From Escherichia phage Ec_Makalu_003, in the sequence record MN882349.1: a stretch of DNA of 64,000 nucleotides, one strand, 5' to 3'. Of the stretch, positions 1 through 64,000 are shown piece by piece (within the stretch, counting starts at the first letter, position 1; each line of letters starts with the position of its first letter). The position numbers were made by a program, and so were the translations under genes. The notes beneath the pieces were generated by a model. That model was not told the DNA's origin, did no database searches, and saw only the letters and a list, made by a program, of their open reading frames with translations.

Positions 1-60
1 TTAATCAAACAGTATTAATATTGTCCATATGTAAACTAAAATTATGTCAGTAATAGATAC

Positions 61-86
61 AAAAAAAGCCGCCCCGAAGGACGGCT
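61..86 (-). terminator. rho-independent terminator after ORF 95..532
   Basis: hairpin agccgccccgaaggacggct (67-86) followed on the minus strand by a U-run (plus A7 at 61-67). Confidence 0.6.
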
Positions 87-94
87 AATGTTAA

Positions 95-532
95 TTATTT
101 GTTGATAACGATCTGATTTCGGCGAATGGTGACATTGCTCTTAGAGATGACCAGATCATCCGGCACTACGTTAGTTTTGTATGGTTGGAAGCGAACAAGC
201 ATCTGATTGCGTTTAGACCCTTCCTTAATCTTGATTTCCATCTGGATATTGTTGCCTACGTGAGCAACCGCAATTTCACCTTTATTCTCATAGACCCACT
301 TGCTGGTAACGTCTCCCGCAAAAGCCTTAATAACTTGCAATGCTTCGTCGTATGCGGTAGAGCTGTGAACTTTCAGAAGGCCAGCCGTAGCAAGACGGGA
401 GCAGGTGATCGCCGGAGATTGCCAAACATCAACATTAATTTGCTCAATCAGAGTAACACCGCCCTGATCAACTGCTTTGAATGCTTCGAACATTGCCTTT
501 TTCATTGCTACGTGGTTTTTACGGAATTTCAT
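95..532 (-). CDS. hypothetical protein, 145 aa (occupies the T4 24.x/rnlB position but is not RnlB-like)
   Basis: long ORF with terminator downstream; no motif recognised. Confidence 0.5.
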   Translation of the reverse strand: MKFRKNHVAMKKAMFEAFKAVDQGGVTLIEQINVDVWQSPAITCSRLATAGLLKVHSSTAYDEALQVIKAFAGDVTSKWVYENKGEIAVAHVGNNIQMEIKIKEGSKRNQMLVRFQPYKTNVVPDDLVISKSNVTIRRNQIVINK

Positions 533-578
533 AATTAGTCACCTCTATTGATTAGTTATTCAGAATATTAATTACAAA

Positions 579-854
579 TCAGGACATTGCCCGTTTGAAT
601 GCGTCCATTATAACAGTGTTATTTGGCTTGTCAACACGTTTTTGAACTTTATTTTTAAATTTTTTGTTTATGTGGTGTTTACGATAAACAACCTTTTCAC
701 GGCTGGCGTAAGCCTCGCGTGCATCTTTTACCATCAACCATGCCTTAGCCGCATCTTGTCCGCTGATCCCGCCAATCTTCTTAGCAATATCAACAAAATT
801 AAGACCGTGATCTTCGCGTAGCATGTAAACCATTAACGCTGTTTTCTTGTCCAT
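579..854 (-). CDS. hypothetical protein, 91 aa, possible HTH
   Basis: ORF co-oriented with neighbours; basic C-terminus. Confidence 0.4.
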   Translation of the reverse strand: MDKKTALMVYMLREDHGLNFVDIAKKIGGISGQDAAKAWLMVKDAREAYASREKVVYRKHHINKKFKNKVQKRVDKPNNTVIMDAFKRAMS

Positions 855-1051
855 TACTTCGCCTCATTGACGATTAACAGGATAGTGATCAGTACCGGAA
901 ACTGGATCATGACAGTACCAATAAACCGGATAAACGCATTTTCTGACTTCCACACATGACATGCGACTAGCTGATAGACCATTGTTGCAACCAAAGCCAG
1001 AAAATACATCTCGATTGGCGTTTCTTTGATCAATCGTACAATCTCATTCAT
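854..1051 (-). CDS. small membrane protein, 65 aa
   Basis: two hydrophobic stretches; stop/start abuts ORF 579..854. Confidence 0.4.
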   Translation of the reverse strand: MNEIVRLIKETPIEMYFLALVATMVYQLVACHVWKSENAFIRFIGTVMIQFPVLITILLIVNEAK

Positions 1052-1210
1052 ACTTCACCTCATACATTCATAAACACAACAACGAATAGGACAGTAACAG
1101 TTATTAAAGCCATTTTCAACCCCATATTCATAATATTTTCTTCGCCTCACGATGACAGTAGCATGTCGATGCGTGCCATTATAGGCATCTAAATCGCTCT
1201 GTCAAGCACA

Positions 1211-1240
1211 AAAACAAAAAAGCCACCCCGAAGGATGGCT
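1211..1240 (-). terminator. rho-independent terminator after hoc
   Basis: hairpin agccaccccgaaggatggct (1221-1240) plus plus-strand A-run 1211-1220. Confidence 0.6.
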
Positions 1241-1251
1241 GATAGATTTCA

Positions 1252-2454
1252 TTAATCACGAATGCGTAGAACTCGCTCTAACGTCTCTCGGTCCAGTTTA
1301 TGTAACTCTTTGGAATGATACATGAAACCATTGCGAGATTCCATGCAAGTGCAATCACTATATTTTTCTTCCGCTGCCGCGATTGTCTCCAGATCTTTGG
1401 CGTACTTGCTGGTTGAATAAACTTCTCGGTTACGCCACTCTAAACCAGCCTCATTGAATTTAACAATCTCGTCAAATACCCACCATCCAATGTAGATAAA
1501 TGAAGTTTTGCGCCACGGGATCGGGTGTACGTAACGAAACATTTTAACAACTTCCATTGAACATTTTCTACTTGTACTTGTTGCAACTTCTACTGTTTCA
1601 TCTTCGATCTGTTGATATAGTTTAGCAACACACCAGAATTTGGCTGTGTCATCGTAAGTAGCACTCTCTTTGAACAGATGACCGTCTGGCATGATAGAAA
1701 ATCCTTCCAGTGCTTCGCCGACCTCACTACCGATTAGAGTCGGTGACATTTGCCCTTCGCGCTGCAAATACCAGTTATATTTGATCGTCAAATTAGGCAT
1801 ACCGCTAGAATCGCCTACAATGTTCTCTGACACAACATAATTAAGTAAGATCTCATTACCTAGTGCCACGGTCTTTGATTCCACCACATCCTGATCTACG
1901 TTCATTGTTGCCAGCATGATTTTAGTCGATGCGCTATCGGCTGAATCTTCCGACTCACCCCACACTTTTACAGTATACACGCCGTTTTTATCTGCTGTAA
2001 ATTTTTGGATCGTAATATCCTGTGTTGTGTCTATAACTTCTTCGCCCTTACTCCAACTATAATGTAGTTCATAGTTGTCTGCTGGAGTCTTCCCACCCGA
2101 AAATTTTACTGTTGCATGTAATTCTACGTTTGTTTGTGATGATACGTAGAATTGCTGCGGTTCGGTGATATTTACGATTAATTCAGCTTCTTCCATGAGG
2201 AAAACTTCAGATTCTACTGATTCCATCGTATCGGTATCTTGTACCGTTACTTTATAGCTACCCGCATTTTCACTTGTTGCGTCTGCTACAGTTAGCGTAG
2301 CTGTGCTATTTTCATGCGGTTGGTCGTCTTTTGTCCATGTATATGTCAAATTGCTGGGTAATGGTTCGTCACCCGCTACAGTCGCCGTTAAGGTGAAACC
2401 ATCTCCAGCAAGAAAACATCTTTTGTTAGATTGTATTGATACTGTGAAAGCCAT
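1252..2454 (-). CDS. hoc: Hoc, highly immunogenic outer capsid protein
   Basis: 400 aa; C-terminal HPIPWRKTSFIYIGWWVFDEI and ESRNGF match the T4 Hoc capsid-binding region as recalled; Ig-like repeats upstream. Confidence 0.85.
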   Translation of the reverse strand: MAFTVSIQSNKRCFLAGDGFTLTATVAGDEPLPSNLTYTWTKDDQPHENSTATLTVADATSENAGSYKVTVQDTDTMESVESEVFLMEEAELIVNITEPQQFYVSSQTNVELHATVKFSGGKTPADNYELHYSWSKGEEVIDTTQDITIQKFTADKNGVYTVKVWGESEDSADSASTKIMLATMNVDQDVVESKTVALGNEILLNYVVSENIVGDSSGMPNLTIKYNWYLQREGQMSPTLIGSEVGEALEGFSIMPDGHLFKESATYDDTAKFWCVAKLYQQIEDETVEVATSTSRKCSMEVVKMFRYVHPIPWRKTSFIYIGWWVFDEIVKFNEAGLEWRNREVYSTSKYAKDLETIAAAEEKYSDCTCMESRNGFMYHSKELHKLDRETLERVLRIRD

Positions 2455-2538
2455 ATAAAGCCACTCCCATAGAAAATCCGAATTTAATTAATTGAAATAG
2501 TTGATTGCTATCAACCAGATAACCATTGCGAGATTCCA
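1326..2538. repeat. 18-bp exact direct repeat aaccattgcgagattcca (1326-1343 and 2521-2538) flanking hoc
   Basis: identical 18-mer inside the hoc 3' coding end and in the hoc upstream region. Confidence 0.7.
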
Positions 2539-2549
2539 ATACATGAGTA

Positions 2550-2714
2550 TTAGAATAGTGATGTAACGAGGCCGAAATAGTATCGATCTCGTCTTGGTAT
2601 TTGTTCTGTTATAAAGTCTGCTGTACTAACAACAATCTTTAACAGAAGTGGATGACCAACGGAGCCATAAACCGGACCTTCTGTTTGATGTAATACATTG
2701 ATTTTGTTAGACAT
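2550..2714 (-). CDS. small hypothetical protein, 54 aa
   Basis: ATG at 2714 preceded by AGAGGA; lies between inh and hoc. Confidence 0.35.
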   Translation of the reverse strand: MSNKINVLHQTEGPVYGSVGHPLLLKIVVSTADFITEQIPRRDRYYFGLVTSLF

Positions 2715-2792
2715 GTAGTATCCTCTTTTAATTGCATAACGGAACTACAATTAAAATTATAACAAATATTTCACAACTTTTATCACCCAAAA

Positions 2793-3509
2793 TTACTTGA
2801 GTGTGTGGAATTGGCTATGTTTAGTCTCTCTCACCTTGACAGACCCATCGCGTTTGATATAATAGATCAGTGACTTGAGGGTGTCGTGTACATACGCGTG
2901 CGGGAAACGCTCTGGATACTTCTTCCAATCTGGAGTATTAACGATCCAGTCGAAAATCCACCACGGGCAGGAGTAGTAACCACGACCGCCACCGATCAAG
3001 CAAATGGTCGGACGGAAACCAGTAAGATCACAAAATGAATCAGTGTCATGTGCAGGAGAACGATGCTCTGCTTCGTCAGAGAAAATGTTTGCTACCGGAG
3101 ATTCCACTTTAACTTCCGGTACAACCACAATTTCAACTGGTACTGTGTGTGGTTTGGCTTCTTCTACAACTGTAACTGGTTCTTCTTTTTGTTCTGGTTC
3201 TTTCATTGCTTCAACCAGAGACGGATCAACTTCGTCGAATACCACTTTATCATCTGCGGTGTCTGCTGCCAGAATAAGATCGTTAATACTGGTTCCTTCT
3301 GCCGGAGTTTCTTCTTCCATTTCGGAAGCCAGTTTAGTTAATTCGGTTTCTACGAACTCGATCATGTTCTCTAGTGATAAAGTCTTTTTGACCTTAATAT
3401 CAAATTGTTTTGCGTAGTCAGCTAATTCTGTTTTAGCTGTTTTCTGTGCTTCTTTGTCGTCGGACGCCGCAATAGCGCGGAGTTCTTCGAAATATTCTTT
3501 ATCAAACAT
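2793..3509 (-). CDS. inh: Inh-like prohead core protein (assigned by position)
   Basis: 238 aa acidic protein in the T4 inh slot between hoc and uvsW; sequence-level identity not verified. Confidence 0.5.
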   Translation of the reverse strand: MFDKEYFEELRAIAASDDKEAQKTAKTELADYAKQFDIKVKKTLSLENMIEFVETELTKLASEMEEETPAEGTSINDLILAADTADDKVVFDEVDPSLVEAMKEPEQKEEPVTVVEEAKPHTVPVEIVVVPEVKVESPVANIFSDEAEHRSPAHDTDSFCDLTGFRPTICLIGGGRGYYSCPWWIFDWIVNTPDWKKYPERFPHAYVHDTLKSLIYYIKRDGSVKVRETKHSQFHTLK

Positions 3510-3535
3510 GCTATTCTCCTGATTGGGGGTGTTTG

Positions 3536-3543
3536 TATAAATA
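3536..3543 (+). promoter_or_regulatory. T4-type late promoter TATAAATA upstream of uvsW
   Basis: exact TATAAATA about 40 nt before the uvsW ATG. Confidence 0.5.
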
Positions 3544-3579
3544 TTTGTATACTGTATTTATTGAGTGAGGCTATTCGCT

Positions 3580-5082
3580 ATGCAAGATATTAAAATTCAC
3601 TTTCTGAACTACTCCCATGTTCAAATTGAATGTAGCGATTCAATTTTATTAGAAATGCGAGATTATTTTAGTTTTGAAGTCGAGGGAGCGCGGTTTCAAA
3701 AAAGATTTAAGTATGGCGGATGGGATGGGCGTATTCGTCTATTAGATTACAATGGAAAGTTGCCAATCGGCCTAACTAAAACCGTTGGCATCTTCGCTAA
3801 AAATATGGGTTATTCTGTTTGGGTAGACCCTCGCTTATTCGAGAAAGAACAGGTTACAGAAGAAGAGATCACAAAATGGTGTAACGACTTAGAATTATAT
3901 TCCGGTGCTAACAGGATCACCCCGCATTGGTATCAATCAAAGGCTGTCTTTGAAGGTATTCATCATAAACGCCGTATGTTAGTTTTGCCTACGTCCGCTG
4001 GTAAATCTGCGATTGCTTGTATGTTGTCTCGCTGGTACTTAGAGAACTACGAAGGGAAAGTGCTGATCATCGTTCCTACCACGTCGCTAGTGCTGCAAAT
4101 GCGTGATGATTTTGTTGATTATCGCCAGTTTCCATATGAAGCAATTCATACTATCATGAGCGGTACTAGTAAACACGTAGGTGATCGCCTGATCGTTGTT
4201 AGTACGTGGCAATCAGCATGTAAACAGCCTCGTGAGTGGTTCCAACAATTCGGGATGGTTATTGTTGACGAATGTCACAAGGCCACGGCTAAAAACCTGC
4301 TAAACATCGTTACTGATATGGATCATTGCCAATTTAAGATCGGTATGACTGGTTCCCCTCGTGACGGGAAAGCTAACATGATGCAGTATGTCGGGCTTTT
4401 CGGTGATATTTCTAAGATCGTGAGTATTGACCGCCTGATGGAAGAAGGGCAGGTGACAAAACTGAAAATTAACTGTCTTTTTCTTCGTTATACCGATGAG
4501 GAATGTAGCGCGGTTAAGGGGAGAGAATATGCGGAAGAGATCAAGTATATTACATCTAACCCACGACGTAATAAGTTTGCTTGCAATTTGGCGCTAAAAC
4601 TCGCTAAGAAGGGCGAAAACGTATTCCTGATGTTCCGCAACACTAAGCACGGAAAACTTATGTATGATGCGTTACAGAAGGTACACGACAAGGTTTATTA
4701 TATTGACGGTGGAGTTAAGACAGAAGAACGTGATGAATTTAAGAAAATGGCGGAAGGTGACACTGGCTTAATCTGTGTTGCGTCTTATGGTGTGTTCTCT
4801 ACTGGTGTTTCCATCAAGAACTTGCATCATGTTATTTTCGGTCATCCAGTGAAGGAATCAACTATCGTTCGTCAGAGTATCGGTCGTGCATTGCGTAAAC
4901 ATGGTTCTAAGGATATTGCTACCGTTTGGGATCTTATCGATCATTTGGCGGTGAAGACAAAGAGCAAGAATGCTAAGAAACAGTTTAGCCACCTTAATTA
5001 TGCTCTTAAACATGCCCTTGAAAGAATAAAAATTTACAACACCGATCGATTCGAATATGTCACGAAAACAATCGAGATTTAA
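3580..5082 (+). CDS. uvsW: UvsW DNA helicase (SF2)
   Basis: near-collinear match to recalled T4 UvsW (FSFEV..YGGWDGRIRLLDYN, LPTSAGKS, VDECH, KLKINCLFLRY); ATG 3580 with SD GAGTGAGG; the track start 3565 is a GTG. Confidence 0.9.
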   Translation: MQDIKIHFLNYSHVQIECSDSILLEMRDYFSFEVEGARFQKRFKYGGWDGRIRLLDYNGKLPIGLTKTVGIFAKNMGYSVWVDPRLFEKEQVTEEEITKWCNDLELYSGANRITPHWYQSKAVFEGIHHKRRMLVLPTSAGKSAIACMLSRWYLENYEGKVLIIVPTTSLVLQMRDDFVDYRQFPYEAIHTIMSGTSKHVGDRLIVVSTWQSACKQPREWFQQFGMVIVDECHKATAKNLLNIVTDMDHCQFKIGMTGSPRDGKANMMQYVGLFGDISKIVSIDRLMEEGQVTKLKINCLFLRYTDEECSAVKGREYAEEIKYITSNPRRNKFACNLALKLAKKGENVFLMFRNTKHGKLMYDALQKVHDKVYYIDGGVKTEERDEFKKMAEGDTGLICVASYGVFSTGVSIKNLHHVIFGHPVKESTIVRQSIGRALRKHGSKDIATVWDLIDHLAVKTKSKNAKKQFSHLNYALKHALERIKIYNTDRFEYVTKTIEI

Positions 5083-5087
5083 TAAAT

Positions 5088-5112
5088 AGGGGCTTTAATG
5101 CCCCTTTATTCT
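5088..5112 (+). terminator. rho-independent terminator after uvsW
   Basis: aggggctttaatgcccct hairpin followed by ttattct. Confidence 0.55.
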
Positions 5113-5125
5113 ACGGAGATTAAAA

Positions 5126-5362
5126 ATGATTAGCTTTAAACGTTTTTTGGTTGAGGCCGCTATTGACGGTTTTATGAGTAAGATTTATTCTTGTAATACT
5201 ATCGAGGGATTGAATGAACTTGAGGCATATTATGAGAAGCGCAAGAAAGAAACAGAATTGAAACCTGCTGATGATATTTCGATTCGTGATGCCATCGCTG
5301 GACGCCGTAAGCAATTGGAGGCCGACAACGAGCCAGAAGAGGAGCCGGAAGAGGATTTTTAA
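5126..5362 (+). CDS. uvsW.1: UvsW.1-like small protein
   Basis: 78 aa acidic protein immediately after uvsW, as in T4. Confidence 0.65.
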   Translation: MISFKRFLVEAAIDGFMSKIYSCNTIEGLNELEAYYEKRKKETELKPADDISIRDAIAGRRKQLEADNEPEEEPEEDF

Positions 5363-5363
5363 G

Positions 5364-5392
5364 ATATAAAAAAGCCCCATCATTGATGGGGC
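5364..5392 (-). terminator. terminator-like hairpin downstream of the uvsY operon
   Basis: gccccatc/gatggggc stem followed on the minus strand by a U-run. Confidence 0.45.
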
Positions 5393-5425
5393 AAAATAAA
5401 CCAATTAAAATCGGTTATCAACAAA

Positions 5426-5602
5426 TTACATTAACAGCATTGTTTGCTCTACGAGTTGTTCTTGTTCTTCGCCGTTCGCATCTTCACTGATCGAACGTTC
5501 TGTTACTAGCTGTAAGCAGTAGCCAGTGTGAACAACGCCGTTTTCTGTCTGGACGGCTAACGCATCCTCGACAGGTTGTTTACAACAAATACAGATTTTC
5601 AT
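5426..5602 (-). CDS. small Cys-rich protein, 58 aa (uvsY.-2 position)
   Basis: ATG at 5602; MKICICCKQP start; not in the ORF track because under 60 aa. Confidence 0.45.
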   Translation of the reverse strand: MKICICCKQPVEDALAVQTENGVVHTGYCLQLVTERSISEDANGEEQEQLVEQTMLLM

Positions 5603-5623
5603 AAAAATTCCTCCTGCATGTAT

Positions 5624-6031
5624 TTAGCGACCAGATTCCAGCATACGCAATTCTATTGCATTCTTGATCGCAAAGCCACGAGATTTAACGATATCAAGTG
5701 CGCGACCAGCGAAATCCATTACCATCTGGTAATATGCAATTTTCGTATCAAGTGGTAAGATCTCGTCGTCTGCTGCCATGACAACTTTCAATTCTGATTT
5801 CTCATACTCAGCGCGACACCAGTCATCACTACGGTTAGTGTAAAAGTCAAGACGATTTTTCATAGCCTTTTTCTTTTTAGCCTCAAGTGCAATCGTCTCT
5901 CGCTTCGCCTCGCTGTAAATCCTTAACCACTTTGAGTATACTACCGGATTATTCAGCGCCTCCCATTGCAACTTAGTCGCATCGATCTTCATGTCAGCTT
6001 CTAATTGTTCTTTCAAATCGTTTAGGTCCAT
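5624..6031 (-). CDS. uvsY: UvsY recombination mediator
   Basis: 135 aa; KSRGFAIK and TKLQWEALNN align to recalled T4 UvsY. Confidence 0.9.
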   Translation of the reverse strand: MDLNDLKEQLEADMKIDATKLQWEALNNPVVYSKWLRIYSEAKRETIALEAKKKKAMKNRLDFYTNRSDDWCRAEYEKSELKVVMAADDEILPLDTKIAYYQMVMDFAGRALDIVKSRGFAIKNAIELRMLESGR

Positions 6032-6078
6032 AATATCCCCTTATTCACACTAAGACCTATATCATATCACCCACAAAA

Positions 6079-6465
6079 TCACTTTGCAAGTCTTATGCGT
6101 AGTTGTTCAAGATCATCTGGGTTATCTATTACTGAAAAGTAGATTGATACTATGATTGAGTTATCGTCGTACTGCGGAGTTACTTCTACTGTCAGGTTTC
6201 GGACCCGTGGTTCATAGTTTCGGATCGCCTCATTAATGTTTTTTGATAAGGTATCCACTGTCAGTGGGTTCATGTTCTCAAACAGTGATTTATTGAGATC
6301 ACATCCAAACAGTGGATCAAATGGACGAGATCCCTTGCGAGTAGTCACGATCAGTAGAATCGAATCCTTAACCGCTTTAATTCCTATGTTCTTTTTAACG
6401 TCGTTATTCCATGACCTGGATATATTGAGATCCAAATCAGTATACATCTGATTAATAGTTGCCAT
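6079..6465 (-). CDS. 25: baseplate wedge protein gp25
   Basis: TTRKGSRPFDP.FGCDL and FSVIDNPDD match T4 gp25; ATG at 6465 (track start 6477 is a TTG). Confidence 0.9.
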   Translation of the reverse strand: MATINQMYTDLDLNISRSWNNDVKKNIGIKAVKDSILLIVTTRKGSRPFDPLFGCDLNKSLFENMNPLTVDTLSKNINEAIRNYEPRVRNLTVEVTPQYDDNSIIVSIYFSVIDNPDDLEQLRIRLAK

Positions 6466-6473
6466 GTTATACC

Positions 6474-7103
6474 TCAAAGAATTTTAAGGAAACTGGATAG
6501 ACCTGATAATGAATATACACCAGATTCCCCGCATTCGCATTTGATCGGTACTGCCAGCGTGATTTGATTTCTTGTTAGCTCGTCGATCACTTCTTCCACT
6601 TTATCCGTGGTAAGCATATCCAGCACGCGGTCAAAGTCCTGTGCGTTCAGGTCGTCTATATTGAATTGCTGATCGCCGATCACGATATATTCGATACATG
6701 CAATTACCATCTGCATAATATCAACATCTTCTGTAAACTTAGGTTGACGAAACTTGATTTTTACTTGTCCTAAGTCCAGAATATACGGTTCAACTTCTGG
6801 TATCTGTGTGCGTGAAACATCAAGAGAATATACTTTCTCTTTATTACATACACCACACACCCAAGTAGCATCAATTTTCATCTTATTGAGGCTGTGACAC
6901 CATAAGAGAAGAAAAATATATTCTGCTTCGCATTTCTCTAGCTCTAATGCATTGATTCCCGTACATTCGTATATAATCTCTATAACAACATCTGACAGCT
7001 TGCCAGTCTCTTTTGCTGCTACCAGTTTTTGAAATTCGCCGAAGGTGAAAGCACGGGCGTGTATCAACTTTTCGCCTATTTGGATCTTGAAAAAGTATTG
7101 CAT
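6474..7103 (-). CDS. 26: baseplate hub protein gp26 (by position and size)
   Basis: 209 aa, divergent from gp51 as in T4. Confidence 0.7.
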   Translation of the reverse strand: MQYFFKIQIGEKLIHARAFTFGEFQKLVAAKETGKLSDVVIEIIYECTGINALELEKCEAEYIFLLLWCHSLNKMKIDATWVCGVCNKEKVYSLDVSRTQIPEVEPYILDLGQVKIKFRQPKFTEDVDIMQMVIACIEYIVIGDQQFNIDDLNAQDFDRVLDMLTTDKVEEVIDELTRNQITLAVPIKCECGESGVYSLSGLSSFLKIL

Positions 7104-7145
7104 AATAAAACACCCTTTATAAACACATAGAATTATTTAGTATTT

Positions 7146-7153
7146 TATAAATA
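7146..7153 (+). promoter_or_regulatory. T4-type late promoter TATAAATA upstream of gene 51
   Basis: exact TATAAATA 20 nt before the gp51 ATG, in the divergent 26/51 intergenic region. Confidence 0.5.
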
Positions 7154-7173
7154 CCCGAAAGGGGGATTATACC

Positions 7174-7944
7174 ATGAATATTATCCGAATAAAACTACCG
7201 GAAGGTGTACAGCGATTTAAACCTTTCACGGTTAAAGATTACAGAGATTTCCTTCTGGTGTCAACTGAAATTAAGATGAATCCAGAAGAAGAACAAACTA
7301 TCCTGGATGAGCTACTAGAAGAAATATACCCAGACGTAGACCCTGCATTTCGTGAATATATTTTCCTGAACGTTTTTACTAGCTCAATAGGTAAAACAAA
7401 GATACCGCTTTGCTTTACTTGCCCGACTTGCAACAAAGAAAGAAAAATGTTGCTCAACTTACAGGTCGAAGCACTAAAACCAATCGTTCTGGAGGCCGCA
7501 GGGCTTAAAATAACTTTCCGGTATGTGAAACCATCAACCGACTATGCAAAAACGTTTCTAGATGCGATAGAGCGTGTATCTGATGGTGTTAATGATTATC
7601 TGTGGACTGAATTGCCGGAAGACGTTCGAGATCAGGTTATTGATTCAATCTCATTTGCTGAATTTGAAGAAGTTGTTAAGCAGATGCACACGATCAAGAT
7701 CGAACAAAAGATATCTTGTTGTGAAAGTCATGACCTAAAATACATAGGTCTTCTTCCATTATTCAAATTGTTGTTGAATCCAGATGAGTTATTCATCTTT
7801 TATCGAATAAACCATCTATTGGCAAAATCAAATTATTCTATCAGTGATCTTATGGACATGTTACCCGTCGAGAGAAACATTGCACTGACACTGGTCGAGA
7901 AAGACGTAAAAGAGGCAAACAATGCAAAGAACGGGGTTTCCTAA
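7174..7944 (+). CDS. 51: baseplate hub assembly protein gp51 (by position and size)
   Basis: 256 aa; Cys pairs CFTCPTC; first gene of the 51-27-28-29 block. Confidence 0.7.
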   Translation: MNIIRIKLPEGVQRFKPFTVKDYRDFLLVSTEIKMNPEEEQTILDELLEEIYPDVDPAFREYIFLNVFTSSIGKTKIPLCFTCPTCNKERKMLLNLQVEALKPIVLEAAGLKITFRYVKPSTDYAKTFLDAIERVSDGVNDYLWTELPEDVRDQVIDSISFAEFEEVVKQMHTIKIEQKISCCESHDLKYIGLLPLFKLLLNPDELFIFYRINHLLAKSNYSISDLMDMLPVERNIALTLVEKDVKEANNAKNGVS

Positions 7945-9031
7945 TGTCTCAATAAAACTTTATCAGGATTATGAGGCGTTTCTAAATCATCGCTTTATAG
8001 AATTGGGTGCTACCTTTGTTACAATGACTCTGCGTGATTCGATTCGTGGGGTGAACGAAGGATTGTTGCAATTCTATGATAATAAAGCGATGCATACAAA
8101 ATTAAACGGGCGGGAGATCATTCAGATTTCGTTATCTACTGCCAACACAGATGAAGTGTTCAACCGAATCTATGGGATCTCTCATAGTAATGTAACGCTT
8201 GACCAAAAATCTGACAACATTTTAACATTCCAGTTAAAGAGCTATCACGAAACACTAAACCTTAAATTTTCTCGCGCATTGACAAATAACGCTGTTAATA
8301 ACGTAACCAGCATGATTGACGCTATCTATAAAGAAGTTCCTTTATGGAAACCAACCATAAAAGGTGATAACGTGGTTATTCCTCGTTGTCCGTGGGTTAG
8401 TACCATAAATGACTATATGGATTTTGTGAGGGCATACGGGCAAAGCGTAGAAACCGAGTCTTTCGTGTATTGCTGGGAAGATTTTGATGGTATAACGATC
8501 GCTGGACATGATACAATATTAAAAAATGAGCCAATACCAGCTATAATCTGTGAGCCTAGACTCATTGGGCAATTTATTGATATGTCGCCTAATCTGATGG
8601 TTTTTAATTTCGAGTGGAAGACTAAGAGCAATGCTAAAGTTAAAAATTCATTTAGCAATGTGACATACACAACTATTGATTTTGTTACTAAGCAGTATAA
8701 TAAAATTATTGTTGGTAATGGGGATAATATTGCACACTTTGCTCATGGTGGCGCTTATGGCGATTTAACTTATAAGAATGCGTTTTTGGAAGGTTCTAAA
8801 CTTGCCACAATAGAACAATATGATTCATATGCTACCGCCGTGTGTCACGGTAATTTTTCGTTGCGCCCCGGTATGGTTATTCGATTCTTTGATGAGAAGC
8901 AACAAGCACGCAATGATTTTATTGTTGACGAAGTGGTGCATGAAATTAGCCGAGAGCAATCATTAACTCACCTGTATATGATCGGTAACAGCGAAGAATT
9001 GCAGGAAGTCAAATTTGAAGGTAAGATATAA
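7922..9031 (+). CDS. 27: baseplate hub subunit gp27
   Basis: 369 aa in T4 order; overlaps the gp51 end. Confidence 0.75.
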   Translation: MQRTGFPNVSIKLYQDYEAFLNHRFIELGATFVTMTLRDSIRGVNEGLLQFYDNKAMHTKLNGREIIQISLSTANTDEVFNRIYGISHSNVTLDQKSDNILTFQLKSYHETLNLKFSRALTNNAVNNVTSMIDAIYKEVPLWKPTIKGDNVVIPRCPWVSTINDYMDFVRAYGQSVETESFVYCWEDFDGITIAGHDTILKNEPIPAIICEPRLIGQFIDMSPNLMVFNFEWKTKSNAKVKNSFSNVTYTTIDFVTKQYNKIIVGNGDNIAHFAHGGAYGDLTYKNAFLEGSKLATIEQYDSYATAVCHGNFSLRPGMVIRFFDEKQQARNDFIVDEVVHEISREQSLTHLYMIGNSEELQEVKFEGKI

Positions 9032-9549
9032 TGACAGAAACTAAACCTATGTTAAAATTTGTTGTTCCTGTAAAAAAATTAGAGATAAACGGGAAACATA
9101 TCAAGATCCCAAAAATGGGGATTAAGCAACATCGATTATTAAAAGATGTTCGTAGCTGTGATGAAACATTAAAGATTCTTCTTGATTCAATCTGTCCTGG
9201 GTTAAACGCTGCCGAGTCTGAATTGGTTATGCTTAACCTTTGTGCGTTTAACGGTAAGTGTCTGGAAGAAAAAGATGGTCTTAAGCTGTCTGATGTGTAT
9301 ATTTGTACAGAGACTGAATTTACTTTAAATGGTAAAGTCTTTAAATTTAAAAATCCAATGTATACTTCTGACCCCATTATCGATGACGCTGATTTCTTGA
9401 GTCATCATTATCACGATCCTAGTGTAGACTTCCATGATTTCCCAGCTTTTATTATGGATTGGGCTACAGGATTAAGAAAAACTATTGCGCTGGATACACC
9501 GGAAGGTACTATCTATGGTGGAATTAACATATTGGATCGCCTATCATGA
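9031..9549 (+). CDS. 28: baseplate hub distal subunit gp28
   Basis: 172 aa; ATGA-type coupling with gp27 and gp29. Confidence 0.7.
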   Translation: MTETKPMLKFVVPVKKLEINGKHIKIPKMGIKQHRLLKDVRSCDETLKILLDSICPGLNAAESELVMLNLCAFNGKCLEEKDGLKLSDVYICTETEFTLNGKVFKFKNPMYTSDPIIDDADFLSHHYHDPSVDFHDFPAFIMDWATGLRKTIALDTPEGTIYGGINILDRLS

Positions 9550-11279
9550 ATGACGCATTAACATCATTTCGCGGGATGCGCAAGGAAGCGGAAGAAAACC
9601 CGATTGATAAACTTAACAAATTAGATAAACTTGATTCTATTGATAATTTGCAAGCCGCGACCGAATTGGTAGCGGAGACAGTAGAACAAAAATCTAATGA
9701 AGTTGTTGGTGCGGTAGAGGATAACACCGCAGCCAACGAATTGACGGCAGAAAATACACAATCTACCGCTGGCAATACCCAAAAAACTTATGAAGAATTG
9801 CAAAAACTCAATAATTTCTCTTCTCAGATGAATGAGAAATTACGTGGTTTTGGTGTTATGATGGAACGTAGATTTGGTGTTGTCAGTAAAATGGCTAGTG
9901 GTATTGGTGCGATTGAAGAAGCACTGAAAAAACCGGAACAACCGCAAACAATGCCATCACCTCAGCCAGTTTTGCCTACTGTACCTGAACAGCCTAATAA
10001 TGACAACTATCAAGGTCTTCCAAAGAAAAAACCAGATGTTGATGACCGAAAGAAAAAGAACGCCACAGATAAGCGTAATGCGGATTCTATGGAAAATCTT
10101 CTTAAAGTTGTTCGTGGAGGATTTAAAGAAACCATAGGTATCTCTAATAAGGTCTTAGGGATGTTATTTAAGATCACTTTGACCGCTATGGCAGAAGCCG
10201 CAAAATGGGGTGCTATTTTGATGGGTATTGTTTTTGTCATTGATACCCTGATGGTTCATTTCAGATATTGGAGCGATTTATTCGAGACAAAATTCAGTGA
10301 ATTTATGGATAAGGCCGGAGATTGGGCTGGTCCTATTAGCGATATTTTAACTACTGTTCGTCAGGTTAGAGATTATTGGTCTAAAGGAGAATATAAAGAA
10401 TTAATTAAATCGCTGGTTATGGGTATTGGTGATGCATTCTATAAAACCTTTATCCAACTTGATCGAATTATCACTACTGGTATTGCTAAAATTCTTCGCA
10501 TGATCCCTGGTATGGGTGATTATGCCGATAATTTAGAATACGGTGCTTTAAAGTCTGCTGTTGCTAAAGGCTATAAGCCAAATGACCGAGAACTCGAATT
10601 AATGGATAAGATCGAGTCTGAACACGAAGAAGACAAATATGGAGAGCGCACAGGATGGACAGGAAAAGCCCGTGATATTGGCGAGGCCATAGGCGAATCT
10701 ATTAAAGATAAATTTAATGAAGGTCTTGTTAGTCTGGGCTGGAGAGATCAAAAGGATGTTGACGCAGAGAAACGACAAGAAGAATTAAAACGCGGGGAAT
10801 ACAAGTCTGTTTCTGCTGAACAACGATCTGCTAGTCGTAAACTTAAAATTAAAAGCGAGGGAGCGATCAATAATATTAATGAAGTTATGGAGAATTTGAG
10901 CGGTGACTATGACAAAGAAAGAATGGAAGAGTTGAAAAAGGATATTGATGTTTACCGTGAGCAAGTTCAAGATCCTACATTAGTTGAAAGTGATCGTTCT
11001 CAGTTAGAGCGTCTTATTGAAAAATTTGATGAGATGTATGCTGATAAAACTAAGGGTGTGGTTCCAACTAATCCTGTTCCTGCAACTGAAACGGAAACAG
11101 CAAAACAAGCGGAACGTACTGAACAAATGCAGAAACAAGCTGCAATCCAGCAACAAACGACAAATCAGACCTCAAACGTAAATAATACACAAATTGTAAC
11201 AAACAATAGAACTATTAAACAGGGTGCACCAACAACTAGAATTGATGCCCCCGGTACAATTAATATGGGGAACTTTTAA
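9546..11279 (+). CDS. 29: baseplate hub / tail length determinator gp29
   Basis: 577 aa; size and position as T4 gp29; hydrophobic central segment. Confidence 0.75.
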   Translation: MNDALTSFRGMRKEAEENPIDKLNKLDKLDSIDNLQAATELVAETVEQKSNEVVGAVEDNTAANELTAENTQSTAGNTQKTYEELQKLNNFSSQMNEKLRGFGVMMERRFGVVSKMASGIGAIEEALKKPEQPQTMPSPQPVLPTVPEQPNNDNYQGLPKKKPDVDDRKKKNATDKRNADSMENLLKVVRGGFKETIGISNKVLGMLFKITLTAMAEAAKWGAILMGIVFVIDTLMVHFRYWSDLFETKFSEFMDKAGDWAGPISDILTTVRQVRDYWSKGEYKELIKSLVMGIGDAFYKTFIQLDRIITTGIAKILRMIPGMGDYADNLEYGALKSAVAKGYKPNDRELELMDKIESEHEEDKYGERTGWTGKARDIGEAIGESIKDKFNEGLVSLGWRDQKDVDAEKRQEELKRGEYKSVSAEQRSASRKLKIKSEGAINNINEVMENLSGDYDKERMEELKKDIDVYREQVQDPTLVESDRSQLERLIEKFDEMYADKTKGVVPTNPVPATETETAKQAERTEQMQKQAAIQQQTTNQTSNVNNTQIVTNNRTIKQGAPTTRIDAPGTINMGNF

Positions 11280-12337
11280 TGAAAATTAGTGTTATCAATG
11301 ATGCCGTTGATAGCTTTAAAGCGGGGGTTAAAACCTCCGCTGGTTTTACCTCAAAAAATAAAGGGAAAACATTAACCGCTCAATTCCCCGCTGAACGTGC
11401 TAGCGGTAATGATGCTAGCGGTTATTATATCAACGACTTATATAATAATGGTCTGTTATTCACTGCATACGATTATACATCTCGTACTACCGGATCGTTG
11501 CGTGATTTCAGGAAAAAGAAAAATGTTGCTAGTGGTTTTGGTGGTAGCGTTAATATCGCTGGTTTTGATTTAAATTTGGGTGGAAGAAATGCTGCATTTG
11601 ACCGAGAGGCAATTGCTAATATTCTTCTTCCTCGTAGTCAATCTGACGTTGACGCTGCTAGCCATAAGTTTAATGATGTTGGTGAATCTGTTATTTCTCG
11701 CGGTGGTGGTACTTTAGGGGGTGCTCTTTCTAATATGGCATCTACTGCCGTTTTTGGTGGTATCGAAAGTATTACTGGTGGATATCTTGCCGATCACGGT
11801 GAACAGATTTATAATACTGCTCGAAGCATGTATGCTGGTGCTGACGCACGAACTAAAAACTACGTATGGCATCTAACCCCACGTAGTATTGAAGACCTTC
11901 GCAATATTCTAATCATATACGAAACGTTTTTAGAATTGTCTTATGGTTCTAGTGGTATTTCCAGCACCGCAAAAGAATTAAAAGCGGAAGTTGATGCGTG
12001 GTATAAAAATACACTATTGAGAAAATCCACCCCAGAGGAAGCGAAGAGAAATGATACTCTGTTTGAAGGGATCACCGATTTTCTATCAAACGTAATTACT
12101 GTATCTAACCCGACAATATGGATGATCTCTAACTTCGGCAAGCGTACATCGTTTGAAGGGCGTAGCGATGCATTTGGTCCCGCTCAGATCTCAAGTGTAC
12201 GTCTGGACAAGTCGCCTGATGGTAAGTTTAATGGCCTTGCTATTTCTCCTAACTTGCCGAGTACCTTTGTTCTGGAAGTATCATTTAGAGAGATCTTGAC
12301 ACTTTCCCGTGGTACTATATTTGGGAGTGCGGCATAA
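11279..12337 (+). CDS. 48: baseplate tail tube cap gp48
   Basis: 352 aa in T4 order. Confidence 0.75.
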   Translation: MKISVINDAVDSFKAGVKTSAGFTSKNKGKTLTAQFPAERASGNDASGYYINDLYNNGLLFTAYDYTSRTTGSLRDFRKKKNVASGFGGSVNIAGFDLNLGGRNAAFDREAIANILLPRSQSDVDAASHKFNDVGESVISRGGGTLGGALSNMASTAVFGGIESITGGYLADHGEQIYNTARSMYAGADARTKNYVWHLTPRSIEDLRNILIIYETFLELSYGSSGISSTAKELKAEVDAWYKNTLLRKSTPEEAKRNDTLFEGITDFLSNVITVSNPTIWMISNFGKRTSFEGRSDAFGPAQISSVRLDKSPDGKFNGLAISPNLPSTFVLEVSFREILTLSRGTIFGSAA

Positions 12338-13269
12338 TGTTTGATTTAAATGACTTTAACGAACAAGCCGCTAACCTTGACTTTCAGCGATCTAACTTAT
12401 TCAGCGTGGCATTTGCCACCACTCCAAGTAATAAGACACAAGCGATCCTAGAAAGTATGGGCGGTGCGGTATATGATATTATACCAAATGCATTAAATGA
12501 CTATTTCGGGATTACTCGTGGTGATTATACTGACGCATTAACAAATCTTGCTGTACAGGGTGTTAGGCGTGCTGTTGATTCATCCGGTGTCAAAAAGTAT
12601 CTTTTAGGTGCAATGTCATCCCGCGTAGTTCAATCTCTTCTGGGGCAATTTGATGTTGGTACATATGCGCTTGACTGGTTCAATATGGCATATAAGACAA
12701 GCGGTCTTCTGGTGTATGCTGTTAAGGTTCCAGAAAACAGATTGAATTATGAAATAGACCGCAACCACAATGCGCCAAACATTCGAATTACGGGACGTGA
12801 TTTTGATCCGCTTGTATTGAGCTTTAGAATGGACTCTAGCGCATCAAACTATAGAGCAATGCAGGATTGGGTTAACTCAGTAGAAGACCCCGTTACAGGG
12901 CTTCGTGCGCTTCCTGTTGACGTTGAAGCAGATATTCAGGTTAACTTACATAACCGAATGGGAGTTCCTCACACGATCATGATGTTTAATGGTTGTGTTC
13001 CTGTTGGTGTGAGTGCACCGGAATTAACCTATGAAAATAACAACGAAATTACAACATTCGATGTTACTTTTGCGTATAGGACTATGCAAACTGGTGCTGT
13101 AGGAGAGCAAGCCGCGCGAGAATGGATTGAGGATAAGGCAATAAACGCAATAACAAACACTTTCGGCAACAATTTACTTGATAGTGGGTTATCTGCTGCT
13201 GGTAATGCTTTATCGCGTCTAAATGGCGTCGGTGGGCGTGTGGTGAATACTGTCACTAACTGGTTCTGA
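12337..13269 (+). CDS. 54: baseplate tail tube initiator gp54
   Basis: 310 aa; last gene of the hub block. Confidence 0.75.
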   Translation: MFDLNDFNEQAANLDFQRSNLFSVAFATTPSNKTQAILESMGGAVYDIIPNALNDYFGITRGDYTDALTNLAVQGVRRAVDSSGVKKYLLGAMSSRVVQSLLGQFDVGTYALDWFNMAYKTSGLLVYAVKVPENRLNYEIDRNHNAPNIRITGRDFDPLVLSFRMDSSASNYRAMQDWVNSVEDPVTGLRALPVDVEADIQVNLHNRMGVPHTIMMFNGCVPVGVSAPELTYENNNEITTFDVTFAYRTMQTGAVGEQAAREWIEDKAINAITNTFGNNLLDSGLSAAGNALSRLNGVGGRVVNTVTNWF

Positions 13270-13277
13270 TAAGCGAA

Positions 13278-13310
13278 AGGCGGGGGACAATCCCCCGCCT
13301 TTTTATTTTG
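13278..13310. terminator. bidirectional rho-independent terminator
   Basis: aggcgggggacaatcccccgcct hairpin with T-runs on both sides. Confidence 0.6.
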
Positions 13311-13788
13311 CTAAATCATTGCAATATTTTAGTGCCTTAGTTTGAAACTCTGCGCTGTTAAGTTCTTCATAACGGTCATAATCACCGTTTAATGCTGCCT
13401 TTCTTGCTTCTTGTTCTATCTGCATGTCAGACATGATAATACAACGATCCCGCGATTTCATCTTCTCAAGTTGTATAGACTCTTCTTGTTGCTTGCGCAA
13501 TTCTTCTTGATGCTTCTTTTCTTCTCGTGCTTTCTCTTCCCGCGCTTCTTTGATTGCATCTTTGAACATCTGCGTTTGTGGTGCTAAACCAACTTTAACG
13601 CGATCCACGTCTCGACGTTCCATTTTAGAAATAAAACATGATTCGATCTGGTCATCGCTTGCATATGCTGCTTTACATTCACGAAGCAAGAAAACCGGAT
13701 CTGATTTAGCATTCATCATAGCTTCCATGTTAGTACAACCAGTAAGCATGAATGCAGCCGCAAGACCAATCAGTTTAATCATTTTCAT
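13303..13788 (-). CDS. lipoprotein, 161 aa
   Basis: signal peptide with lipobox LTGC; charged coiled-coil-like C-terminus. Confidence 0.6.
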   Translation of the reverse strand: MKMIKLIGLAAAFMLTGCTNMEAMMNAKSDPVFLLRECKAAYASDDQIESCFISKMERRDVDRVKVGLAPQTQMFKDAIKEAREEKAREEKKHQEELRKQQEESIQLEKMKSRDRCIIMSDMQIEQEARKAALNGDYDRYEELNSAEFQTKALKYCNDLAK

Positions 13789-14609
13789 TTAGTCACCTCA
13801 CCGAAAATTGTAAATTGTCTACGATTCTCATCGCCGAAAGATTCTACTACGTCGTTTACCTTGATGCAAGTCCCGCGCGGTAAAATTACTTCACATTCGC
13901 AAGGATTCCATGCAATAGACCCAACAACAAAACCTTTATGATCTTTTACGTCAATTACCCATGATACATTACAAGAATGTTGCATCTTTCCGGTCATTGA
14001 TTCATATCGATTCTCACAATAAAGGCTAGTGCTGTTTGAAAGCCATCCTCCAAAGATGATCGGTGTCATGCTGGTCGATACAAAGTTTTTAAAGGTAAAT
14101 TCCTTATCTTCAATAATACGCTCTATTGTCTGAATGTCAAGATGTTGACCGCGATAAAGAGTACCGTTTAACTTTTCGGTTTTATCCATGACACAATCCA
14201 TCAAATCGACAATCTCTGATATCTCATCGGTCATGTCTTCTTCCCCTAAGAGAGCACCATTTACCCATTCGTATTGTTCAGACACATAATCGCAGATTGC
14301 ATTATATTCTGCTGGGGTTATGTTGTTATGTTTGTAATGTTTGAATACATTATCTCCAAAATCTTCGGAATGTACTTCATACATCACATTAATGATTTTC
14401 TTGACAAATCCATAATCTTGCGTTTCTCGCTCAAGGAAACGGATAACTTTCACGTAATCATCAAAGTTAATATGATCGCTGATCATTTCAGTGATCATGT
14501 AACCATTAATCCCCTCAATGCCATATGTTTCGATGTAATTATCCATACGTTCCATCATTGATTCGCGTGATTCTTCGGAAAGGCGAAAATCCTGTAATTT
14601 CTTGAACAT
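13785..14609 (-). CDS. Alt-like ADP-ribosyltransferase paralogue
   Basis: R-S-E triad: LYRGQ, FVSTSMTPIIFGGW, CECEVILPRG, parallel to the motifs in the adjacent Alt. Confidence 0.7.
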   Translation of the reverse strand: MFKKLQDFRLSEESRESMMERMDNYIETYGIEGINGYMITEMISDHINFDDYVKVIRFLERETQDYGFVKKIINVMYEVHSEDFGDNVFKHYKHNNITPAEYNAICDYVSEQYEWVNGALLGEEDMTDEISEIVDLMDCVMDKTEKLNGTLYRGQHLDIQTIERIIEDKEFTFKNFVSTSMTPIIFGGWLSNSTSLYCENRYESMTGKMQHSCNVSWVIDVKDHKGFVVGSIAWNPCECEVILPRGTCIKVNDVVESFGDENRRQFTIFGEVTK

Positions 14610-14624
14610 TTTAAATCTCCCATA

Positions 14625-14660
14625 TAACAGAAAACGGGGCTAGTATAAAACTAGTCCCCG
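14625..14660 (-). terminator. terminator-like hairpin after alt
   Basis: perfect 10-bp stem cggggctagt/actagtccccg followed on the minus strand by a U-rich run. Confidence 0.5.
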
Positions 14661-14687
14661 TTTGAGTCAACCATTATTTCTTAAAAA

Positions 14688-16739
14688 TTACATTTTAAAT
14701 TTATCCGGCATAGCGTCTACAGACACAAGATCAGCGATAAGCTGACGTAGAGTTGCCTTATCTGCTTTCTTACGTTCGGTTTTAGCTTCGGTAATGAAGC
14801 TGGAGAAAGACAGGTCAGAAGCAGGTTTAACAACACCTTCACGGATGAATGCATCACCGTCCGCGATCATCTCACCAGATTCTTGTAATGCTGCCAGTTC
14901 ATTTTTGTTCATAATATGTGCCTCAATGTAATAAGTTTCTTGTGAATCCGTCGATGCCGTAGCACGAGTTACCGTATCAAAGGATAACACAACACCGCGA
15001 GGAAGTAAAATCTCGCATTCTTTGTAAGCAAATGCTTTGTTACCTACTGGCAATACAGGGATGTTTTCCGCGCCAGCAATGGAGAAAGCAACATTAGCGC
15101 CACCTTCACCGCGAGATCCAGCCATAGAATCAACACCAGCAACGGCACTAGCCACGTTTGCATTCCATCCACCAAAAATATTAGGTGCAAGGGAAGTGCT
15201 CACATAGTTTTTAAAGTAAAACGCTTTTTGCTTACGTGCAGTTTCCCACATTTGAGAACGGAAGTCCATACCACGATACAAGATAGTACCTGGATCAAGT
15301 TTAACACCATAGTTAGCAAATGCGTTATCCAGTGCATCACACATCTTGACCAATTCTTCTGGGTCTGCGATGCCTTCAAACTCTTCCAGCTTACGGTCGG
15401 TTAGGAAGTTGTTCATATTGATGTATGCTGCATCCGCATATTCGCTCAACACAAAACCTTCCGCGCCAGGCAGATCAAGATCAATATCTGCCATCATTTC
15501 ACCCATGTTGCTAGCAATTGCTTCAAACATACCGGAAGCAACATTACGCAGGGCATCGGTTTTAATCTGCGTGATGTGACTACGCAGCATTTCAGCTTTT
15601 ACATCTGCTGGCATAGACTGGTCGACGCGATCCATTGCCAGGGCGGTGATCTTGTTTTCGAATACTTCCTCGCTCATGATTTCTTTTAAGCGTTTGATTG
15701 ATGCTGCGATAACTTCCGCAGACAACGGATCATATTGATCCTGAACTTTTACCAGTTCGCTTACTGCATATTTTGCATCGGCTTCGCTTTCAAAAATAGT
15801 ACGCATGAAACCATAGCGAGTGATAATATCACTTGTCCAGTCATTCAGAGAACGGGCGGTTGAACGTTCTAAGGCTTGACGGTCAATCAGAGTATTAAAC
15901 TGTTTCTTAGGTTCTGCTTCGGTGATATCTTCTTCCGGTTTAAGATTAATTTTTTCTGGATGATTCACATAGTCGCTGTTATAGGTCGCTTGAGTTTTCA
16001 GCATTTCTTCTTTAGTCAAACGAGATTTAGCCGCTACGCGTTGTTCTGCTTCCGCGTTTCGTTCTTCTTCCGACACAAGACTAGCCGCATACGCCTCATC
16101 TTTAGTCAGAGATTCACCAGTAGCCTTAGATACCCAGCGATCACCTAAATCACTTTCTACTTTAGTGAACAGGGATTCATCGAGTTTAATCCCTTTAATC
16201 TTATCAATCGCCATCCCGCGACGTTTGACAACAACTAAAGCGATCTTTTTGCTGGTCATTACTTCCTGCTGGAATACTTCAAACTTCGGTGTACGACGCA
16301 CCAAACGCTCTATAACGCGCTTAACCAGTTCGGTCTTACCTTTCATGCGGGATACGTTAAAACGGAACATAACAGCGTCTAATTGCGCTTTACGGGCTGT
16401 TTCCATGACCACATCAAAAGCACTTGACATAACTGCAATCGGGTTATCTCCTAGACCATTTTTAAGCTGTACAATACGACCGCTTTTGTTCATTTCGCAC
16501 AGTACAACATGTGCGGTCTTGTCACCCATACGAATGATTTTAGGTGTTTTGTTGGTGAAGTTACAAAGACGGACAATCACATCTTTATCGCGTGTCTGTA
16601 CTGCAAAAAGCTGTTTAGGATTCTGCTTAGGCTTTAAGCACTGTACCGGAGCAATACTGCCAAAGTTTTCTTCCTCTTCCGTCAACAGCCATTTCTCGAA
16701 AGATTCAATCATTAGATCGTCGATTTCTAAGTTAAACAT
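14688..16739 (-). CDS. alt: Alt ADP-ribosyltransferase
   Basis: 683 aa (T4 Alt is about 682); R-S-E motifs LYRGMDFR, YVSTSLAPNIFGGW, KECEILLPRG; T4 position. Confidence 0.8.
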   Translation of the reverse strand: MFNLEIDDLMIESFEKWLLTEEEENFGSIAPVQCLKPKQNPKQLFAVQTRDKDVIVRLCNFTNKTPKIIRMGDKTAHVVLCEMNKSGRIVQLKNGLGDNPIAVMSSAFDVVMETARKAQLDAVMFRFNVSRMKGKTELVKRVIERLVRRTPKFEVFQQEVMTSKKIALVVVKRRGMAIDKIKGIKLDESLFTKVESDLGDRWVSKATGESLTKDEAYAASLVSEEERNAEAEQRVAAKSRLTKEEMLKTQATYNSDYVNHPEKINLKPEEDITEAEPKKQFNTLIDRQALERSTARSLNDWTSDIITRYGFMRTIFESEADAKYAVSELVKVQDQYDPLSAEVIAASIKRLKEIMSEEVFENKITALAMDRVDQSMPADVKAEMLRSHITQIKTDALRNVASGMFEAIASNMGEMMADIDLDLPGAEGFVLSEYADAAYINMNNFLTDRKLEEFEGIADPEELVKMCDALDNAFANYGVKLDPGTILYRGMDFRSQMWETARKQKAFYFKNYVSTSLAPNIFGGWNANVASAVAGVDSMAGSRGEGGANVAFSIAGAENIPVLPVGNKAFAYKECEILLPRGVVLSFDTVTRATASTDSQETYYIEAHIMNKNELAALQESGEMIADGDAFIREGVVKPASDLSFSSFITEAKTERKKADKATLRQLIADLVSVDAMPDKFKM

Positions 16740-16806
16740 TTTATATCCTCTAGTTGATAACCTATAAACCTATATTTATGAAAAAGGGGCTTAACACCCC
16801 CATTTA

Positions 16807-17019
16807 TTATAATGCACCATCGAGCAATTGCTCTAAGGTGTATCCTGAATAGTCTTTTTCAATCAGGATATATTTTCCTACTCGTTTAATACAACCGCGC
16901 ATTTCAACGTATTCTGCGTAGTTGATGGTGCGAGTTGTTCCATCTTCTAGTAAAGCAGTACCGATTTCGTTAATGCGGTCATAAGTTACGTCGGTAATGA
17001 TGATTTCGATGTTAGCCAT
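16807..17019 (-). CDS. hypothetical protein, 70 aa
   Basis: ORF directly downstream of the PeSL promoter at 17050-17084. Confidence 0.45.
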   Translation of the reverse strand: MANIEIIITDVTYDRINEIGTALLEDGTTRTINYAEYVEMRGCIKRVGKYILIEKDYSGYTLEQLLDGAL

Positions 17020-17049
17020 TTGATACTCCTTAGTAGTTCGTTTCGGTAT

Positions 17050-17084
17050 GGGTGTATTATGATATACACCCTCTGTTATGTCAA
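17050..17084 (-). promoter_or_regulatory. early promoter with stem-loop (PeSL-like)
   Basis: minus strand reads TTGACA, then palindrome GGGTGTAT..ATACACCC around CATAAT, then conserved leader with AGGAG. Confidence 0.6.
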
Positions 17085-17090
17085 CAACTT

Positions 17091-17270
17091 TTAGAACATT
17101 TTTGAAATTAATTCTGCTTTGATTTCGCAGAGAACATCTAAAGATTTCTCGTCACCCGCTTTTGCTGCTTCTGCTTGCATTTTTGAAATGGCTTCAATGT
17201 CAGTGCAATTATAAGCCGCTTGAACTTTAGCGATTGCGATGATTGCCGATTCGATGGTTAAGTGTTTCAT
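17091..17270 (-). CDS. hypothetical protein, 59 aa
   Basis: ATG at 17270 preceded by AGGAGAATCAAAC; downstream of the PeSL at 17303. Confidence 0.4.
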   Translation of the reverse strand: MKHLTIESAIIAIAKVQAAYNCTDIEAISKMQAEAAKAGDEKSLDVLCEIKAELISKMF

Positions 17271-17302
17271 GTTTGATTCTCCTTTCGTTTCGGTATGTGT
17301 GC

Positions 17303-17331
17303 AGTATAGGGGATCGCCGATCCCCTGTCAA
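17303..17331 (-). promoter_or_regulatory. early promoter with stem-loop (PeSL)
   Basis: minus strand: TTGACA, 17-bp perfect palindrome GGGGATCGGCGATCCCC as the spacer, TATACT. Confidence 0.65.
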
Positions 17332-17338
17332 CAACTTT

Positions 17339-17857
17339 TTAGTTATTTTTTAATTGCTCATCTTGCAATAATGCAATCACATGCTGGCGATGTTCTTCCG
17401 ATTGAGGAACACCGAAAAAGTTTGTTTTGTAGAAATACTCTAATCGGTCTTCTCGTGTGCTCTCTTCCATCATGATCGCGGGTAGTCCAAGATTTCGGAA
17501 ACGTCGCTTTTCTGCTGGCGTAAAATCACTGTAATACAACATAGAATCATCATTACCAGCAATGCTAAACTCATCCTTCATAAAGGAGAATATTGCGTTT
17601 AAACGCTGTTTACCGTCCACGATTTCGATCTCATAGCGAGAGCCATCATCAATCTTAGCCATTGCGATAGCACCAACCGGAAAATCATTAATCAGGTTTT
17701 CGATAAACATACGTTTGTTTTCGGTGTCCCATACCAAAGGACGCTGATAATCTGGGTTCATGTTGATATAGCCATCTTCTAACCACGCCTCATAAACAGA
17801 GATGACAAAGTTTTTAGTATTGGTATAGTAACGGCGTTTAGGCGTTAAACGGTTCAT
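17339..17857 (-). CDS. DUF262 / ParB-like (DGQQR-type) domain protein
   Basis: motifs DYQRPLVWD and VDGKQRL; ATG at 17857 with AGGAGA inside the upstream gene end (track start 17893 is a TTG). Confidence 0.6.
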   Translation of the reverse strand: MNRLTPKRRYYTNTKNFVISVYEAWLEDGYINMNPDYQRPLVWDTENKRMFIENLINDFPVGAIAMAKIDDGSRYEIEIVDGKQRLNAIFSFMKDEFSIAGNDDSMLYYSDFTPAEKRRFRNLGLPAIMMEESTREDRLEYFYKTNFFGVPQSEEHRQHVIALLQDEQLKNN

Positions 17858-17858
17858 G

Positions 17859-18191
17859 TTATAGTCTCCTGAATGGATCATCACGTAAATCAATATCTTT
17901 TAAGAACTCATCCCATGAATGGCGGATAATGTTCTTAATTCTCCAGATAAGCGCAGGGATTGAACGCTCTCCCATCTGGAAGTAAGGATCATATGATCCA
18001 TATGCCCAATATGCTACTACAATTCCACAATCGGCGCAATAATATTCTATTTCACTTGCTGGCGACCAAAGTCCATCAATATGATCACGGATCTTGCTTT
18101 CGATGTTATGGCTATGGCAATCAGGGCAACGGATGCAATGACCTTGTTTATCGTAATTTGACGTTAGCGAATACTTAAACAATCTCATCAT
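17859..18191 (-). CDS. zinc-ribbon protein, 110 aa
   Basis: CIRCPDCHSH...YYCADCG; coupled to both neighbours. Confidence 0.5.
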   Translation of the reverse strand: MMRLFKYSLTSNYDKQGHCIRCPDCHSHNIESKIRDHIDGLWSPASEIEYYCADCGIVVAYWAYGSYDPYFQMGERSIPALIWRIKNIIRHSWDEFLKDIDLRDDPFRRL

Positions 18192-18904
18192 AGATCCTTA
18201 TTGGCTTCAAATACTGCCTTTGCGAATCCTCGCGGGGTAAGTGACCTGATAGTCTTTGTTCTGGTTCCTTTCCCGCCTAGCTTAGAATGCTGTTTACTGT
18301 ACCCTTTATTAATCTGCAACGGTTTCTTTTCTGGCATTATAAAGCCTTGTCCGGTCCATAAGCAAGTCTTTTTCGGGTACATATCACGGGCGGCAATATA
18401 CTCAGGAAACGTAGGATGCTTATCATCTTCCGGCAAATAACCGCCATATTCCCACGGATGGAACATGTAATCAGGCTTACGCCACATGCTAGAGATAACG
18501 CTTACAGGATTCTCTATCATGTAGGGAACTCCTAGCCATTCACCCAAATAAGCGGTTATTTTAGCTGCCCTTACATCATGAACTTGAATTAATGGTCCTT
18601 GTTCTCGTTTCTTTCGTTCAAAGTGCGCAGCGCCACTAACAGCTAAATTGGTGCATGGTGGGAATGCAAAGATAATATCCGGTTTCCCCCATTCAAGGTC
18701 CATTGCTCTTTCCAGCCAATTTAAATCAATCCATGTGTTTACATATGTAATGTTTGGATGTTCAAATCTGGTATTATATTTTTTGTATGTACCGTGGTCG
18801 CCATCGTCAGCATTAAAGCAGATCACCTTATGACCTGCTTTAGCCCATTCTAACCCCATTATCCCCGATCCGTCAAAGTTGCAGAATATTAATTTTTGTT
18901 TCAT
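18188..18904 (-). CDS. minimal C5-methyltransferase-fold protein
   Basis: motif I-like FCNFDGSGIMG, motif IV-like FAFPPCTNLAVSG, motif VI-like YMIENP; only 238 aa with no obvious target-recognition domain. Confidence 0.55.
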   Translation of the reverse strand: MKQKLIFCNFDGSGIMGLEWAKAGHKVICFNADDGDHGTYKKYNTRFEHPNITYVNTWIDLNWLERAMDLEWGKPDIIFAFPPCTNLAVSGAAHFERKKREQGPLIQVHDVRAAKITAYLGEWLGVPYMIENPVSVISSMWRKPDYMFHPWEYGGYLPEDDKHPTFPEYIAARDMYPKKTCLWTGQGFIMPEKKPLQINKGYSKQHSKLGGKGTRTKTIRSLTPRGFAKAVFEANKDL

Positions 18905-19146
18905 ATACGCCCCTTTAACCCAACACAGATTTTAGAAGGTTCTTTGCCGTGCCACATTAAGTAAATTCCGTTAATGCGTCCTTGTTTTGTATATGATTCT
19001 TTTCTGATCTTCTTATAGTGTCGTGCTTCCTCAGCCGATTGTTTAGAATGTCGATCATAAAGGAAGAGGAACAAAGGCCAACCATTAGCGGCCTTAATGC
19101 AGTTATTCAAAAATTCCTTATTTCGTTTAATTAATTTTCTTTTCAC
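18901..19146 (-). CDS. hypothetical basic protein, 81 aa
   Basis: ATGA-type overlap with both neighbours. Confidence 0.45.
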   Translation of the reverse strand: MKRKLIKRNKEFLNNCIKAANGWPLFLFLYDRHSKQSAEEARHYKKIRKESYTKQGRINGIYLMWHGKEPSKICVGLKGRI

Positions 19147-19394
19147 GCTGCCCCCATTGGTTTGATAGTAACAGAATCTAAAAGACCTTTGTTAGCCAGT
19201 TCGCGGCAAGTTTTCAGATCCGCAACTTCCCAGCCAGCCGCAATAAGGTTATCAATGAGGCTGTTAGCAACTTCTTCGCTCATGAAAGAGCACTGTTTGC
19301 CGATGGTGTAGCGTACACGCTGTAATTTCAGTTTACGGAAGCCTTTAACGTTCAGGTCTTTAGCGATTTTCTTTGCGGTTTCGATGTTAGCCAT
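19143..19394 (-). CDS. hypothetical protein, 83 aa
   Basis: first gene after the PeSL at 19435. Confidence 0.5.
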   Translation of the reverse strand: MANIETAKKIAKDLNVKGFRKLKLQRVRYTIGKQCSFMSEEVANSLIDNLIAAGWEVADLKTCRELANKGLLDSVTIKPMGAA

Positions 19395-19434
19395 TGTTTG
19401 ATTCTCCTAAGTGGTATCTCGTCTTGATGGTTGT

Positions 19435-19463
19435 ATTGTAGGGGAGTTATCCTCCCCTGTCAA
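19435..19463 (-). promoter_or_regulatory. early promoter with stem-loop (PeSL)
   Basis: TTGACA, spacer GGGGAGGATAACTCCCC, TACAAT. Confidence 0.6.
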
Positions 19464-19477
19464 CACTTTTTATAAAA

Positions 19478-19645
19478 TTATTTGTTAATTTCTGGTGCGT
19501 TGCTAGGATAGTAACCTTCTTTAACTCCGAGGTATTTTGCAACCATCCCTACAATCTTCTGTGCTACTACAATGTCAAATTTCAGATAATCTTCGCCGTG
19601 GGTTTCAATGATATATGCTTCACATGCTGCTTTAGTCTCGAACAT
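19478..19645 (-). CDS. small conserved protein, 55 aa (copy 1; paralogue at 22760..22927)
   Basis: MFETKAACEAYII...GVKEGYYPSNAPEINK; second copy differs by about ten amino acids, with additional synonymous differences. Confidence 0.55.
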   Translation of the reverse strand: MFETKAACEAYIIETHGEDYLKFDIVVAQKIVGMVAKYLGVKEGYYPSNAPEINK

Positions 19646-19678
19646 TTTGATTCTCCTATTTCGTTTCGGTATGTGTGT

Positions 19679-19707
19679 ATTATAGGGGATCTCCCGATCC
19701 CCGTCAA
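19679..19707 (-). promoter_or_regulatory. early promoter with stem-loop (PeSL)
   Basis: TTGACG, spacer GGGATCGGGAGATCCCC, TATAAT. Confidence 0.6.
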
Positions 19708-19721
19708 CAACTTTTTTAAAA

Positions 19722-20003
19722 TTATTCGTGATTAGTTTCGATATTGTGCATTTTGCACCAGTTCAGCCAATCGCCAAGATCTTGATAGTTGATGCTTTTA
19801 TCTGCTGCCATCGTTTTTGTCTTGATACCCATATGTGCGTTATGAGTAAGCATTTTTACAGTGAACTCAATTTTATCGCCTTTAGCTTTAACATCAACCA
19901 GTTTGGTCCACTGGCTACCAGCACCGCGAATGTTCATACCAACGATGTTTCCGATGTATGCTTCTTTGTTGTTCAGGATTTCGGTTGCTTTGATGAATTT
20001 CAT
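19722..20003 (-). CDS. hypothetical protein, 93 aa
   Basis: ORF after a PeSL-family promoter. Confidence 0.5.
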   Translation of the reverse strand: MKFIKATEILNNKEAYIGNIVGMNIRGAGSQWTKLVDVKAKGDKIEFTVKMLTHNAHMGIKTKTMAADKSINYQDLGDWLNWCKMHNIETNHE

Positions 20004-20036
20004 TTTTGATTCTCCAGTTCGTTTCGGTATGGGTGT

Positions 20037-20065
20037 ATTATGCTATGTTCTTACTTTGGTGTCAA
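20037..20065 (-). promoter_or_regulatory. early promoter, PeSL family with degenerate stem
   Basis: TTGACA, 17 nt, CATAAT, conserved leader. Confidence 0.5.
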
Positions 20066-20073
20066 CAACTTTT

Positions 20074-20343
20074 TTAGATATTTTCAGAAATAAATTTTAA
20101 AACTTGACGTAAATGTTTCTCATCTTTGATAGTCGCCGGAAGTTCTTCTTTTACTTCCTGTGCAAGATAGATATTTCCGTTCCAAGTGAAAGACCCGTCT
20201 TCGTTTACGCGATAGCTGAACATCCATTCGCAATCATTTTCGATTTCATATACACACAGAAGGGTGTAATCTTCAAAGCTATTGATTTCAAGGTCGAAGC
20301 CGTGGCGTTTTGCAAAGTTGGTAGTGGTTTTAGTCAGTGCCAT
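20074..20343 (-). CDS. hypothetical protein, 89 aa
   Basis: ORF after a PeSL-family promoter. Confidence 0.5.
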   Translation of the reverse strand: MALTKTTTNFAKRHGFDLEINSFEDYTLLCVYEIENDCEWMFSYRVNEDGSFTWNGNIYLAQEVKEELPATIKDEKHLRQVLKFISENI

Positions 20344-20383
20344 TGTTTGATTCTCCTAAGTGGTATCTCGTTTCGATGGGTGT

Positions 20384-20412
20384 ATTATGCTATAGGCGTG
20401 ATCAGGTGTCAA
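20384..20412 (-). promoter_or_regulatory. early promoter, PeSL family
   Basis: TTGACA, 17 nt containing TGATCA, CATAAT. Confidence 0.5.
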
Positions 20413-20469
20413 TGCCTTTTTTAAAATTTTATGCAATAAAAAAGCCGACACTAAGGTCGGCTAATAAAA

Positions 20470-20778
20470 TCATTTAGACAAATAATCATTCAGTGCAATC
20501 CGGTCGGCATGTTCCGGCGTTACATCAATCGCAATCACTTTAACGCGTGCTTTCTTGCGACCTGGGTTTTCTCGTAACCAGTGCTCATGACCGTGAACAT
20601 TTTTATACTGCGATGCTTCTTCGAAGGTACGGATCGGACCAGGGTAATCAGCGTAAAGGATCTCTAGGTCATCGGTGATGTAAAAATATACGTTGTAATT
20701 ACTGTTCTCTAGCTTAAGCAGAGACTTTCGGAACATTGGGAGATTTTCGCGGGTAAATTCAAAAGTAATATCTTTCAT
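20470..20778 (-). CDS. HxH-HW family protein A, 102 aa
   Basis: ATG at 20778 with GAGGA; motifs YFYITDD, HGHEHWL, VIAIDV. Confidence 0.5.
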   Translation of the reverse strand: MKDITFEFTRENLPMFRKSLLKLENSNYNVYFYITDDLEILYADYPGPIRTFEEASQYKNVHGHEHWLRENPGRKKARVKVIAIDVTPEHADRIALNDYLSK

Positions 20779-20827
20779 AGTATTATCCTCAATAGTTGGA
20801 TGAAAAGGGGGCTTAACGCCCCATATA

Positions 20828-21115
20828 TTAAAACAGTCCTTCCTGTACACCGTAGTAGAGTTCGTCGCTGATAATTTCATTAATGCGACGGTGTGCATAT
20901 TCCTGATTTGCGAAGTTGTCAGCAAGTTCTACTTTAGTTTCACCGTCATGAGTCCATTTAGTGATAACTTTACCATCTGCAAATTTGAAGTTGAACTCTT
21001 TAGCTACTGCATCGCGTACCAGACGTGCGAACTTGTTGTTACGGATTGCATTATCGGTTTCGTGTGCAGCGTGAGCAAATTTGTTAACTTTCAGAGTGAT
21101 AGTGATGTATGCCAT
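20828..21115 (-). CDS. hypothetical protein, 95 aa
   Basis: ORF followed by hairpin ggggcttaacgcccc and a T-run. Confidence 0.5.
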   Translation of the reverse strand: MAYITITLKVNKFAHAAHETDNAIRNNKFARLVRDAVAKEFNFKFADGKVITKWTHDGETKVELADNFANQEYAHRRINEIISDELYYGVQEGLF

Positions 21116-21161
21116 AATTTGATTCTCCTAGTTAGAAAGTGTATCTCGTTTCGATGGGTGT

Positions 21162-21190
21162 ATTATGCTATACACCCGATCTTATGTCAA
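21162..21190 (-). promoter_or_regulatory. early promoter with stem-loop (PeSL)
   Basis: TTGACA, then GGGTGTAT/ATACACCC inverted repeat flanking CATAAT. Confidence 0.55.
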
Positions 21191-21197
21191 CACTTTT

Positions 21198-21476
21198 TTA
21201 TAAAATAATTTTTTGATATTTTTCTATGATGTTTGTGTAATCCACATCAACCGCTATCACCGTTGCTTCGAATCCACCGTTTAGCCAATGGCTATGGTCA
21301 TGATCGTGAAAGAAACCAAGACCAGTACGAAGACCTTCTTTATATTCGGCGCGTACATTTAGATCATCATCGATAAACAGATAAAACCATGAATTTTTAC
21401 TAGGATTGATGATACAACCTTTCAGATTAGGGAGAATATCACGACTAAGAATAAACTTATCACCTACTTTGAACAT
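21198..21476 (-). CDS. HxH-HW family protein B, 92 aa
   Basis: ATG at 21476 with GTGAGGA; motifs FYLFIDDD, HDHDHSHWL, VIAVDV. Confidence 0.5.
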   Translation of the reverse strand: MFKVGDKFILSRDILPNLKGCIINPSKNSWFYLFIDDDLNVRAEYKEGLRTGLGFFHDHDHSHWLNGGFEATVIAVDVDYTNIIEKYQKIIL

Positions 21477-21480
21477 AATA

Positions 21481-21801
21481 TTAGTCCTCACTTATAAGGT
21501 CAAACCAATTGTTTTTCGCATAATGCTTAATGCGTGCTTGATCTGCTTCCGCTGGTGATAGATTCCATGCAACCACTACAACTTCTGACGCGTCGTCATC
21601 CGTTTCTGATACCCAATGATTGTGATTCATACAGTTATTTGCGATCGAGTGAGCAAATGATTTCATCACTGGAGACGTATAATCATAGTAACGGATTTTC
21701 AGATTTTCATCAACATACAAGTAGATCGTATAAGGTTTATATTCAGTAACCAGTAACAGACAGTTACGCAATTCTGGGAAAATCTTTTTAGTTAATTTCA
21801 T
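21481..21801 (-). CDS. HxH-HW family protein C, 106 aa
   Basis: ATG at 21801 with GAGGA; motifs IYLYVDEN, NHNHWV, VVVVAWN. Confidence 0.45.
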   Translation of the reverse strand: MKLTKKIFPELRNCLLLVTEYKPYTIYLYVDENLKIRYYDYTSPVMKSFAHSIANNCMNHNHWVSETDDDASEVVVVAWNLSPAEADQARIKHYAKNNWFDLISED

Positions 21802-21802
21802 T

Positions 21803-22021
21803 TTATAATCCTCGGTCGCGGCTATAGTACACGGTACGCCATACAATTTCATGTTTCGTGTCGCTCCAGCACACGATCTCATTTACTCTTAAATCTTTGT
21901 TATCAACAAAAGATGAACATTGTGACGCTTCTTTCATCATTTTATCTGCTGTTTTCTCATCAAATACAGCACAGATTTCTTTATACACTCGATAATCTTT
22001 GAATTGACTCTGGATACCCAT
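21803..22021 (-). CDS. small protein, about 72 aa (paralogue of 21981..22238)
   Basis: QFKDYRVYKEICAVFDEKTADKMMKEASQCSSF vs KFKDYKAYQQILRVYDAEFAEKMMEDASKCPSF. Confidence 0.45.
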   Translation of the reverse strand: MGIQSQFKDYRVYKEICAVFDEKTADKMMKEASQCSSFVDNKDLRVNEIVCWSDTKHEIVWRTVYYSRDRGL

Positions 22022-22238
22022 AATTAACACCATTCCAACCAATTGTTTTTGAGAAAACGTTTATCCACTGTTGAGTGTAGCATGTTTCTTTCCATGATAC
22101 AATACGAGTAGAATAATGGTTTTTGTTTCCAGAAAAGGACGGGCATTTTGATGCATCTTCCATCATCTTTTCGGCGAACTCCGCGTCATATACCCGCAGG
22201 ATCTGTTGATATGCTTTATAATCTTTAAATTTGCTCAT
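21981..22238 (-). CDS. small protein, 85 aa (paralogue of 21803..22021)
   Basis: tandem paralogue overlapping the next gene in another frame. Confidence 0.45.
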   Translation of the reverse strand: MSKFKDYKAYQQILRVYDAEFAEKMMEDASKCPSFSGNKNHYSTRIVSWKETCYTQQWINVFSKTIGWNGVNYGYPESIQRLSSV

Positions 22239-22503
22239 AATTGTTAACTACCTTATCAGCTTCTTTTATTGTTTTTACATCAACTGCGATAATCCGTAAA
22301 GGTTCGTCGAAGGTCCACCAGTGGTCATGAATATCAGCTTGTGATTTATCACCAAAGGAATCACGAATATCATTTTTACATTTATAGCTAATATGGCCTT
22401 CATAGTCAACATAAAGGTAATTATCGAAAATCGGAGTTTTTAAGATCATACCGAAAAATCTTTCTTTGTGTGTCTTATCAAGTGTTGCAGTAATTCGCAT
22501 CAT
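22225..22503 (-). CDS. HxH-HW family protein D, 92 aa
   Basis: motifs YLYVDYEG, IHDHWW, IIAVDV. Confidence 0.5.
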   Translation of the reverse strand: MMRITATLDKTHKERFFGMILKTPIFDNYLYVDYEGHISYKCKNDIRDSFGDKSQADIHDHWWTFDEPLRIIAVDVKTIKEADKVVNNYEQI

Positions 22504-22515
22504 AATATATTCCTC

Positions 22516-22695
22516 TTAGAAAGGGATGGTCATTTCTTGAGCTTGTACATTCTCGTTAGGATTAAACTTCATCCAACCGATATTGTCTACCAGCATATGT
22601 ACATTTTTATCATATCCTACGTGAGTAGTCAACACTAAATGTGCTTTACCTTCAACGATGATTTCCATGTACTTCTGAACTTCGATAGCTTTCAT
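22516..22695 (-). CDS. hypothetical protein, 59 aa
   Basis: ATG at 22695 after the conserved leader GGAGAATCAAA. Confidence 0.35.
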   Translation of the reverse strand: MKAIEVQKYMEIIVEGKAHLVLTTHVGYDKNVHMLVDNIGWMKFNPNENVQAQEMTIPF

Positions 22696-22721
22696 TTTGA
22701 TTCTCCGTTTGTTGTCTTGAT

Positions 22722-22756
22722 GGGAGTATCTTACTACTCCCTTTAATCATTGTCAA
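22722..22756 (-). promoter_or_regulatory. early promoter with stem-loop (PeSL)
   Basis: TTGACA followed by palindrome GGGAGTAGTAAGATACTCCC. Confidence 0.55.
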
Positions 22757-22759
22757 CTA

Positions 22760-22927
22760 TTATTTGTTAATTTCTGGTGCGTTGCTCGGATAGTAACCTT
22801 CTTTAACACCCAGATATTTTGCAACCATTCCGGTGATCTTCTGTGCTACTACGATATCGAATTTCAGGTAGTCTTCACCGTGGTTTGCTACAATGTATGC
22901 TTCGCATTCTGCTTTAGTCTGGAACAT
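22760..22927 (-). CDS. small conserved protein, 55 aa (copy 2; paralogue of 19478..19645)
   Basis: MFQTKAECEAYIV...GVKEGYYPSNAPEINK. Confidence 0.55.
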   Translation of the reverse strand: MFQTKAECEAYIVANHGEDYLKFDIVVAQKITGMVAKYLGVKEGYYPSNAPEINK

Positions 22928-22961
22928 TTTTGATTCTCCTATATCTCGTTGGTATGTGTGC

Positions 22962-22990
22962 ATTATAGGGGATCACCGATCCCCTGTCAA
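22962..22990 (-). promoter_or_regulatory. early promoter with stem-loop (PeSL)
   Basis: TTGACA, spacer GGGGATCGGTGATCCCC, TATAAT. Confidence 0.65.
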
Positions 22991-22995
22991 CAACT

Positions 22996-23289
22996 TTATA
23001 ATGCTTTATACGCGTATTTCATAAATTTGTCTGCCACTTCATTGGCATGTTCAGATTCTACGCCTGATTCGAGAACAATAGCTAGGTCGGTTTCGTCATT
23101 CCCGCCGTACCAATGATTTGATGTTCGATTTTTTTCAATTGGAAATTGGTCACTTTTATCTGTGCGACAAAATACATCTAAATGCTCGTCGATGTAAAAG
23201 ATCCAATCTTCATAAAGAATAACGGTATTAGCAAGATTTTTATTGCCTTCAACGAAAGGTTCCGCGACAAATAGCTTAGTTTGTTCCAT
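22996..23289 (-). CDS. HxH-HW family-like protein F, 97 aa
   Basis: ATG at 23289 with GAGGA; FYIDEHLDV...SNHWYGG; weakest family member. Confidence 0.4.
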   Translation of the reverse strand: MEQTKLFVAEPFVEGNKNLANTVILYEDWIFYIDEHLDVFCRTDKSDQFPIEKNRTSNHWYGGNDETDLAIVLESGVESEHANEVADKFMKYAYKAL

Positions 23290-23305
23290 AGTAATTTCCT
23301 CAAAA

Positions 23306-23497
23306 TTATACAGTTTCGTAAACTTCCCAATGTTCAGCGCCAACACGCTTAACGAAAAGGTTTTCTTTGATGTTATTCATAAACGTCTGGATGGATTTAA
23401 TGCGGTTTGAAGGTTTCCATTCTTCGTTGGCATTGCGTCGATACATCATAACATTACCAGTTCGCTTATATTCAGCAACCATTTTAAGACCACACAT
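23306..23497 (-). CDS. hypothetical protein, 63 aa
   Basis: ORF between family members. Confidence 0.4.
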   Translation of the reverse strand: MCGLKMVAEYKRTGNVMMYRRNANEEWKPSNRIKSIQTFMNNIKENLFVKRVGAEHWEVYETV

Positions 23498-23554
23498 AAT
23501 ATTATCCTCAATTTGTGGGAGAGTATTACCCCTCCCAATGATTGTTATGTTATA

Positions 23555-23875
23555 TCACACAAAATGGCGTGTCAATGCTTCTTTTGCGGTTCCGCTAAGA
23601 CTTTCAATCTCGCCTGGCATAACATCAACCGCCAGAACTTCTACAACATCTTCGGACCCTAACCAGTGAGTATGGCCTTTGTAGAACTTGATAACCAGAC
23701 CACCTTCCTCGTCCCATTTAACGCTATCGCTAGCCCACCACACATCACCGTCGATAAAGTTGATGTAAAGCACACTACGCCACATTGAATTAATTACTTT
23801 CAATACTGCGCCTTTCATCTCTTCCACGGTATGGTCTTCCATTTTGAAGACCTCACCTACCTGAACTTTTGCCAT
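23555..23875 (-). CDS. HxH-HW family protein E, 106 aa
   Basis: motifs LYINFIDGD, KGHTHWL, VLAVDV. Confidence 0.5.
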   Translation of the reverse strand: MAKVQVGEVFKMEDHTVEEMKGAVLKVINSMWRSVLYINFIDGDVWWASDSVKWDEEGGLVIKFYKGHTHWLGSEDVVEVLAVDVMPGEIESLSGTAKEALTRHFV

Positions 23876-23892
23876 TTAGTCACCTCTCTTTA

Positions 23893-24072
23893 TTACATAA
23901 CAATCACGCCAGCCGTTGAAAGTTGATGTTTCAACTGAGCATTTTCTGCTACTGTCAAATCAATGATTTCTTGTGACGCTGCAATCATATAACCATTGGT
24001 GATATTGTTTTGCATCAGTTCAATGGTTTCTTCGTTGTAGCGGATTTTAGCGATGATTTCGTTGAAGTTCAT
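23893..24072 (-). CDS. hypothetical protein, 59 aa
   Basis: ATG at 24072 downstream of the PeSL at 24107. Confidence 0.4.
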   Translation of the reverse strand: MNFNEIIAKIRYNEETIELMQNNITNGYMIAASQEIIDLTVAENAQLKHQLSTAGVIVM

Positions 24073-24106
24073 AATTGATTCTCCTAGTTCGTTTCGGTAT
24101 GTGTGC

Positions 24107-24135
24107 AGTATAGGGGATCGCCGATCCCCTGTCAA
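24107..24135 (-). promoter_or_regulatory. early promoter with stem-loop (PeSL)
   Basis: identical to the 17303-17331 element: TTGACA, GGGGATCGGCGATCCCC, TATACT. Confidence 0.65.
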
Positions 24136-24148
24136 CAACTTTTTTGAA

Positions 24149-24625
24149 TTATTTTTCTTGATGCTCGCGCTCGTACTTTTCGAAATAAAATTCTACTGGC
24201 TGATCGTGGATTGAAAGCAAGCCAAAGCGTTTAGCCGCACGTAATCCCATGTTACGTTGAATGTACTTCTGGAAGTTCTCGCGTATACACTTACGCCAGT
24301 ATTCTAAGCCCATACAGCTTTTGTAAAGATTGCATTGCACACAAGCCGGATTCATGTTGTCAAGTATATCGTGCTCCGGTTTATGCATTCCTACAACCTT
24401 ATACTTCCACGATCCATCATCATTACGGGCAATTCGTCCATTTTCATCATAGACTACTTTTGAGCGTCGCAATACTGGTTTGATGTGGTCTGCGTGCCAG
24501 CGATCCCCTAGTTCCTCGCCACAATAGGCACAACGCCCACCGTATTTCATTTTCAGGATCTGGCGTTGCTCTTTCTTTGACAATTTTTTAGGTTTAGGGG
24601 CTTTCGCCCCTTCATTATCACACAT
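24149..24625 (-). CDS. HNH endonuclease
   Basis: CAYCGEELGDRWHADHIKPV and NMNPACVQCN; start overlaps the DNA ligase stop by 8 nt. Confidence 0.7.
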   Translation of the reverse strand: MCDNEGAKAPKPKKLSKKEQRQILKMKYGGRCAYCGEELGDRWHADHIKPVLRRSKVVYDENGRIARNDDGSWKYKVVGMHKPEHDILDNMNPACVQCNLYKSCMGLEYWRKCIRENFQKYIQRNMGLRAAKRFGLLSIHDQPVEFYFEKYEREHQEK

Positions 24626-26114
24626 CGAATACCTCTTTTACTGTATTTGCAGTGGTCTTGTCGTAGCGAATACGTTTGATGATTGGGAGAAATAAAGAGA
24701 ACTCCGGTTCATCTTCTTTACGTGATTTGCTGCGGATATATCCGTTGCATGTCATCTCAATGACTTTTCCGATCAGGTTATGACGGTCAGCCCATAACAT
24801 TTCTCGGTCGAGTTCATTTCGACGATCGAACGGAATTACACGTTCAATACCATCATCATCTTTTTCGGTTGTGGTGTCGGTCAATCCCGATCCGGTGTTA
24901 GTCGTCATTCGTCCGCACGCACTACGGACAGTAAAACCGCCTACCTTGTTAGGATCTTTACTATGCGGATATACATCAACAATTTCCGCGTCGAAGTCAA
25001 TCACTTCTTTAAATTTAACCTGATCTTTACTGCGACGATCTTCAAATACACCATGTAAATTTTTAAGGATAATACCTTCTAATCCCATGTTGACATAACG
25101 ATGATATACTTCGCGAGCTTCATCGATATTGTTAACTACAGTGTTTTCGATTATCTGAACACGAGGATCGTTAAGTTCTTCAACAATCTGTTTTAGTTCT
25201 TCGAATCGATCTTTATATTGCTTCGTTGCTTTCTCGTTTCCGTAATACACATCACGGTCGATAACATCCCAGACAGTGTAAACAATACATTGGGCTTCTT
25301 CTTTTGGAATAGTTCCTTTCAGTGATTTGTTGAGGATACCATTTCCGGTCTGACGGTCTGCAACAACGGATTCTTTCACTGCTTCCGCTACTGGCGTTAA
25401 TGGCATTTCCTCTTCTTCAAATATCCATGATAGAGTACCATCATAAACGCTCTCAACGAAGTTCTGCGCTGGTGTTTGAGAAAGGGTAGGCATATATACC
25501 AACTCACCATCTAAAACAATTCCACGGCCTCGTAGACGCTCTAAAACAGCAAACAAATCATCCAGCCCCTGATAGGTATTACCTGAACGGGTATAGATTG
25601 CTAATGTTTCTCCGTCAATATCAGCCATACCACGAGCGCCATCGCTTTTAAGTTGTGCATACGCCGGATATTTGATATTGGCAATAGTCTTATCAGAACA
25701 TGACGATGCAAGGTGGCACGGCTGCTGAGGAATCAGCTTCTTCCATACCTTGTTTGCGGTGGTAGCGGAACAACCGCATTCCAGATCACGATTCAGGACC
25801 ATCATTGCAACTTTAGCATCATCTTCTGACAAGCAAGTCAGAGTATCGGTAACTAGCTGTAATGCAGCATTACCAGTTACTTGACGCGTGGCAAGTTTAT
25901 TTTTAAAGACCTGTAATGCACCGGATAAAGACAATACAGACGAATAGCGAGACGGTTTATCGTATTTCTTTACGCCAAACGTAACCTGCTTGCAATATGC
26001 CAGATAAAAGCATTCTTTCAGCGTTTCATTGCTTGCAGATTCTTTCAGGATCTTTTCTTTCAGCGATGTTTTGTCAGTGGCTGCAAGCTGATTAATGATA
26101 TTAAGAATTGACAT
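24618..26114 (-). CDS. 30: ATP-dependent DNA ligase gp30
   Basis: motifs QLKSDGAR (KxDG adenylation), VLDGELVY, RDLECG, as recalled from T4 ligase; ATG at 26114 (track start 26120 is a GTG). Confidence 0.9.
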   Translation of the reverse strand: MSILNIINQLAATDKTSLKEKILKESASNETLKECFYLAYCKQVTFGVKKYDKPSRYSSVLSLSGALQVFKNKLATRQVTGNAALQLVTDTLTCLSEDDAKVAMMVLNRDLECGCSATTANKVWKKLIPQQPCHLASSCSDKTIANIKYPAYAQLKSDGARGMADIDGETLAIYTRSGNTYQGLDDLFAVLERLRGRGIVLDGELVYMPTLSQTPAQNFVESVYDGTLSWIFEEEEMPLTPVAEAVKESVVADRQTGNGILNKSLKGTIPKEEAQCIVYTVWDVIDRDVYYGNEKATKQYKDRFEELKQIVEELNDPRVQIIENTVVNNIDEAREVYHRYVNMGLEGIILKNLHGVFEDRRSKDQVKFKEVIDFDAEIVDVYPHSKDPNKVGGFTVRSACGRMTTNTGSGLTDTTTEKDDDGIERVIPFDRRNELDREMLWADRHNLIGKVIEMTCNGYIRSKSRKEDEPEFSLFLPIIKRIRYDKTTANTVKEVFDV

Positions 26115-26580
26115 TTTCACCTCGTTTTGTTAAACGTTCACGAATATCATTTAGGATACTACAAAATTCCGATTCGGTCAATATGGTCTTTAACGGATCA
26201 GTTCCACCTATGCTATGACGCAATTTCTTATTTCCGGTAGCGAGCAATGCTTTACAAAAATCTGGGTTATTTCGTGCCATCGTAACAAATGCCAGATGTA
26301 CCAGTCTGTAATAATGCTCACTCATTCGATGAATCGGGCGACCCTGAAAATATAGCATGTGATTCTCTATCTTTTCAGTCCTTCCGGTTCTTTTTGCTTT
26401 GCAGCCGTGCATCAAAAAGATTTCTCTTTGTCTCTGAGGGTTCTTAAATCTTAGCCCCTGTAAAAATCCTTCTGTGCTGTTAATATCGCAACCAAATAGA
26501 CGGAATGGCCTTTTATTGAAATTACTCAACTCGCCAGATGGATAAGGTCCACCCGCATAGATATCAATTTCAGAAGTCAT
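26101..26580 (-). CDS. NADAR-like domain protein (YbiA-like)
   Basis: 159 aa; GELSNFN, STEGFLQGLRF, ALLATGNKKL and ILNDIRERL parallel E. coli YbiA as recalled; overlaps the ligase start. Confidence 0.55.
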   Translation of the reverse strand: MTSEIDIYAGGPYPSGELSNFNKRPFRLFGCDINSTEGFLQGLRFKNPQRQREIFLMHGCKAKRTGRTEKIENHMLYFQGRPIHRMSEHYYRLVHLAFVTMARNNPDFCKALLATGNKKLRHSIGGTDPLKTILTESEFCSILNDIRERLTKRGENVNS

Positions 26581-26734
26581 TGAAACTAATCTCGCTAATC
26601 AGAGAGAACGGATCATAATCGTCATGAGGAATATCGATAGTAATCGAGTGAGGATTTACCCATACACCAAACTGGTCTTCTTCGGTGAATACTTCGGTAT
26701 GGATTTCGTGGATGTTTACATTCATAGTTTTCAT
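26570..26734 (-). CDS. hypothetical protein, 54 aa
   Basis: ATG at 26734 with AAGGAA; its stop overlaps the start of the NADAR-like gene. Confidence 0.35.
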   Translation of the reverse strand: MKTMNVNIHEIHTEVFTEEDQFGVWVNPHSITIDIPHDDYDPFSLISEISFNDF

Positions 26735-26780
26735 AATAAAAATTCCTTAATAATCAATAACTTACAAAATCATATAGCCA

Positions 26781-26806
26781 AAATATAGGCGGGATTATTT
26801 CCCGCC
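26781..26806 (-). terminator. rho-independent terminator after gene 31
   Basis: ggcgggattatttcccgcc hairpin followed on the minus strand by a U-rich run. Confidence 0.55.
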
Positions 26807-26817
26807 GTTTAAACTCA

Positions 26818-27141
26818 TTAACCGTAAACTACCACAATATTCTGTTTGTGTGTTACAGTCCATTTCAGGTCGATCTCTTCTTCCTTCTTAACGCCGTTAA
26901 TAACGTCTGGATGAGGAACTTTATTCATCTTGCCGTGTGGCAGTAGAACAGTTTTACCCAGCAATTCTTTATCTACAGTTTCACCAATATCAATAATCTT
27001 ACCTACCAGCGGAATCTCGCCCATAGTGCGCTTTTGCTCAATAATGATCCCCATAGAGCTTTTTACTTCGGTTCCTGCGCTTTCTGCTTTAGCTTCGATA
27101 ATTACATAATCACCAAGTGCTTTAGGAGTTTTAACGGTCAT
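26818..27141 (-). CDS. 31: co-chaperonin gp31 (GroES-like)
   Basis: 107 aa; KVPHPDV and overall pattern like T4 gp31. Confidence 0.75.
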   Translation of the reverse strand: MTVKTPKALGDYVIIEAKAESAGTEVKSSMGIIIEQKRTMGEIPLVGKIIDIGETVDKELLGKTVLLPHGKMNKVPHPDVINGVKKEEEIDLKWTVTHKQNIVVVYG

Positions 27142-27181
27142 AATTTCTTACCTCTTCAAATCAATACAGTTTAATGATGAA

Positions 27182-27502
27182 TTATTTATAAATTTCGACG
27201 ATCTGCGCTGGAGTCAGCCCGTCTACATTAATCAGACTATCAAGCCCAAAACTACGGAAACCTTCAACTGCAATTTCATATACTGGCAAAGATGTTTCTG
27301 ATTCTTTACGCGGTTTTTCTACATTAGGAACTAACCATTTTTCGTATGTTTCAAAAGGCATCAGTGCCGGATCTCGCGTGGCGATCATCTCGCGGACAGT
27401 ACCATCTTTCTTAGTAAACTGCAAAGAGTGAGTACCGACCGAAAACATTTTCTTTAGTGCTTCACGAAGTGCGATAATATCAATTTGTTCAGTCATTATC
27501 AA
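27182..27502 (-). CDS. hypothetical protein, 106 aa (31.x position)
   Basis: ORF between cd and 31. Confidence 0.5.
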   Translation of the reverse strand: MIMTEQIDIIALREALKKMFSVGTHSLQFTKKDGTVREMIATRDPALMPFETYEKWLVPNVEKPRKESETSLPVYEIAVEGFRSFGLDSLINVDGLTPAQIVEIYK

Positions 27503-28016
27503 TACCCTTCAAATCAGTCAGTAATGCTTTTGGAATACGCGTAACCGTAATGTCAGCTTTATCCAAAATATCAGCCCAATCACGCCCACCATTTCGATCA
27601 TATGTGTCGCAATAGTATAGATGTTTAATTCCACTGTTTGCAATTGCTTTAGCGCAATCTGGACACGGTGAAGCCGTACACCACATACTAGCTCCTTCAA
27701 TCGATACACCGCTACGGGCAGCAAACAAAATAGCATTTAATTCAGCATGGATCTCGTTTTTCTGTGACCATGCACTATGCTCTGGTCGTTTTTCTGGGAT
27801 CATTTTACCTTCATCATCCAGCCAACCGCTTTTATGTGCATGACAGCTACAGTTTTCTTGTCCTGCTGGAGTACCATTAAATCCAGTAGAAATGATTCGC
27901 CCGTCTTTTTCAATTAGTGCGCCTACCTTCCACGAAACACATTTAGAGTTCTTTGCGATCAGGTAGGCGATCTGCATGTAAGTTTGTGATAACATAATAT
28001 AATCCTCACATATCAA
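27489..28016 (-). CDS. cd: dCMP deaminase
   Basis: zinc-binding HAELNAI and PCPDCAKAI motifs of cytidine/dCMP deaminases. Confidence 0.85.
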   Translation of the reverse strand: MICEDYIMLSQTYMQIAYLIAKNSKCVSWKVGALIEKDGRIISTGFNGTPAGQENCSCHAHKSGWLDDEGKMIPEKRPEHSAWSQKNEIHAELNAILFAARSGVSIEGASMWCTASPCPDCAKAIANSGIKHLYYCDTYDRNGGRDWADILDKADITVTRIPKALLTDLKGIDND

Positions 28017-28220
28017 TTAACCGTATACGCGAAAGTATTCTACTGACCCGTCGCTATACTGTTTTACATTGAATGTATTCACACCATGATTATTTCTCAT
28101 GATGACATATAAACTACGACGTTCATCGCTAAACGGCATAACTGGTGCTGGTTCAATGTCAACATTAAAACCACGTTTAGCAAGTGCTTCGCCTAATTTC
28201 TTGATTTTATCGGTAAACAT
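28017..28220 (-). CDS. hypothetical protein, 67 aa
   Basis: abuts cd and pseT. Confidence 0.45.
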   Translation of the reverse strand: MFTDKIKKLGEALAKRGFNVDIEPAPVMPFSDERRSLYVIMRNNHGVNTFNVKQYSDGSVEYFRVYG

Positions 28221-29098
28221 TAAAAGTCTCCGTAGTTAACCTGAAAACATTCTACACCGATTGTGCGGTACATGTCAACCACTTGGTCACGGTCATCCAC
28301 TGCCAAAACAACATGATAACGTGGTGCAATTTCCGAGAAAAAGATCTCTTTCTTCACTTCATGATCTGGACGTCGATCATTAGTTTCACGTTGAAAGTGA
28401 TCGCTAGGTTCAATACCCTGTTCACGCAACCATTGCAGAGTATCTTCTTCGCAAACATCCTCACGCCCTGAGCATGTAATGATACGATAACCATTATCAC
28501 GATACAGTTTAAGCATTTCGATCACTTGCGGACGCGGTTTATCTTCTTTGACCTTTGTCCAGTCAAACGGATGACGACCGCCCTTATCCGCTAATGTTCC
28601 ATCAATATCAAAGATCACTGCCTTTGGCAGCATGGTATTCGGTTTGTATACTTCTTGACCCATATATTCTTGCATCAGATAAAATTGGTTACGTAAATGA
28701 GATAGCGGAATTGCTTTCTCGCCGCGATAGAAATTACGTTTCTTTAGTGTCTCAAACGGTTCATTGAACACTTGTTCAGTATACACCGCGTTAAATTCTT
28801 TTGCAAGTTCTTTGTAGAATACACGATGTTTTTCTTTCAGGTTGGTATCAGAGATAATTATACTCAATCCGCGTGATAGAGTCTCGCGAGCAATCATTCT
28901 CTGAACAGACTCTACCAGCTTTTCCTTTTCCTTAGTATATTTGTATTTCAAAGGTGAGTCAACACCAAACAACATAAGACGAAGATCATCACGATTCACA
29001 TTACGATAATTACTAAACCGTTTACACGTTTCCATAGCCCATGTAGTTTTACCGGACCCAGAACAACCAACGGTTAAAATCACTTCACATTTCGGCAT
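28220..29098 (-). CDS. pseT: polynucleotide kinase / 3'-phosphatase
   Basis: P-loop GCSGSGKTT at the N-terminus and HAD motif VIFDIDGTLA in the C-terminal half. Confidence 0.85.
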   Translation of the reverse strand: MPKCEVILTVGCSGSGKTTWAMETCKRFSNYRNVNRDDLRLMLFGVDSPLKYKYTKEKEKLVESVQRMIARETLSRGLSIIISDTNLKEKHRVFYKELAKEFNAVYTEQVFNEPFETLKKRNFYRGEKAIPLSHLRNQFYLMQEYMGQEVYKPNTMLPKAVIFDIDGTLADKGGRHPFDWTKVKEDKPRPQVIEMLKLYRDNGYRIITCSGREDVCEEDTLQWLREQGIEPSDHFQRETNDRRPDHEVKKEIFFSEIAPRYHVVLAVDDRDQVVDMYRTIGVECFQVNYGDF

Positions 29099-29550
29099 TA
29101 TTTCTCCTTCGGTTTACACCGTTCCTCATTGAGTTCTTTGCGATAATAACACATGATCAACTTACTTTCAAGTGTATATCTCTTAATATCAGCCAACCAG
29201 ACTCTAAATTTTTGGGAGTCCTCCCATGACATAGAAACTCTAGGCTTACCGTCTATTGTATCCACATTCAGGTCAATGTCAACTTTTTCTATTGGTGCTG
29301 GTAGTGGTGGATGTAATTTCGGTTCCTGTGAATAATGGTCCAGTGTACACGAAGAAAGAGCAAATACAATAGGCACAGCGAAGACATGGATTATGGCGGT
29401 CTGAAAATTCTTATGTGTTTTCTTAAATATCCAGTGTATCACGAAAATTGAAAACACCATCAGGATAATAATGCTTGCACCTATCCACAGATAATCAACC
29501 AGATTAAAATTGCTTATCTGCTCTTGCGTAGGCAATATTTCTATGCTCAT
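29098..29550 (-). CDS. probable o-spanin lipoprotein
   Basis: internal signal peptide with lipobox FALSSC; at the T4 pseT.2/pseT.3 locus; true start may be an internal Met. Confidence 0.5.
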   Translation of the reverse strand: MSIEILPTQEQISNFNLVDYLWIGASIIILMVFSIFVIHWIFKKTHKNFQTAIIHVFAVPIVFALSSCTLDHYSQEPKLHPPLPAPIEKVDIDLNVDTIDGKPRVSMSWEDSQKFRVWLADIKRYTLESKLIMCYYRKELNEERCKPKEK

Positions 29551-29870
29551 TTAGTAGCCTCCTTTAATTCTTCGGTAAACTCCTTAAATGAGTCATTAAG
29601 CTGTTTCTCTACCAACTTGGGTTTTTGTGCTACTACATAGCCTCGTGTAGCGTCTTTCATTGCTTTGTTTTGTTCTTCTGCAAACTTAGTTCTTATTCCG
29701 TACATATCCTTTTGTAGTGAGTCTACGACCTTCATCTTTTCATCTGTCTTTTTCTTATACTCTGTAAATTCCTGATTCAGTCGATCTACCTCCTTTTTAT
29801 TTTCCCACCACATATTGCCACCTACCCCCAGCAACACAGATATGATAACAATGTATATCAGCTTTGACAT
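29547..29870 (-). CDS. probable i-spanin
   Basis: ATG at 29870; N-terminal TM helix then charged coiled-coil; coupled to the o-spanin candidate. Confidence 0.5.
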   Translation of the reverse strand: MSKLIYIVIISVLLGVGGNMWWENKKEVDRLNQEFTEYKKKTDEKMKVVDSLQKDMYGIRTKFAEEQNKAMKDATRGYVVAQKPKLVEKQLNDSFKEFTEELKEATK

Positions 29871-29882
29871 ATTACCCCCAAC

Positions 29883-29908
29883 GACAAAAGGCGGGGAACT
29901 AGCCCCGC
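29883..29908 (-). terminator. terminator-like hairpin after rnlA
   Basis: gcgggg..ccccgc hairpin followed on the minus strand by CUUUUGU. Confidence 0.4.
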
Positions 29909-29914
29909 TTATTA

Positions 29915-31084
29915 TTACCAATCAATCTTATCAGCCGGAATAAGTTTCTTATAATTCCGTAGATAGTAAGTTTTCATTGAATCCAGAATACGGTCATAAT
30001 CAAGGCCATCAAATGCAATCATCAGACACATGAAAATATATGCTTGTGCATCACCATGTTTACGTGATTCGATAGTCGCATTTGATGCATATGTCTTTCT
30101 GTCTTCTCCAGCGTGTGCGTTATAAAATTCTGTTGCTGTCGTGAAGGCATTGCGAAGAATAGACCTGAATGCTTCCTCGAATAGCTCGATTCGTTCCAGT
30201 GCTCCCGGTTCGCCTTCATATGCAGCACGCAAATCATCGGTTTCGCTTTCTACGACATAGTAGATCAAGTTATTAGGAAACATCGATGTATTTTTAATGT
30301 TATGCACACCAATATACCATTCACTTTTCACCTTGAACATCTGTCCGTCTTTGGTTCGTGCAACAATTCCTTCGATACCTTCTGCGGTCCGAACTTCGTC
30401 AAGAATATTGCCAAAACGCGCTGAATCAACCTGTAACGCATTTACCAGATGAGGACGTAGGATTGCGTCAGCAAATAGCATTTGATGCGGTACGTACTCT
30501 CCTGTGACGTTATGGCGTACATTCAGAAGTGTTAGCGACGGTTCAGAATATTCTACAACAATTCGGTTGCTGGGTGCTGTATATTCAAAGTTGAAAGTAT
30601 AATCAGACCCAATATCAGCAATCTTAGCGCGTAGATCCGCATACTTCTCTGAATACAGAAGACCGTTTGCTCTCTCTGCCTGGCTTGAGTACAAGGCCGC
30701 TTTAGACTTCAACTGAACATAGCCGTTATCAATGTATGTGCTTACTAGACTACCGTCCATTTTGTCCATGACCATTTCCACATCTTCCGGCTTAAAGCGA
30801 GCGCGATCATTCTCACCTAAATTAAAAAACTTCTCCATAGGACGAGATGCAATGCGGACCGGACGACCTTTATCGTCAATTTCAAACATGATCCCGCGAC
30901 ACTCTAACGCATCTGGTTTATTCCACATTTCCGGTTTGCTCAAGTACAGATAGCTAAAAATGCGCATACGGGTTTGCATCGCCGTAATTTCATCTTTGTA
31001 ATAGAACGTATCAGATCCGTCACATAGTGCCATCAGATTTTTGAACAATGCTAAAACTTTTTTGTTGTTTTCTTTTGTTGACAT
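29915..31084 (-). CDS. rnlA: RNA ligase 1
   Basis: ALECRGIMFE and IASRPMEKFFNL match T4 RnlA as recalled. Confidence 0.85.
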   Translation of the reverse strand: MSTKENNKKVLALFKNLMALCDGSDTFYYKDEITAMQTRMRIFSYLYLSKPEMWNKPDALECRGIMFEIDDKGRPVRIASRPMEKFFNLGENDRARFKPEDVEMVMDKMDGSLVSTYIDNGYVQLKSKAALYSSQAERANGLLYSEKYADLRAKIADIGSDYTFNFEYTAPSNRIVVEYSEPSLTLLNVRHNVTGEYVPHQMLFADAILRPHLVNALQVDSARFGNILDEVRTAEGIEGIVARTKDGQMFKVKSEWYIGVHNIKNTSMFPNNLIYYVVESETDDLRAAYEGEPGALERIELFEEAFRSILRNAFTTATEFYNAHAGEDRKTYASNATIESRKHGDAQAYIFMCLMIAFDGLDYDRILDSMKTYYLRNYKKLIPADKIDW

Positions 31085-31481
31085 AATTTGTGTTCCATTC
31101 TGGTTTAAATTTGGTGATCAAAACAGGTTCTTCGATATCGGCAGTGCTTATAATATCTTTACCCGTTGGATTCTCAATATATAACTCAAAACACTGGCGG
31201 TAATAGAATGTTACTGTCTTGCCTTCCTCTAGCGCCTTATGAATATTCTTACTCTTGCGAGTATCCGCTGTTGGTGTTTGTCTGTTAATGCTAGTCCGGT
31301 AATAATTGATCCGCTTTCTTAGATTGACAGTCTGACCAATATATACCAGTTCATCATCAACCACAATAGCGTAAAGAACATTTAAACGGTTCTTCTGAGG
31401 CGGTAGAATCACATCACCATCTTTACACTCTAAACATGAATATTTAACGAATCCATAGTTTTCTATTAGCTCATTAATCAT
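31020..31481 (-). CDS. denA: endonuclease II (GIY-YIG)
   Basis: VLYAIVVDDELVYIGQTVNLRKRINYYRT matches the T4 DenA GIY-YIG core; 3' end overlaps rnlA. Confidence 0.75.
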   Translation of the reverse strand: MINELIENYGFVKYSCLECKDGDVILPPQKNRLNVLYAIVVDDELVYIGQTVNLRKRINYYRTSINRQTPTADTRKSKNIHKALEEGKTVTFYYRQCFELYIENPTGKDIISTADIEEPVLITKFKPEWNTNYVNKRKQQKSFSIVQKSDGTM

Positions 31482-31500
31482 TATCCTTTCCTCACGTCAC

Positions 31501-31524
31501 AACAAAGGCGGGATTTCTCCCGCC
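31501..31524 (-). terminator. terminator-like hairpin upstream of denA
   Basis: ggcggga-tttc-tcccgcc hairpin followed on the minus strand by UUUGUU. Confidence 0.4.
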
Positions 31525-31531
31525 CACCTTA

Positions 31532-31930
31532 TTAACTTTCCAGAATATCGCGAGCTTCGTTACGCTCTTTGATGATTTTCAGGACAAATTCCAGTTTTTC
31601 TTTGTTCAGTGTCCCGTTTTCCATCGCTTCTTTTACGGTGAACACTCCGCCACCTTGCCCGTATACAGTGACAGTGATTTCGCCTAACATCGTGGTATGA
31701 AAACCGCCAATTTTCGGTGATTCGAACGAAACAATCACCTCGCGGACAGTATTACCGTCGTTGATTTCTGAGAGGGTAATGTCGTTTTTGTAGGCGGTTG
31801 CTTTAACCATACGGATCAGCATAGTCTGATCTGGGGAGATGGTCATTTTATCCATTGCATGTTGCAATGCAGCGTAACCGAAAACTTTAACGAAGTCCAG
31901 AACGTCTTTGCGAGTTTGAAATTTAATCAT
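31532..31930 (-). CDS. hypothetical protein, 132 aa
   Basis: first ORF of a PeSL cassette. Confidence 0.5.
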   Translation of the reverse strand: MIKFQTRKDVLDFVKVFGYAALQHAMDKMTISPDQTMLIRMVKATAYKNDITLSEINDGNTVREVIVSFESPKIGGFHTTMLGEITVTVYGQGGGVFTVKEAMENGTLNKEKLEFVLKIIKERNEARDILES

Positions 31931-31965
31931 CTTGATACTCCTTAGTAAGTTAGTTTCGTTTCGAT

Positions 31966-32001
31966 GGGGGGTATATTACTACTCCCGTGATATGCTGTCA
32001 A
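31966..32001 (-). promoter_or_regulatory. early promoter with stem-loop (PeSL)
   Basis: TTGACA followed by imperfect palindrome GGGAGTAGTAATATACCCCC. Confidence 0.55.
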
Positions 32002-32009
32002 TTGCTTTT

Positions 32010-32159
32010 TTATGCAACCGCAAACATCAACATTTGAACATTCTTGGCTGTCTGGCTTTCAAAGTTCTGACATTCTTTGATAATGTCCTCTACTTTCTCG
32101 CCAGAGATCTCCGCGTAAGTTTCGATTGCCATTTTCAGTACCGCGTCAAAGTTGTTCAT
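32010..32159 (-). CDS. hypothetical protein, 49 aa
   Basis: ATG at 32159 after a conserved leader. Confidence 0.3.
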   Translation of the reverse strand: MNNFDAVLKMAIETYAEISGEKVEDIIKECQNFESQTAKNVQMLMFAVA

Positions 32160-32191
32160 TTGGTTCTCCTTAAAGTGTATTTCGTTTCGAT

Positions 32192-32226
32192 GGGGGTATA
32201 TTACTACCCCCGTTATTCAGTGTCAA
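32192..32226 (-). promoter_or_regulatory. early promoter with stem-loop (PeSL)
   Basis: TTGACA followed by perfect palindrome GGGGGTAGTAATATACCCCC. Confidence 0.6.
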
Positions 32227-32445
32227 CTACTTTTTAATGACAAGTTCGAATTTTGCTACCTTGCGTCCTCGTTTATTGAAAGCAACCCACGGACGGTTTT
32301 CAATGTAGAACAATTCTTCACCAATAATGAATATTGGCTGATTGTAAAGGCGACCCATCAGGTCACGTTGGCGAATAGTAGTAGATTCGTATACTTCGCC
32401 TACTACAAAGTGTTTGCTGATAGAGTCGGTGCAAGTAAATTTCAT
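32227..32445 (-). CDS. small protein, 72 aa (paralogue of 59488..59694)
   Basis: shared C-terminal NKRGRKVAKFELVIKK vs TKRNGDPVAKFEIIK. Confidence 0.5.
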   Translation of the reverse strand: MKFTCTDSISKHFVVGEVYESTTIRQRDLMGRLYNQPIFIIGEELFYIENRPWVAFNKRGRKVAKFELVIKK

Positions 32446-32472
32446 TTTGATTCTCCTTTGTTTCGTTTCGAT

Positions 32473-32507
32473 GGGAGTATCTTACAACTCCCAATATTCA
32501 GTGTCAA
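32473..32507 (-). promoter_or_regulatory. early promoter with stem-loop (PeSL)
   Basis: TTGACA followed by palindrome GGGAGTTGTAAGATACTCCC. Confidence 0.6.
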
Positions 32508-32514
32508 CTGCTTT

Positions 32515-32733
32515 TTACTTGTTGTATTCATTCCACCAACGAGTAAGTTTATCGATTATTTTTGTGTTTCTATCCAATTTCTCCCACCGTTTACGCGGGT
32601 TTATAAGCCGGAATAGGTAGGGTGTACTTGTTAAGTGAACTCGGTCAAAATAATGGTTGATAAGCTGGCATTCAATTCTCAATTTCATCTTTTTACGATG
32701 AAAATATGCAATCACTTGTTCTTCTGTTTCCAT
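32515..32733 (-). CDS. hypothetical protein, 72 aa
   Basis: ORF after a PeSL-family promoter. Confidence 0.45.
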   Translation of the reverse strand: METEEQVIAYFHRKKMKLRIECQLINHYFDRVHLTSTPYLFRLINPRKRWEKLDRNTKIIDKLTRWWNEYNK

Positions 32734-32757
32734 ATGTTCCTCCGTTTCGATGCGTGC

Positions 32758-32786
32758 ATTATGCTATACCCCGGTCCGATTGTCAA
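32758..32786 (-). promoter_or_regulatory. early promoter, PeSL family with degenerate stem
   Basis: TTGACA, 17 nt, CATAAT. Confidence 0.5.
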
Positions 32787-32833
32787 CACCCAATAACAAA
32801 AAAGTCGCCACTATGGGCGACTTAGGTTAAACA

Positions 32834-33310
32834 TTAATCATGACCGTGGTTGGCAAGATCCGCTCGTGTCTTATCTTTGTGATTTCCTACGTCAAAGACA
32901 CGATAGCCGTTTTCTCGGAGAACTTTAATCACTTCTGGGTTATCCTCAAAGACTCCCACCACTTCATCTTTATCAAATGATTTAATTACCTCTAATTTGA
33001 TGTGATAGTCTTTACGGGAATCGGTACGGCCTCTCATAAAGATTTTATCAAAACACACCCCGTTAGAAATTAACCAATCAATTGTTTCCATGTAAGCATG
33101 TGAACTTCGTCCGGTGAGGATGTAAATCAAATGCCCGTTGTCGGAAAGAGCATTAATAACACGAATTACATCGTAAATGGGGGAATCTCCCCCACATGCC
33201 TTGTTATATTCGATCCATGACTCGACTTTATCAAGATTTTCGGTTGGCATCTTTGCTAGTCGATGCGTTGGATCTGTGATCGTAAAATCTAAATCGACAA
33301 AATATATCAT
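32834..33310 (-). CDS. HAD-superfamily phosphatase-like protein
   Basis: N-terminal DLDFTIT (DxDxT) motif. Confidence 0.5.
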   Translation of the reverse strand: MIYFVDLDFTITDPTHRLAKMPTENLDKVESWIEYNKACGGDSPIYDVIRVINALSDNGHLIYILTGRSSHAYMETIDWLISNGVCFDKIFMRGRTDSRKDYHIKLEVIKSFDKDEVVGVFEDNPEVIKVLRENGYRVFDVGNHKDKTRADLANHGHD

Positions 33311-34467
33311 AGATATTTCCCGAATCGGTTGTAGTCATCGTCTGTTAAATCGGTATTAACCTGAGATACCAGATACATAATCTCTACTTCCTGCGCTGCA
33401 TTCTGTACTTCGTCAGAGTTCAACCATTTACGCATCCACGGTAAAGGATGACGACGAACACTAAACGGGCTTTTCAGTCCGGCAGCACGCATACGGGAAT
33501 CTGCCAGGTATTCTACATAGGTTTTCAGAATTTCCGGTGACAGGTTAGGAATTGCCCCCATTGCGAATAAGTGATCTACCCATTCTTTTTCTTGCTCGAC
33601 AACATCCAGAAAGATTTTCGTTGCTTCGTCTTCAAGTTCTTCCGCAATCTGTTTCCACTCATCACCATCAGCCCCCGTTTGCCATTGACGAATAATGTAT
33701 TGTGTGCCTTTTAGGTGAAGTTGTTCGTCACGCGCAATAAATTTCATGATCTTCGCGTTACCTTCCAGTAAACCACGTTCGGCAAAGCTGAAAGTACATG
33801 CAAAGGACACATAAAAACGGATTGCTTCCAAAGCATTAACGCAGTGTGCACACAGATAAATCGACGCCATCAGATCTCGTTTTGTATCTTCAAAAAATCT
33901 TCTTGCATCATCTAATGCTGTCTGGTCGTCTCGTTCTTCCCAATAGCGGAGATCTTCTTTTGCATTCTCATACTTACGAATCCAATAAAGAACATCGTCA
34001 TAGTATTGTCCGATAGATTCCGCTCGCTTCATGATCGCAGGGTTATCGATGATCTGGTCAAACTCACTAGCCGGATCAATGAAACAGTTACGCATAATGT
34101 GAGTATAACTGCGGCTATGAATTGTCTCGCTGAATGTCCAGGTTTGTAACCATGTATCGAGAGTTGGATCAGATACAATTGGACCAAATGCTGCGGACGG
34201 TGCGCGACCTTGAATAGAATCAAGTAATGTCTGATACTTCAAGTTTTCTGTAAAGAAACGTTTTTCAACATCGCCCATATTCAGATATTGAATGCGGTCG
34301 GTTGCAAGTGAAATCTCTTCTGGACGCCAGAAAAATGACAGAGATTTTTCAATTAATTCTTCAAATACTTGATGACGCTGAATGTCATAGCGAGCAATCC
34401 CTAAATCACTACCCAGAAACATTGGTTCGTTCATAATATCAACATGTTCGCGGTTAAATACGCTCAT
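33307..34467 (-). CDS. nrdB: ribonucleotide reductase small subunit
   Basis: 386 aa; ferritin-like di-iron pattern; T4 position. Confidence 0.85.
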   Translation of the reverse strand: MSVFNREHVDIMNEPMFLGSDLGIARYDIQRHQVFEELIEKSLSFFWRPEEISLATDRIQYLNMGDVEKRFFTENLKYQTLLDSIQGRAPSAAFGPIVSDPTLDTWLQTWTFSETIHSRSYTHIMRNCFIDPASEFDQIIDNPAIMKRAESIGQYYDDVLYWIRKYENAKEDLRYWEERDDQTALDDARRFFEDTKRDLMASIYLCAHCVNALEAIRFYVSFACTFSFAERGLLEGNAKIMKFIARDEQLHLKGTQYIIRQWQTGADGDEWKQIAEELEDEATKIFLDVVEQEKEWVDHLFAMGAIPNLSPEILKTYVEYLADSRMRAAGLKSPFSVRRHPLPWMRKWLNSDEVQNAAQEVEIMYLVSQVNTDLTDDDYNRFGKYL

Positions 34468-34482
34468 TAATTCACCTCACTA

Positions 34483-34650
34483 TCACTTTTTAATACAAAA
34501 GAACTTAGTATTTCTGTTTATGTCTCTATCCTGTTGCAATTCCTGCATGGCTTCAAAACAACTTTGATGTGATGAAAACTCTACGCTGGTAACAGTTCCT
34601 TTATTATATACCCCGACACTAACGGAAAGCAATAACCATAATGTAGCCAT
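34483..34650 (-). CDS. small protein, 55 aa (tandem paralogue)
   Basis: MATLWLLLSV... hydrophobic N-terminus; TAATG coupling. Confidence 0.4.
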   Translation of the reverse strand: MATLWLLLSVSVGVYNKGTVTSVEFSSHQSCFEAMQELQQDRDINRNTKFFCIKK

Positions 34651-34823
34651 TAGTTCACCTTCTGCTTTTCAATGCAATACAGATTCATAAAGCGTTTATT
34701 GTCTTCGCGGATAATCTCGCGAGCTTTAACGCAATCCTGCTTTGTTGCAAATTCAATGCTTGACATATTTCCGTAATTATACATTGAATTGCTTATTGCA
34801 ATCAATAACCATACAGTAGCCAT
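34650..34823 (-). CDS. small protein, 57 aa (tandem paralogue)
   Basis: MATVWLLIAI...; TAATG coupling to both neighbours. Confidence 0.4.
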   Translation of the reverse strand: MATVWLLIAISNSMYNYGNMSSIEFATKQDCVKAREIIREDNKRFMNLYCIEKQKVN

Positions 34824-34990
34824 TATCCGACAACCTCAAAACATTTATCATCAGGAAGAATAGCCCATTCTACGCCGTATTCATCCTTAACGTAGTAGCA
34901 AGTCCCATCATGTCGAGCATCATATTCATCACCGACAACAAAGCTATCAGCTAGCTCAAAATCTACAGCAACACATTTTAATTTTGCCAT
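34823..34990 (-). CDS. small protein, 55 aa
   Basis: ATG at 34990 with GAGGA, directly after the PeSL at 35022. Confidence 0.4.
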   Translation of the reverse strand: MAKLKCVAVDFELADSFVVGDEYDARHDGTCYYVKDEYGVEWAILPDDKCFEVVG

Positions 34991-35021
34991 AATAAAATCC
35001 TCATTTGTTTTTGATGGTTGC

Positions 35022-35050
35022 AGTATAGCGGGGATTTCTCCCCGCGTCAA
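35022..35050 (-). promoter_or_regulatory. early promoter with stem-loop (PeSL)
   Basis: TTGACG, spacer CGGGGAGAAATCCCCGC, TATACT. Confidence 0.6.
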
Positions 35051-35058
35051 CACTTATT

Positions 35059-37302
35059 TTACAGTTTGCAAGATGAACATTCGCTAGCGTCTTCCGTACC
35101 ATCAGCACCATCACGCACGTTAGCGTAATACAGTGTCTTGAGGCCGTAATATTGAGCAAACAGCATATCATCTAACACATCAGCAATATCGACTTTACCA
35201 GTCTTATAAGTGCTTGGATCATAGGATGTATTGGAACTGATCGCCTGATCTACAAACTTCTGCATGATCGCTGCCAGTGTCAGATAAGGTTTGTTACCCT
35301 TCTTGATCAGTGTCCAAAGCAGGTCAATAACATCAGCATTATTCTCTACGTTCGGAATAACCTGATTAAATTGCCCTTCTTTCGATCCTTTAACCGATAC
35401 AATCCCGCGAGGCGGTTCTATTCCATTGGTGCTATTAGATACCTGAGAAGACGACTCACAAGGCATCAGCGCCGATAGTGTACTGTTACGAATGCCATAT
35501 TTTTTCAGGTCTTCGCGCAGTTCTTCCCAATCCATTTCATACACCGGGTCAACCAGTTCATCTACTGTCTTTTTGTACCAGTCAATAGGAAGTTCACCGC
35601 GACCATAACGTGTTTCGTGCATCAGTTCGCAAGCGCCCTTCTCTTTTGCTAGCTGCACACTAGCTTTAATCAGAGCATATTGCAAGCGTTCAAACGTTTT
35701 ATGCGTAAACTCGTTAGCGTCTTCATATGTGAAGAAATTATCCGCCAGATATGATGCAAAGTTAGTCACACCAACACCCAGAGAGCGACGTTTTTTGGCT
35801 GTCAGTGCTTGTTCTACAGGATAATCCTGGTAATCTAACAAGTTGTCAAGCGCACGCACCATAACCATAGCGATCCGCTCTACTTCTTCCATATTTTCGA
35901 TATCGAAATTACCTAAAACATATGCTGCCAAAGTACACAGAGCAATTTCGGAGTCATCATGCCCCATTGGTTTAGTAGGCAGTGCAATTTCACAACACAG
36001 GTTAGATTGTTTAATCGGTGCTACATTACGAATAAACGCCCCGTGATTGTTCATGTTGTCTGTGAACGCTGGATAGATTCGACCAGTGTTAAAACGTTCA
36101 ATTGCCACCGCTAAAAACAGGTCTTCGGCTTTAACACGAGTTTTACGAACACTCGGATCTTTTTCCAGTTTTTCATAAAGCTGGCGGAATCCTTCCTCAT
36201 CTCGGAAGTACAGATCCCACAACAAGCCACCCGCAACATCTGGACTAAACAGAGTAATGTAATCACGTTTAAGGAATCGCTCTACCATCAGGTTATTAAT
36301 CTGTACGCCGTAATCAAGATGACGAATGCGGTTATCTTCTACCCCTTTGTTGTTCTTCAACACAATAAGACTTTCAAACTCTAAATGCCACATTGGGTAA
36401 TAGAGAGTCGCCGCCCCGCCACGAATACCGCCTTGTGAGCATGACTTAACGGCAGTCTGAAAATGCTTCCAGAATGGGATAACGCCAGTATGACGAACTT
36501 CACCATGCCCGATCTTAGATCCTTCCGCGCGAATCATACCAGCATTGATACCGATACCAGCACGCTTACTAATATACTTGATGATTGCATTTGCTGTTTC
36601 GTTGATGCCCTGCAATGAGTCATCACTTTCAATCACCACACACGAACTAAATTGTCGTGTTGGAGTACGCACACCAGCCATAATCGGAGTAGGCAGAGAA
36701 ATTTGCTTATTCGCAACAGCATTATAAAAATCAATCACATGTTCGAGTCGATTTTCTGTCTCTTCTTGATGTAAACACATACCGATCAGCATATACGCAA
36801 ATTGCGGTGTTTCAATGATTTTCTTAGTGCTGCGATCCTGAACAAGATATTTCTCTTTTAACTGCATCGCACCAGCATAGGTCATTTTAAAGTCAAGTTT
36901 ATGGTCGATGAATTTCTCCAGATATTCCACTTCTTCACGGGAATACTTTTGCAGAATTTCGCGATCATATTTTCCGGTTGCAATATTACGCTCAATATGG
37001 CTGTAAAAATCAATAGGTTGGAATTGACCGTATACTGATTTACGAAGCGCGAACATTGCAAGGTTACTTGCTACATATTGATAATCAGGCGTTTCTACCG
37101 TGATGTTATCTGCGGCGACCTTAATCAATACTTTCTGGATATCGTTGGTAGACATACCTTCTGTCAGAAGTGGTTCAACCATATCAAACAATTCATATGG
37201 ATCAACGTTATGACCTTCGGCTGCCGCTTCCAGAATTTTCATTACTTTTTCTTTTTCAAACGGAACAGTCAGACCGGAAGACTTAACAACATTTTTAATC
37301 AT
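35059..37302 (-). CDS. nrdA: ribonucleotide reductase large subunit
   Basis: 747 aa; N-terminal ATP-cone-like region and catalytic Cys/Glu-rich core typical of class Ia NrdA. Confidence 0.9.
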   Translation of the reverse strand: MIKNVVKSSGLTVPFEKEKVMKILEAAAEGHNVDPYELFDMVEPLLTEGMSTNDIQKVLIKVAADNITVETPDYQYVASNLAMFALRKSVYGQFQPIDFYSHIERNIATGKYDREILQKYSREEVEYLEKFIDHKLDFKMTYAGAMQLKEKYLVQDRSTKKIIETPQFAYMLIGMCLHQEETENRLEHVIDFYNAVANKQISLPTPIMAGVRTPTRQFSSCVVIESDDSLQGINETANAIIKYISKRAGIGINAGMIRAEGSKIGHGEVRHTGVIPFWKHFQTAVKSCSQGGIRGGAATLYYPMWHLEFESLIVLKNNKGVEDNRIRHLDYGVQINNLMVERFLKRDYITLFSPDVAGGLLWDLYFRDEEGFRQLYEKLEKDPSVRKTRVKAEDLFLAVAIERFNTGRIYPAFTDNMNNHGAFIRNVAPIKQSNLCCEIALPTKPMGHDDSEIALCTLAAYVLGNFDIENMEEVERIAMVMVRALDNLLDYQDYPVEQALTAKKRRSLGVGVTNFASYLADNFFTYEDANEFTHKTFERLQYALIKASVQLAKEKGACELMHETRYGRGELPIDWYKKTVDELVDPVYEMDWEELREDLKKYGIRNSTLSALMPCESSSQVSNSTNGIEPPRGIVSVKGSKEGQFNQVIPNVENNADVIDLLWTLIKKGNKPYLTLAAIMQKFVDQAISSNTSYDPSTYKTGKVDIADVLDDMLFAQYYGLKTLYYANVRDGADGTEDASECSSCKL

Positions 37303-37313
37303 ATTACCTCACT

Positions 37314-37616
37314 TCATATATCAAGCGTATTTTCTGGAGTATCGCCGAAAACTCTATTAACGAGATCCGCCAATACTTCACCGTGGCATTTCTTAGGGTA
37401 GCAAGTACAACCTAAGCGCATATGTCTTAATACTTCTAAATGCGCCCGTGTTATCTCACCATTTCGAATCTTATTATACAACCACTCTTTGTATAATGCA
37501 ATAGCTTTCTCTCGTCCGTATTCTTTGGCGGTGTATGGATTTCCCCACATAGTACCACGCTGAATATTAACATCAAAATCGCTATTGTATTTGTTTACAA
37601 CGCGGCATATTTTCAT
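37314..37616 (-). CDS. hypothetical protein, 100 aa
   Basis: ORF preceded by a GC palindrome directly abutting its SD. Confidence 0.5.
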   Translation of the reverse strand: MKICRVVNKYNSDFDVNIQRGTMWGNPYTAKEYGREKAIALYKEWLYNKIRNGEITRAHLEVLRHMRLGCTCYPKKCHGEVLADLVNRVFGDTPENTLDI

Positions 37617-37652
37617 TTGATACTCCTTGCGGGGATTCCTCCCCGCAATTGT

Positions 37653-38885
37653 TTATACTGCCATTTGAGCGGTGATCGCTGGATGGCTTTGATAGTTGTG
37701 AATTTTAAAGTCTTTCGGAGTTTTTGTCAATACCTCATCTAAAGATTTAAATTCCGGCAACTCAATTGTTGGTTTATCAAACGGAACACGGCTTAACTGT
37801 TCCATCACTTGGTCAAAGTGATTTTTGTAAATGTGAGTATCTCCGCCGGAGAAAATCAGTTCTCCTACTTCGAGATCACACATTTTCGCTATGATGTGAG
37901 TTAACAGCGCATAGCTGGCGACGTTAAAGGGCAAACCCAAAAAGCTGTCTACGCTTCGCTGAAACCACATACAAGACAGTTTACCCTCATTGACATAGAA
38001 TTGCACGAACGGATGACATACACCTAATACAGCATTATGTGTTCCTTGTACGTTCCATGAGTCAATGATGATACGTCGATCCGTTGGATTGTTTTTAATT
38101 TGTTCAATCACGTTTTGTAACTGGTCTTCCCAAATCTTCGGGCGATAGACATATTCTTCATCGTCTTTAGTGCTCGATGTGTCTATGTCCATACTAGCAA
38201 AGATCGTGGTATCCGGTGCTAAAATGTCACCGCCTAGATAATCACTATCAAGCAGATAACCGAAATAACCATCATCTACCCATTCCTGGAATCCCCACAA
38301 GCAATATGCATCATTAACAAAATTAGATTGAGTCTTCCAGTGGTCCGCTACTAAGAATTGATTATATTCAGAATCAAACTCTTCATAACGCATACCACGC
38401 CAGATAGCACATAAACGCTCTTCTGTGTCATTGTTTGGCGTAAAGTCTTCTACCCACGGGTGTTTAAATGTATGTGTATATTTGCTCTTAACGCGCTTAA
38501 TTTTGATTTCACCGTGTGGATGAATCGGTTTGCGTCGCCACGCCATACCATACATATTGCCGACATTATAACCATTGAATCGCAAGGGATTCTTTTCTTT
38601 CATATCAAGACAGTTGCCGCGCCAAATATCAAATGCTTCCTCGTCAAACTTTCCGCGTGTAATTTCCTGTAAGCGACGGCGGTCAAGTGATCCCTCCATA
38701 AACCATAGCAATTCGCCAATTACAGAGGCTGTAGCCATCTTTTTAGTGGTCAGTAATGGGAAACCCTTGCTTAAATCAATTCGCATCTCTGTGCCGAATT
38801 TAGAGAGCGTACCTACCCCCGTGCGGTCTTCACGAGGCCAGCCATTATCAAGAACATCACGCAATAGTTTCAAATATTCTTTCAT
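37653..38885 (-). CDS. td: thymidylate synthase with a large internal insertion
   Basis: DRTGVGT, FPLLTTKK, DRRIIIDSWN, CHPF, LGLPFNVASYALL; 410 aa versus about 286 in T4. Confidence 0.8.
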   Translation of the reverse strand: MKEYLKLLRDVLDNGWPREDRTGVGTLSKFGTEMRIDLSKGFPLLTTKKMATASVIGELLWFMEGSLDRRRLQEITRGKFDEEAFDIWRGNCLDMKEKNPLRFNGYNVGNMYGMAWRRKPIHPHGEIKIKRVKSKYTHTFKHPWVEDFTPNNDTEERLCAIWRGMRYEEFDSEYNQFLVADHWKTQSNFVNDAYCLWGFQEWVDDGYFGYLLDSDYLGGDILAPDTTIFASMDIDTSSTKDDEEYVYRPKIWEDQLQNVIEQIKNNPTDRRIIIDSWNVQGTHNAVLGVCHPFVQFYVNEGKLSCMWFQRSVDSFLGLPFNVASYALLTHIIAKMCDLEVGELIFSGGDTHIYKNHFDQVMEQLSRVPFDKPTIELPEFKSLDEVLTKTPKDFKIHNYQSHPAITAQMAV

Positions 38886-39126
38886 CCCACATCACCTTTT
38901 TCTTATTGATTGCTTTCTTACGCAGTTTTGCTACTGTCTCGTCAATATCGATAAAGACAACGCCACGGTCGAATATAGTAGCAGGTCTTGAGATATCGCT
39001 ATTTTCTTGCACAGGAAGCCATGATGCGCTCGCTTCATCATAGAGATATTGTAAACCGTAATAATCTACGGCTACTGCGTAGTTTTCACTGGTAGCCGTC
39101 CATAATTGAATAATACCGATTTTCAT
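38857..39126 (-). CDS. hypothetical protein, about 89 aa
   Basis: ATG at 39126 coupled (TAATG) to the upstream mini-ORF. Confidence 0.4.
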   Translation of the reverse strand: MKIGIIQLWTATSENYAVAVDYYGLQYLYDEASASWLPVQENSDISRPATIFDRGVVFIDIDETVAKLRKKAINKKKVMWDERIFETIA

Positions 39127-39218
39127 TATTGTTCCCGTCCGCAATGTAAGCACCGACTACCAGCAAACATCAAAGATTCACCACAATGTTTGCACTCATA
39201 ATCTGTAAGAATTTTCAT
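39126..39218 (-). CDS. zinc-ribbon mini-protein, 30 aa
   Basis: MKILTDYECKHCGESLMFAGSRCLHCGREQ; sits between frd and the next ORF. Confidence 0.3.
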   Translation of the reverse strand: MKILTDYECKHCGESLMFAGSRCLHCGREQ

Positions 39219-39219
39219 G

Positions 39220-39789
39220 TTACGCCTTCTTACGTTCTAAAATTTGTTCGCTGATCAGGTAATTATCAAGGAAGTAATTATGTTCTTCTTTGGTTACAAA
39301 GTCAAAATACAATTCCTGAATCATTTCCTTAGAGATACCAACATCATATTCAAATGGATCGTTGACCCCTGATCGTTGAACATACGTTAACACAATACGG
39401 TCCGCAAAGTCAACCGCTTTTTCAATCAGGGAAGGTCCGCCGATAACACTTACCAAACCTTGCGTTTTCTCCAGGACTTTTAACAGATCCTTTAATTCAA
39501 TTCCAGTATACACATTAGGCTGGTCGCCGTTTTTGGCTTTCGGTGTCGGCTTGCTGGCATCGGTACTAATAACCACATTAAGACGACCTTCCAGTGCTTT
39601 AGGGAGACTTTCAAAGGTATTACGTCCCATTACAACCGCCGCAAGATCAACATCTCCCATAGTGCGCATTTTAAAGTTTTCCATGTCCTTTTTGATTGGA
39701 CGACCCCACGGTAAACCGCCTTTAAAACCAAAAGCCCAATTTTCATCTGACATTTTAGTGTCACCAATCGCAAATACACATTGAATCAT
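39220..39789 (-). CDS. frd: dihydrofolate reductase
   Basis: GLPWGRP and VVMGRNTFESLP DHFR motifs. Confidence 0.8.
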   Translation of the reverse strand: MIQCVFAIGDTKMSDENWAFGFKGGLPWGRPIKKDMENFKMRTMGDVDLAAVVMGRNTFESLPKALEGRLNVVISTDASKPTPKAKNGDQPNVYTGIELKDLLKVLEKTQGLVSVIGGPSLIEKAVDFADRIVLTYVQRSGVNDPFEYDVGISKEMIQELYFDFVTKEEHNYFLDNYLISEQILERKKA

Positions 39790-39804
39790 AATATAAATCT
39801 CCCA

Positions 39805-40134
39805 TCAAATCAGTTTGAAATAGTTTTCGTTTACATTTTCTTCTGTGATTGCTGTCTTAAATTCAGCTTCATCATCAGGCGAAACATAATAGCGTTCGGA
39901 ATAATCACGCCACATTTTCAGTAAGCTAACACCAACATTAACACCGTTTTCCCAGAAACGGAATACAATTTTATGTGCGGTGTAACGGTAATCACTTTGA
40001 ATCAAGCTACCATCCCCGCGACGGGCTTCATAAACCGTAATACATTCACGATTAGCGGCTTTAAGGCATTCTTCAATAGTTCCGCATGAGACAATTTCGG
40101 TTGATTCGTCTACGATTTTTTCTACTGTCCACAT
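39805..40134 (-). CDS. hypothetical protein, 109 aa
   Basis: ORF after a PeSL-family promoter. Confidence 0.5.
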   Translation of the reverse strand: MWTVEKIVDESTEIVSCGTIEECLKAANRECITVYEARRGDGSLIQSDYRYTAHKIVFRFWENGVNVGVSLLKMWRDYSERYYVSPDDEAEFKTAITEENVNENYFKLI

Positions 40135-40165
40135 AATATAATCCTCTCTTTGTTTCGATGTTTGT

Positions 40166-40193
40166 ATTATACATCATCTGTATTCGGTGTCAA
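40166..40193 (-). promoter_or_regulatory. early promoter, PeSL family without a clear stem
   Basis: TTGACA, 16 nt, TATAAT. Confidence 0.5.
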
Positions 40194-40519
40194 CCTTTTT
40201 GTTCCATGAAAAGCGGTGCTGTTTCTTCTTTCAGTTTAATAACTAGCGCGGAAACTTCATCAAGAAAATCTTTTTCCATATGAGCAAGCATTGATTTAGA
40301 ATCTTTGATGACTTTCAAAGAATATTCACTTAGATTTCCTTTTCCTAACAATAATGCAGGATACACACTATGTGGGATCTCGATTTCATGATATTCGCTC
40401 ATAGTATAATATTTGTGAATTTTTAAATCTATATTTCTTCGTTGTACGTCCACATCAGCAATGACATACAGAAGTTCGATTTTATCACTTTTCTGGGAAA
40501 GGGTAGCATTCAAAAACAT
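40190..40519 (-). CDS. hypothetical protein, 109 aa
   Basis: ATG at 40519 preceded by GGAGGA. Confidence 0.5.
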   Translation of the reverse strand: MFLNATLSQKSDKIELLYVIADVDVQRRNIDLKIHKYYTMSEYHEIEIPHSVYPALLLGKGNLSEYSLKVIKDSKSMLAHMEKDFLDEVSALVIKLKEETAPLFMEQKG

Positions 40520-40549
40520 TGTTAATCCTCCGTTGTTTCGATGTGTGGT

Positions 40550-40577
40550 ATTATACATTACCGCGCCAGAATGTCAA
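40550..40577 (-). promoter_or_regulatory. early promoter, PeSL family
   Basis: TTGACA, 16 nt, TATAAT. Confidence 0.5.
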
Positions 40578-40638
40578 TATATTTTTCATAAAAATTTAGG
40601 CAATAAAAAGCCTCCCCGAAGGAAGGCTTTAAAATTCA

Positions 40639-41613
40639 TTACATCCCTAACAGAGCGTCAAGATCATCCAGATCAGAAGCGGAGGAAGTACCGCCACCCA
40701 GGTCCAGAGATGCCATCAGGTCATCAGCGGAAGAATCTAACGCCGTGCTAGCTGCGTTAATACCAACTACAGTGCTAGCTGCGGTAGTACCAGCGTCGAA
40801 TGCATTCATCTGTGCGTCAAAATCATCAAGCTGGCTGTTAATCGCTGCCGCAGCACTGGAAGCCGCAGCACCAGCTACCATAGAAACGCCCATAGTTTTC
40901 TTAAATTTGGTTTCCAGTTCATCGAACGGTTTAAACTGGCTAGGCGCTACAATCTCACTCAGATCAACCATGTTTTCCATCAGATATTTCTGATATGCTT
41001 CGTCTTCAATTTTCGGAAGCTGTGATTGCTGCATGAAACGAGAATCATCATAGTTCTGGTGTTTATCAACCTTCTTAGCTTTCAGGAGGAAGTTAGCACC
41101 GGAGAACACACAAGTTACATCTACCGGAACTTCGCCCATGTCGGTATTCACGTTAACCATCGCAACGATCTTATCATAAATTTTCTGACCGAAGCGGAAT
41201 TTAAATACCTTACCTTCGTTTTCTGGTGCTTGAGGATCTTTCAGTACCAGAATGTTTGCGTAGTAAGACGCTTTACGCTTAATCAGTTGCCATTCGGTTT
41301 TATCGGTATTGTACAAATCTTTTTCGTTAATATATTTGCACACAGGGCAAGAATCAAAATCACCGTGGGTGCTGGAGCAGTTTTCCCAATACCATTTTCC
41401 ATTAACTTTGAAGGAATGGTTTACCAGTTTCACAATCGGCAGACCGTCTTCTGTCTTAGACGGCAGGAAGCGAATCAGGGCTTCACCGTTACCTGCTGCA
41501 TCAGTCTTAATCTTCCACTCTTTCGGGTCTTCTTTGGAGAAACCGTTGCCACCTTTCAGTGCGGCCAGTTGAGCTTGCAGTTTGGAAGAATCTTGGCGTT
41601 TAAACATATTCAC
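40639..41613 (-). CDS. 32: single-stranded DNA-binding protein gp32
   Basis: [24 protein letters not shown] and acidic C-terminal tail match T4 gp32. Confidence 0.9.
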
Positions 41614-41667
41614 TATTCCTTCTTTTGATTAATTTACGAGACTATTATACAGATTTAAATTTACTTG

Positions 41668-42348
41668 TCAACTATTTGTTTCGGCTTTTAATTGAGATAT
41701 TTCTTTACACTCTTTAACGACTTTAACAAATAATGCTCTTGCTTTTGCGGCGTCAATAACAAGTAGTTTCTTGTACGCCTTCATTTTAACACTATAAGTT
41801 TGCCAAATCAAGTCTTTGGCTACCTTGTCGTGTTCGTCGATTATATTTAGAAAGCTATCTAACAACATAAACGACTCAAACGATATAATCCGATTTTGCA
41901 GTAGTTTAAAGATACCGCTAGTTTCGGTTGCGGGATTGTATGTAATTAGCTCTTTAAGAGTAACCCCGCGTTTCTCGGAGAAGTATACCAGACTTTTAAC
42001 GTCATCGTCAAATCTTGTTGCTGCATCGGTTATCTTTCCTATGTATTCCATATAAAAGCCGTATGCGTCAACATCAGTGATTTCACCTACCCATGCATCG
42101 GTATTAGCTACCAGATTGCTTAGGAATAGGAAGTATAATTCTCTTAGATTGTACTTTTCCGCTAATTTTGCGAAATAATACTTATCTCTGCGTTTATTGA
42201 ATGCGGCATCAGACAACCGCATCCTCCAATTGTATTTTACGCAATCATAACGCCCGTTCATATGAGCTTTCATCATGCAATATAACATATACACAGATTT
42301 AGCATTAATTCGCATATCTGGATCTGGAGGAAGACGGTTTCTGATCAT
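41668..42348 (-). CDS. 59: helicase loader gp59
   Basis: KSVYMLYCMMKAHMNGRYDCVKYNWRMRLSDAAFNKRRDKYYF closely parallels T4 gp59. Confidence 0.85.
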   Translation of the reverse strand: MIRNRLPPDPDMRINAKSVYMLYCMMKAHMNGRYDCVKYNWRMRLSDAAFNKRRDKYYFAKLAEKYNLRELYFLFLSNLVANTDAWVGEITDVDAYGFYMEYIGKITDAATRFDDDVKSLVYFSEKRGVTLKELITYNPATETSGIFKLLQNRIISFESFMLLDSFLNIIDEHDKVAKDLIWQTYSVKMKAYKKLLVIDAAKARALFVKVVKECKEISQLKAETNS

Positions 42349-42357
42349 ACATACCCC

Positions 42358-42627
42358 TTAAATATCGAGAGTGTTGGTCGGTTCGTCGATCACTCCCTTC
42401 CTGAGCGTTCTATTTACTATACATTCTTGTGTGATCTTGTCAATAATGGACACCGGAATATACTTCTGATAGTGACCATATTCGATAGAGTTTTCCTCTA
42501 CAAACTGAGTTGTCGCTTCAAGATAAGTCAATCCCTCTTCAACAACCAGTTTTTCGATTGCAAGACCGTTTGCTGTTTTGTTCGCGGCTTTTACCGCATG
42601 TTCATTAAGCATTGAACACCCGATCAT
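42358..42627 (-). CDS. 33: late transcription co-activator gp33
   Basis: YLEATTQFVEENSI matches the T4 gp33 core. Confidence 0.75.
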   Translation of the reverse strand: MIGCSMLNEHAVKAANKTANGLAIEKLVVEEGLTYLEATTQFVEENSIEYGHYQKYIPVSIIDKITQECIVNRTLRKGVIDEPTNTLDI

Positions 42628-42880
42628 AGAGTTCTACCGCTTCGTCGCGTTCTGCTTCGAAGGTTTCGCGCTGTTGCTGGTGATATAGTTTAAACAGAAT
42701 ACCCCACATTTTACCATCTACGCCTAATTCTTCTTTAGCACGCTGTTTGATCTCTTTGATCTTATCGCCATATGCTTCTTGAATGGTTTTCTGATCGCTG
42801 GCTTCTTTAATCAGTTGTGCCAGTGTATTTCCGTGTACTGCTTCATCAAATACTACTTTTTCTTTTTTCTGTTCAGTCAT
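42605..42880 (-). CDS. dsbA: dsDNA-binding protein DsbA-like (by position)
   Basis: 91 aa ORF in the T4 dsbA slot. Confidence 0.55.
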   Translation of the reverse strand: MTEQKKEKVVFDEAVHGNTLAQLIKEASDQKTIQEAYGDKIKEIKQRAKEELGVDGKMWGILFKLYHQQQRETFEAERDEAVELYDRVFNA

Positions 42881-42884
42881 AATA

Positions 42885-43484
42885 TTAACCCTCTTTAGTC
42901 ATTAATTGAAAACCACGTTCAGCTTTTGAGATTTCGCTAGGACGTAAATCATCACCTACATATTCTAGCATCATTTCTCTGATAATGTCAAGTGCTTTTT
43001 CATCACCTGATTTTAACTCGAACTCAAGTTCATAATGAGCAGTGTCGCCCAATCCTTCGCCTACTTTGCCATAATAGAAAGTGTCTTTGCACATTTCCAC
43101 TATACCACAACCCATATCTAGAGTCAATGACTTGCGATATGTCATTACTTGCATTATTGTAGTGATATAGTCTGAGTTTACCTCTAGACTATCAATAAAA
43201 TGGACGAACTCATCCCAATTTGAAAATGTCGTTTCCTCGCGGTTGAATAGTCCAGATTCATTATCACCAATTTTGACCATGATCTCTGATTTTCTACAGT
43301 CAAGTCGTGCATAAATTCCTTTTTGACGTAGCGCATGGTCTTCGGTATCATAATAAAATTCGTGTTTTAATATGTTATCTCGATCTACGATATTATAACC
43401 GTCATACATTGCCACCCACAAATCACAGATGGTTTCGACGCCAATTTGTGAGTGTGCATAGTATTTTAACTCAAGTTCTTTCAT
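42885..43484 (-). CDS. CYTH-like (triphosphate tunnel metalloenzyme) protein
   Basis: N-terminal ELELKYYA (ExExK), YARLD, NREETTF, C-terminal HYELEFELK (ExE), about 200 aa. Confidence 0.55.
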   Translation of the reverse strand: MKELELKYYAHSQIGVETICDLWVAMYDGYNIVDRDNILKHEFYYDTEDHALRQKGIYARLDCRKSEIMVKIGDNESGLFNREETTFSNWDEFVHFIDSLEVNSDYITTIMQVMTYRKSLTLDMGCGIVEMCKDTFYYGKVGEGLGDTAHYELEFELKSGDEKALDIIREMMLEYVGDDLRPSEISKAERGFQLMTKEG

Positions 43485-43494
43485 GTGTCAACCC

Positions 43495-44442
43495 TTAGAA
43501 CTCACCAATTTTCTGCAACATTTTAACTAACGCATTTGTTACAAAATAGTTATAAATTTTACCGCGTGGTGCTGGTTTAGATTTTTCCCATGCTAACAAA
43601 ATTTCATATTCGATGTTATCAGGAATAAATTCAAAATCAATAAGTTCGCGGTTTTCGTCAAAGCGTTGTGCTTCTTCCTCTGTCATCAAAGACTTTGGAT
43701 CTTCGGCATCGAAAATTTGCTCTAACCATTTGGTTGCAATTGGTTTAGCTCGTTCCCCTTCCAGCCGTGAGATAATGAAATCACTACGGCACTTGATGGA
43801 AGCTACACCGTCTTTTGCGTCACCCTTAACACATTTTACCATAAGGTCTTTGTAAGGACTACCATATTTGCATTTCTTCCATGCTTTCTGTACTGGTGCC
43901 CACTGTTTCACGTTTTTGTATTTGTGCAACTGTGTGTAGTCACCATCGCCGGAGTTGATTAGCACCTGGCGACCTTCTACAGAAAACTTTTTAGTTAACA
44001 CAGCGATTATATCGTCTGCCTCAACTTTGTCAACCTTAATAACGTGATAAGGCATGTTCTCTTTAAACTCTTCGGTGATCTTATTGATCGCAGCAAAGAT
44101 CATCTCCCAATCACGCGGATCTGCGTCTCGCTTTTCCTTACGGTTACGCTTGTAATAAGGTGCGATATCACGTCGCCAGTAACCTTTGCTAGAGTCAAAG
44201 GCAAGTACCGTAATCGGGTATTGCTCTTTGAATTTTGTCATATTATAACGCATGGTGTCAAGGATAAGATGACGGATCATACCTTCATTAATCGGATCTT
44301 CCGGCTTAAATGTATGAGAGATAGTAGCAATCATAAGCTGCGACATATCAATCAAATGCACACCTTCCGGCAGTTTATCTTCTGGATCATCGAAGAAATC
44401 ATTAAGTGTAGCGGTAGTTTTTGTAAACGGGTTATACGTCAT
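43495..44442 (-). CDS. rnh: RNase H (5'-3' exonuclease, FEN-like)
   Basis: GYWRRD, ADDIIAV, SGDGDYTQLHKYKNVKQW, PRGKIYNYFV parallel T4 RNase H. Confidence 0.85.
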   Translation of the reverse strand: MTYNPFTKTTATLNDFFDDPEDKLPEGVHLIDMSQLMIATISHTFKPEDPINEGMIRHLILDTMRYNMTKFKEQYPITVLAFDSSKGYWRRDIAPYYKRNRKEKRDADPRDWEMIFAAINKITEEFKENMPYHVIKVDKVEADDIIAVLTKKFSVEGRQVLINSGDGDYTQLHKYKNVKQWAPVQKAWKKCKYGSPYKDLMVKCVKGDAKDGVASIKCRSDFIISRLEGERAKPIATKWLEQIFDAEDPKSLMTEEEAQRFDENRELIDFEFIPDNIEYEILLAWEKSKPAPRGKIYNYFVTNALVKMLQKIGEF

Positions 44443-44444
44443 AA

Positions 44445-44657
44445 TTAAGTTCTCTCCACTCTCACAACAACATATTCGCCAAACGAGTTAGATACTTCAC
44501 GGTCATACCCGTATTTCTCCATAACTCGCAGAATTGCATTGTTTAATTCAGCACGGAAATAATTGTAATCCTTATCTGGGATTCTGTCAACTATCCATTT
44601 TGCACCGTCTGACAAATCAACTTTAACCATAATATCATCCTCTTTTGTTTCTATCAA
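44445..44657 (-). CDS. hypothetical protein, 70 aa
   Basis: ORF abutting the rnh end. Confidence 0.45.
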   Translation of the reverse strand: MIETKEDDIMVKVDLSDGAKWIVDRIPDKDYNYFRAELNNAILRVMEKYGYDREVSNSFGEYVVVRVERT

Positions 44658-44666
44658 GCCTCATTT

Positions 44667-44674
44667 TATAAATA
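44667..44674 (+). promoter_or_regulatory. T4-type late promoter TATAAATA upstream of gene 34
   Basis: exact TATAAATA about 30 nt before the gp34 ATG, followed by AAGGAGA. Confidence 0.55.
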
Positions 44675-44702
44675 TGAACATACTATAAAAGGAGACCCAA
44701 TA

Positions 44703-47700
44703 ATGGCAGATTTTTCTCAACATTTCAAGGCCACATTTGGCTTTGACGCTGGTAATGAAAAGGTCGTCAATGTAGCATTGGCTGATAAGAATGTCAACAC
44801 CGATGCGGTCAACGTTGAATTTTTCAATTACCATAATGGTATTACTCAGTATGACACAACTCGCGGTTATGATCAATACGGAACTACAATCTATCAAAAC
44901 CGTCCGTATTATGCAAAAGAAGATATCACAAAGCCAGCAGGTGATTTTGACCCGACTAAATGGCAAGCACTGCGCACGGACCCACGTTGGGATTATATTG
45001 CAGCAACTTCCGGTGATACTCCTTTACAGTCTGGTGATTATATCGCAGCAGATGGTCAATTTGCAAACTTGACTTTCTCTATGCCATCTAAACCAGCAGA
45101 GGGGGACACTATAACAGTAAAAGATATCGGTGGCAAGTGTGGTGTTAACGAATTATCGTTCTTGAGTTCAGGACATGAGTTTTATCATAACGGTAATGTG
45201 TATAACCGAAAATGGTATTGCACTACCCCGTATGCAATGAACTATTTCATCTTTGTTCGTAATCGTTGGCATGTTTATCAGACAGGAACAGAGCCACGCG
45301 GTGTGTACGCACAGCCAGCGATTGATGCTATTCAAATGCAGAATGGTGATCAGGTATTTCGTCGTAGTTCTTTGGGTAATATTACCTTAGTGCTTCCTAA
45401 GTTTGCCAACAATGGCGACATGATCCAGACTACAGACCTTGACGGATTAACCGCAACCAACCACGTTACGGTTAAAGTTCATGAGCACGCAGAAGAACAA
45501 TCAATTGGCACGTCCGGTCTAAAAGAGATTATCGGTAAGCGTAGCGGTCATGGTGTATTCATCTTTGACAAGACGGAAAACTTATGGCGTTTGTGGGATG
45601 GTGATCAGTCTGTTCGTCTTAAACCGATCATCGATGACACTCGCTTGCAACCTAATAGCTATGTTGCCGTATTTGGTGATCGTGATGTTACTCTGACGCT
45701 GCCGACCAATGTCGAGCCGGGTGATCGTATTCAAGTTTCTATGCAGTATATGCACGGAAACCAGAATTGCCGTATTATCACCGCCACAGAGGATACAAAA
45801 ATCCTCATGTCGAAAAACATGGTTCAGTTTCCGAAGCGTAGCGAGTACCCATTCAACGGGACCGACACATGGAAGGAAGTGTCTGAATTGTCGTTCAATG
45901 CGGCTAGTGATTATGTACCTTATCTGGAGTTCTCTTATTCAGAAGGTGATGATGGTAAGAAACATTGGCTGGTAGCACACTCTCATCCGATCGTCGAACG
46001 AGTAGACCCTACTCGTAAAGATCGTGTTGGTGTCATTGCACTGGCTACCCAGACTGAAACGAATAAAAACCATGAAGAGAATCCTAGCGACGAAGTTGCC
46101 GTAACACCAAAAATGCTGGCTAATAAAACAGCCAACGAAACTCGACGCGGTATTGCTCGTATTGCTACTCAGGCGGAAACGCATCAAGATACTGGTTCCA
46201 GCTTCCTGGATGATGTTATCGTTACACCTAAAAAGTTAAATGACTGTGTTGCTACCGAAGCCCGTCGTGGTGTGATGGAAATTGCAACCCAGCACGAAAC
46301 CAATGAAGGTTTAGACGATACACGCGCTATTACTCCTAAGAAATTAGAAGAACGTCGCGCTTCCGAAGACCTCGCTGGTATTGCTGAAATTGTTCAGGTA
46401 GGCGGTCGTGCTGCCGCTCGACGTGGTGAAGCTGGTACAGGGATCTATAACATCAATGACCATGCTAAAATTGTTACACCACAAAACATCAACGAGGTCA
46501 AGGCGACCGAAACTTCCCGTGGTGTTGGCTATCTGGCAACTGACGCGGAAGTGCAAGGGGCTACAGAATCAACCCCGCAAGATGCTTTACTAATCACGAC
46601 TCGCACGCTAACGAAACGTACTGCTACCGAATCGCGCACTGGTATCGCTGAAATTGCAACTCAGGAAGAAACAAACTTAGGTCAAAGTGATAACCATATC
46701 ATCACGCCTAAAAAGCTGCATACTCGCCGTGCGACGGAAACTCTACACGGTTTAGCAGAAATTGCAACTCAGCCGGAATTTGACGCAGGTCTTGACGATG
46801 CTCGCATTTCTACCCCATTGAAGATTAAAACCTTCTTTGAGAATGCACAGCGTTTGAAAGTAGATCCGACTCAGGGGCTTAACCTTACTGGTGATTTGTG
46901 GCAAGGTATCATGATCAGCGGTCTGGACGCAACCGAAGACACAAAAGGTGTCGCTAAAGTTGCTACTACTCAGCTTACTGACGCTGGTCAAGATGATACT
47001 ACAATCATCACGCCTAAAAAGCTGCAAGGCAAAAAGGCCACCGAAGGTAAAGAAGGTATTATCCGAGTTGGTACTCAAGCCGAAACCGTGGCTGGTACAC
47101 TGGCTAATGTAGCAATTTCTCCGAAGAACTTCAAATATGTTGTTCAGACAGAGGATACATGGAAAGCAACCGAAGCTCGTCGTGGTTTCTTGAAAGTTGC
47201 TACTCAGGAAAACTGTTTTGTTGGTGACAATCTGCAAGGTTCTACTCAAGAACTAGGAAACTATCAGCATGACGGAATTGCTGTTACTCCGAAAGGATTA
47301 AACTACGCACTTGCTAATTTCTTGCCTAAGATGGCAACCGCTCAGAATAGTTTGAAATTGGGTAACGTAGAGGCCGCTAAATGGGCGCGTAGAGACATTG
47401 ACCAGACCATAGAGAGCAATTACACGTTTAATAAAAACGTTAACGTGAAGGGCGATTTAGAGTGCTTAAAATCAGGTTCCTTTGAAACTCTGTATGTGAC
47501 TAAGAACTCTACTGATGATCCGAGTAATGGTCATCTGGTGTTGGGTGAGCGTGGAGTTGACGGTCACACCGGAATTACTCTGCATGGCACAACCGCATCG
47601 GAAGGCATGAAAAACTCCTGGTCTATTATCGTTGGTGGTACTGGAACGGCGCAAGCAGTTAATAGTGGCGCTATCGCTTTCGGTCAAATCAATGATGGTG

Positions 47701-48443
47701 GAGTCGTCGAGCATTACGCCTTTGCTATGGAACACAATGGCGACGCGACAGCATATAGAGACTTTATTGCAGGTCGTAACCTGTATGCGAAACAAGGCGG
47801 TTTATACATTGTTGACCAGTCTAATCCGGCAATGACTCGTTCCCCAGATGGTATGCTGAATATCGGTCACGGTGGAAGTGTTAACATCAAGGCAGGTTCT
47901 CAAACGTTAACTACAGAGATCGCCGGACAGAAATATCAGATCGTACACGCAGGAAACGCCGACGAAGTTCTTAACCGTCGGTTTGTTAAGAATGCTGGCG
48001 ATACAATGGTCGGTAAGCTGACTATGGATAATGCGCCTATTGTTTCTGTTAAACATGAAGCTAGCGCGGCAACCGCTCCGGCAATTGGTAACATCGGTTT
48101 CTGGAATATGCGAGTTACTACCCAGAACATCAAAGAAACTTATCCAGAGAAGAAAAACGGTACTCTGATGCAATGGGGTACTGACGCGGACGGGCTTACC
48201 CAGCTTTGGTCCCCTGATGGTACTCATAAACATTATATCCGTTCCGGTACTGGTGGTCAATGGACCGCATGGGGTGAAATTTACACCAAACAGAATAAGC
48301 CTACCGCTCAGGAAATCGGGGCAGTAGTTGCAGAAGGTGGTTTAATGAACTCTATGACGGTGCGTGACTGGATCAAGGTTGGTAATGTTAAAATCATCGC
48401 CAATAATCTGACTCGTACCGTAGATTTTATCTGGGAAGACTAA
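44703..48443 (+). CDS. 34: long tail fiber proximal subunit gp34
   Basis: 1246 aa; repeated IATQxET...TPKKL fibre repeats in the central region. Confidence 0.85.
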   Translation: MADFSQHFKATFGFDAGNEKVVNVALADKNVNTDAVNVEFFNYHNGITQYDTTRGYDQYGTTIYQNRPYYAKEDITKPAGDFDPTKWQALRTDPRWDYIAATSGDTPLQSGDYIAADGQFANLTFSMPSKPAEGDTITVKDIGGKCGVNELSFLSSGHEFYHNGNVYNRKWYCTTPYAMNYFIFVRNRWHVYQTGTEPRGVYAQPAIDAIQMQNGDQVFRRSSLGNITLVLPKFANNGDMIQTTDLDGLTATNHVTVKVHEHAEEQSIGTSGLKEIIGKRSGHGVFIFDKTENLWRLWDGDQSVRLKPIIDDTRLQPNSYVAVFGDRDVTLTLPTNVEPGDRIQVSMQYMHGNQNCRIITATEDTKILMSKNMVQFPKRSEYPFNGTDTWKEVSELSFNAASDYVPYLEFSYSEGDDGKKHWLVAHSHPIVERVDPTRKDRVGVIALATQTETNKNHEENPSDEVAVTPKMLANKTANETRRGIARIATQAETHQDTGSSFLDDVIVTPKKLNDCVATEARRGVMEIATQHETNEGLDDTRAITPKKLEERRASEDLAGIAEIVQVGGRAAARRGEAGTGIYNINDHAKIVTPQNINEVKATETSRGVGYLATDAEVQGATESTPQDALLITTRTLTKRTATESRTGIAEIATQEETNLGQSDNHIITPKKLHTRRATETLHGLAEIATQPEFDAGLDDARISTPLKIKTFFENAQRLKVDPTQGLNLTGDLWQGIMISGLDATEDTKGVAKVATTQLTDAGQDDTTIITPKKLQGKKATEGKEGIIRVGTQAETVAGTLANVAISPKNFKYVVQTEDTWKATEARRGFLKVATQENCFVGDNLQGSTQELGNYQHDGIAVTPKGLNYALANFLPKMATAQNSLKLGNVEAAKWARRDIDQTIESNYTFNKNVNVKGDLECLKSGSFETLYVTKNSTDDPSNGHLVLGERGVDGHTGITLHGTTASEGMKNSWSIIVGGTGTAQAVNSGAIAFGQINDGGVVEHYAFAMEHNGDATAYRDFIAGRNLYAKQGGLYIVDQSNPAMTRSPDGMLNIGHGGSVNIKAGSQTLTTEIAGQKYQIVHAGNADEVLNRRFVKNAGDTMVGKLTMDNAPIVSVKHEASAATAPAIGNIGFWNMRVTTQNIKETYPEKKNGTLMQWGTDADGLTQLWSPDGTHKHYIRSGTGGQWTAWGEIYTKQNKPTAQEIGAVVAEGGLMNSMTVRDWIKVGNVKIIANNLTRTVDFIWED

Positions 48444-48448
48444 TTAAA

Positions 48449-48464
48449 GGGGGCGAAAGCCCCC
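48449..48464 (+). other. GC hairpin with GAAA tetraloop between genes 34 and 35
   Basis: gggggcgaaagccccc; no T-run, so likely an RNA structure rather than a strong terminator. Confidence 0.4.
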
Positions 48465-48476
48465 TATGGGGTTATT

Positions 48477-49616
48477 ATGACACAAGATATAGAATTACGC
48501 AACACTGGAATTAGGTTTGCGCATTTCGATGAGGACTCCGCGACATTTACCAGCATTTCAGAAAACAACTCTGTGATGTATAAGCTGGAAGTGCGCGGAT
48601 CTAATGCGGATTCTACCAAACCAGCAAGGATTAGATTTAATGGAGTGGAGATCGTTGGCACTGGCTATGAAAATGGCCTAAATTTTAAAGTTCTTACTCC
48701 AACTGGACAACTACACGAAGAAAAGGTATTCTATGGTCGCGGTGCTGTTTTGGCAATGCGTGATTATCTTTCTTTGCTGAAAGGTGACTATATCATTGCG
48801 ATGGCAACGCATGGAGAATTGTTTGCAGATCCGGTAAGTGATGTTGTATTTTCTAAGCTGGGATCTGTATCATTCCCGAATCACATTTTGTTACAGCAAA
48901 TGCCTCGTGTATCCTATGCAGCAATTTATTCTACGAAAATGGGTAAAATTGTGTGCGAAGGTATGCAAGCGACCCACGGGGAAGGACAAGATTCATCTAT
49001 ACAAATTGAGAAAGTCTATGATACTATAGATGATCTTGCTATAACAGGAACACCACAACGATTTTTAGATTATCCGGTTGAGTATGTTAGCGAAGATGCC
49101 GAACATTTCGAGCTAATACAATGGCCTCATGATGAGATCAGCTCACCACTTGAAGATTTTAACATAAAGGCAGGTGACAAACTATCAATATCTTTTGAAT
49201 TGTTCCGTGATAGTGCCGCAGCCGCAGCCAACGTAACAGCGCGTTTCTATCACAACTACTTCACCGATGGACAATATCAAACTGGTGTTCGATACAATGC
49301 CAGCAAAAAAGACCAATGGGAAAAGTTTGAAGCCGTCTATACCGTACCGGAAGGAGTTGATAGTGTAGTAACTGGTTGTATCAGATATCCAACCAACTCC
49401 AATGAAGGTATTGTTAAAATTAGAAACATACTAATAACGCCGATCAGTGGAGTCGTCAAAACTACTGGTCCTACTTCATTTGGCGTTAATGGTGTTAGAA
49501 CAACTCATATTCAGGATAACGGTGATTTTACTAACCCTGTAATGAGTCTTCTTAAACTACCTAGAGATAATAAACACATCACATCCAACAACTTTAAAGA
49601 GTTCGATGTTGATTAA
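48477..49616 (+). CDS. 35: long tail fiber hinge protein gp35 (by position and size)
   Basis: 379 aa after gp34. Confidence 0.7.
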   Translation: MTQDIELRNTGIRFAHFDEDSATFTSISENNSVMYKLEVRGSNADSTKPARIRFNGVEIVGTGYENGLNFKVLTPTGQLHEEKVFYGRGAVLAMRDYLSLLKGDYIIAMATHGELFADPVSDVVFSKLGSVSFPNHILLQQMPRVSYAAIYSTKMGKIVCEGMQATHGEGQDSSIQIEKVYDTIDDLAITGTPQRFLDYPVEYVSEDAEHFELIQWPHDEISSPLEDFNIKAGDKLSISFELFRDSAAAAANVTARFYHNYFTDGQYQTGVRYNASKKDQWEKFEAVYTVPEGVDSVVTGCIRYPTNSNEGIVKIRNILITPISGVVKTTGPTSFGVNGVRTTHIQDNGDFTNPVMSLLKLPRDNKHITSNNFKEFDVD

Positions 49617-49627
49617 CATTTTTAACA

Positions 49628-49656
49628 AGCCGATCCATGTGGTCGGCTTTATTTTT
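49628..49656 (+). terminator. rho-independent terminator after gene 35
   Basis: agccgatcc..ggtcggct hairpin followed by TTTATTTTT. Confidence 0.55.
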
Positions 49657-49777
49657 ATACAGTTGGTTAAATTGTAACCAAAACGAAGAAAGATCTTTAG
49701 AATAATAGAAAATTTGTTTCGGTTAAAAATTAGACAGTGCCGTAGGCACGTCGCGAAGCGATATTTTGTTAACATTC

Positions 49778-49785
49778 TATAAATA
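49778..49785 (+). promoter_or_regulatory. T4-type late promoter TATAAATA upstream of gene 36
   Basis: exact TATAAATA about 35 nt before the gp36 ATG. Confidence 0.55.
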
Positions 49786-49818
49786 CTCGGAACTATAACT
49801 AATTTTTGAGGTTACTTT

Positions 49819-51309
49819 ATGGCAGATTTGAAATATGGATCTACTGTAGGTGGATCTCCCATTTGGACGCAAGGAAACTTGACGATCCAGCCAGCGGGGG
49901 ATCAGCTTTTCTACAAAGGTCATAAAATCTATACCGCTTTTGATAGACCTTCGGCTACCGATTTTGATGCTGTTAGTGCATCCGAAGGTGGCACATTTCA
50001 AAAGCAAGTTCATTTCGAGGAAGGTTTAAGCGTAGGTAGCGCATCGGCTGGAGAAACCAAAAAGAATGGTATCTTTAAAGGTCAGAGTGACGCTGCTAAT
50101 TTTGACGGCGTAAGCTGGGGTTTGCATTCATGGAAGTCAATCGGCTTTGTTAATGCCCGTGATGGCGTTATTATGGCGTATATTGACACCACAACGGGCG
50201 AATTTAAGTCTAAAGGGACTATCGAAGGGACAACCATTAAAGACACAGGTCAACGCGTCTATAGCCCTGTTAATAAACCAACGAATAATGATTTAGATTT
50301 GGTGTCTCGTCGCGGTGATACCCTCACAGGAACATATAATTTAAACACTGTCACTGTTAAACTATCGGTTGATTCGAAATTAATTGCAAGGGAACGTGAT
50401 TTAATTAATTTTGATGCGACTAAGATCTATTATGGTAACGTTCTTGATACGTTGGTATTCCGAAGTAAAGATGAGCCTACCATTTTTGTTAATGGCAAAG
50501 AAGGTCGTTTTTATCACACCAACAATAAACCAACTAAAGCCGATGTGGGACTAGGCAATGTCACCAATGATGCACAGGTTAAACGTGCTGGTGATATTAT
50601 GGAAGGTAACTTGCAAGCGCCTAGAATGTTGGCGACAAACGATCCTGCTGGTCCGAATGAATTGGTTCGTTTGAGCTACTTTGAGAGAAAATCAATGGTA
50701 GCAAATCCAACCATCATAGGAAACGTTGATTGGAACACTCTTATTAATCGCGGTATCTATCGTGTGGAAAATGCGGGATCAGGTACTAATAAACCGTCTG
50801 ATAGCTATTATAACGGCGTTTTGATGGTATACCGACCAGAAGATGCGGTCGGTACTCGTCGAATTGTTCAGGTGTATTATCCTGAATCTATTGACCATCC
50901 GATGTGCTGGCGTTCTTGTTCTAATGAATCGTGGACTGCATGGAACTATGTAGATCACCGTAAATTAGCCGATATTCGCTATGTTAACGTAACTGGTGAT
51001 ACCATGACAGGACCGTTAACTGTTCCGGCTGCAAATGGCGTTAGAACGGCTAGAGGTGCATATAATGGTGATAACTACTATGCTGGGTTAAATAGTGCCG
51101 ATGGCACGGCTATGATTCACCGTATCAGCGATATTAAAGCCACCGAAAAATTGGGGATCACCCACGACTCAAAGGTCGTGTTTTTCCGTTCTAGAAACAA
51201 TACTCAAACCGTGGATCGCTATCAGCTTTATCATGAAGGTAATAAACCTACTCCGGCTGATGTTGGTGCGGTTCCACTTAATGCGGTGATTGATTTTGGT
51301 ACTTTCTAA
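49819..51309 (+). CDS. 36: long tail fiber distal connector gp36 (enlarged)
   Basis: 496 aa in the gp36 slot, versus about 221 aa in T4. Confidence 0.6.
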   Translation: MADLKYGSTVGGSPIWTQGNLTIQPAGDQLFYKGHKIYTAFDRPSATDFDAVSASEGGTFQKQVHFEEGLSVGSASAGETKKNGIFKGQSDAANFDGVSWGLHSWKSIGFVNARDGVIMAYIDTTTGEFKSKGTIEGTTIKDTGQRVYSPVNKPTNNDLDLVSRRGDTLTGTYNLNTVTVKLSVDSKLIARERDLINFDATKIYYGNVLDTLVFRSKDEPTIFVNGKEGRFYHTNNKPTKADVGLGNVTNDAQVKRAGDIMEGNLQAPRMLATNDPAGPNELVRLSYFERKSMVANPTIIGNVDWNTLINRGIYRVENAGSGTNKPSDSYYNGVLMVYRPEDAVGTRRIVQVYYPESIDHPMCWRSCSNESWTAWNYVDHRKLADIRYVNVTGDTMTGPLTVPAANGVRTARGAYNGDNYYAGLNSADGTAMIHRISDIKATEKLGITHDSKVVFFRSRNNTQTVDRYQLYHEGNKPTPADVGAVPLNAVIDFGTF

Positions 51310-51314
51310 TTTTA

Positions 51315-51337
51315 GCGGGGATTCTCTCCCCGCTTTT
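51315..51337 (+). terminator. terminator-like hairpin after gene 36
   Basis: gcgggga-ttctc-tccccgc followed by TTTT. Confidence 0.5.
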
Positions 51338-51379
51338 CTAAATAATATTATTCTAATAACCGTTTAAGGATTTTATAAA

Positions 51380-54322
51380 ATGGCAGATTTAAGCAGAATC
51401 CAATTTAAACGTACTAGCACTAAAGGCCGTCGACCTGATGCTGGTACGATGAATCCGGGGGAATTGGCAATCAACCTTGCGGATCAATATCTTCTTACTA
51501 AAAATGATTCCGGCGCTATTATCAATTTAAGTTGTCCTCCGGTTTATGACCGTGATGTTACAATGGCGGGTAAGGTTAAAGGAAATAATTATATTTTAAG
51601 TAAAACCGCCAATTATCTGGAAGACCAGACAGCGAGAGATCTTAACTACTTTGGTGCTTTCCGTACCAATAGTCTAGATGGACTCATGGATCTAACCCTT
51701 AACGTTCCTCACTCTTCCGGTAAAGCGCATGGTCGAGGATTTACTTTCCGTTATGGGACTGGCGGATCTCGTGTTGAAACCTATGGTTTTGATGTTCAGG
51801 GACAAAAAGCATTTAGTTATAAAATGTATCATGAAGGGGATAAACCGACTCCCTCAGAATTGAACGTTTATAGCAAACAAGAAGTTGACCGTATGTTTGT
51901 TAAAACCGTTAAACTTGCTACAGTTCCTGTTGATATCGTTGACGGTTATTTTAAATTAGCAACTGCATTGATTCCGCAAAACGGTCGTAGTGTATTTTTC
52001 CGTATTCATGGTGGTAACGGATATAACGTTACTGCATACGATCAAGTTGATATTGTAGAAATTGTTATTCGCAGTGGAAATAATCGTCCTAAAGGTGTTA
52101 ACGTTATTGCATACCGCCGAAATACAAACAAAGCATTTGATGTTTTGGCTGTTAATACTTCTGGTGATAACTATGATATCTACGTGAAATATCAGCGTTA
52201 CACTGATAACGTTATTGTTGAATTTGGTAAAAGTGTTGATGTTGATCTGGTGGTTCATGACGTTCCAGACTTTGTTGTTGATCGTCCTGTTGGTGATAAT
52301 GTTATTGGCGGTCGCGCGGTAACTCTTTTTAACACCGAAAACAAACGAGGTGTGTTGAGTTTTGACGATAACACACAAAATAGTTATGATATTGTTCACT
52401 TGAGTAATGATAAAGGTACTGGAAGGAAATATATTCGTAAATTCCGTAGTAACTATAATGAAATGATCTGGCATGAGACGGTTCAAGGTTCCAGTTATCG
52501 ACTCGCCACGGGTAGTACAGATGCTCAGGAAATTATAACTATTGAATCTAGTAGCTCAATTGCTGGAACTCATAAAGGTAATATTATTTCTGGTCGTATG
52601 CTGTTAAATGGCGGATCTAATGCCATTACACTACGCCGACCTGCTGGTCAGTCTAATCATATCGCTTTTCAGGATAACCGCACCGGAGATATTACTCGTC
52701 AAGGATGGATCGGTTATGCAAACGCTGATACTAACGTTTTTGAATGGTATAGTGATGTAGGCGGTAGTTCTATTCGTCAACATATTGACGGCCAGATAGA
52801 ACTTCAAACTGGCAATATGAAGCGAGTTTATACTAACGCTCAATTCATCTCAATGAATAGCGACGCCTACCGTATGCTCTATGGTAATTATGGTGCATTC
52901 TGGCGTAATGACGGCGTTAAAGTTTATCTTCTTTCTACTGCCGAAAATGATAAATTGGGCGGATGGAATACTTATCGTCCATTCATTTATGATTTAACTT
53001 CCGGTAACGTTCAATTAGGTGGTGATGGTAACGAAGATGCATTAACTTTAGAATGTGCTTCTCGTGCCGCTCGCTTTAGTAATGACGTTTACATTAAGAA
53101 AGGGCATTTGACTTTCGATGCTGGTCGATTAAATTCTCGTGATTACTTCCGGTTTAACCATTGGGGTGATAGCAATAACGCCCGTGATAACATCCTACAG
53201 CTTGACGATAGCAAAGGTGCACACTTCACCACTGAACGTACTTTAGCAACTGGTGCGATTAGAACTAAATTCTTCGGTGATTTGGAAGCTGCTGGTCAAA
53301 TTAAATGGGGTAAAGGGACCGCCGCATCTACGTTTACTCTACGTGTATGGGGTAACGATAGTCGTAAACAAATATTTGAATGCGGCGATGAAAGCGGGTG
53401 GCATTGGTATACCCAACGCGCTGGCGGTCCAGATACTTCTGCAATTGAGTTTGCCATCAACGGTACTGTTAAGCCTCAAGCAATTCACACTGGCGGTAAT
53501 ATCACTATCAACGGTGCTGATATTGAGTTTAAACGCACTGGCAATAAGCACATCTGGTTTAGAGACCCGAACGGTTTAGAGTTAGGCTTGATGTACTGCG
53601 ATGATGCTGGTGCTATTCGCTTCCGTGGTCAGAAACAAGCCCAGGCGTGGAAATTTGCAGATAAAATGATCCAGTTGGAATCTGGCACTGTATCCGGTGG
53701 CGGTAATGGCCTGATTCGTGGTGAAGTTGCTGGCGGTAGTTGGGCTAGCTGGCGTGACCGTGCTGCTGGCCTTATGGTTGGGTGTCCTCAATCCGTTGAT
53801 TCGGCACATAACGTATGGAAAGCGACGCATTGGGGTAAATATCATATCGCAGCAATGGGTGTACATGTTCCTAGTGGTACGATTACCAATGCTTTAGCTC
53901 GCCTAAACGTTCATGACGCTAACTTTGACTTTAGCGCCTCCGGTGACCTGTCGGTAGGGCGTAATGGTTCGTTTAACGATGTTTATATTCGTTCTGATGC
54001 TCGCCTTAAAATCAACAAAGAAGAGTATAAAGAGAATGCCACCGATAAAGTTAATCGCTTGACGGTATACACCTATGACAAGGTTAAATCTTTAACCGAC
54101 CGCACTGTCATTGCTCATGAAGTTGGTATTATTGCTCAGGATCTTGAAAAAGAATTGCCGGAAGCAGTAACAACTTCTAAGGTCGGCGATCCTGATAAGC
54201 CAGAAGAGATCTTAACAATTTCTAACTCTGCTGTCAACGCTCTTTTAATTAAGGCGTTTCAGGAAATGAGCGAAGAATTGAAAGTCGTTAAAGCTGAACT
54301 AGCGGAACTTAAAAAGAATTAA
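51380..54322 (+). CDS. 37: long tail fiber distal subunit gp37 with C-terminal intramolecular chaperone domain
   Basis: 980 aa; C-terminal YIRSDARLKINKEEY...TVYTYDK resembles the S74 chaperone/autoprotease domain of phage fibres. Confidence 0.75.
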   Translation: MADLSRIQFKRTSTKGRRPDAGTMNPGELAINLADQYLLTKNDSGAIINLSCPPVYDRDVTMAGKVKGNNYILSKTANYLEDQTARDLNYFGAFRTNSLDGLMDLTLNVPHSSGKAHGRGFTFRYGTGGSRVETYGFDVQGQKAFSYKMYHEGDKPTPSELNVYSKQEVDRMFVKTVKLATVPVDIVDGYFKLATALIPQNGRSVFFRIHGGNGYNVTAYDQVDIVEIVIRSGNNRPKGVNVIAYRRNTNKAFDVLAVNTSGDNYDIYVKYQRYTDNVIVEFGKSVDVDLVVHDVPDFVVDRPVGDNVIGGRAVTLFNTENKRGVLSFDDNTQNSYDIVHLSNDKGTGRKYIRKFRSNYNEMIWHETVQGSSYRLATGSTDAQEIITIESSSSIAGTHKGNIISGRMLLNGGSNAITLRRPAGQSNHIAFQDNRTGDITRQGWIGYANADTNVFEWYSDVGGSSIRQHIDGQIELQTGNMKRVYTNAQFISMNSDAYRMLYGNYGAFWRNDGVKVYLLSTAENDKLGGWNTYRPFIYDLTSGNVQLGGDGNEDALTLECASRAARFSNDVYIKKGHLTFDAGRLNSRDYFRFNHWGDSNNARDNILQLDDSKGAHFTTERTLATGAIRTKFFGDLEAAGQIKWGKGTAASTFTLRVWGNDSRKQIFECGDESGWHWYTQRAGGPDTSAIEFAINGTVKPQAIHTGGNITINGADIEFKRTGNKHIWFRDPNGLELGLMYCDDAGAIRFRGQKQAQAWKFADKMIQLESGTVSGGGNGLIRGEVAGGSWASWRDRAAGLMVGCPQSVDSAHNVWKATHWGKYHIAAMGVHVPSGTITNALARLNVHDANFDFSASGDLSVGRNGSFNDVYIRSDARLKINKEEYKENATDKVNRLTVYTYDKVKSLTDRTVIAHEVGIIAQDLEKELPEAVTTSKVGDPDKPEEILTISNSAVNALLIKAFQEMSEELKVVKAELAELKKN

Positions 54323-54362
54323 GGAAACTCCCAGGGAAGGGAACTACTAAGGAGAAACGGCT

Positions 54363-54602
54363 ATGGTCTATAATATCGTCATTGGTGCTTTGTCTAATTT
54401 CGGAATGAAATTATTGTCAAAGTTAATTAGTGAAAAGATGCTCACTAAAATTTTCTTCTATTGCGCTCGTCGTCTTGCGGCTTATACCAATACGCCAATT
54501 GATGATCGTTTTGTGGAAGAACTTTATAAGGAGTTTAATAAAGATCAGTCAGAAGATAGTAACGAGCAAGATAAACCTAGTGATAGTCAACTACCTAAAT
54601 AA
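54363..54602 (+). CDS. hypothetical protein, 79 aa, in the gene 38 position
   Basis: hydrophobic N-terminal segment, acidic C-terminus; too small to be a gp38 adhesin. Confidence 0.4.
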   Translation: MVYNIVIGALSNFGMKLLSKLISEKMLTKIFFYCARRLAAYTNTPIDDRFVEELYKEFNKDQSEDSNEQDKPSDSQLPK

Positions 54603-54635
54603 GAGTACACTGTCATAGTTATCTTAGGGCATTAT

Positions 54636-55292
54636 ATGCAAGTTTCTGAAAAAGGGAAAGACTTTGCTATCTCAAATGTCCTGCGCGCTATTTTCACAAC
54701 TAAAAGCACGGAGTTGCTCGTACTTCGTGTTTTTGCTGCCGTCGTGTTGTCCATATTAGCATTTGTCGTTTATAGTAAAAACGAGTTATTCGCGCTTTAT
54801 AAAGAGACTCGTTATGAGACTTATGCTCACATTCTCCAGGTAGAGAAAGACCGCAATTTTGATAATGCAGCACAGGAGCAGTTACAGATAGTTCATGTAT
54901 CGGCTGATGCCGATTTTTCTGCTGTTTTTAGTTTTCGTCCGAAAAACCTAAACTATTTTGTTGATTTGGTGGCATATGAAGGAAAGCTACCGCATACAAT
55001 CGATGAAAAAAATTTAGGCGGATTCCCTATCAATAAAACGAGTGAAGAATATCGTAGGCATCTTTTAGGTAAATCATATTTTACCGATAAAGATTTCCAG
55101 TATATTCCATCAAGAGAAAAGAAATTAGAGAATATCGATATAGGTTTCATGTATTCTTGTCCTATATTCAATCTCGATAATGTCTATTCTGGTAGTATCG
55201 CCATTTCATGGAAGAATAAACCGGATATTGACATTGAGAATTTAGATACTCTTTGCAATCAATCTGCCAGAATCCTCGGAAGGATTAGATAA
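54636..55292 (+). CDS. t: holin
   Basis: 218 aa; single N-terminal TMD; LQIVHVSADADFSAVFSFRPKNLNYFVDLVAYEGKLP and MYSCPIFNLDNVY parallel T4 holin T. Confidence 0.85.
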   Translation: MQVSEKGKDFAISNVLRAIFTTKSTELLVLRVFAAVVLSILAFVVYSKNELFALYKETRYETYAHILQVEKDRNFDNAAQEQLQIVHVSADADFSAVFSFRPKNLNYFVDLVAYEGKLPHTIDEKNLGGFPINKTSEEYRRHLLGKSYFTDKDFQYIPSREKKLENIDIGFMYSCPIFNLDNVYSGSIAISWKNKPDIDIENLDTLCNQSARILGRIR

Positions 55293-55298
55293 ATTAAA

Positions 55299-55329
55299 GG
55301 GGAAGCCTTTCGGCCTCCCCTTCTTTTTT
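55299..55329 (+). terminator. rho-independent terminator after t
   Basis: ggggaagcctttcggcctcccc hairpin followed by TTCTTTTTTA. Confidence 0.6.
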
Positions 55330-55576
55330 ATTGGCGCATAGAAGCCCCTGAATCGCATTTTGACGCTGTATGATGAAAACAGGTAGCGTACCAGTCATCG
55401 GCTTGTTTGTCTTCGTCAGAAAACGCGTAATTTCGTTGTATGCCGTTTTCTACTTTGACCAGTGCAATAGCTGTTTCTGGAAGATCAATTAATCTGACAA
55501 AATCACCATCTTCCCACTCTACACGAGCAATATCATAGCCCATCTCAAAGTATACAATCGCTTGTTCTAGTTTCAT
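55328..55576 (-). CDS. hypothetical protein, 82 aa
   Basis: ORF in the t-52 variable block. Confidence 0.45.
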   Translation of the reverse strand: MKLEQAIVYFEMGYDIARVEWEDGDFVRLIDLPETAIALVKVENGIQRNYAFSDEDKQADDWYATCFHHTASKCDSGASMRQ

Positions 55577-55905
55577 TTTGGAAACTTCCCGTAAATGTTT
55601 TCTGCCAGCTTACGTGCATCGATGATAATGTCATTCATGCTATGCCCGTAGTGTTCAGCCATTGACATAATACAATCAACAAAGAAATTATATCGGCAAC
55701 GATTCAAGATTTGCTCTTTGCTGTAAACTTCATACTTGACGGTCGCGTGTACTTTCTCGATTGCCTTAATCGCTGTATTGACTTCACTGATAATGGTTTT
55801 CGCATTGTATGCACCACGACGGATCAGGATTTGAGTCAATTCTCTTGCAATATCTTGCATTTCTTCATATTCATGTTCAAGCATAATTAACCTCTCAAAA
55901 TACAA
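55573..55905 (-). CDS. hypothetical protein, 110 aa
   Basis: ATGA-type coupling with neighbours. Confidence 0.45.
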   Translation of the reverse strand: MYFERLIMLEHEYEEMQDIARELTQILIRRGAYNAKTIISEVNTAIKAIEKVHATVKYEVYSKEQILNRCRYNFFVDCIMSMAEHYGHSMNDIIIDARKLAENIYGKFPK

Positions 55906-55908
55906 TAC

Positions 55909-56241
55909 TTACAGATGAAAACCTGTTACGATCACCGCGTCGATCATACCGCTAGGGATAAACGGTTCACCCTCTTTTATCTCAACTTTGAATTGATGCC
56001 ATTTCGCTAATACTTCTTCCGGTACACCCAGCGATTCGGCATCTGCTTTAGTTTCATCCATAATCCAGCTAGGCTGCATGAGAGCATAGTTTACATAGTC
56101 CATTTCTGGGGTCATGTCATCAATGTTAATATATTTGCAGTTGACGCGTTTCAGAATTTCAAATTCTTTTTCATCAACCTGTACCATGTATAATTCAGTA
56201 GTTTCTGGAATCAGTTCCCACACAATCAGTACATTTTTCAT
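55909..56241 (-). CDS. hypothetical protein, 110 aa
   Basis: ORF in the t-52 variable block. Confidence 0.45.
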   Translation of the reverse strand: MKNVLIVWELIPETTELYMVQVDEKEFEILKRVNCKYINIDDMTPEMDYVNYALMQPSWIMDETKADAESLGVPEEVLAKWHQFKVEIKEGEPFIPSGMIDAVIVTGFHL

Positions 56242-56249
56242 AGTTCACC

Positions 56250-56618
56250 TCACTTAACAAAGATTTTCTTTAATGCTTTCAGGATCGTTGCTTCCGGCGC
56301 TTCTTCCGGTGGAGGAAGCAATTCTACCACTTCCTCTTCCAACTCGATATAGTCTACCAGATATTCTACATAGAATGCAAGTGCTTCCATGAAATTAGAT
56401 GCTACATCCGATTCACCACAAGCGCCTACATGCATTGTATAAACATCACTGCGATCAAGTTTGTGGATGCTTCCCAGATAGTTCCGGTTATACCAGACTT
56501 CCCACACTTTCAGTTTTCCGGTTTTAGTTGCTGTCTTATAATCTGTTTCGTAGTGGTGCAGTTGACGTTGCAGATCATTGATAATAACACATTTTTCGTA
56601 ATTGTTTTGAATTTCCAT
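56250..56618 (-). CDS. hypothetical protein, 122 aa
   Basis: ORF in the t-52 variable block. Confidence 0.45.
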   Translation of the reverse strand: MEIQNNYEKCVIINDLQRQLHHYETDYKTATKTGKLKVWEVWYNRNYLGSIHKLDRSDVYTMHVGACGESDVASNFMEALAFYVEYLVDYIELEEEVVELLPPPEEAPEATILKALKKIFVK

Positions 56619-56628
56619 GATGTAATCC

Positions 56629-56820
56629 TCACTTATCGTTAAGAAGTTCTAAAACTTTCTGTCGTACTTTGTCAATATTAGTTGACTCAAATACTGTACG
56701 GTATCCCCAACTTTGACCGTATGATCGAGAGCAATCCCCGTATCCCCATTGTTCAACCTGATAGTATTCAAGGAATGGGTGTTGCCGAACTATGATACCA
56801 TCGCGATTAAAAATTACCAT
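56629..56820 (-). CDS. hypothetical protein, 63 aa
   Basis: ORF in the t-52 variable block. Confidence 0.4.
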   Translation of the reverse strand: MVIFNRDGIIVRQHPFLEYYQVEQWGYGDCSRSYGQSWGYRTVFESTNIDKVRQKVLELLNDK

Positions 56821-56843
56821 AATATAATCCTCACGTCAACAAA

Positions 56844-57122
56844 CTATTTTCGGTTATACTTCTGCCACTTTCGGTAATACTGCTTGTAATGTTGTTTAAT
56901 GTTTGGCGGTTCGTCACTATACATGTTATCAACCATCATGTCAATAAGACCCTCCGGTGTTTGATAGCTCCCCGCTCGAATAAGTTCCTTAATTAAAAGA
57001 TCTTGCGTCGCTTTATACTCTACAATAACAACTGTCTTTTCTGCCTTTCCAATTCCGATCTGGTCGTTAGCTCTCATAGCATCCCACCAGTCTTTTTTAA
57101 ACTTCATGTTATTGAATTGCAT
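56844..57122 (-). CDS. hypothetical protein, 92 aa
   Basis: ORF in the t-52 variable block. Confidence 0.45.
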   Translation of the reverse strand: MQFNNMKFKKDWWDAMRANDQIGIGKAEKTVVIVEYKATQDLLIKELIRAGSYQTPEGLIDMMVDNMYSDEPPNIKQHYKQYYRKWQKYNRK

Positions 57123-57133
57123 AATTTAACCTC

Positions 57134-57892
57134 TTACTTGCAAACGTATTGATCTACATCAATTGCGCCACCGAATGTAGGATGACGTTTTTCAAATCGA
57201 ATAGTTCCGTCGTTTGGTTCGAAAACGGAGTATTCATATAGATCTTTCTTGCCAACATTCTTATAAAACCCGCCTTTAGTCATAACGGTTTCTTGTACGT
57301 TTGCTTTGTGTACATTGTATTCATCAATGTACACAAAATCAACCATCTTCCCATTTTTAATAGTTACTTTAAGATCCCCTGGCTGGTTTCCATATTTTGC
57401 ATACAGTGGAGATTCTTTAATTTTGGTGGAAATTCCATCTTTCATACTCCACTCATAACGAACGGTGCATTGATAGGTAAAAGTTTCGACCTTCGGTTCT
57501 TCCACCACTTTTGCTTCCTGTTTCGGTTGTTCTTCTTCAACCTTCGCAGAAGTCTCTGAATCGCTTTCTGACGCTGTTTCTTCTTTGGGTAATACATTCA
57601 TCAAGTTTTGGATTTGAGCGTTGTATACAGCCTCAAGTGGCTGAATCTGCCCTATATTGATCATTGTATCACGAACAGTTTTATTCCAGTTGCGTTGCTC
57701 TTGTTTCAGAGACGGATCAATCTTAACAGCCTTAACATATACTTCATGAAGTTTAGAATCAAGTGCGGAGATTGACTCGTTAGCACAAATAAACTTCTCT
57801 GATTTGGTGGTAGCCTTAGTGCAATCAAAGGACGCAGCATTAGCACCGATGGCAGTAGCAGAAAGAAAGATAGCAGCGATAATGTTTTTCAT
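57134..57892 (-). CDS. secreted protein with DUF1311 / LprI-like N-terminal domain
   Basis: signal peptide MKNIIAAIFLSATAIGANA then CTKATTKSEKFICANESISALDSKLHEVY...QRNW. Confidence 0.55.
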   Translation of the reverse strand: MKNIIAAIFLSATAIGANAASFDCTKATTKSEKFICANESISALDSKLHEVYVKAVKIDPSLKQEQRNWNKTVRDTMINIGQIQPLEAVYNAQIQNLMNVLPKEETASESDSETSAKVEEEQPKQEAKVVEEPKVETFTYQCTVRYEWSMKDGISTKIKESPLYAKYGNQPGDLKVTIKNGKMVDFVYIDEYNVHKANVQETVMTKGGFYKNVGKKDLYEYSVFEPNDGTIRFEKRHPTFGGAIDVDQYVCK

Positions 57893-57920
57893 AATATATT
57901 CCTCAATGTCTTGTCTTGAT

Positions 57921-57955
57921 GGGAGTATCTTACTACTCCCTTAATCCGGTGTCAA
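57921..57955 (-). promoter_or_regulatory. early promoter with stem-loop (PeSL)
   Basis: TTGACA followed by palindrome GGGAGTAGTAAGATACTCCC, same stem as the 22722 element. Confidence 0.6.
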
Positions 57956-57962
57956 CTACTTT

Positions 57963-58118
57963 TTAAATTTCTTCTACAGTAAAGTCTTCAATGTTGTTGT
58001 GCTCGGAGAACGTTGCCAGACCAGCATTCCATGCATCATCCTCAGAGAAGAATACACCGTAACGTTCATATCCTTTAGCGCCTTCAAATTTAATCATTAA
58101 TTTGTGAGTATGTTTCAT
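57963..58118 (-). CDS. hypothetical protein, 51 aa
   Basis: ATG at 58118 after the conserved leader. Confidence 0.35.
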   Translation of the reverse strand: MKHTHKLMIKFEGAKGYERYGVFFSEDDAWNAGLATFSEHNNIEDFTVEEI

Positions 58119-58149
58119 TTTGATTCTCCATCGTTGTCTTGATGAGTTT

Positions 58150-58178
58150 AGTATAGGGGATCACCGATCCCCTGTCAA
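58150..58178 (-). promoter_or_regulatory. early promoter with stem-loop (PeSL)
   Basis: TTGACA, spacer GGGGATCGGTGATCCCC, TATACT. Confidence 0.65.
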
Positions 58179-58187
58179 CAACTATTT

Positions 58188-58400
58188 TTAATTTTTACCC
58201 ACGCGTAAATTAATGCGCATTTTCTGCATAGCCATGATCTGGTTTACTGCTTCTTCTTTACGCTCTTTCGTGATAATGTGACCAGATTCCGCAAACGCTC
58301 CCGCAACTTCTTCTACGATCTCGCGAACTTGAGAACGTCCAAAGATGCGATTTCCTTCGTAGCTCATAAACTCGGTTACTACTTGCTCAATAGATTTCAT
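58188..58400 (-). CDS. hypothetical protein, 70 aa
   Basis: ORF after a PeSL. Confidence 0.45.
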   Translation of the reverse strand: MKSIEQVVTEFMSYEGNRIFGRSQVREIVEEVAGAFAESGHIITKERKEEAVNQIMAMQKMRINLRVGKN

Positions 58401-58427
58401 GTGATTCTCCTTCTTTCGTTTCGGTGT

Positions 58428-58462
58428 GGGAGTATGTTAATACTCCCGTTTCTTTACATCAA
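58428..58462 (-). promoter_or_regulatory. early promoter with stem-loop (PeSL variant)
   Basis: TTGATG followed by perfect palindrome GGGAGTATTAACATACTCCC. Confidence 0.55.
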
Positions 58463-58469
58463 CCAGTTT

Positions 58470-58712
58470 TTAGAAATTTTTCGCTTCTTCTTCGGTCATC
58501 ATAACCGCGCATTCGTGCATAACTTTGAAAACCGGATCAATCATGTCGAATGCCTCGCGAGACAATTTACGAGAAGCGATTTTGATTGCTTCAACGTCTT
58601 CTACTACAGGAACAAAAACAGTTTTCAGTTCATCGAGCACAGCAGCTTCTTTTTCATTCAGGAAGATTCCAGCGTCGTACAGTGCAACTTCGATAACATT
58701 AACTTTAACCAT
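58470..58712 (-). CDS. hypothetical protein, 80 aa
   Basis: ATG at 58712. Confidence 0.45.
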   Translation of the reverse strand: MVKVNVIEVALYDAGIFLNEKEAAVLDELKTVFVPVVEDVEAIKIASRKLSREAFDMIDPVFKVMHECAVMMTEEEAKNF

Positions 58713-58746
58713 TTTTATTTCCTCCAGTTCGTTTCGGTATGTGAGT

Positions 58747-58775
58747 ATAATACTACCGATGACCTTTGGCGTCAA
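58747..58775 (-). promoter_or_regulatory. early promoter, PeSL family with degenerate stem
   Basis: TTGACG, 17 nt, TATTAT. Confidence 0.5.
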
Positions 58776-58976
58776 CTAGTTTTTGTTATTTTCGTGAAAA
58801 TTTTTCGTCGCCTCATGTGCTTTTCGCTGGGCTTCTTGTTGTGCTTGCTGGCGTGCTGCCTCTTGTGAAGCCATAACGGAAGCATTTGCAGCAGTTACAG
58901 CCGCTACCATCGCTGCGGTATTAGCATTTACAGTACATGCACTAGCCAGCAAAGCAATTGCAATCATTTTCTTCAT
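58776..58976 (-). CDS. small secreted protein, 66 aa
   Basis: signal peptide MKKMIAIALLASACTVNA; Ala/Gln-rich mature part. Confidence 0.45.
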   Translation of the reverse strand: MKKMIAIALLASACTVNANTAAMVAAVTAANASVMASQEAARQQAQQEAQRKAHEATKNFHENNKN

Positions 58977-59158
58977 AGTTTCCCCTTTAGGTTATCTTCG
59001 ACCTTCATCCATTCCGCGTATTCTTGCGCAGCTACTTTCGGATTTAGTCCGTCTTCGTACATTGCATCGAGTAATTCTTCGTCGGTGGGCTTATACCCTA
59101 GATAAGCCTCCACCTGATTTTTCCAAATTTTATACCAGTTCATATTATCACCAATCAA
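58973..59158 (-). CDS. hypothetical protein, 61 aa
   Basis: coupled to neighbours. Confidence 0.4.
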   Translation of the reverse strand: MIGDNMNWYKIWKNQVEAYLGYKPTDEELLDAMYEDGLNPKVAAQEYAEWMKVEDNLKGKL

Positions 59159-59420
59159 GAGCGCGTGTCTCTGCGTCTTCCCATGCTTGATCCATTACAG
59201 CCTTAAAAACATACTCTAAGGTATCATCTTTAGAGAATCCGAAGACTTTAGACGGAATATCTTCGATTGCCACTCCCGCAACTTCTGCATTACGCGCTTG
59301 GCAATAATGCAACTCTAAGTTATCGAGATAGCGACCGCCTAATTTCTCCATATCGTCCCAACATTTCCAATAACCGACTTTATCGGCAATTGCTAACACT
59401 TTGCTGTTTTTGTTGCTCAT
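59148..59420 (-). CDS. hypothetical protein, 90 aa
   Basis: ORF after the PeSL at 59446. Confidence 0.45.
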   Translation of the reverse strand: MSNKNSKVLAIADKVGYWKCWDDMEKLGGRYLDNLELHYCQARNAEVAGVAIEDIPSKVFGFSKDDTLEYVFKAVMDQAWEDAETRALDW

Positions 59421-59445
59421 CTTTGATTCTCCTTTTGTTTGGTGT

Positions 59446-59481
59446 GGGGAGTATTTTACTACTCCCTTGTTCTGGTGTCAA
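59446..59481 (-). promoter_or_regulatory. early promoter with stem-loop (PeSL)
   Basis: TTGACA followed by palindrome GGGAGTAGTAAAATACTCCCC. Confidence 0.55.
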
Positions 59482-59487
59482 TAGACT

Positions 59488-59694
59488 TTATTTGATTATT
59501 TCAAATTTTGCTACCGGATCACCATTTCGTTTGGTTGCAGTAAGTTGTTGCTTGTCAAAGTAAAACCAAATATAGTCACCATGAACTACATCAAATGTAT
59601 TTCCGCTATTGTCCGTGAATGCATCAACATCATAATCACACCCGACACTAAAGCTATAATTGATGTGGTCGGTTTCAATGCAACGTACTTTCAT
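59488..59694 (-). CDS. small protein, 68 aa (paralogue of 32227..32445)
   Basis: ATG at 59694; C-terminal TKRNGDPVAKFEIIK. Confidence 0.45.
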   Translation of the reverse strand: MKVRCIETDHINYSFSVGCDYDVDAFTDNSGNTFDVVHGDYIWFYFDKQQLTATKRNGDPVAKFEIIK

Positions 59695-59727
59695 TTTTTG
59701 ATTCTCCTGTTGTTTCAGTTTGGGTGT

Positions 59728-59756
59728 ATTATGCAATGTTTGATTATGGGAGTCAA
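59728..59756 (-). promoter_or_regulatory. early promoter, PeSL family with degenerate stem
   Basis: TTGACT, 17 nt, CATAAT. Confidence 0.5.
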
Positions 59757-59805
59757 CAACTTTTCAAATAAAAAAGCCGACCACAAGGATCGGCTTAATA
59801 ATCAA

Positions 59806-60201
59806 TTACTTACTAAATTTCTTTTTGGCTTCGTCTACTGCATGAGATGCTAGTACCGCTGCCGCATGTGCACTTTTATCTGTGTTACAGAGAACACCCA
59901 GATAAACATCACGCCAAAGTTTAATCATCTCGTAGATCATATCAATATCATTTTCTTGTTTGTTGGCGATGCTATTCGTCGTTATCTGGTAAGGCAACGG
60001 TTTGATCTGTACTGGTTCCGCCATCGGGCTAATCGGTTTCGGATCGGTCATAATAGGTTCTGTTGTCGGTGATGTTTTCCATACGCCATTATCCCACGGT
60101 TTAATCGTTGTATCGTACAGTTTATAAGGATTTTTGTCTGGATTAACCATCCATGCATGATGATTACCCAAACCATTTGCAGTGATGCGTCGTTCAGTCA
60201 T
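59806..60201 (-). CDS. hypothetical protein, 131 aa
   Basis: ORF upstream of gene 52; not MotA-like. Confidence 0.45.
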   Translation of the reverse strand: MTERRITANGLGNHHAWMVNPDKNPYKLYDTTIKPWDNGVWKTSPTTEPIMTDPKPISPMAEPVQIKPLPYQITTNSIANKQENDIDMIYEMIKLWRDVYLGVLCNTDKSAHAAAVLASHAVDEAKKKFSK

Positions 60202-60204
60202 AAT

Positions 60205-60408
60205 TTATTTCCTCTCTGATAATTCTTTCATCAAGCTGTCGATCTTTGCTCTGTGTTCTGGCGTGTTTGTCATCTCTGCTAATTTGCTCAGAGATTCACT
60301 GGTGATCCGGTTGGATTCTTCCAGTGTTTCAACGACCATTGGCACAATCTTTTTATTTTTGTACACAAATGCAATATAACCGCCTTCTGGATACTCTTTC
60401 ATAATCAA
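60205..60408 (-). CDS. hypothetical protein, 67 aa
   Basis: ATGA overlap with gene 52. Confidence 0.45.
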   Translation of the reverse strand: MIMKEYPEGGYIAFVYKNKKIVPMVVETLEESNRITSESLSKLAEMTNTPEHRAKIDSLMKELSERK

Positions 60409-61784
60409 CCCTTCTTAAGTTCTTTAAGATCTTTCTTATATTCCTTCATTGCGGTCGTCTTTGTCCAATACTCATATTCACTATGATGTTTATCGGCATC
60501 TTTGACCAGTCGATCATACTCTTCTTGGGTAACGCTGTACAATGGCATAGAAACTAGCTTATCGGCGTATGGACGCAGTTTTTCATGTCCATTGATGGAT
60601 TGCATTACCTCGGCCTTTTTCTTTCCCTGTAGCTCGATTTCGCCCTTAATTACGCGATCGATAAATTCTGCTTTAGCCATTGCATAATTGTATGCTTCCA
60701 GTGTTTCGGCTTGCATCAATTCAATGCGTTTATCTACATAGCCTAATCGGATTTCGACGAATCGACGGATCAGATCGCTCGCTTTCTCGAATACTTCAAC
60801 TAAACCACGTTCGTTAACTACTACGATATTTTGGGCTACTAACTGCGTTAGTTTAAAATCCTTCATGATTTGCTCATGTCGAGCGGATTCATCTTCGCTT
60901 TTGAAATAATCGCGTTTCAGTGTTACTTCAAATCTGAATCCATCCTTAGAGCAACGGTCATTATACGATACAATCAGATCTTTTTCTTCCAGTGCATCCA
61001 GTACCGCTACATATTCTTCACGGTCGAACTTATAAGGAACTTCTGATATTGTCAGTTTAGTCTTGCCGTTTAGTTCATATGTACCCTCAAGAATCACACC
61101 ATCGCGATCATCTCGCGGGATAACTTTACCCGTGAATTTCGGGAATTGAACAGTAGGTTCTTTATCCAGTTTTCCGGCAAGTGCTAGCTCTGTGCATTCG
61201 ATGAGGCTTTCCAGTGAATGCGGTAAAATGTCAGTTTTATACCCTGTAGCAATACCACTAATACCATTAGCCAATACCATTGGTACAACTGGCAAGTAGA
61301 ATGCTGGCGGGATGTGTTCCAGATCTTCGTGCTTAGGTGCGCAATTCATATCTTTATAGATTTTAAAGAAGTTTTCATGCACACGAGCAAAGATATAACG
61401 TGCTGCCCCCGCTTTCTGGACTAAACGCGATCCAAAGTTACCTTGACCGTCAAGCAGCGGAGTATTATTGCTCCATGTATTCGCCATGAGCGATCCGGCT
61501 TCTACGGCATTAGTTTCCCCGTGATGATAACCTAACTCAGCAACACCAGATCCAATATCTGCCATCTTACGGAATTTTTTACGGTCGCCTTTACTCTTTT
61601 GCAAAGCACATTCCATAACAAAGCGTTGCACTGGTTTAAGCCCATCTACTAATTGAGGAATCCCGCGTTCCTCGGCAGAATAGATCGCATATTCCTTAGC
61701 TTCATTATGTACAATGCTTTCAAGGCTACGGTAAGTAATTGTGTTTATAATTTGACTAATTTTATCCATCTTCACCTCATACAC
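60405..61784 (-). CDS. 52: DNA topoisomerase II medium subunit gp52
   Basis: GyrA-type motifs GLKPVQRF and ARY (active-site Tyr); 459 aa. Confidence 0.85.
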   Translation of the reverse strand: MYEVKMDKISQIINTITYRSLESIVHNEAKEYAIYSAEERGIPQLVDGLKPVQRFVMECALQKSKGDRKKFRKMADIGSGVAELGYHHGETNAVEAGSLMANTWSNNTPLLDGQGNFGSRLVQKAGAARYIFARVHENFFKIYKDMNCAPKHEDLEHIPPAFYLPVVPMVLANGISGIATGYKTDILPHSLESLIECTELALAGKLDKEPTVQFPKFTGKVIPRDDRDGVILEGTYELNGKTKLTISEVPYKFDREEYVAVLDALEEKDLIVSYNDRCSKDGFRFEVTLKRDYFKSEDESARHEQIMKDFKLTQLVAQNIVVVNERGLVEVFEKASDLIRRFVEIRLGYVDKRIELMQAETLEAYNYAMAKAEFIDRVIKGEIELQGKKKAEVMQSINGHEKLRPYADKLVSMPLYSVTQEEYDRLVKDADKHHSEYEYWTKTTAMKEYKKDLKELKKG

Positions 61785-62139
61785 GCTTACAAATCACATT
61801 CTTTACTTTATCAGATTTATCAGCCCAATCCAATAGCCATTTTAACGGAAGGATGGAAACAATAAACGGGGCAGCAATCAAAGCAAACATGATACACCGG
61901 ATAATCAGGAAAACGCAAGTAACAAAGCTAGCGATAGTGATCCCGACAAAACAAAATACCATAGAAAACAGAGTAATGATATAGAAAGGCCAGAATACCC
62001 ACTCCCGCATCTTAACGCCTTTGTATTCCCTGAATTGCTTAAAGTCTACAAACAATTCGCGGATAGACGCATACAGAACAGAAAAATCATCTTTCATTGC
62101 TCTGAATGAGCAATCTTCTATTTTAGAATGACCTAGCAT
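61777..62139 (-). CDS. membrane protein, 120 aa
   Basis: two strongly hydrophobic segments. Confidence 0.45.
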   Translation of the reverse strand: MLGHSKIEDCSFRAMKDDFSVLYASIRELFVDFKQFREYKGVKMREWVFWPFYIITLFSMVFCFVGITIASFVTCVFLIIRCIMFALIAAPFIVSILPLKWLLDWADKSDKVKNVICKRV

Positions 62140-62141
62140 TA

Positions 62142-62435
62142 TTAACCGCCTTTCATCATTGATACTGGAATTGTTTTCTGGTTTGTGTATAGGTGTCCTA
62201 CTTCAAATTTTTCTTGAATCACCACAACGTTACAATATCCGCTGTCTTTAAGTTTTCTGATAATGTCTCGCTTTTGTTCGTCGGTGATAGGATTGACGGT
62301 TCGAACAAGTTCACCGCAAATAATAGCACCATCTTTACAATTACCAGTAACTTTCATGCTACGACCGTGAACAACAACCACATCACCGTAAATCACATTT
62401 TCGTCGTCGTATTTGGTAATAATCGTGACCGTCAT
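62142..62435 (-). CDS. hypothetical protein, 97 aa
   Basis: ORF between 52 and rIIB. Confidence 0.45.
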   Translation of the reverse strand: MTVTIITKYDDENVIYGDVVVVHGRSMKVTGNCKDGAIICGELVRTVNPITDEQKRDIIRKLKDSGYCNVVVIQEKFEVGHLYTNQKTIPVSMMKGG

Positions 62436-62480
62436 AATATATTCCCTCTAAGAAAGGCCGCGCAAAGCGGCCTACGTTGA

Positions 62481-62804
62481 TTATTGTTCTACAGTATAAC
62501 CGTTGTTTTCAAGCCATGCAATAACAATCTTTTCGCCAATTTCATCGAGCATTTCATCAGCGCCATATTCTTTAATGAAAGTCGATGGGTCATTATTGCT
62601 TACTACATGCTGAATAACAACATGTTCAGGGATTGCATCTAACAGTTCATCATGGTCATACTCGTTAGCAATATCTTCAACGGTAACATTATTAGCCAGA
62701 TCCACATCGTCTAAAGTCACCGTAACGCGATGAGATGGATATAATACCTGTTCTACTTCAACATGTGCACTTTCGCAAGTAACCTTCATATCAATCATAA
62801 TCAA
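62481..62804 (-). CDS. acidic hypothetical protein, 107 aa
   Basis: ORF between 52 and rIIB. Confidence 0.45.
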   Translation of the reverse strand: MIMIDMKVTCESAHVEVEQVLYPSHRVTVTLDDVDLANNVTVEDIANEYDHDELLDAIPEHVVIQHVVSNNDPSTFIKEYGADEMLDEIGEKIVIAWLENNGYTVEQ

Positions 62805-62812
62805 TTCCTCTG

Positions 62813-63814
62813 TTAGTAATGGCTAAAACCTTCGGTTACATCTTCAACCACATAGTAACGATGACAGCGCATTTTGGCATTCGCATAATCTTTCGGGATA
62901 CTTACAACGTGACGCGGGTCAACTTTACATTTAATGATTCGGCCTCGTCCACCGCCATAGTGTGGAATATAGTGTTTCGCTGCAACGTGGAGGCCATTAG
63001 AGCAAGTGCGATCATCATCTGGGTCCACGTCTTTACGCTTCATTTTAACCGTGCGCCCTGGGCTATTATCAAACGTATGCGTAAAGAAATCTTTATAATC
63101 AACATCAACACGTTTCCATGCATAGAAACAACCATCTTCCCCGATCTCAATGTCGTTGTGCTCTAAGAAGTCAAACAGACGATCTACCGCCTTACGGCTA
63201 GGATTCTTCTTGCACTTCTCAAAGAAGTTCAGATAGTGCGTATATGGCTTATTCTCTTTAATCGACTCAACAACTCGACGAGTCAGATTATTATCAAGAA
63301 CAATATTATGATAATACACAATACCATTTTCGATACGGAAAGCGCCGTGATAATATACTTCAACCGCTTTCTTAATGTCAATCAGCGTAATAGCTTTGAT
63401 GAAATCATTTTGTTTAATCGCTTCCAGTGCTTCATTAAAGTTAACATGTGATGGGTCAGCAGTATAAACAATGTCACCACATGTAATAGTAATGAATTTA
63501 GATGAGGCTATTGCTACGATTTTTGAGGAAGTGGTCACGGGCTTTTTTGCGCGTTCACCGCCTTTTCCTTTACTGGTTTTACGGCGTGCTTTACGGTTTT
63601 CCAGTGCCTTGCGACCTTCCGCTACTGCGTCTTTCTGAATCAGTAATACACGGGAGGCAGTGCGACGAGATACACCAAATGCTGCCGCAAGTGCTTCGCG
63701 GGTAGTAAACTTACCTTCGCCCCACTGTTTAGCCAGTTTGATTTGTTTCGCAGAGTCCAGGCATTGAACGTTACGGTCAGAGACGGTGATTTTTGCTTTA
63801 GTCATAGTATTCAT
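62813..63814 (-). CDS. rIIB: rIIB
   Basis: FYAWKRVD, TFDNSPGRTVKMKR, CSNGLHVAAK, DPRHVVSIP, YYVVEDVTE match T4 RIIB as recalled. Confidence 0.8.
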   Translation of the reverse strand: MNTMTKAKITVSDRNVQCLDSAKQIKLAKQWGEGKFTTREALAAAFGVSRRTASRVLLIQKDAVAEGRKALENRKARRKTSKGKGGERAKKPVTTSSKIVAIASSKFITITCGDIVYTADPSHVNFNEALEAIKQNDFIKAITLIDIKKAVEVYYHGAFRIENGIVYYHNIVLDNNLTRRVVESIKENKPYTHYLNFFEKCKKNPSRKAVDRLFDFLEHNDIEIGEDGCFYAWKRVDVDYKDFFTHTFDNSPGRTVKMKRKDVDPDDDRTCSNGLHVAAKHYIPHYGGGRGRIIKCKVDPRHVVSIPKDYANAKMRCHRYYVVEDVTEGFSHY

Positions 63815-63866
63815 TCCTCTATTAGTGGGCGACTATCGCCGCCCGATTCACAACATTATACCAGAA

Positions 63867-64000
63867 TTATTTTGCTTCGACAACCTTGCGGATCGTGCGG
63901 TCTGATACATTATAGATTCGTGCCAGTTCGCCTTTAGTCAAGCCGCGAGCGTATTGTTTACGGATGGTTTCTTTCTGGATAGCGGTCAGTTTAGTCATAA
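63867..64000 (-). CDS. partial ORF with HTH-like region, truncated by the window edge
   Basis: reading frame open to the window end; could be the 3' end of a longer gene such as rIIA. Confidence 0.3.
   Translation of the reverse strand, partial: MTKLTAIQKETIRKQYARGLTKGELARIYNVSDRTIRKVVEAK

Follow-up and report, generated by a model that had tools for sequence, protein, structure and literature searches.

PeSLs, described in phages RB49 and phi1, combine a strong early promoter of the sigma-70 type with a stem-loop terminator or attenuator, and are usually located just before an ORFan (PMC2839356). In RB49, 51 of these elements have been catalogued, and a few PeSLs are found in the replication module beside genes of unknown function. 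Promoter and attenuator activity was measured with reporters for PeSL193/192, 206/205 and 211/210 only, and the text of the paper makes no mention of nrdA, nrdB or ORF231-233 (PMC2839356). The same work put forward a model of PeSL shuffling, in which a gene flanked by two PeSL copies is the predicted topology (PMC2839356). Two further systems bear on the locus described below: the interval between nrdA and nrdB in phage T4, which holds the free-standing homing endonuclease mobE, and the uncharacterised phage mini-proteins grouped as PHROG 5579 / VOG8694.

Herein, the interval between nrdA and nrdB was analysed in a 64,000-nt stretch of Escherichia phage Ec_Makalu_003 (MN882349.1), referred to as the window. 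The cassette found there is an ordinary, previously annotated PeSL early-gene cassette of Krischvirus (RB49-like T4-type coliphages). A 1-kb stretch around it shares 99.6% identity with Ec_Makalu_001 and 94.7% with RB49. Megablast gave 58 matches to this stretch, every one from an RB49-like coliphage, with Krischvirus and Straboviridae given in each record examined. The three small ORFs correspond to RB49ORF233c, 232c and 231c, which lie between nrdA and nrdB in RB49 and are all labelled 'hypothetical protein' there; they entered GenBank with the RB49 record AY343333, and are called ORF233, ORF232 and ORF231 here. At the PeSL site, the GEC-3S record carries an annotated promoter, and the Makalu record carries a terminator and ribosome-binding sites. 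Taken together, we consider it likely, though short of certain, that the locus is best explained as a PeSL early cassette heading a five-gene operon, which encodes soluble and dispensable mini-proteins and evolves through PeSLs, a direct repeat and homing endonucleases.

The PeSL and its transcription unit

The promoter consists of two hexamers separated by a 17-nt spacer and matches the sigma-70 consensus at 10 of 12 positions (Table 1). It is preceded by TAAAATAAGTG, and transcription would start near 35015. The spacer itself folds into a hairpin with a 7-bp stem at -15.1 kcal/mol (z = -4.7), a stability that no shuffle out of 200 reached. In the window, TTGAC-N16-18-TATAMT is found 16 times where 0.45 occurrences would be expected, so the promoter is not a chance match; 15 of the 16 occurrences lie on the minus strand, and six contain a G/C hairpin in the spacer. 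In 14 relatives the hairpin and the -35 hexamer are identical to those of the window, but the -10 hexamer is TATAAT, which raises the match to 11/12.

Table 1. Coordinates of the features of the nrdA-nrdB locus in the window.
Feature	Position	Strand	Evidence or remark
nrdA, large subunit of aerobic ribonucleotide reductase	35059..37302	(-)	ORF list; RB49 and Makalu annotation of homologue
nrdA stop TAA	35061-35059	(-)	8 nt upstream of -35 hexamer
PeSL: AT-rich leader AATAAGTG, -35, spacer hairpin, -10	35022..35058	(-)	promoter scan, folding, motif enrichment
-35 hexamer TTGACG	35050-35045	(-)	promoter scan
Spacer hairpin GCGGGGA-GAAA-TCCCCGC	35045-35028	(-)	
-10 hexamer TATACT	35027-35022	(-)	promoter scan
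ORF1 Shine-Dalgarno GAGG	35002-34999	(-)	8 nt before ATG at 34990
ORF1 (RB49 ORF233c homologue), 55 aa	34823..34990	(-)	ORF list
26-nt direct repeat copy 1 TAATGGCTACTGTATGGTTATTGATT, spans ORF2 5' end	34800..34825	(-)	repeat family D3, 88% identity
ORF2 (RB49 ORF232c homologue), 57 aa, upstream paralogue	34650..34823	(-)	phrog_5579 E = 2e-23
26-nt direct repeat copy 2, spans ORF3 5' end	34627..34652	(-)	repeat family D3, 88% identity
ORF3 (RB49 ORF231c homologue), 55 aa, downstream paralogue	34483..34650	(-)	phrog_5579 E = 7e-23; Shine-Dalgarno AGGTGA 5 nt upstream of start
nrdB, small subunit of ribonucleotide reductase	33307..34467	(-)	ORF list; own GAGGTG Shine-Dalgarno
HAD/PNKP-type phosphatase gene, 158 aa	32834..33310	(-)	PF25109 E = 3e-13; ATGA overlap with nrdB stop
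Intrinsic terminator AAGTCGCC/CATAGT/GGCGACTT then TTTTTTG	32795..32823; stem 32823-32802	(-)	-12.1 kcal/mol, z = -4.3
Next PeSL-type promoter	32786	(-)	after intrinsic terminator

Every sequence feature by which Arbiol et al. (2010) recognised PeSLs is found at this site, and on these features the element is confirmed as a PeSL. Near-consensus hexamers are separated by a spacer of about 17 nt, and a stem-loop of a G-tract and a C-tract lies within the promoter. The nrdA stop codon is located in an AT-rich stretch ahead of the -35 hexamer, and a small ORF with its Shine-Dalgarno sequence begins downstream. In addition, gene gain or loss at the element was found in the relative Delraymugoa, where a C5-cytosine methyltransferase gene is inserted between two copies of the cassette PeSL, the topology that the shuffling model predicts.

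The cassette thus has much in common with the PeSLs of RB49 and phi1 (PMC2839356; Comeau et al., 2014, PMC4122927): the genus, the TTGACN-17-TATAMT promoter, the stop codon in an AT-rich stretch, the downstream Shine-Dalgarno sequence and small ORFan start, the location in the replication module, and the link to indels between close relatives. Furthermore, one of the five subclasses described has its hairpin of a G-run and a C-run placed, as here, between the two hexamers. In the cassette, the stem GCGGGGA/TCCCCGC closes a GAAA loop, whereas the other five hairpin PeSLs in the window have GGGGATC/GATCCCC. Also, the cassette PeSL would head a five-gene unit that includes the core gene nrdB, whereas the RB49/phi1 comparison case has a single ORFan. 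As a genomic feature the cassette is of little importance, being one more PeSL cassette in the genus that defined PeSLs.

The layout of the locus agrees with the initial annotation in its main elements. A PeSL at 35022-35050, just downstream of the nrdA stop, had been proposed there, and the promoter match, the spacer hairpin and the motif enrichment bear this out. The coordinates of three ORFs of 55, 57 and 55 aa were likewise confirmed, together with the TAATG sequence at both the ORF233/ORF232 and the ORF232/ORF231 junction, a one-base overlap of stop and start codon. The same annotation had the promoter driving three ORFs, which draws the unit too small. No terminator-like site turned up in a scan from the PeSL to nrdB, and intrinsic termination is first encountered past the phosphatase gene, so that the promoter likely serves nrdB and the phosphatase gene as well. 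ORF231 and nrdB are separated by a gap of 15 nt and do not overlap. As read from the sequence, the PeSL promoter most likely drives an early operon of about 2.2 kb and five genes, including nrdB and the 158-aa phosphatase gene.

The sequence, together with the activity published for other PeSLs, allows a plausible course of expression to be outlined. Host sigma-70 RNA polymerase would start at 35050-35022 immediately after infection and produce a single polycistronic early mRNA of about 2.2 kb, carrying ORF233, ORF232, ORF231, nrdB and the HAD phosphatase gene and ending at the terminator stem at 32823-32802. Ribosomes that finish ORF233 or ORF232 could restart at the overlapping UAAUG, by which the three peptides would be made together. 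Since the G/C hairpin of the spacer lies upstream of the predicted start, it would be transcribed only by polymerases coming from nrdA; there it would probably attenuate read-through from nrdA or stabilise the 3' end of the nrdA mRNA. The PeSL would thus insulate transcription and then re-initiate it. The cassette hairpin is not followed by a U-tract. A search of the literature on RB49 transcriptomics and proteomics returned nothing informative.

Selection and variation of the three small genes

Across 12-14 Krischvirus genomes, dN/dS was 0.315 for ORF233, 0.050 for ORF232 and 0.260 for ORF231, compared with 0.015 for the adjacent 3' end of nrdA. Variation is mostly confined to third codon positions; in ORF232, which is under strong constraint, the variable sites number 2, 1 and 10 at the first, second and third position. 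AlphaFold2 gave confident models, with a pLDDT of 87.6 for ORF232 (from a 38-sequence alignment) and 88.2 for ORF233. The low dN/dS, the third-position variation and the confident models together indicate that ORF233, ORF232 and ORF231 are real protein-coding genes.

Most of the genomes compared have the same 591-bp arrangement between nrdA and nrdB as the window, and comparison of the interval among related phages reveals a hot spot in which the ORFs have been lost, recombined or disrupted in JSE, FL20, G37-3 and kaaroe. In JSE, ORF233 is kept and ORF232 and ORF231 are missing; an HNH/NUMOD3 homing endonuclease gene takes their place directly ahead of the nrdB ATG, with nrdA and nrdB intact. 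SSG23 has all three ORFs and, in addition, the JSE-type HNH/NUMOD3 endonuclease gene exactly before the nrdB ATG. G37-3 and FL20 each have a single recombinant paralogue, which arose via a precise 174-nt deletion with its junction inside the 26-nt repeat, and G37-3 also carries an HNH_3-AP2 endonuclease gene before the nrdB ATG. ORF233 is interrupted by a nonsense codon in G37-3 and by a 2-nt deletion in FL20. In kaaroe its reading frame is broken by one T added to a T-run, and the tblastn pattern points to the same change in FL04 and FL38. Some of these disruptions of ORF233, such as the T-run change of kaaroe, may be sequencing errors. The three ORFs are accessory and dispensable, because natural isolates lack or disrupt them.

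Evidence on the growth of the cassette comes from a metagenomic relative (L024), in which the PeSL is identical though NrdB is only 81% identical. It has no ORF233, and the sole gene between nrdA and nrdB is a single ORF231 orthologue of the same length with 49% identity (L024 P0087). The initial annotation had described the cassette as inserted between nrdA and nrdB. This was an interpretation, and an identical PeSL accompanied by one ORF suggests stepwise growth of the cassette over one insertion. The comparison suggests that a PeSL with one gene was the older state, to which a tandem duplication later added ORF232, and that ORF233 was gained separately; ORF231 is probably the older paralogue copy. 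An exact-match scan of IMG/VR for the cassette PeSL returned two Krischvirus contigs only, the same two that a narrower search for related loci had given. Change of the cassette would proceed by duplication and deletion via the 26-nt repeat at the 5' ends of the paralogues, and by PeSL-PeSL recombination and homing-endonuclease invasion beside nrdB. The locus offers a clean natural illustration of PeSL shuffling, with duplication of the PeSL on both sides of a methyltransferase gene, repeat-mediated loss of a paralogue and endonuclease insertion within one 600-bp interval.

Beyond Krischvirus, the region corresponding to the cassette had been called variable in T4, and the interval does vary among T4-type phages. 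In T4 it contains mobE, and JSE, SSG23 and G37-3 likewise carry an endonuclease there, the same genomic position being a landing site for optional genes. No gene separates nrdA from nrdB in a Klebsiella phage, Salmonella phage STP4-a and Citrobacter phage Moon (Slopek-, Gelderland- and Moonvirus types). tblastn of ORF233 and ORF232 gave no Tequatrovirus match even at E <= 10, so no homologue of the mini-ORFs can be detected in the T4 interval. The three ORFs that lie between nrdA and nrdB in Kosakonia phage 305 were considered as homologues, and no similarity to the Krischvirus ORFs was detected.

A mini-protein family with two invariant cysteines

As the initial annotation had noted, the last two ORFs are paralogues with a conserved pair of cysteines: ORF232 and ORF231 share 38% identity (E = 7e-16). 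Both match phrog_5579 over its full length, 52 of 52 profile positions, and are members of PHROG 5579 / VOG8694, the kaaroe record labelling both as VOG8694. Searches of Pfam, NCBIfam and PDB sequences gave nothing significant for ORF233, ORF232 or ORF231, and a word-indexed protein search returned Krischvirus relatives only. An exhaustive profile search of 1.84 billion representatives yielded 57 clusters at E <= 1e-3, nearly all of 50-65 aa, and the wider family is visible only because such a search was used. To what was known of PHROG 5579 / VOG8694, the present analysis adds a predicted fold, conserved W/C/C residues and genomic contexts.

In the AlphaFold2 model of ORF232, strands at residues 4-11 and 20-25 are followed by a helix at 28-41 and a strand at 46-53, a beta-beta-alpha-beta arrangement in which residues 4-11 belong to a three-stranded sheet; the first ten residues have a pLDDT of 86. 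A search of BFVD gave uncharacterised phage proteins only. Each of the 52 aligned family members has exactly two cysteines, C31 and C50 being invariant, and W5, L7, G18 and F25 are nearly invariant (W5 is invariant in alignment A3). The two cysteines lie 15-27 residues apart; neither a CxxC nor a thioredoxin-like motif is present in the 52 members, and the AlphaFold2 model has no thioredoxin-like fold.

The genomic contexts of the family are diverse. Members were found in a Salmonella lambdoid prophage, within a block of small genes that extends to the integrase gene; in a lambdoid region, with the replication genes on one side and ninB on the other; in a podophage-like 44-kb phage contig, flanked by a DnaB-like helicase and DNA polymerase A; among a block of small ORFs in a 46-kb phage contig; and in a phage contig (L029), where the gene is enclosed by those for thymidylate synthase and DHFR and a glutaredoxin gene is close by. 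In all six non-Krischvirus contexts examined, an HNH endonuclease gene is located no more than 3 kb from the family member, and two of the seven contexts, Krischvirus included, are clusters of nucleotide metabolism. The theme shared by these contexts is that of accessory genes belonging to early or replication regions, in which start and stop codons often overlap.

The products of ORF233, ORF232 and ORF231 are predicted to be small soluble cytoplasmic proteins, neither membrane-bound nor secreted. The typical ORFans of the hyperplastic regions of T4-type phages are thought to bind host or defence proteins early in infection, and our best guess is that the three small proteins would do the same. 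The invariant cysteine pair is unusual for a purely cytoplasmic binder; it may serve in redox chemistry, bind a metal or form a disulfide. A bolder proposal is that the ORF231/232 family forms a new class of phage effectors with a specific conserved target. The target would belong to anti-defence or host takeover, or else to the phage dNTP-synthesis machinery, with which the proteins would act as redox or assembly partners; the latter is hinted at by the fixed place before nrdB in Krischviruses and a td-X-frd place elsewhere. Such a class is unlikely. With its conserved residues and confident fold, the family is a tractable candidate where host targets and defence systems are screened with small phage proteins.

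Export is the next reading to be weighed, and it takes up the suggestion of the initial annotation that a hydrophobic N-terminus serves as a membrane anchor or signal peptide. ORF232 and ORF231 would then be exported or membrane-anchored, with the cysteine pair forming a periplasmic disulfide, for example in superinfection exclusion or modulation of the envelope. The N-termini of both proteins are indeed hydrophobic and uncharged (MATVWLLIAIS and MATLWLLLSVSVGV), and a few family members begin with a signal-peptide-like MK...VWLLIAxS-SGS; the best argument for export is the presence of exactly two invariant cysteines in all 52 members. However, the apolar run spans only 7 residues in ORF232 and 5 in ORF231, and the maximum Kyte-Doolittle mean over 19 residues is 0.61 and 1.07, respectively, with a family median of 0.94 and only one of 52 members reaching the usual threshold of 1.6. 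Neither protein has Lys or Arg in its first five residues, no such residue precedes the Trp in 46 of the 52 members, and in some members just one or two residues stand before it. By the heuristic criteria applied, a signal peptide has a charged n-region and an h-region of at least about 10 residues, and a transmembrane helix is an apolar stretch of about 19 residues; neither was seen. Moreover, conservation across the family is highest in the N-terminal segment (W5, L7), a pattern unlike that of signal peptides, and residues 4-11 of this segment form a confident strand of the sheet in the AlphaFold2 model, where cleavage would leave a fragment of 37 residues. The proposed anchor or signal peptide was thus not upheld, and export is improbable.

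Less probable still is that the family serves as an accessory to nucleotide metabolism, its cysteine pair acting in a redox partner or assembly factor for ribonucleotide reductase or for the dNTP-synthetase complex. The location is suggestive: an ORF231-type gene stands directly before nrdB, on the same transcript, in L024 and in most Krischviruses examined (not in JSE), and the L029 member has the thymidylate synthase, DHFR and glutaredoxin neighbours given above. The invariance of the cysteine pair fits as well, and the C-terminus of NrdA bears the usual CxxC redox tail (ECSSCKL). Yet JSE is viable without either paralogue while its nrdA and nrdB are intact, and no ribonucleotide reductase gene lies near the family members in the lambdoid prophages or in the contig with DnaB and DNA polymerase. 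The spacing of the cysteines and the missing CxxC or thioredoxin-like motif also speak against a redoxin. Furthermore, most early conserved genes of T4-type phages belong to nucleotide metabolism, so that adjacency to nrdB is expected by chance.

The reading that the ORFs are passengers without a function of their own, where what matters is the PeSL promoter and leader for early nrdB transcription, or where the genes merely hitch-hike at a homing-endonuclease hot spot, is likewise improbable: the PeSL is the most conserved part of the cassette and stays identical in L024 despite the divergence of NrdB, several isolates carry a disrupted ORF233, loss of ORF232 and ORF231 is tolerated, and HNH genes accompany the family in every non-Krischvirus context, but the dN/dS of ORF232 and ORF231 and the third-position variation reflect selection on the proteins, which are conserved across very different phages with conserved residues and a confident fold, and adjacency to HNH genes, which are common in phage early regions, is weak evidence.

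ORF233 and its likeness to Gp54

The soluble, dispensable proteins favoured above include ORF233, which is acidic (pI 4.2), matches phrog_16302 and was found in Krischviruses only. It is predicted by its AlphaFold2 model to be a small SH3-like beta-barrel of five strands. Sub-threshold matches to DUF7244 were obtained for 7 of 9 members of the ORF233 family, the best with an E-value of 7.8e-4; the window protein scored 15.3 bits, where the Pfam gathering threshold is 27 bits. A described small protein with a fold-level resemblance is Gp54 of phage Bas11 (PDB 9AXB; PF25180), a non-essential 66-aa protein that triggers the defence system CapRelSJ46, and its authors named the SH3 of RecD as its nearest structural neighbour (PMC11578894). 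ORF233 was considered as a homologue of this Gp54 and rejected, as hhalign gave a probability of 0.3% against the Bas10 orthologue and no match to PF25180 appeared at E <= 1, while the Bas10 orthologue itself matches PF25180 at 1e-34. A 59-aa protein of Bas09, 40% identical to ORF233 over 43 residues, was set aside as a link to a structure because it has no PDB relative. Gp54 has six strands and the ORF233 model five, and the likeness between them is at the level of the fold only.

Sequence variation and duplication of the PeSL promoter

The PeSL (promoter-early stem-loop) copy at 35022-35050, located between nrdA and ORF233, carries TATACT as its -10 hexamer (35022-35027), while the consensus TATAAT was found in all 14 relatives examined, including Makalu_001, which is 99.6% identical over the 1-kb stretch around the cassette. 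With one base altered in this way, the promoter is expected to be slightly weaker. In Escherichia phage Delraymugoa, two copies of the window PeSL bracket an 840-bp C5-cytosine DNA methyltransferase gene (PF00145), again between nrdA and ORF233; this arrangement is a natural example of cassette insertion via PeSL. In addition, the 62-aa ORF233 homologue of GEC-3S was found to contain an in-frame duplication of 7 aa (YDARRDE/YDARHDG), with the reading frame left intact.

Coordinates of promoters, endonuclease genes and small ORFs in the window and in relatives
Feature	Genome	Position	Strand	Remark
PeSL copy	Delraymugoa	749-777
PeSL copy	Delraymugoa	1644-1672
ORF233 homologue	GEC-3S	813-1001
HNH/NUMOD3 endonuclease	JSE	844-1491
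HNH/NUMOD3 endonuclease	SSG23	1359-2033
HNH_3+AP2 endonuclease	G37-3	1679-2218
PeSL-type promoter	window	start 32786	-	ahead of 72-aa ORF
PeSL-type promoter	window	start 32507	-	ahead of 72-aa ORF
PeSL-type promoter	window	start 32226	-	ahead of 49-aa ORF
PeSL-type promoter	window	start 32001	-	ahead of 132-aa ORF
100-aa ORF	window	37314-37616	-	between td and nrdA

Endonuclease genes around nrdB, nrdA and the ORF231/232 family

Directly upstream of the nrdB start codon, two distinct homing endonucleases occur, differing by Krischvirus (see the table). Their insertion point corresponds to about 34468 in the window, the same position as that of mobE in T4. Furthermore, in the Krischvirus-like metagenomic contig L024 (ERZ27235521 k119_183409), an I-HmuI/NUMOD-like endonuclease gene divides nrdA (region 1753-4940) into ORFs of 476 and 324 aa. 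In this contig the PeSL is identical to the window copy, ORF231 is represented by one orthologue, and ORF233 is absent.

For the ORF231/232 family of Cys-pair mini-proteins, each of the six non-Krischvirus contexts examined contains an HNH-type endonuclease gene no more than about 3 kb away from the family member (loci L014, L016, L027, L028, L029 and L024), and in L027 it overlaps the start of the family gene. This proximity could be due to chance, since HNH genes are frequent in phage early regions; alternatively, it could reflect common insertion hot spots. Separately, P0019, a 351-aa protein from the profile search, contains a tandem array of five repeats, each about 52 aa long and similar to the family sequence over its C-terminal two-thirds (…MSFKTRQDCIHA…LYPC…; E = 4e-13).

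Neighboring regions of the window

On the minus strand at 31973-32786, four further PeSL-type promoters of the form TTGACA-17-TAATAT, TAAGAT or CATAAT were observed, and all four have a 57-nt repeat in common. Flanked by the nrdB operon on one side and denA on the other, this is a typical hyperplastic region. At the position of the 100-aa ORF, T4 and the L024 contig have ORFs annotated as DUF4326, the likeness to the window ORF being one of position.

Follow-up and report, generated by a model that had tools for sequence, protein, structure and literature searches.

We analyzed a 64,000-nucleotide stretch of the genome of Escherichia phage Ec_Makalu_003 (sequence record MN882349.1; hereafter, the window) and found that its thymidylate synthase (TS) gene, td, encodes a TS with a large extra segment at a single site. 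We put the probability at roughly 0.75 that this segment is a truncated, disabled, and lineage-fixed copy of an in-frame homing-endonuclease-like module that has colonized one permissive TS loop, corresponding to residues 100-109 of E. coli ThyA. The evidence comes from the TS core and its insert, from a family of homologous free-standing phage proteins, from full-length versions of the module in other TS genes, and from the sequence changes that distinguish the copy in the window from those versions.

The phage is a member of Krischvirus (RB49-like), with Ec_Makalu_001 as the best match in a megablast search (99% over td), and the neighborhood of td, as seen from the window ORFs and Pfam, is a T4-like nucleotide-metabolism cluster (Table 1). 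Against Pfam PF00303, the Td protein scores 284 bits (cut-off 24.3) in two stretches around the insert, and it scores 283 bits against TIGR03284, for which the threshold is 108. The protein has the TS fold: residues 1-82 and 110-264 of E. coli ThyA align with residues 1-82 and 254-410 of the window Td, respectively, and residues 120-286 of T4 Td (1tis) align with residues 254-410. Columns that are invariant in the TS alignment include R21, E58, W88, Y112, W116, and R117 in the N-terminal part of the core and R270/R271, C290, R310, S311, D313, N321, H351, and Y353 in the C-terminal part. All of the catalytic and binding residues of the E. coli enzyme (R21, E58, Y94, R126/R127, C146, R166, S167, D169, N177, H207, and Y209) are kept in Td, where their counterparts are, in the same order, R21, E58, Y112, R270/R271, C290, R310, S311, D313, N321, H351, and Y353. 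Because all catalytic residues are conserved, TS catalysis by the Krischvirus Td should be intact. Some Krischvirus phages have modified cytosines but lack a known hydroxymethylase homolog (2026 paper, PMC13390438). We considered Td as the missing cytosine-modification enzyme and rejected it, since N321 (window positions 37911..37931, minus strand) is the Asn of dUMP-type enzymes, whereas dCMP enzymes have Asp; Td is thus unlikely to be the missing cytosine hydroxymethylase of Krischvirus.

Table 1. Features of td, its insert, and neighboring genes in the window.
Feature	Position	Strand	Basis or remark
nrdA	35059..37302		td cluster member
DUF4326 gene, 100 aa	37314..37616	minus	E 6.5e-23; between td and nrdA
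td, TS with nested insert	37653..38885	minus	410-aa ORF
TS core, C-terminal part, residues 254-410 and stop	37653..38126	minus	aligns to E. coli ThyA 110-264
Last long strand of insert, residues 245-254, EYVYRPKIWED, back into the TS DQL helix	38124..38153	minus	DSSP on AF2 model
Insert, residues 118-253, about 135 aa, pI 4.7	38127..38534	minus	alignments with E. coli ThyA and other TSs
Stretch matching the free-standing 'HNH endonuclease' profile, Td ~126-240	38166..38510	minus	hmmsearch and hhalign
LDSD ... LAPDTTIF, degenerate D-K-D ... Y-S..T-C.F motif	38193..38252	minus	signature table and hhalign
SEYN, 4-codon indel, polymorphic in Krischvirus, shortened loop	38361..38372	minus	six-Td alignment
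AIWRGMRY, relic of the W..ML.RCY helix; W and R kept, C to Y, Y to E	38385..38408	minus	alignments; model helix 153-170
First long strand of insert, residues 118-130, RKPIHPHGEIKIK	38496..38534	minus	DSSP on AF2 model
TS core, N-terminal part, residues 1-117, last residues GNMYGMAWR	38535..38885	minus	alignment from E. coli ThyA 1-82 onward
98-aa ORF, function not assigned, RB49ORF236c homolog	38857..39153	minus	between frd and td; end overlaps td start by 29 nt
frd	39220..39789		td cluster member

The insert lies between the WRR (YG..WR) motif and the DQL motif of TS, beginning at R118/K119 and ending with KIWE directly before DQL; counted from K119, it covers residues 119-253 (38127..38531). 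Here, 136 residues of Td (118-253) replace 10 residues of E. coli ThyA (100-109), a net gain of about 126 residues; relative to the nearest insert-less phage TS (P0029), 135 residues in the window stand in place of 4. About 18 more extra Td residues are found upstream, before GNMYG, and these are also present in insert-less phage TSs. The reading frame through the insert is continuous and protein homology reaches both junctions. A long td, of either 1233 or 1221 nt, is present in all 58 of the Krischvirus records found by megablast, which rules out an assembly artifact as the source of the insert, and the amino acid identity of the insert across these records is 88-99%.

Much of this had been anticipated by the initial annotation of the window, which described a 410-residue td ORF with canonical TS sequence at both ends, interrupted by an in-frame segment that is absent from E. 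coli ThyA and T4 Td and that has no intein-like boundary residues. The ORF length, the two-part PF00303 match, the alignments, the continuous frame, and inspection of the junction residues bear out each of these points, and the alignments place the added length in one block at one site instead of spreading it over scattered small indels. The dimensions required correction: the size of roughly 115 residues given for the segment was a slight underestimate, and the coordinates assigned to it, 38200-38575, are shifted by ~70 nt and correspond to residues 104-229.

The AF2 model of the window Td has a mean pLDDT of 93.9, with values of 77-98 in the insert, and the AF2 model of the TS of phage phiKp_21, discussed below, has a pLDDT of 92.2. 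In the window model, three helices and two short strands lie between the two long strands that open and close the insert, and these long strands probably pair as a stalk. The RP.I motif within the last strand is kept in nearly all insert-bearing TSs. The insert is thus predicted to be a folded, nested domain of TS, and it is apparently not spliced out.

When searched alone, the insert block has no match in Pfam and a single marginal match in PHROGs, to an 'HNH endonuclease' family. A word-indexed protein search with the insert alone as the query likewise returned nothing; relatives were found when the full-length protein and an exhaustive profile search were used. We found no description of this TS insert in the literature that was searched, the coverage of which was incomplete.

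A tblastn search of the insert against phage genomes yielded, beyond Krischvirus, matches to jumbo-phage TSs, to a CDS of a Vibrio phage, and to free-standing ORFs annotated as 'HNH endonuclease'. The jumbo-phage matches are the 517-residue TSs of UE-S1 (Asteriusvirus) and phiKp_21 (Alcyoneusvirus), with identities of 34-35% and an E-value of 6e-13. The Vibrio phage D181 CDS (VPHD181_0093, positions 1410-2843 of the examined locus) is annotated as 'HNH endonuclease' and is a TS-family protein of 477 residues (PF00303 at 1.9e-47) with the same in-frame insert. The TS core of this protein is unusually divergent, sharing 38% identity with that of the window and having AFRQ in place of WR.

In long TSs, the full-length insert comprises 240-280 residues and has three parts: a beta-rich N-terminal part that ends with PSV.GVGYLG, a core with the pattern W..M.IR(C/V)Y ... 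W.NF.NF ... LDKDYYGS.IYSP.TC.F ... N, and a C-terminal part. All TSs of at least 469 residues with long inserts keep the D-K-D and Y of the core, and most keep the whole signature. At least 80 TS lineages carry this full-length module nested at one and the same position of the enzyme. Because the TS inserts fall mostly into one cluster of the module tree, the tree suggests a lineage of the module that is specialized for the TS site. The UE-S1 insert matches PHROGs family 2081 (3.8e-32) and also families 953 and 374, all of which are named 'HNH endonuclease'.

The free-standing relatives are proteins of 178-272 residues that align end to end with the first two parts of the long insert and consist of nothing more. 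A profile of the TS inserts and a profile of 26 free-standing proteins align with an hhalign probability of 100% and an E-value of 5.4e-44, and an hmmsearch of all window ORFs with the free-standing-protein profile gives Td as the only match (E 3.3e-9). Foldseek, run on a viral library with the whole TS including its insert as the query, recovers the 178-residue KIL3b protein with a TM score of 0.70. The family is large, with 13,732 representative clusters found by exhaustive profile search at E<=1e-3. TS proteins bearing the module at this site make up 59 of the best 148 clusters, and the remainder are small free-standing proteins or larger proteins without a Pfam domain, one of them with an I-HmuI NUMOD-like domain. 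Nine larger proteins of 433-724 residues (P0125, P0128, P0132, P0133, P0135, P0138, P0146, P0165, and P0200) contain one or two copies of the module and otherwise no Pfam domain. KIL1 gp152 and ICP1 gp59 are examples of the family, whose free-standing members are small and basic. Neither the insert, the full-length inserts, nor the free-standing relatives have a meaningful match to any model of Pfam or NCBIfam, HNH models included, and a sequence search of solved structures in the PDB gave no meaningful match for any of the three; we regard weak matches to Get1 and BpuSI as noise.

The free-standing relatives occupy homing-endonuclease-like slots. In Justusliebigvirus, a copy separates nrdA from nrdB, and in Vibrio phage D36, a copy separates the primase gene from that of DNA polymerase. 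A copy adjoins the DNA polymerase gene in ICP1, and KIL1, with as many as 5 copies in a genome, has one between the terminase and portal genes, both of which are annotated as two-piece joins. These proteins are putative nucleases.

Close relatives that differ in the presence of the insert are found in several groups of phages. The metagenomic TS P0024 (552 residues) has a core that is 89% identical to that of the insert-less P0029 (276 residues), the two contigs represent syntenic phages, and P0024 nests inside an insert-less TS clade, although trees alone do not separate gain of the insert from its precise loss. In Asteriusvirus, the insert is present in UE-S1, but the td of PBECO4, 121Q, and some 20 others measures 930 nt. 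Identity between UE-S1 and PBECO4 is 91-99% in the genes that flank td and in its two end portions. Between these ends lies a central tract in UE-S1 of ~1.1 kb, consisting of the insert together with roughly 110 nt on its upstream side and 260 nt on its downstream side, which shares 50-70% identity with PBECO4 and 78-93% identity with Klebsiella phage KP13-7. Gene conversion in which flanking markers are co-converted would be expected to leave this pattern, although the tract could instead have arisen by ordinary homologous recombination that was not driven by an endonuclease. The UE-S1 gene downstream of td also contains about 300 nt (4600-4900 of the examined locus) that are absent from PBECO4 and KP13-7 in a three-way alignment, which represents a local indel.

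Among Alcyoneusvirus phages, the insert is missing from RaK2 and K64-1 and present in KP13-7 and phiKp_21. In Klebsiella phage RCIP0023, the annotation divides td, at a point further downstream, around an 'intron-associated endonuclease 1'. One jumbo-phage genus thus has td in three states: uninterrupted at 930 nt (RaK2), with an in-frame insert at 1554 nt (KP13-7), and split (RCIP0023). The td loci that were compared, in excerpt coordinates, are 802-2759 for RCIP0023, 802-1731 for RaK2, 3001-4554 for KP13-7, and 3001-3930 for PBECO4.

The distribution of full-length TS inserts is therefore sporadic among close relatives in Asteriusvirus, Alcyoneusvirus, and metagenomic phages, whereas the Krischvirus insert is fixed (58/58). 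The presence and absence of the insert within single genera and the imported tract of UE-S1 point to ongoing lateral spread of the full-length form. The initial annotation had proposed, as probable, an accessory domain rather than a mobile element. The first half of this proposal agrees with the folded, nested domain of the AF2 model; the second half, taken as a statement about origin, is not supported, given the homology with a homing-endonuclease-like family, the presence/absence pattern of full-length inserts, and the laterally transferred tract of UE-S1. The annotation had also named other phage Td proteins of equal length as grounds for refutation; only TSs that carry a homologous insert are of this length, which extends the finding and does not undermine it.

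The copy of the module in the window differs from the full-length form in several ways. It lacks both the N-terminal beta domain (ending PSV.GVGY.G) and the C-terminal sub-domain, so that the full architecture of the family is not present. At 14 signature positions, where the family has W R C Y W F D K D Y S C F N, hmmalign gives W - - Y W F D S D L A T F D for the window, such that the polar signature R-C-Y, D-K-D, Y-S..T-C, and N reads - - Y, D-S-D, L-A..T-T, and D; the hhalign alignment, unlike this table, keeps the signature Arg in the window insert. The survivors are two Asp residues and the hydrophobic residues W, W, F, and F. All short-insert TSs (401-418 residues) are degenerate at the signature. 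The helix with the conserved Asn that follows the position of LAPDTTIF is missing or replaced, as the window model has strands at 210-213 and 228-231 and then no helix, whereas the model of P0012 has strands plus a helix at 300-305. The pI of the window insert is 4.7, compared to about 9 for most full-length inserts and free-standing proteins.

Among six Krischvirus genomes, the dN/dS ratio of the insert is 0.14-0.33 in 14 of 15 pairs, with one short comparison at 0.61, and that of the TS core is 0.01-0.03. The truncated form of the insert is common to relatives down to 62% core identity (P0003-P0006). Judged by these substitution ratios, the window insert is evolving under relaxed purifying selection with its hydrophobic core kept.

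An alternative that we consider unlikely, though not negligibly so, is that the Krischvirus insert has been exapted as an accessory domain and is now useful, for example as a protein-protein surface in the phage dNTP-synthesis complex or in the regulation of TS. The dN/dS values of the insert in most pairs are indeed not about 1, but values below 1 are equally explained by avoidance of misfolding of an essential enzyme. The conservation of the truncated architecture through the whole clade is what would be expected of a functional domain, and the presence of the insert in all 58 Krischvirus genomes found and its high-confidence predicted fold fit the same view. On the other hand, the non-synonymous rate of the insert is about 10 times that of the core, a 4-residue indel within it is polymorphic, and the lost polar motifs have not been replaced by a new conserved polar motif; its acidic pI argues against retained DNA binding in particular.

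It is very improbable that descent ran in the reverse direction, with an ancestral TS accessory domain giving rise to the free-standing proteins. The TS inserts do group together for the most part in the module tree, but free-standing and other non-TS members vastly outnumber them among the 13,732 clusters, insert-bearing TSs are nested inside insert-less TS clades, E. coli TS, T4 TS, and all other solved TS structures are without the insert, and members of one genus differ in whether they have it.

Least probable of all, to the point of being scarcely credible, is an intein or intron whose removal after translation or from the mRNA would leave a mature enzyme of normal length: inteins classically occur as in-frame insertions in conserved genes of nucleotide metabolism, and introns are found in td (in T4 and, by annotation, in RCIP0023), but the insert has no Cys/Ser at position 1, no terminal His-Asn, no Cys/Ser/Thr at +1, and no structural match to the Hint fold or to inteins, and the continuous frame and protein homology up to both junctions speak against a group I or group II intron. 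Rfam scans of the td region of the window and of three insert-bearing loci gave no match, but the same type of scan also found nothing in the annotated intron region of RCIP0023, and it is therefore the reading-frame argument that carries weight against an intron.

If the insert is indeed a disabled copy of a homing-endonuclease-like module, its history might be as follows. The full-length element would spread by endonuclease-initiated gene conversion, or homing, while staying in the TS polypeptide, and it would be tolerated owing to its location in a surface loop, with its end strands probably forming a stalk that keeps it clear of the TS core. The element of the Krischvirus lineage would have become fixed, then lost its activity, and then been whittled down. 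The remaining stump may persist either through the rarity of clean removal or through a dependence of TS folding on the insert.

Homing endonuclease genes are generally taken to survive in essential genes only where they are spliced out with an intron or intein, and otherwise to lie between genes. We tentatively propose, with somewhat less than even confidence, that the full-length relatives of the insert exemplify a third strategy, alongside introns and inteins, by which a homing endonuclease can reside inside a conserved metabolic gene, namely as the in-frame and retained part of a bifunctional TS-endonuclease, with the Krischvirus Td as either a fossil end-state or a stump domesticated for some new function. 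The endonuclease-like module is read straight through the TS frame in phages with genomes between 160 kb (T4-like) and 350 kb (jumbo), and, if the bifunctional reading is true, the obligate TS dimer would present two nuclease modules. Should the full-length forms be active, the known strategies of selfish elements would expand, TS would have a natural and well-tolerated domain-insertion site that protein engineers could use, and there would be an explanation for long 'td' genes that are labeled plainly as thymidylate synthase or, wrongly, as 'HNH endonuclease'. For the window itself, an unexplained 135-residue bulge that has been in the RB49 sequence since 2003 becomes a datable molecular fossil.

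The closest published analog of the TS insert appears to be the ShiLan domain, a sporadic insertion in a mycobacteriophage DNA methylase gene (Arsenault, Gosselin and Gogarten 2025, Genes 16:178, PMC11855218). Like the TS insert, the ShiLan domain is neither an intein nor a recognizable intron, has no stops in the host frame, is associated with an HNH endonuclease, and is predicted to be translated into a protruding structure (PMC11855218). It differs in that its HNH endonuclease is out of frame, its in-frame product is only a hairpin-like loop, and its host gene is non-essential (PMC11855218), whereas in TS it is the endonuclease-like module itself that is translated in frame, as a nested and folded domain, into an enzyme of thymidylate synthesis, and the copy in the window has decayed. 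The insert also resembles inteins with homing endonuclease domains in being in frame at one constant position of a conserved gene for nucleotide metabolism, and in showing presence/absence, lateral transfer with flanks, and a cycle of invasion, fixation, and decay. Unlike inteins, it has no Hint splicing domain, splice-junction residues, or structural match, and it apparently stays in the mature protein.

In T4, the free-standing homing endonuclease gene mobE separates nrdA from nrdB (Wilson and Edgell 2009, PMC2790892). Free-standing members of the insert family resemble mobE-type genes in their positions, at nrdA/nrdB, at primase/DNA polymerase, and beside genes annotated as split. They differ from mobE in belonging to another protein family, one with a D-K-D motif and no Pfam HNH match, and the TS module is fused into the host ORF rather than being intergenic. 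The group I intron with I-TevI in T4 td and the split td of RCIP0023, whose endonuclease is known as intron-associated by annotation, involve the same host gene as the insert; td has thus been invaded in T4 and RCIP0023 as well and is therefore a recurrent target of mobile elements. These elements differ from the insert in relying on RNA-level splicing, in having another endonuclease family, and in lying at a site much further downstream in td.

The same region of the TS fold tolerates extra residues in human TS, which has a second eukaryotic insert there, and in L. casei TS, which has a 50-residue insert in the small domain. These loops differ in being short and unrelated to the window insert, and that of L. 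casei presumably lies before the YG.QWR motif, not after it. In nine insert-bearing TSs (P0141, P0143, P0192, P0203, P0209, P0225, P0234, P0253, and P0267), there is a second gap of ~20-50 residues near TS profile position 182, which suggests a further insertion downstream of the first. The same loop in insert-less phage TSs has from 4 to about 33 residues. The insert-less TSs of PBECO4 and RaK2 (309 residues) have an unrelated loop of their own at the site of the insert, of ~40 residues (WREWEDYKFSSSTEEIQELKDKGYKVIDYTGSHGVVMKRTTDQL), which makes the loop a hot spot of length variation in general.

Follow-up and report, generated by a model that had tools for sequence, protein, structure and literature searches.

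A probable YgiF-type triphosphate tunnel metalloenzyme encoded between rnh and dsbA in Escherichia phage Ec_Makalu_003 and other Krischvirus phages

The 64,000 nucleotides from Escherichia phage Ec_Makalu_003 (sequence record MN882349.1) that were analysed here, referred to below as the window, contain a minus-strand gene for a protein of 199 amino acids, located between rnh and dsbA. By sequence and predicted fold, this protein is a stand-alone, single-domain triphosphate tunnel metalloenzyme (TTM) that belongs to the CYTH superfamily and, within it, to the YgiF branch. We consider it likely that it would act as an early-expressed, Mg- or Mn-dependent triphosphatase of the YgiF type, where the hydrolytic activity, the timing of expression and the substrate are what we infer.

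The identification as such was already known, since the domain assignment has been public since 2003 to 2006, that is, for about two decades. The novelty implied in the initial annotation of the window was thus overstated: in the RefSeq record of RB49 the orthologue is annotated as "similar to P45267, P30871, HI1598, ygiF", RB49ORF244c was listed as a CYTH domain protein with an E-value of 0.0026 by Nolan et al. (2006; PMC1524935), and labels in GenBank also came earlier. The additions made here are modest and consist of the position upstream of dsbA, which is kept down to 32% protein identity, an allele cassette, an altered RxR motif and an embedded promoter-like site.

Genomic context, expression and distribution

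The genes and upstream sites discussed in this section are as follows.

40639-41613, minus strand: gp32
41668-42348, minus strand: gp59
42358-42627, minus strand: gp33
42605-42880, minus strand: dsbA, late-transcription dsDNA-binding protein, the downstream neighbour (PF11126, E 5.4e-22)
42885-43484, minus strand: CYTH/TTM gene, 199 amino acids, ATG start and TAA stop, from the ORF list
43485-43494, minus strand: spacer of 10 nt from the rnh stop codon to the CYTH start codon, with the ribosome-binding site, from the sequence
43495-44442, minus strand: rnh, T4-type RNase H / 5'-3' exonuclease, the upstream neighbour (PF09293, E 1.8e-37; PF02739, E 6e-18)
44006-44033, minus strand: promoter-like site inside rnh with a perfect sigma-70 consensus (TTGACA, 16 nt, TATAAT), from the sequence
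44445-44657, minus strand: ORF of 61-70 amino acids, phrog_3594
44562-44590, minus strand: early-type promoter-like site upstream of rnh (GTTGACA, 17 nt, TACAAT), from the sequence
44703, plus strand: start of gene 34

The open reading frame and the motifs on which the initial annotation was based were confirmed and placed on the minus strand, which the initial annotation had left unstated, with ELELKYYA at residues 3-10, YARLD at residues 58-62, NREETTF at residues 81-87 and HYELEFELK at residues 150-158. Its orthologues are RB49p245 / RB49ORF244c and phi1p245. All neighbours, from the ORF at 44445-44657 to gp32, are encoded on the same strand as the CYTH gene. A Shine-Dalgarno-like AAGGG, the first bases of which overlap the end of the rnh TAA stop codon (43495-43497), precedes the CYTH start codon, and a ribosome-binding site has been annotated at the same spot in Ec_Makalu_001. 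At the other end of the gene, the CYTH stop codon is separated by only 4 nt from the dsbA start codon, and the ribosome-binding site of dsbA lies inside the last CYTH codons. This operon-type packing suggests that the CYTH gene is co-transcribed with rnh and dsbA-33-59. It was correctly pointed out in the initial annotation that rnh is followed directly by dsbA in T4 (NC_000866), where the gap is 8 nt; compared with T4, the CYTH gene is thus an additional one.

The site at 44562-44590 is a candidate start of a transcript that would cover the CYTH gene. The early promoters of RB49 prefer a G at position -33, giving GTTGAC (Nolan et al., PMC1524935), and the sigma-70-like sites at 44562-44590 and 44006-44033 resemble this promoter type. 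The sole nearby T4-type late promoter motif, TATAAATA, precedes gene 34 and was located on the plus strand at 44667-44674. Expression as a late gene was considered and rejected, the minus strand near the CYTH gene being free of TATAAATA. Given the location in the rnh-dsbA-33-59-32 block, the operon packing, the sigma-70-type sites upstream and the absence of a late promoter on its strand, the CYTH gene is probably early.

A 2.4-kb stretch around the gene was 99.2% identical to Escherichia phage Ec_Makalu_001, and showed 95% to 97% identity to numerous other Krischvirus (RB49-like) phages, ECD7 and Phi1 among them. In a tblastn search of 50,697 phage genomes, the CYTH protein was recovered at full length in 58 Krischvirus records, and no match was obtained outside of these. 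The presence at full length in 58 of the 58 matching records, the purifying selection described below and the Shine-Dalgarno-like AAGGG demonstrate that the ORF at 42885-43484 is a real gene and not a chance ORF. In a single phage among the 58, vB_EcoM_G2494, the CYTH gene was split into 2 ORFs, which indicates that the gene may be dispensable. When 2 distant homologues, P0044 and P0045, were used as queries in tblastn searches of isolated phages, only the same 58 records were retrieved, and the family is thus absent from any second cultured genus. A scan of IMG/VR with the family alignment returned 3 near-identical Krischvirus contigs only, and the scans with P0044 and P0045 gave no match. 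Furthermore, an exhaustive phmmer search over 1.84 billion representatives resulted in only 8 hits at E<=1e-3, a number that marks a small and divergent family. Cellular relatives were reached by profile search, phmmer being insufficient for this purpose.

Most of the phage records label the gene product as "hypothetical protein", while "inorganic triphosphatase" is used in 2 Makalu records, including Ec_Makalu_001, and "adenylate cyclase" in phages AV108, KMB43 and PHB13. The protein also matched PHROG 14893, of "unknown function", at an E-value of 1e-131. No functional study of the protein was found in a literature search that combined CYTH or TTM with phage, and ygiF with bacteriophage, and that also covered the locus tags and immunity systems.

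Predicted fold and active site

The proposal in the initial annotation of a CYTH-like triphosphate tunnel metalloenzyme between rnh and dsbA held up both in the profile search and in the structure prediction. The protein matched the Pfam CYTH family (PF01928) over profile positions 21-178 of 179 with 32.2 bits, compared to a gathering cut-off of 23.2 (E 1.2e-7). In a search of the PDB sequences with the family profile, E. coli YgiF was retrieved at an E-value of 2.2e-21 with coverage of the entire tunnel domain, and BH2851, GBAA_1210 and SaTTM were far behind. An hhalign comparison of the phage clade with the clade of cellular relatives that includes YgiF gave a probability of 99.8% and an E-value of 2e-28. 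The AlphaFold2 model, which was built from a 16-sequence alignment (pLDDT 92.3, pTM 0.86), contained 8 long strands, 3 outer helices and a C-terminal helix, with the strands arranged as an antiparallel 8-stranded beta-barrel tunnel that matched solved TTM structures. The top hit of the model in a Foldseek search of the PDB was YgiF (E 3.6e-12, TMq 0.75), followed by other TTM proteins, and Cet1-type and viral RNA triphosphatases were also among the structural matches. By profile, hhalign and structure, YgiF is consequently the closest relative among the characterized CYTH proteins.

Two other matches were discarded. An NCBIfam match to HAD was below the threshold (E 0.077) and was ignored. The "TriTu immunity protein" of 87 amino acids was the top hit to residues 21-100 in a single-sequence search of the PDB (E 0.017), and was taken as a chance match because it disappeared once the profile was used as the query, with YgiF climbing to E 2e-21.

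The closest known system is thus the N-terminal TTM domain of E. coli YgiF (PDB 5a60/5a61), from which the phage protein differs in several respects. YgiF consists of 433 amino acids and includes a CHAD domain, whereas the 199-residue phage protein has none: it gave no match to PF05235 (CHAD) and ends 8 residues past the C-terminal helix of the tunnel. The beta3-beta4 hairpin is 2 residues shorter in the phage protein than in YgiF, and the insertion around YgiF residues 95-115, which is long in YgiF, is shorter. Unlike YgiF, the phage enzyme is encoded by a virulent phage, among replication genes with which it would be co-expressed. The same single-domain architecture, size and motifs are found in stand-alone bacterial and archaeal CYTH proteins of about 200 amino acids, such as P0053 (Sulfurirhabdus autotrophica), P0046 (an archaeal MAG) and BH2851 (PDB 2gfg). 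Stand-alone cellular CYTH proteins were retrieved by the phage-family profile at E-values of 1e-25 to 1e-52, and the order of the strands in an AlphaFold2 model of P0053 was the same as in the phage model. However, the cellular proteins are only 24% to 31% identical to the phage protein and have kept the RxR pair and the small residue that precedes it, which the phage protein has not. The cellular relative for which the gene context was looked up, P0050, is encoded in a housekeeping-type setting.

The TTM fold is also present in ORF004c of Aeromonas phage Aeh1, in proteins of Aeromonas phages 65.2 and D3 and in the triphosphatase domains of giant-virus capping enzymes, and the fold is thus recurrent in viruses. 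However, these represent separate lineages, with Foldseek E-values of 1e-4 to 1e-7 and sequence identities of 11% to 16%, and none of them was retrieved in tblastn searches with the Krischvirus family. The gene number ORF004c suggests that the Aeh1 member has a different genome position.

The following segments of the gene encode the predicted active-site elements.

42912-42929, minus strand: C-terminal helix, codons 186-191, S-K-A-E-R-G (SKAARG in YgiF), from the alignment
43011-43031, minus strand: last barrel strand, codons 152-158, E-L-E-F-E-L-K, with E154 for metal 1 and E156 for metal 2, from the alignment to YgiF
43270-43272, minus strand: codon 71, an invariant Lys (K69 in YgiF), from the alignment
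43299-43313, minus strand: x-R-x-R strand, codons 58-62, Y-A-R-L-D, in the hhalign register
43464-43478, minus strand: ExExK signature, codons 3-7, E-L-E-L-K, where K7 is K8 of YgiF; invariant in all homologues, down to 32% identity

In YgiF, metal 2, the catalytic one, is held by the residues E4, E6 and E162, and the substrate-bound metal 1 by E160, while R56 is the catalytic arginine and K69 aids substrate binding and the orientation of the Glu at metal 2 (Martinez et al. 2015, PMC4641920). With the YgiF numbering checked against its sequence, the phage equivalents of E4, E6, E162, E160, R56 and K69 are E3, E5, E156, E154, R60 and K71. Conserved alongside these two-metal residues are R82, E84, R117, K187 and R190, and both sets are invariant in 8 representatives of the allele classes, down to 32% identity. 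The invariant residues of the C-terminal helix are S186, K187, E189, R190 and G191. It was also noted that conservation along the strands alternates with a period of 2, as expected for side chains that line a tunnel. Conservation is highest in the tunnel and lowest in the outer helices at residues 13-29 and 89-107.

The register of the x-R-x-R strand determines which arginine has been retained. R60 was aligned to R56 of YgiF both by hhalign and by MAFFT with intermediate sequences, and was placed on the first arginine in 3 of the 4 HMMER alignments as well (BH2851, GBAA_1210 and SaTTM). However, two alignments to YgiF, one by HMMER and one global, were shifted by 2 residues, so that R60 fell on the second arginine; if this register is right, the catalytic arginine is replaced by Tyr58 and the activity could be altered. 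The model of P0053, a cellular relative, has its turn at residues 60-61, with K68 paired to A53, 2 residues before R55, and the phage model has its loop at residues 63-66, with K71 paired to Y58, 2 residues before R60. The hairpin geometry of the 2 models agrees with the majority of the alignments, and R60 was therefore read as the first, catalytic arginine. R60 is thus the probable counterpart of R56 in YgiF, with a register that is not fully certain.

In the preferred reading, the phage motif would be Y58-x-R60-x-D62, compared to small-x-R-x-R in YgiF-like proteins, with Gly54 of YgiF replaced by Tyr and the second tunnel arginine, R58 of YgiF, by Asp. At the position of this second arginine, every Krischvirus allele carries D62, and the more distant homologues from phages have D, N or S. 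Y58 occupies the position of Trp53 in thiamine triphosphatase, and the distant phage homologues have V or I there. Set against the W/Y-x-R-x-R motif of thiamine triphosphatases, the phage protein agrees in part only: it has an aromatic residue and the first arginine but no second arginine, and the tyrosine has not been kept in the distant homologues. The second arginine is present in the mammalian enzyme (PDB 3bhd/5a64), whereas the phage protein has an aspartate, and the overall similarity of thiamine triphosphatase to the phage protein is much lower than that of YgiF.

An allelic cassette at a conserved position

All of the phage homologues that could be placed (P0041, P0043, P0044 and P0045) were encoded directly upstream of dsbA and gp33, and rnh was located upstream of them wherever the contig reached that far. 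The gene contexts of P0044 and P0045 were taken from exact-protein look-ups. The sequence identities to the protein in the window were 48% for P0043, 36% for P0044 and 32% for P0045.

Within this conserved setting, much of the CYTH gene is variable. The variable segment, the conserved promoter-like site downstream of it and the identities of the encoded proteins are listed below.

43040-43470, minus strand: variable allelic cassette, about codons 5-148, from sliding DNA identity against phage Skers
42962-42991, minus strand: sigma-70-like promoter in the 3' end of the CYTH ORF (TTGACA, 18 nt, TG-extended TAGAAT), from the sequence
Protein identity, window against phage Skers: rnh 96.5%, CYTH 57.3%, dsbA 98.9%, gp33 100%, gp59 97.3%
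Protein identity, window against metagenomic locus L006: rnh 99.0%, CYTH 59.3%, dsbA 96.7%, gp33 98.8%, gp59 99.6%

The cassette was about 55% identical to Skers at the DNA level and the flanks were 95% to 100% identical, with the identity back at 92% to 97% in the last 150 nt or so of the CYTH ORF. The synonymous divergence was saturated in the cassette (dS about 2.7), compared to 0.04-0.26 in the flanking genes. Pairwise dN/dS ratios were 0.16-0.31 for the CYTH gene versus 0-0.14 for its neighbours, and the non-synonymous rate of the CYTH gene was 4 to 10 times that of its neighbours. Selection on the CYTH gene is thus purifying but relaxed, and positive selection was rejected because all pairwise ratios were below 1. 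Furthermore, the saturation of synonymous sites in divergent alleles points to allele replacement rather than rapid adaptive change in place. As judged from these sequence comparisons, the cassettes appear to be old alleles that were moved by recombination, not the product of a local burst of mutations.

The internal promoter-like site is located 107 nt ahead of the CYTH stop codon, a placement from which it may drive dsbA-33-59. The site has been kept in RB49, GEC-3S, Phi1, Skers and L006. In the divergent loci L011 (perfect TTGACA, 17 nt, TATAAT) and L012, equivalent sites were identified at different, non-homologous codons, and L008 contained no equivalent internal site. A putative promoter for dsbA-33 inside the CYTH gene is a plausible explanation both for the conservation of the 3' end of the gene and for the recombination boundary.

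Predicted activity and candidate substrates

The active-site residues predict a two-metal triphosphatase, which is the best-supported mechanism. The substrate's triphosphate moiety would bind together with Mg2+ or Mn2+ in the centre of the closed 8-stranded beta-barrel, where it would be gripped by K7, R60, K71, R82, R117 and K158, along with K187 and R190 of the C-terminal helix. E154 would complete metal site 1, and R60 would aid the departure of the leaving group. Homology suggests inorganic tripolyphosphate (PPPi) as the default substrate, to be hydrolysed to PPi and Pi. In our analysis, PPPi may be the single most likely substrate, at a probability that falls short of even. YgiF contributes only a marginal share of the PPPase activity in E. 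coli, where inorganic pyrophosphatase does most of the work, and PPPi was undetectable (Kohn et al. 2012, PMC3440374). Since the host already removes PPPi efficiently, and without much need for YgiF, a phage scavenger of PPPi would look redundant, and PPPi is doubtful as the physiological substrate. The change to YxRxD and the missing CHAD domain would both allow a different substrate (NTP/dNTP, a nucleotide messenger, ThTP or ppp-RNA), and the loss of the second arginine along with the Krischvirus tyrosine at the stacking position hints at one.

The initial annotation had suggested that the protein could make a nucleotide signal, and an adenylate or nucleotidyl cyclase of the CyaB-like class IV type, producing a cyclic nucleotide during infection, would belong to the same CYTH superfamily and share the barrel fold (PDB 2fjt/3n10). 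The label in AV108, KMB43 and PHB13 points in the same direction, and some plant TTMs are reported to have a weak cyclase side activity. However, such an activity conflicts with the published determinants of class IV cyclases, which are an HFxxxxExExK motif, ExA rather than ExE on the last barrel strand and a small residue in place of the first arginine of RxR (Vogt et al. 2021, PMC8233210). The HF motif is absent from the phage protein, in which only M1-K2 precede E3 and leave no room for it; E154-F-E156 is invariant, with Glu and not Ala as the second residue; and R60 is retained as the first arginine in the preferred register, while the alternative register gives Tyr, which is not small either. 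With 3 of 3 published sequence rules failed and a comparatively poor structural match of CyaB to the phage model, class IV cyclase was rejected as very improbable, and the "adenylate cyclase" labels in the GenBank records look unsupported. A mere binder, acting as a sponge or sensor of a polyphosphate-type ligand or engaged in protein-protein interactions through its fast-evolving outer surface, would account for the variable surface helices and the lost tunnel arginine, and the alternative register would even remove the catalytic arginine. Yet the full two-metal catalytic set, which a binder would not need, is invariant over deep divergence and no part of the protein is better conserved than the tunnel, which makes this explanation very improbable. 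An RNA 5'-triphosphatase that acts on replication primers, on ppp-oligoribonucleotides released by RNase H or on mRNA 5' ends, for example to promote the decay of host mRNA, would be in line with the location of the gene in the replication block, where it comes immediately after rnh, and with a CYTH-dsbA-33 order that persists in homologues of as little as 32% identity, rnh being upstream on each contig that extends far enough. Primers of the T4 type carry 5'-triphosphate ends. The TTM fold does include the Cet1-type and viral RNA triphosphatases seen among the structural matches, but the phage protein was not placed in the Cet1-like subfamily, and we regard this activity as improbable.

The two-metal triphosphatase could also act on an organic triphosphate, such as a (d)NTP, a dITP- or pppGpp-like non-canonical or signalling nucleotide, or thiamine triphosphate, and thereby reprogramme host metabolism or blunt defence. 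The Y58-x-R60-x-D62 motif is specific to the clade, in place of small-x-R-x-R, and leaves the tunnel with one arginine less and a lower positive charge. In plant TTM1/2 and in thiamine triphosphatases, the position of Y58 is marked by an aromatic residue that stacks on the ring of the substrate (PMC8233210), although Y58 has not been kept in the more distant phage homologues. The apparent redundancy of bulk PPPi removal in E. coli also favours an organic substrate, while the closest characterized relative, YgiF, is PPPi-specific. Degradation of unwanted NTPs by phage CYTH enzymes was proposed by Iyer et al., and immune messengers that bear a triphosphate exist, for example dITP in Kongming; the known phage counter-measure to Kongming is, however, a dNMP phosphatase and not a CYTH enzyme. 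Non-synonymous change at 4 to 10 times the level of the neighbours and swaps of allelic cassettes form a pattern that is common in host-interaction genes, but fast evolution and mosaicism are widespread in the accessory genes of T4-like phages and are no proof of an arms race. No link to anti-phage immunity was found: PADLOC gave no match at E<=1, and the term CYTH did not occur in the papers listed by the literature searches on defence and counter-defence, including those on CBASS, Pycsar and Thoeris. The suggestions of the initial annotation that the protein could destroy an immune nucleotide signal or act on RNA 5' ends thus found no positive support. On balance, we consider an organic substrate unlikely. 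A triphosphatase for counter-defence or host takeover is less likely still; the substrate that it would destroy would be other than PPPi, such as a dITP- or pppGpp-like or linear ppp-oligonucleotide messenger or precursor, or primer-derived ppp-oligoribonucleotides, and its swapped, fast-diverging outer surface would then be the mark of an arms race against a host factor by which the enzyme is sensed or inhibited.

Finally, a phage phenotype could be informative for the family as a whole, including what YgiF-type enzymes do in the physiology of bacteria. With a strictly kept position and catalytic core and a cassette-like remainder, the gene is, compared to the others of its block, a reasonable candidate for a host-interaction function.

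Gene content and junctions of the block

The reading frame between rnh and gene 34 matched phrog_3594, a family of unknown function:

44445-44657, minus strand, small ORF between rnh and gene 34

Its product is 70 amino acids long with a TTG start, or 61 amino acids with the start chosen in the Ec_Makalu_001 annotation, an ATG (position 44630 of the window). T4 has no gene at this position, and the ORF therefore represents a second Krischvirus-specific insertion in the block. The longest ORF for gp33 encodes 89 amino acids and overlaps the 3' end of dsbA by 23 nt (42605-42627, minus strand), whereas in related phages gp33 is annotated from a start that yields a protein of 84 amino acids and an overlap of 8 nt.

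It was also noted that the gp59-gp32 junction is a landing site for homing endonucleases. An HNH endonuclease was located here in phage Skers (L002 5802-6398) and SegG in T4 (L017 1410-2042), while the window contained only a 54-nt spacer (41614-41667), as did RB49.

Sigma-70-like promoter sites

A total of 29 sigma-70-like sites were identified on the minus strand between positions 40400 and 45000 of the window, as compared to the 13.2 expected from shuffles. Three of the 29 were perfect TTGACA-16 nt-TATAAT sites, located at 44033, 41671, and 40577 on the minus strand, and the site at 41671 coincided with the annotated early promoter that precedes gene 32 in RB49. Another site was located inside the CYTH gene:

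42962-42991, minus strand, putative sigma-70-like promoter within the CYTH ORF, at its 3' end

Judging from its position, this site is placed where it could drive dsbA-33. It was kept in the Krischviruses, and counterparts were found at non-homologous codons in 2 very divergent relatives (L011 and L012), but no such site was found inside the CYTH gene of another compared locus, L008.

Diversification of the CYTH gene

Comparisons with Skers and a metagenomic locus (L006) showed that the first approximately 148 codons of the CYTH gene (43040-43470, minus strand) form an allelic cassette, in which the DNA identity was about 55% and synonymous sites were saturated, whereas the flanking genes were 95% to 100% identical. 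At least 4 allele classes were identified in Krischvirus, which we refer to as the Phi1-type, RB49-type, Skers-type, and P0041-type, the last named after a phage homolog.

A short stretch at the 3' end of rnh (43590-43680, minus strand) was only 58% to 75% identical to Skers at the DNA level, as compared to more than 90% for the remainder of the gene, and is a second, small mosaic patch adjoining the CYTH gene.

In a single-sequence search, residues 21 to 100 of the CYTH protein showed a weak match (E = 0.017) to the 87-amino acid TriTu immunity protein (PDB 7zhm_C), which disappeared in the profile search and was most likely due to chance.

In 1 of the 58 Krischvirus records matching the locus, phage vB_EcoM_G2494 (L016 401-996), the CYTH gene was annotated as 2 ORFs of 67 and 130 amino acids, which implies a frameshift. 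A pseudogene or an error in the sequencing could account for the split; the CYTH gene would be dispensable if the split is real.

Follow-up and report, generated by a model that had tools for sequence, protein, structure and literature searches.

The long tail fibre locus of Escherichia phage Ec_Makalu_003 raises the question of how a fibre tip is built, and how it recognises its receptor, when the distal subunit gp37 ends in a chaperone-like domain and the slot usually taken by g38 holds only a short open reading frame. The analysis covered a window of 64 kb (the whole stretch of DNA under study, 64,000 nucleotides; MN882349.1). The window belongs to the Krischvirus genome type (RB49/Phi1-like T4 relatives), being collinear with Krischvirus genomes at 95–98% identity. 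It matched Phi1 from position 99085 to near the end of that genome at 164270 and ran collinearly with the final 65 kb of Phi1, with positions 1–8000 corresponding to Phi1 99085–107108 by megablast. By homology, the locus is the long tail fibre locus of a Krischvirus.

All genes of the locus are on the forward strand. The locus begins with g34 (44703–48443), which encodes a proximal half-fibre of 1246 aa that is 98.7% identical to Phi1 gp34; a motif search placed the late-promoter motif TATAAATA ahead of it at 44667. The hinge connector gene g35 (48477–49616; 379 aa; phrog_1154, E 9.7e-127) is followed by a terminator-like hairpin at 49627–49649. An exact copy of the T4-type late promoter motif TATAAATA is present at 49778–49785 (forward strand), 5′ of g36 (49819–51309), the gene for an enlarged distal connector of 496 aa. 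The g37 ORF (51380–54322; 980 aa), ORF79 (54363–54602) and t (54636–55292) follow. The last of these encodes a T-type holin of 218 aa (PF11031, E 4.5e-61) with 48.5% identity to T4 t, and a terminator lies 3′ of it at 55296–55323. In the terminator scan, strong hairpins (9 and 12 pairs) were confined to sites following g35 and t; weaker terminator-like matches were found within g36, g37 and t and just past the g36 stop codon, and no terminator-like site was detected in the g37–t interval. Given the promoter motif 5′ of g36 and the restriction of strong hairpins to the ends of g35 and t, g36, g37, ORF79 and t are probably read as one late transcription unit. RB49, Phi1 and Ec_Makalu_001 share the same gene order and lengths (gp36, 496 aa; gp37, 980 aa; ORF, 79 aa; t, 218 aa), and the DNA of the locus is 90–97% identical among them. 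Only allelic differences from these phages were noted, comprising scattered gp37 substitutions that fall mostly in residues 101–150, 401–450 and 701–750.

Translation of positions 53993–54322 gave 109 residues and a stop codon (SDARLKINKEEYKEN...AELAELKKN*), from codon 872 onward of the gp37 ORF, which places the segment at the extreme C-terminus of the distal fibre subunit. The initial annotation had proposed that these residues form an S74-like intramolecular chaperone (IMC) with an SDxRxK motif, and the Pfam search, the profile match to Salmonella phage S16 and the predicted fold all bore this out. PF13884 (Peptidase_S74) matched gp37 residues 872–931 over the full profile (1–58/58) with 45 bits and an E value of 1.3e-11, above the curated cut-off of 22 bits and starting exactly at S872; the C-terminal fragment alone scored 49.7 bits (E 4.6e-13). 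The match is far beyond chance. The motif S872-D-A-R-L-K877 has its serine at the start of the IMC and its lysine five residues on, and Ser872 and Lys877 are the putative catalytic pair. SDxRLK was retained in all of the aligned homologues covering the site; the search with the IMC fragment yielded just 22 proteins, many of which were short or incomplete. Whole gp37 matched only gp34-like shaft domains among PDB sequences; S16 gp37 was reached with the C-terminal fragment and its profile (6f45_A, E 1.8e-11), and the profile also matched the ICA domain of MyRF (7dc3). An AF2 model of the IMC had pLDDT values of 83–90 and included a C-terminal helix at model residues 122–152, in line with the IMC fold, in which a mixed alpha/beta region with beta-hairpins precedes a long C-terminal helix that builds the trimeric coiled coil. 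Its top Foldseek matches were exclusively IMC/ICA structures (7dc3, E 9e-6; 3gw6; 3gud), and the domain is thus predicted to share its fold with the IMC domains of MyRF, endosialidase and GA-1, whose structures are solved.

The predicted scissile bond, Arg871|Ser872 (53990–53995), would divide the ORF into a mature distal half-fibre of residues 1–871 (51380–53992; phrog_1699, E 9e-198), ending in the strand ...FNDVYIR, and the released IMC. The junction DVYIR|SD aligns to the S16 site, DLNVS^SDRRIKK, and to the predicted site of the Tequatrovirus fPS phages, DVYIR^SDGRLKI. The pre-cut residues thus differ from those of S16; the same DVYIR sequence is the predicted docking strand for gp38 in the fPS phages, and it is conserved across homologues. 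The spacing of S872 and K877 is that of S1264 and K1269 in T5, where pb1 is cut at the Thr1263|Ser1264 bond and Lys1269 is the partner residue.

Several known systems carry the same domain. S16 gp37–gp38 (6F45), of the T2/T6 type, has the same C-terminal IMC of ~110 residues from SDxRxK, which is autocleaved after trimerisation, and a monomeric gp38 then caps the fibre. The Krischvirus locus differs from S16 in that g38 is not next to g37, a matter of gene order and not of mechanism, and in the sequence of the shaft up to its last five residues. T5 pb1 and the T5-like LtfB fibres (SSP1_096; PDB 4UW7/4UW8) have the same S74 IMC, with the serine and the lysine at +5, although the T5 junction reads NWVSS|SD. 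K1F endoNF and GA-1 gp12 (3GW6, 3GUD) and the MyRF ICA (7DC3) share the predicted fold and the motif at only 11–22% identity, and by analogy the same proposed Ser–Lys autoproteolysis, dependent on a correct trimer, may apply. Their client domains differ: a tailspike beta-helix in the endosialidase, a neck appendage in GA-1 and a eukaryotic transcription factor in MyRF. Autoproteolytic release of the IMC after trimerisation has been demonstrated for the homologues S16 gp37 and T5 pb1, and proteolytic processing has been reported for T2/T6 gp37 (PMC3157838). By analogy with the homologues S16, T2, T5 and K1F, and from RB49 genetics, cleavage of Arg871–Ser872 and docking of gp38 on the gp37 tip would both be expected here.

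The gp38 position had been described as holding only a 79-aa ORF, and this was confirmed at 54363–54602. No other sizeable ORF in the interval from the g37 stop codon (54322) to t is preceded by a good ribosome-binding site, which for ORF79 is AAGGAG; a 62-aa ORF with a GTG start overlaps ORF79 in a different frame (54430–54618). ORF79 is conserved, being 96–100% identical among the Krischviruses listed, and falls into phrog_402 (E 5.2e-20), a family of unknown function. Its best Pfam match (E 0.063) fell below the cut-off and was not significant, and NCBIfam gave no match. ORF79 is not a gp38. A role as a fibre helper was considered and is disfavoured because its homologues adjoin the holin or endolysin in three unrelated phage groups; an association of ORF79 with the lysis genes is more likely.

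The further claim that gene 38 is absent held for the canonical slot and for a gp38 of the T4 type, and did not hold for the genome type, in which relatives carry a T2-type g38 outside the span of the window. No tblastn match to gp38 or gp57A was found within the 64-kb window, and a tblastn search with T4 gp38 found nothing in either the window or the retrieved parts of Phi1, a combination that covers the full extent of the Krischvirus genome type. T4 has the same gp34–gp35–gp36–gp37 layout, homologous gp36 and gp37 N-termini and the same downstream holin. However, T4 gp37, whose C-terminal needle is itself the adhesin, lacks an IMC and depends on a gp38 chaperone of 183 aa, for which there is no homologue here. 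In Phi1, the gene for a T2-type gp38 adhesin lies at 44989–45765 (PF05268, E 1.8e-70; PF21721, E 3.9e-18), so that both Pfam gp38 domains are matched, as in the T2/S16 type; in Ec_Makalu_001 it lies at 45079–45858. The gene is present at this conserved distant locus in Phi1, RB49, Ec_Makalu_001 and all of the other close relatives listed, about 105 kb from g37 and on the other strand. Phi1 and Ec_Makalu_001 do not differ in gp38 residues 1–107, among them W7 and W20; the variation is in the glycine-rich C-terminal part. The genes for gp57A (Phi1 60895–61155; Ec_Makalu_001 60733–60993) are about 90 kb away, likewise outside the window. The suggestion that fibre folding is independent of gp57A was not borne out, as the relatives encode it. 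Judging from these gene positions, g38 of the Krischvirus genome type is displaced and not lost, and we infer from the close relatives that Ec_Makalu_003 carries both g38 and g57A.

The subunit adjoining gp37 is unusual in length. The 496 aa of gp36 compare with 221 aa in T4 (AF158101), as had been stated, and gp36 here is more than twice as long as in S16, T2 and T6. Residues 1–171 resemble T4 gp36 (T4 residues 1–184 aligned, 37% identity), T4 residues 172–215 align to residues 251–294, and phrog_16472 matched over the full length; there was no match to PDB sequences or NCBIfam. Residues 172–496 are predicted to form an extra shaft and a knob-like domain. The AF2 model of this part was poor (mean pLDDT 55), with confidence only at ~301–381 (pLDDT 72–85), and the Foldseek matches of the knob were weak (TM ~0.2; the R-pyocin fibre knobs 6cl5/6cl6 and a phi812 baseplate chain). 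The likeness to pyocin and phage fibre knobs is therefore suggestive only. In gp37, the N-terminal 71 aa resemble T4 gp37, beyond which only one chance-level stretch of 34 residues aligned (E 0.032), and PF21446 (Gp34_trimer) matched residues 439–537. No internal duplication was detected by BLASTP in gp36 or gp37, where only a short Y..NKPT..D motif is repeated. The T5-like fibre SSP1_096 has a distal domain homologous to gp37 residues 769–871; the alignment spans 215 aa, with the IMC included, at 40% identity. While gp37 as a whole is 95.4% identical to that of Ec_Makalu_001, residues 751–871 are almost invariant between the window and Phi1; gp36 is 98.4% identical to that of Phi1 and 100% identical to that of Ec_Makalu_001.

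The published literature and public annotations already contain the self-cleaving IMC of RB49-type gp37, a displaced g38 and a small ORF where g38 would be. The literature on these RB49 features reportedly starts with the RB49 genome study of 2002. All three had been described by 2011 (PMC3157838) and were restated in 2022 (PMC9569957). In RB49, the g38 adhesin is displaced with a small ORF in its slot (PMC3157838), the C-terminal chaperone of gp37 self-cleaves and gp38 then caps the fibre (PMC9569957), and gp38 carries the host-range mutations E230K and Y231S (PMC9569957). Cleavage of the IMC followed by capping with gp38 is the T2/T6/S16 architecture, and is stated explicitly for RB49 (PMC9569957, PMC3157838). 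The locus illustrates, for readings limited to a window, that a gene lacking at its canonical position may still be present elsewhere in the genome. In phage engineering, the junction R871|S872, the strand DVYIR and the fact that a distant gene determines host range are of practical use, though already known.

It is very probable that the gp37 tip is of the T2/S16 type, with trimerisation, cleavage of the IMC and capping by a gp38 encoded at a distance. The initial annotation had considered the tip to be unlike that of T4 or T2; the first part stands, and the second does not, as IMC cleavage and a gp38 cap are T2/S16-like. In the proposed mechanism, the 109-residue IMC (872–980) would set three gp37 chains in register, with folding from the C-terminus. 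Once a correct trimer has formed, Ser872, activated by Lys877, would cut Arg871–Ser872 and the chaperone trimer would depart, baring a flat tip of DVYIR strands. One gp38 adhesin may then dock on this tip through its N-terminal tryptophan-bearing domain and provide the receptor specificity. The general fibre chaperone gp57A, encoded elsewhere, would still be on hand, the enlarged gp36 would contribute its extra shaft and knob-like domain to the distal half-fibre, and ORF79 would merely fill the old g38 slot.

One alternative is that the S74 domain is a non-cleaving relic, retained on the mature gp37 fibre. It draws on the fact that proteolysis has been observed directly on homologues, while for gp37 here the case is one of sequence. 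However, conservation extends to the Ser/Lys pair and the entire motif, the full Pfam profile is matched with an intact predicted fold, S16 and T5 fibres are cleaved and T2/T6 gp37 is processed (PMC3157838), and an uncleaved IMC would block the face on which gp38 docks, which leaves this reading scarcely credible.

The two other alternatives concern the site of receptor binding. One builds on the absence of gp38 proposed in the initial annotation: the gp37 tip would bind the receptor itself after IMC cleavage, like the T5 L-shaped fibre. The lack of gp38-like sequence in the window, the unrelated 79-aa ORF in the g38 slot and the likeness of residues 769–871 to the SSP1_096 distal domain are all in keeping with such a tip. 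We nevertheless consider it very improbable, given the full-length gp38 at a conserved locus in every close relative listed, the conserved DVYIR docking strand and the RB49 host-range mutations in gp38 (PMC9569957); the near-invariance of residues 751–871 is also more in keeping with a docking platform than with a receptor-binding site under rapid evolution. A dual mode of recognition, in which gp38 caps the fibre and gp37 769–871 or the gp36 knob also binds a surface glycan, would give each RB49-type fibre two receptor-binding sites and could explain the use of several unrelated O antigens, whose recognition by the small gp38 was 'counter-intuitive' to the authors of PMC9569957. The homology of 769–871 to a T5-like lateral fibre tip and the weak similarity of the gp36 knob to R-pyocin knobs point the same way. 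Yet gp36 and gp37 751–871 are highly conserved across Krischviruses of differing host range, the reported host-range differences and selected mutations fall in gp38 (PMC9569957), and the gp36 model is of low confidence; dual recognition is very improbable.

The tip capped by gp38 remains the preferred reading. To our knowledge, T5-type lateral fibres work without a separate adhesin, their tips binding the receptor directly with no gp38 cap. As a counterpoint to the gp38-cap model, a T5-like lateral fibre has a distal domain homologous to the ~100 residues that precede the IMC in gp37.

The fibre locus lies on the plus strand, and PHROGs and Pfam identified the ORFs for gp34 (44703-48443, 1246 aa), gp35 (48477-49616, 379 aa), gp36 (49819-51309, 496 aa), gp37 (51380-54322, 980 aa) and the T holin, t (54636-55292, 218 aa). 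A 79-aa ORF (ORF79; 54363-54602, plus strand) lies between g37 and t and belongs to phrog_402, a family of unknown function. The locus shares 97.4% identity with its closest relative, Escherichia phage Ec_Makalu_001 (Makalu_001), 95.7% with Phi1 and approximately 90% with RB49, all three of which belong to Krischvirus. Positions 1-8000 correspond to Phi1 99085-107108 and positions 40814-55686 to Phi1 141082-155949, so that the whole window runs collinear with the final ~65 kb of a genome of the Phi1 type.

The S74-like intramolecular chaperone (IMC) domain proposed at the gp37 C-terminus was confirmed by concordant evidence from Pfam, the PDB, profile searching, structure prediction and motif conservation. 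The translation of 53993-54322 (SDARLKINKEEYKEN...AELAELKKN*) represents residues 872-980. The Pfam search suggested in the initial annotation placed the entire PF13884 profile (Peptidase_S74, 'chaperone of endosialidase') on residues 872-931, with a score of 45 bits (E 1.3e-11; cut-off 22 bits). Against the PDB, the last 220 residues matched Salmonella phage S16 gp37 (6f45_A, E 7.9e-5), with RSDARLK aligned over SSDRRIK. A profile built from the window sequence and 18 database homologues strengthened this match to E 1.8e-11 and also found the intramolecular-chaperone autoprocessing (ICA) domain of MyRF (7dc3). The AlphaFold2 model of the last 153 residues had a pLDDT of 83-90 across the chaperone part, with a 30-residue helix at the end, and its best Foldseek matches in the PDB were all solved IMC/ICA domains: 7dc3 (E 9e-6), 3gw6 (K1F endosialidase) and 3gud (GA-1 gp12). 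The i/i+5 spacing of Ser872 and Lys877 is that of T5 pb1, in which Ser1264 is scissile and Lys1269 activating (PMC4690869); all aligned homologues that span the site carry the SDxRLK motif. The start originally assigned to the domain, 53993, coincides exactly with the predicted scissile serine, Ser872.

In S16, the last 113 residues of gp37 are autocleaved at DLNVS^SDRRIKK; the homologous site in the Tequatrovirus fPS phages is DVYIR^SDGRLKI, where the DVYIR strands are proposed to form a flat tip into which gp38 tryptophans insert (PMC7917993). The window junction reads ...FNDVYIR^SDARLKI, and FNDVYIR^SD is kept across homologues even where the upstream domains differ. By analogy, we infer that gp37 is cleaved between Arg871 and Ser872, creating a docking face for gp38, which would make the tip one of the T2/S16 kind. 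The suggestion of a tip unlike T4 or T2 therefore stands with respect to T4 and not with respect to T2. Elsewhere in gp37, residues 439-537 (52694-52990) form a trimerisation domain of the gp34 type (PF21446, E 6.8e-26), and residues 647-713 (53318-53518) resemble the C-terminal region of T4 gp34 whose structure is known from 4uxe/5nxf; this again points to shuffling of modules between fibre proteins.

The initial annotation was correct that the gp38 slot holds only a small ORF, ORF79, which is not gp38; its conclusion that gene 38 is absent was not upheld. Phi1 encodes a 'gp38 distal long tail fiber adhesin' at 44989-45765 (minus strand) with hits to the two Pfam families of gp38 (PF05268, E 1.8e-70; PF21721, E 3.9e-18), and gp57A at 60895-61155. 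The Makalu_001 counterparts lie at 45079-45858 and 60733-60993. Neither Phi1 protein had a tblastn match within the 64-kb window; with Phi1 gp38 as the query, a full-length gp38 was found in every listed Krischvirus. The gp38 proteins of Phi1 and Makalu_001 share all of their first 107 residues, W7 and W20 among them, and diverge mainly in the glycine-rich C-terminal part. The unrelated T4 gp38 chaperone (183 aa) had no homologue in the window or the Phi1 parts searched, which together span the genome type. Judged by sequence comparison, g38 is evidently displaced, not absent, in this genome type. Across the 135 nt 5' of Phi1 g38 (locus L002, 45766-45900) there is no TATAAATA late-promoter motif, and a terminator-like hairpin, GCCCCTTAATTGGGGCTTTTCTT, lies just before the ribosome-binding site; this stretch gives no clear indication of how the displaced gene would be expressed late, together with g37.

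A T5-like gp37 tip that functions without gp38 would fit the homology of gp37 769-871 to the distal domain of SSP1_096, a lateral fibre protein of the T5-like phage SSP1 (40% identity over 215 aa, IMC included). All of the listed relatives carry g38, the docking strand is kept across homologues, and gp37 751-871 hardly varies between the window and Phi1, which together make this reading unlikely. A dual-site model, in which gp38 acts alongside a second glycan-binding module, is a low-probability speculation. The homology of gp37 769-871 (53684-53992) and the IMC to the C-terminus of the second SSP1 lateral fibre protein (SSP1 locus L009, 2055-4127) points to a tip-plus-IMC cassette that appears to be common to T4-like and T5-like fibres. 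The IMC and displaced g38 are an ordinary property of RB49-like phages and are already in the literature: in RB49, the g38 adhesin is displaced with a small ORF in its place (Trojet et al., PMC3157838), the gp37 C-terminus is a self-cleaving chaperone followed by a gp38 cap, and the host-range mutations E230K and Y231S map to gp38 (Efimov et al., PMC9569957). Overall, the observations of the initial annotation held, and its interpretation held in part.

The gp36 protein is enlarged as described (496 aa versus 221 aa in T4). T4 gp36 residues 1-184 align with window residues 1-171 (37% identity) and T4 172-215 with 251-294; in other T-even gp36 proteins, the match is confined to the first ~171 residues. 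At least 80% of the gp36 length was covered in 71 phage records, those listed being Krischvirus or close relatives, and the same length is annotated in Phi1. Metagenomic full-length homologues are 492-508 aa with 42-57% identity. No internal duplication was found in gp36. The model of residues 172-496 was poor overall (pLDDT 55), with a single confident globular block at ~301-381; R-pyocin fibre knobs and a phi812 baseplate chain were weakly similar, which suggests that the extra part may be more shaft plus a knob. Nothing links the gp36 length mechanistically to the IMC. The motif Y..[ND][KR]P[TS]..D occurs in gp36 at residues 42, 152, 236 and 475; as Y-x-x-x-[ND]-[KR]-P-[TS]-x-x-[DE], found four times in gp36, once in gp37 (154) and once near the gp34 C-terminus (1198), it may mark module boundaries in fibre proteins.

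The TATAAATA motif is present at 44667 (5' of g34) and 49778 (5' of g36), and two strong terminator-like hairpins lie after g35 (49627-49649) and after t (55296-55323). Weaker matches to the terminator pattern fall within the genes g36, g37 and t and immediately past the g36 stop, with none between g37 and t. With a promoter motif before g36, g36-g37-ORF79-t thus looks like a single late unit. ORF79 lies directly upstream of the T holin gene, behind an AAGGAG ribosome-binding site, and its conservation among the Krischviruses listed is 96-100%. Members of the phrog_402 family have in common ~40 hydrophobic or amphipathic residues at the N-terminus, a charged tail and the conserved motif T-x-T-x-x-D-D-x-F. 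In FelixO1-like phages, homologues are flanked by a tail-fibre gene and a holin different from the T holin; in Vibrio phage 1.036.O, the homologue lies directly 3' of a GH108 endolysin. As a lysis gene is the common neighbour, this gene association suggests that ORF79 may be a member of the lysis cassette and not a fibre-assembly gene. In local coordinates, homologues were located at 2992-3189, 2992-3186 and 3004-3213 of loci L004, L005 and L006, respectively. A 252-aa ORF at 57134-57892 (minus strand) has a signal-peptide-like N-terminus and a Pfam match to the LprI lysozyme-inhibitor domain (PF07007) at residues 24-76 (26.3 bits; cut-off 22); its Phi1 counterpart is annotated as a hypothetical protein (ORF262).
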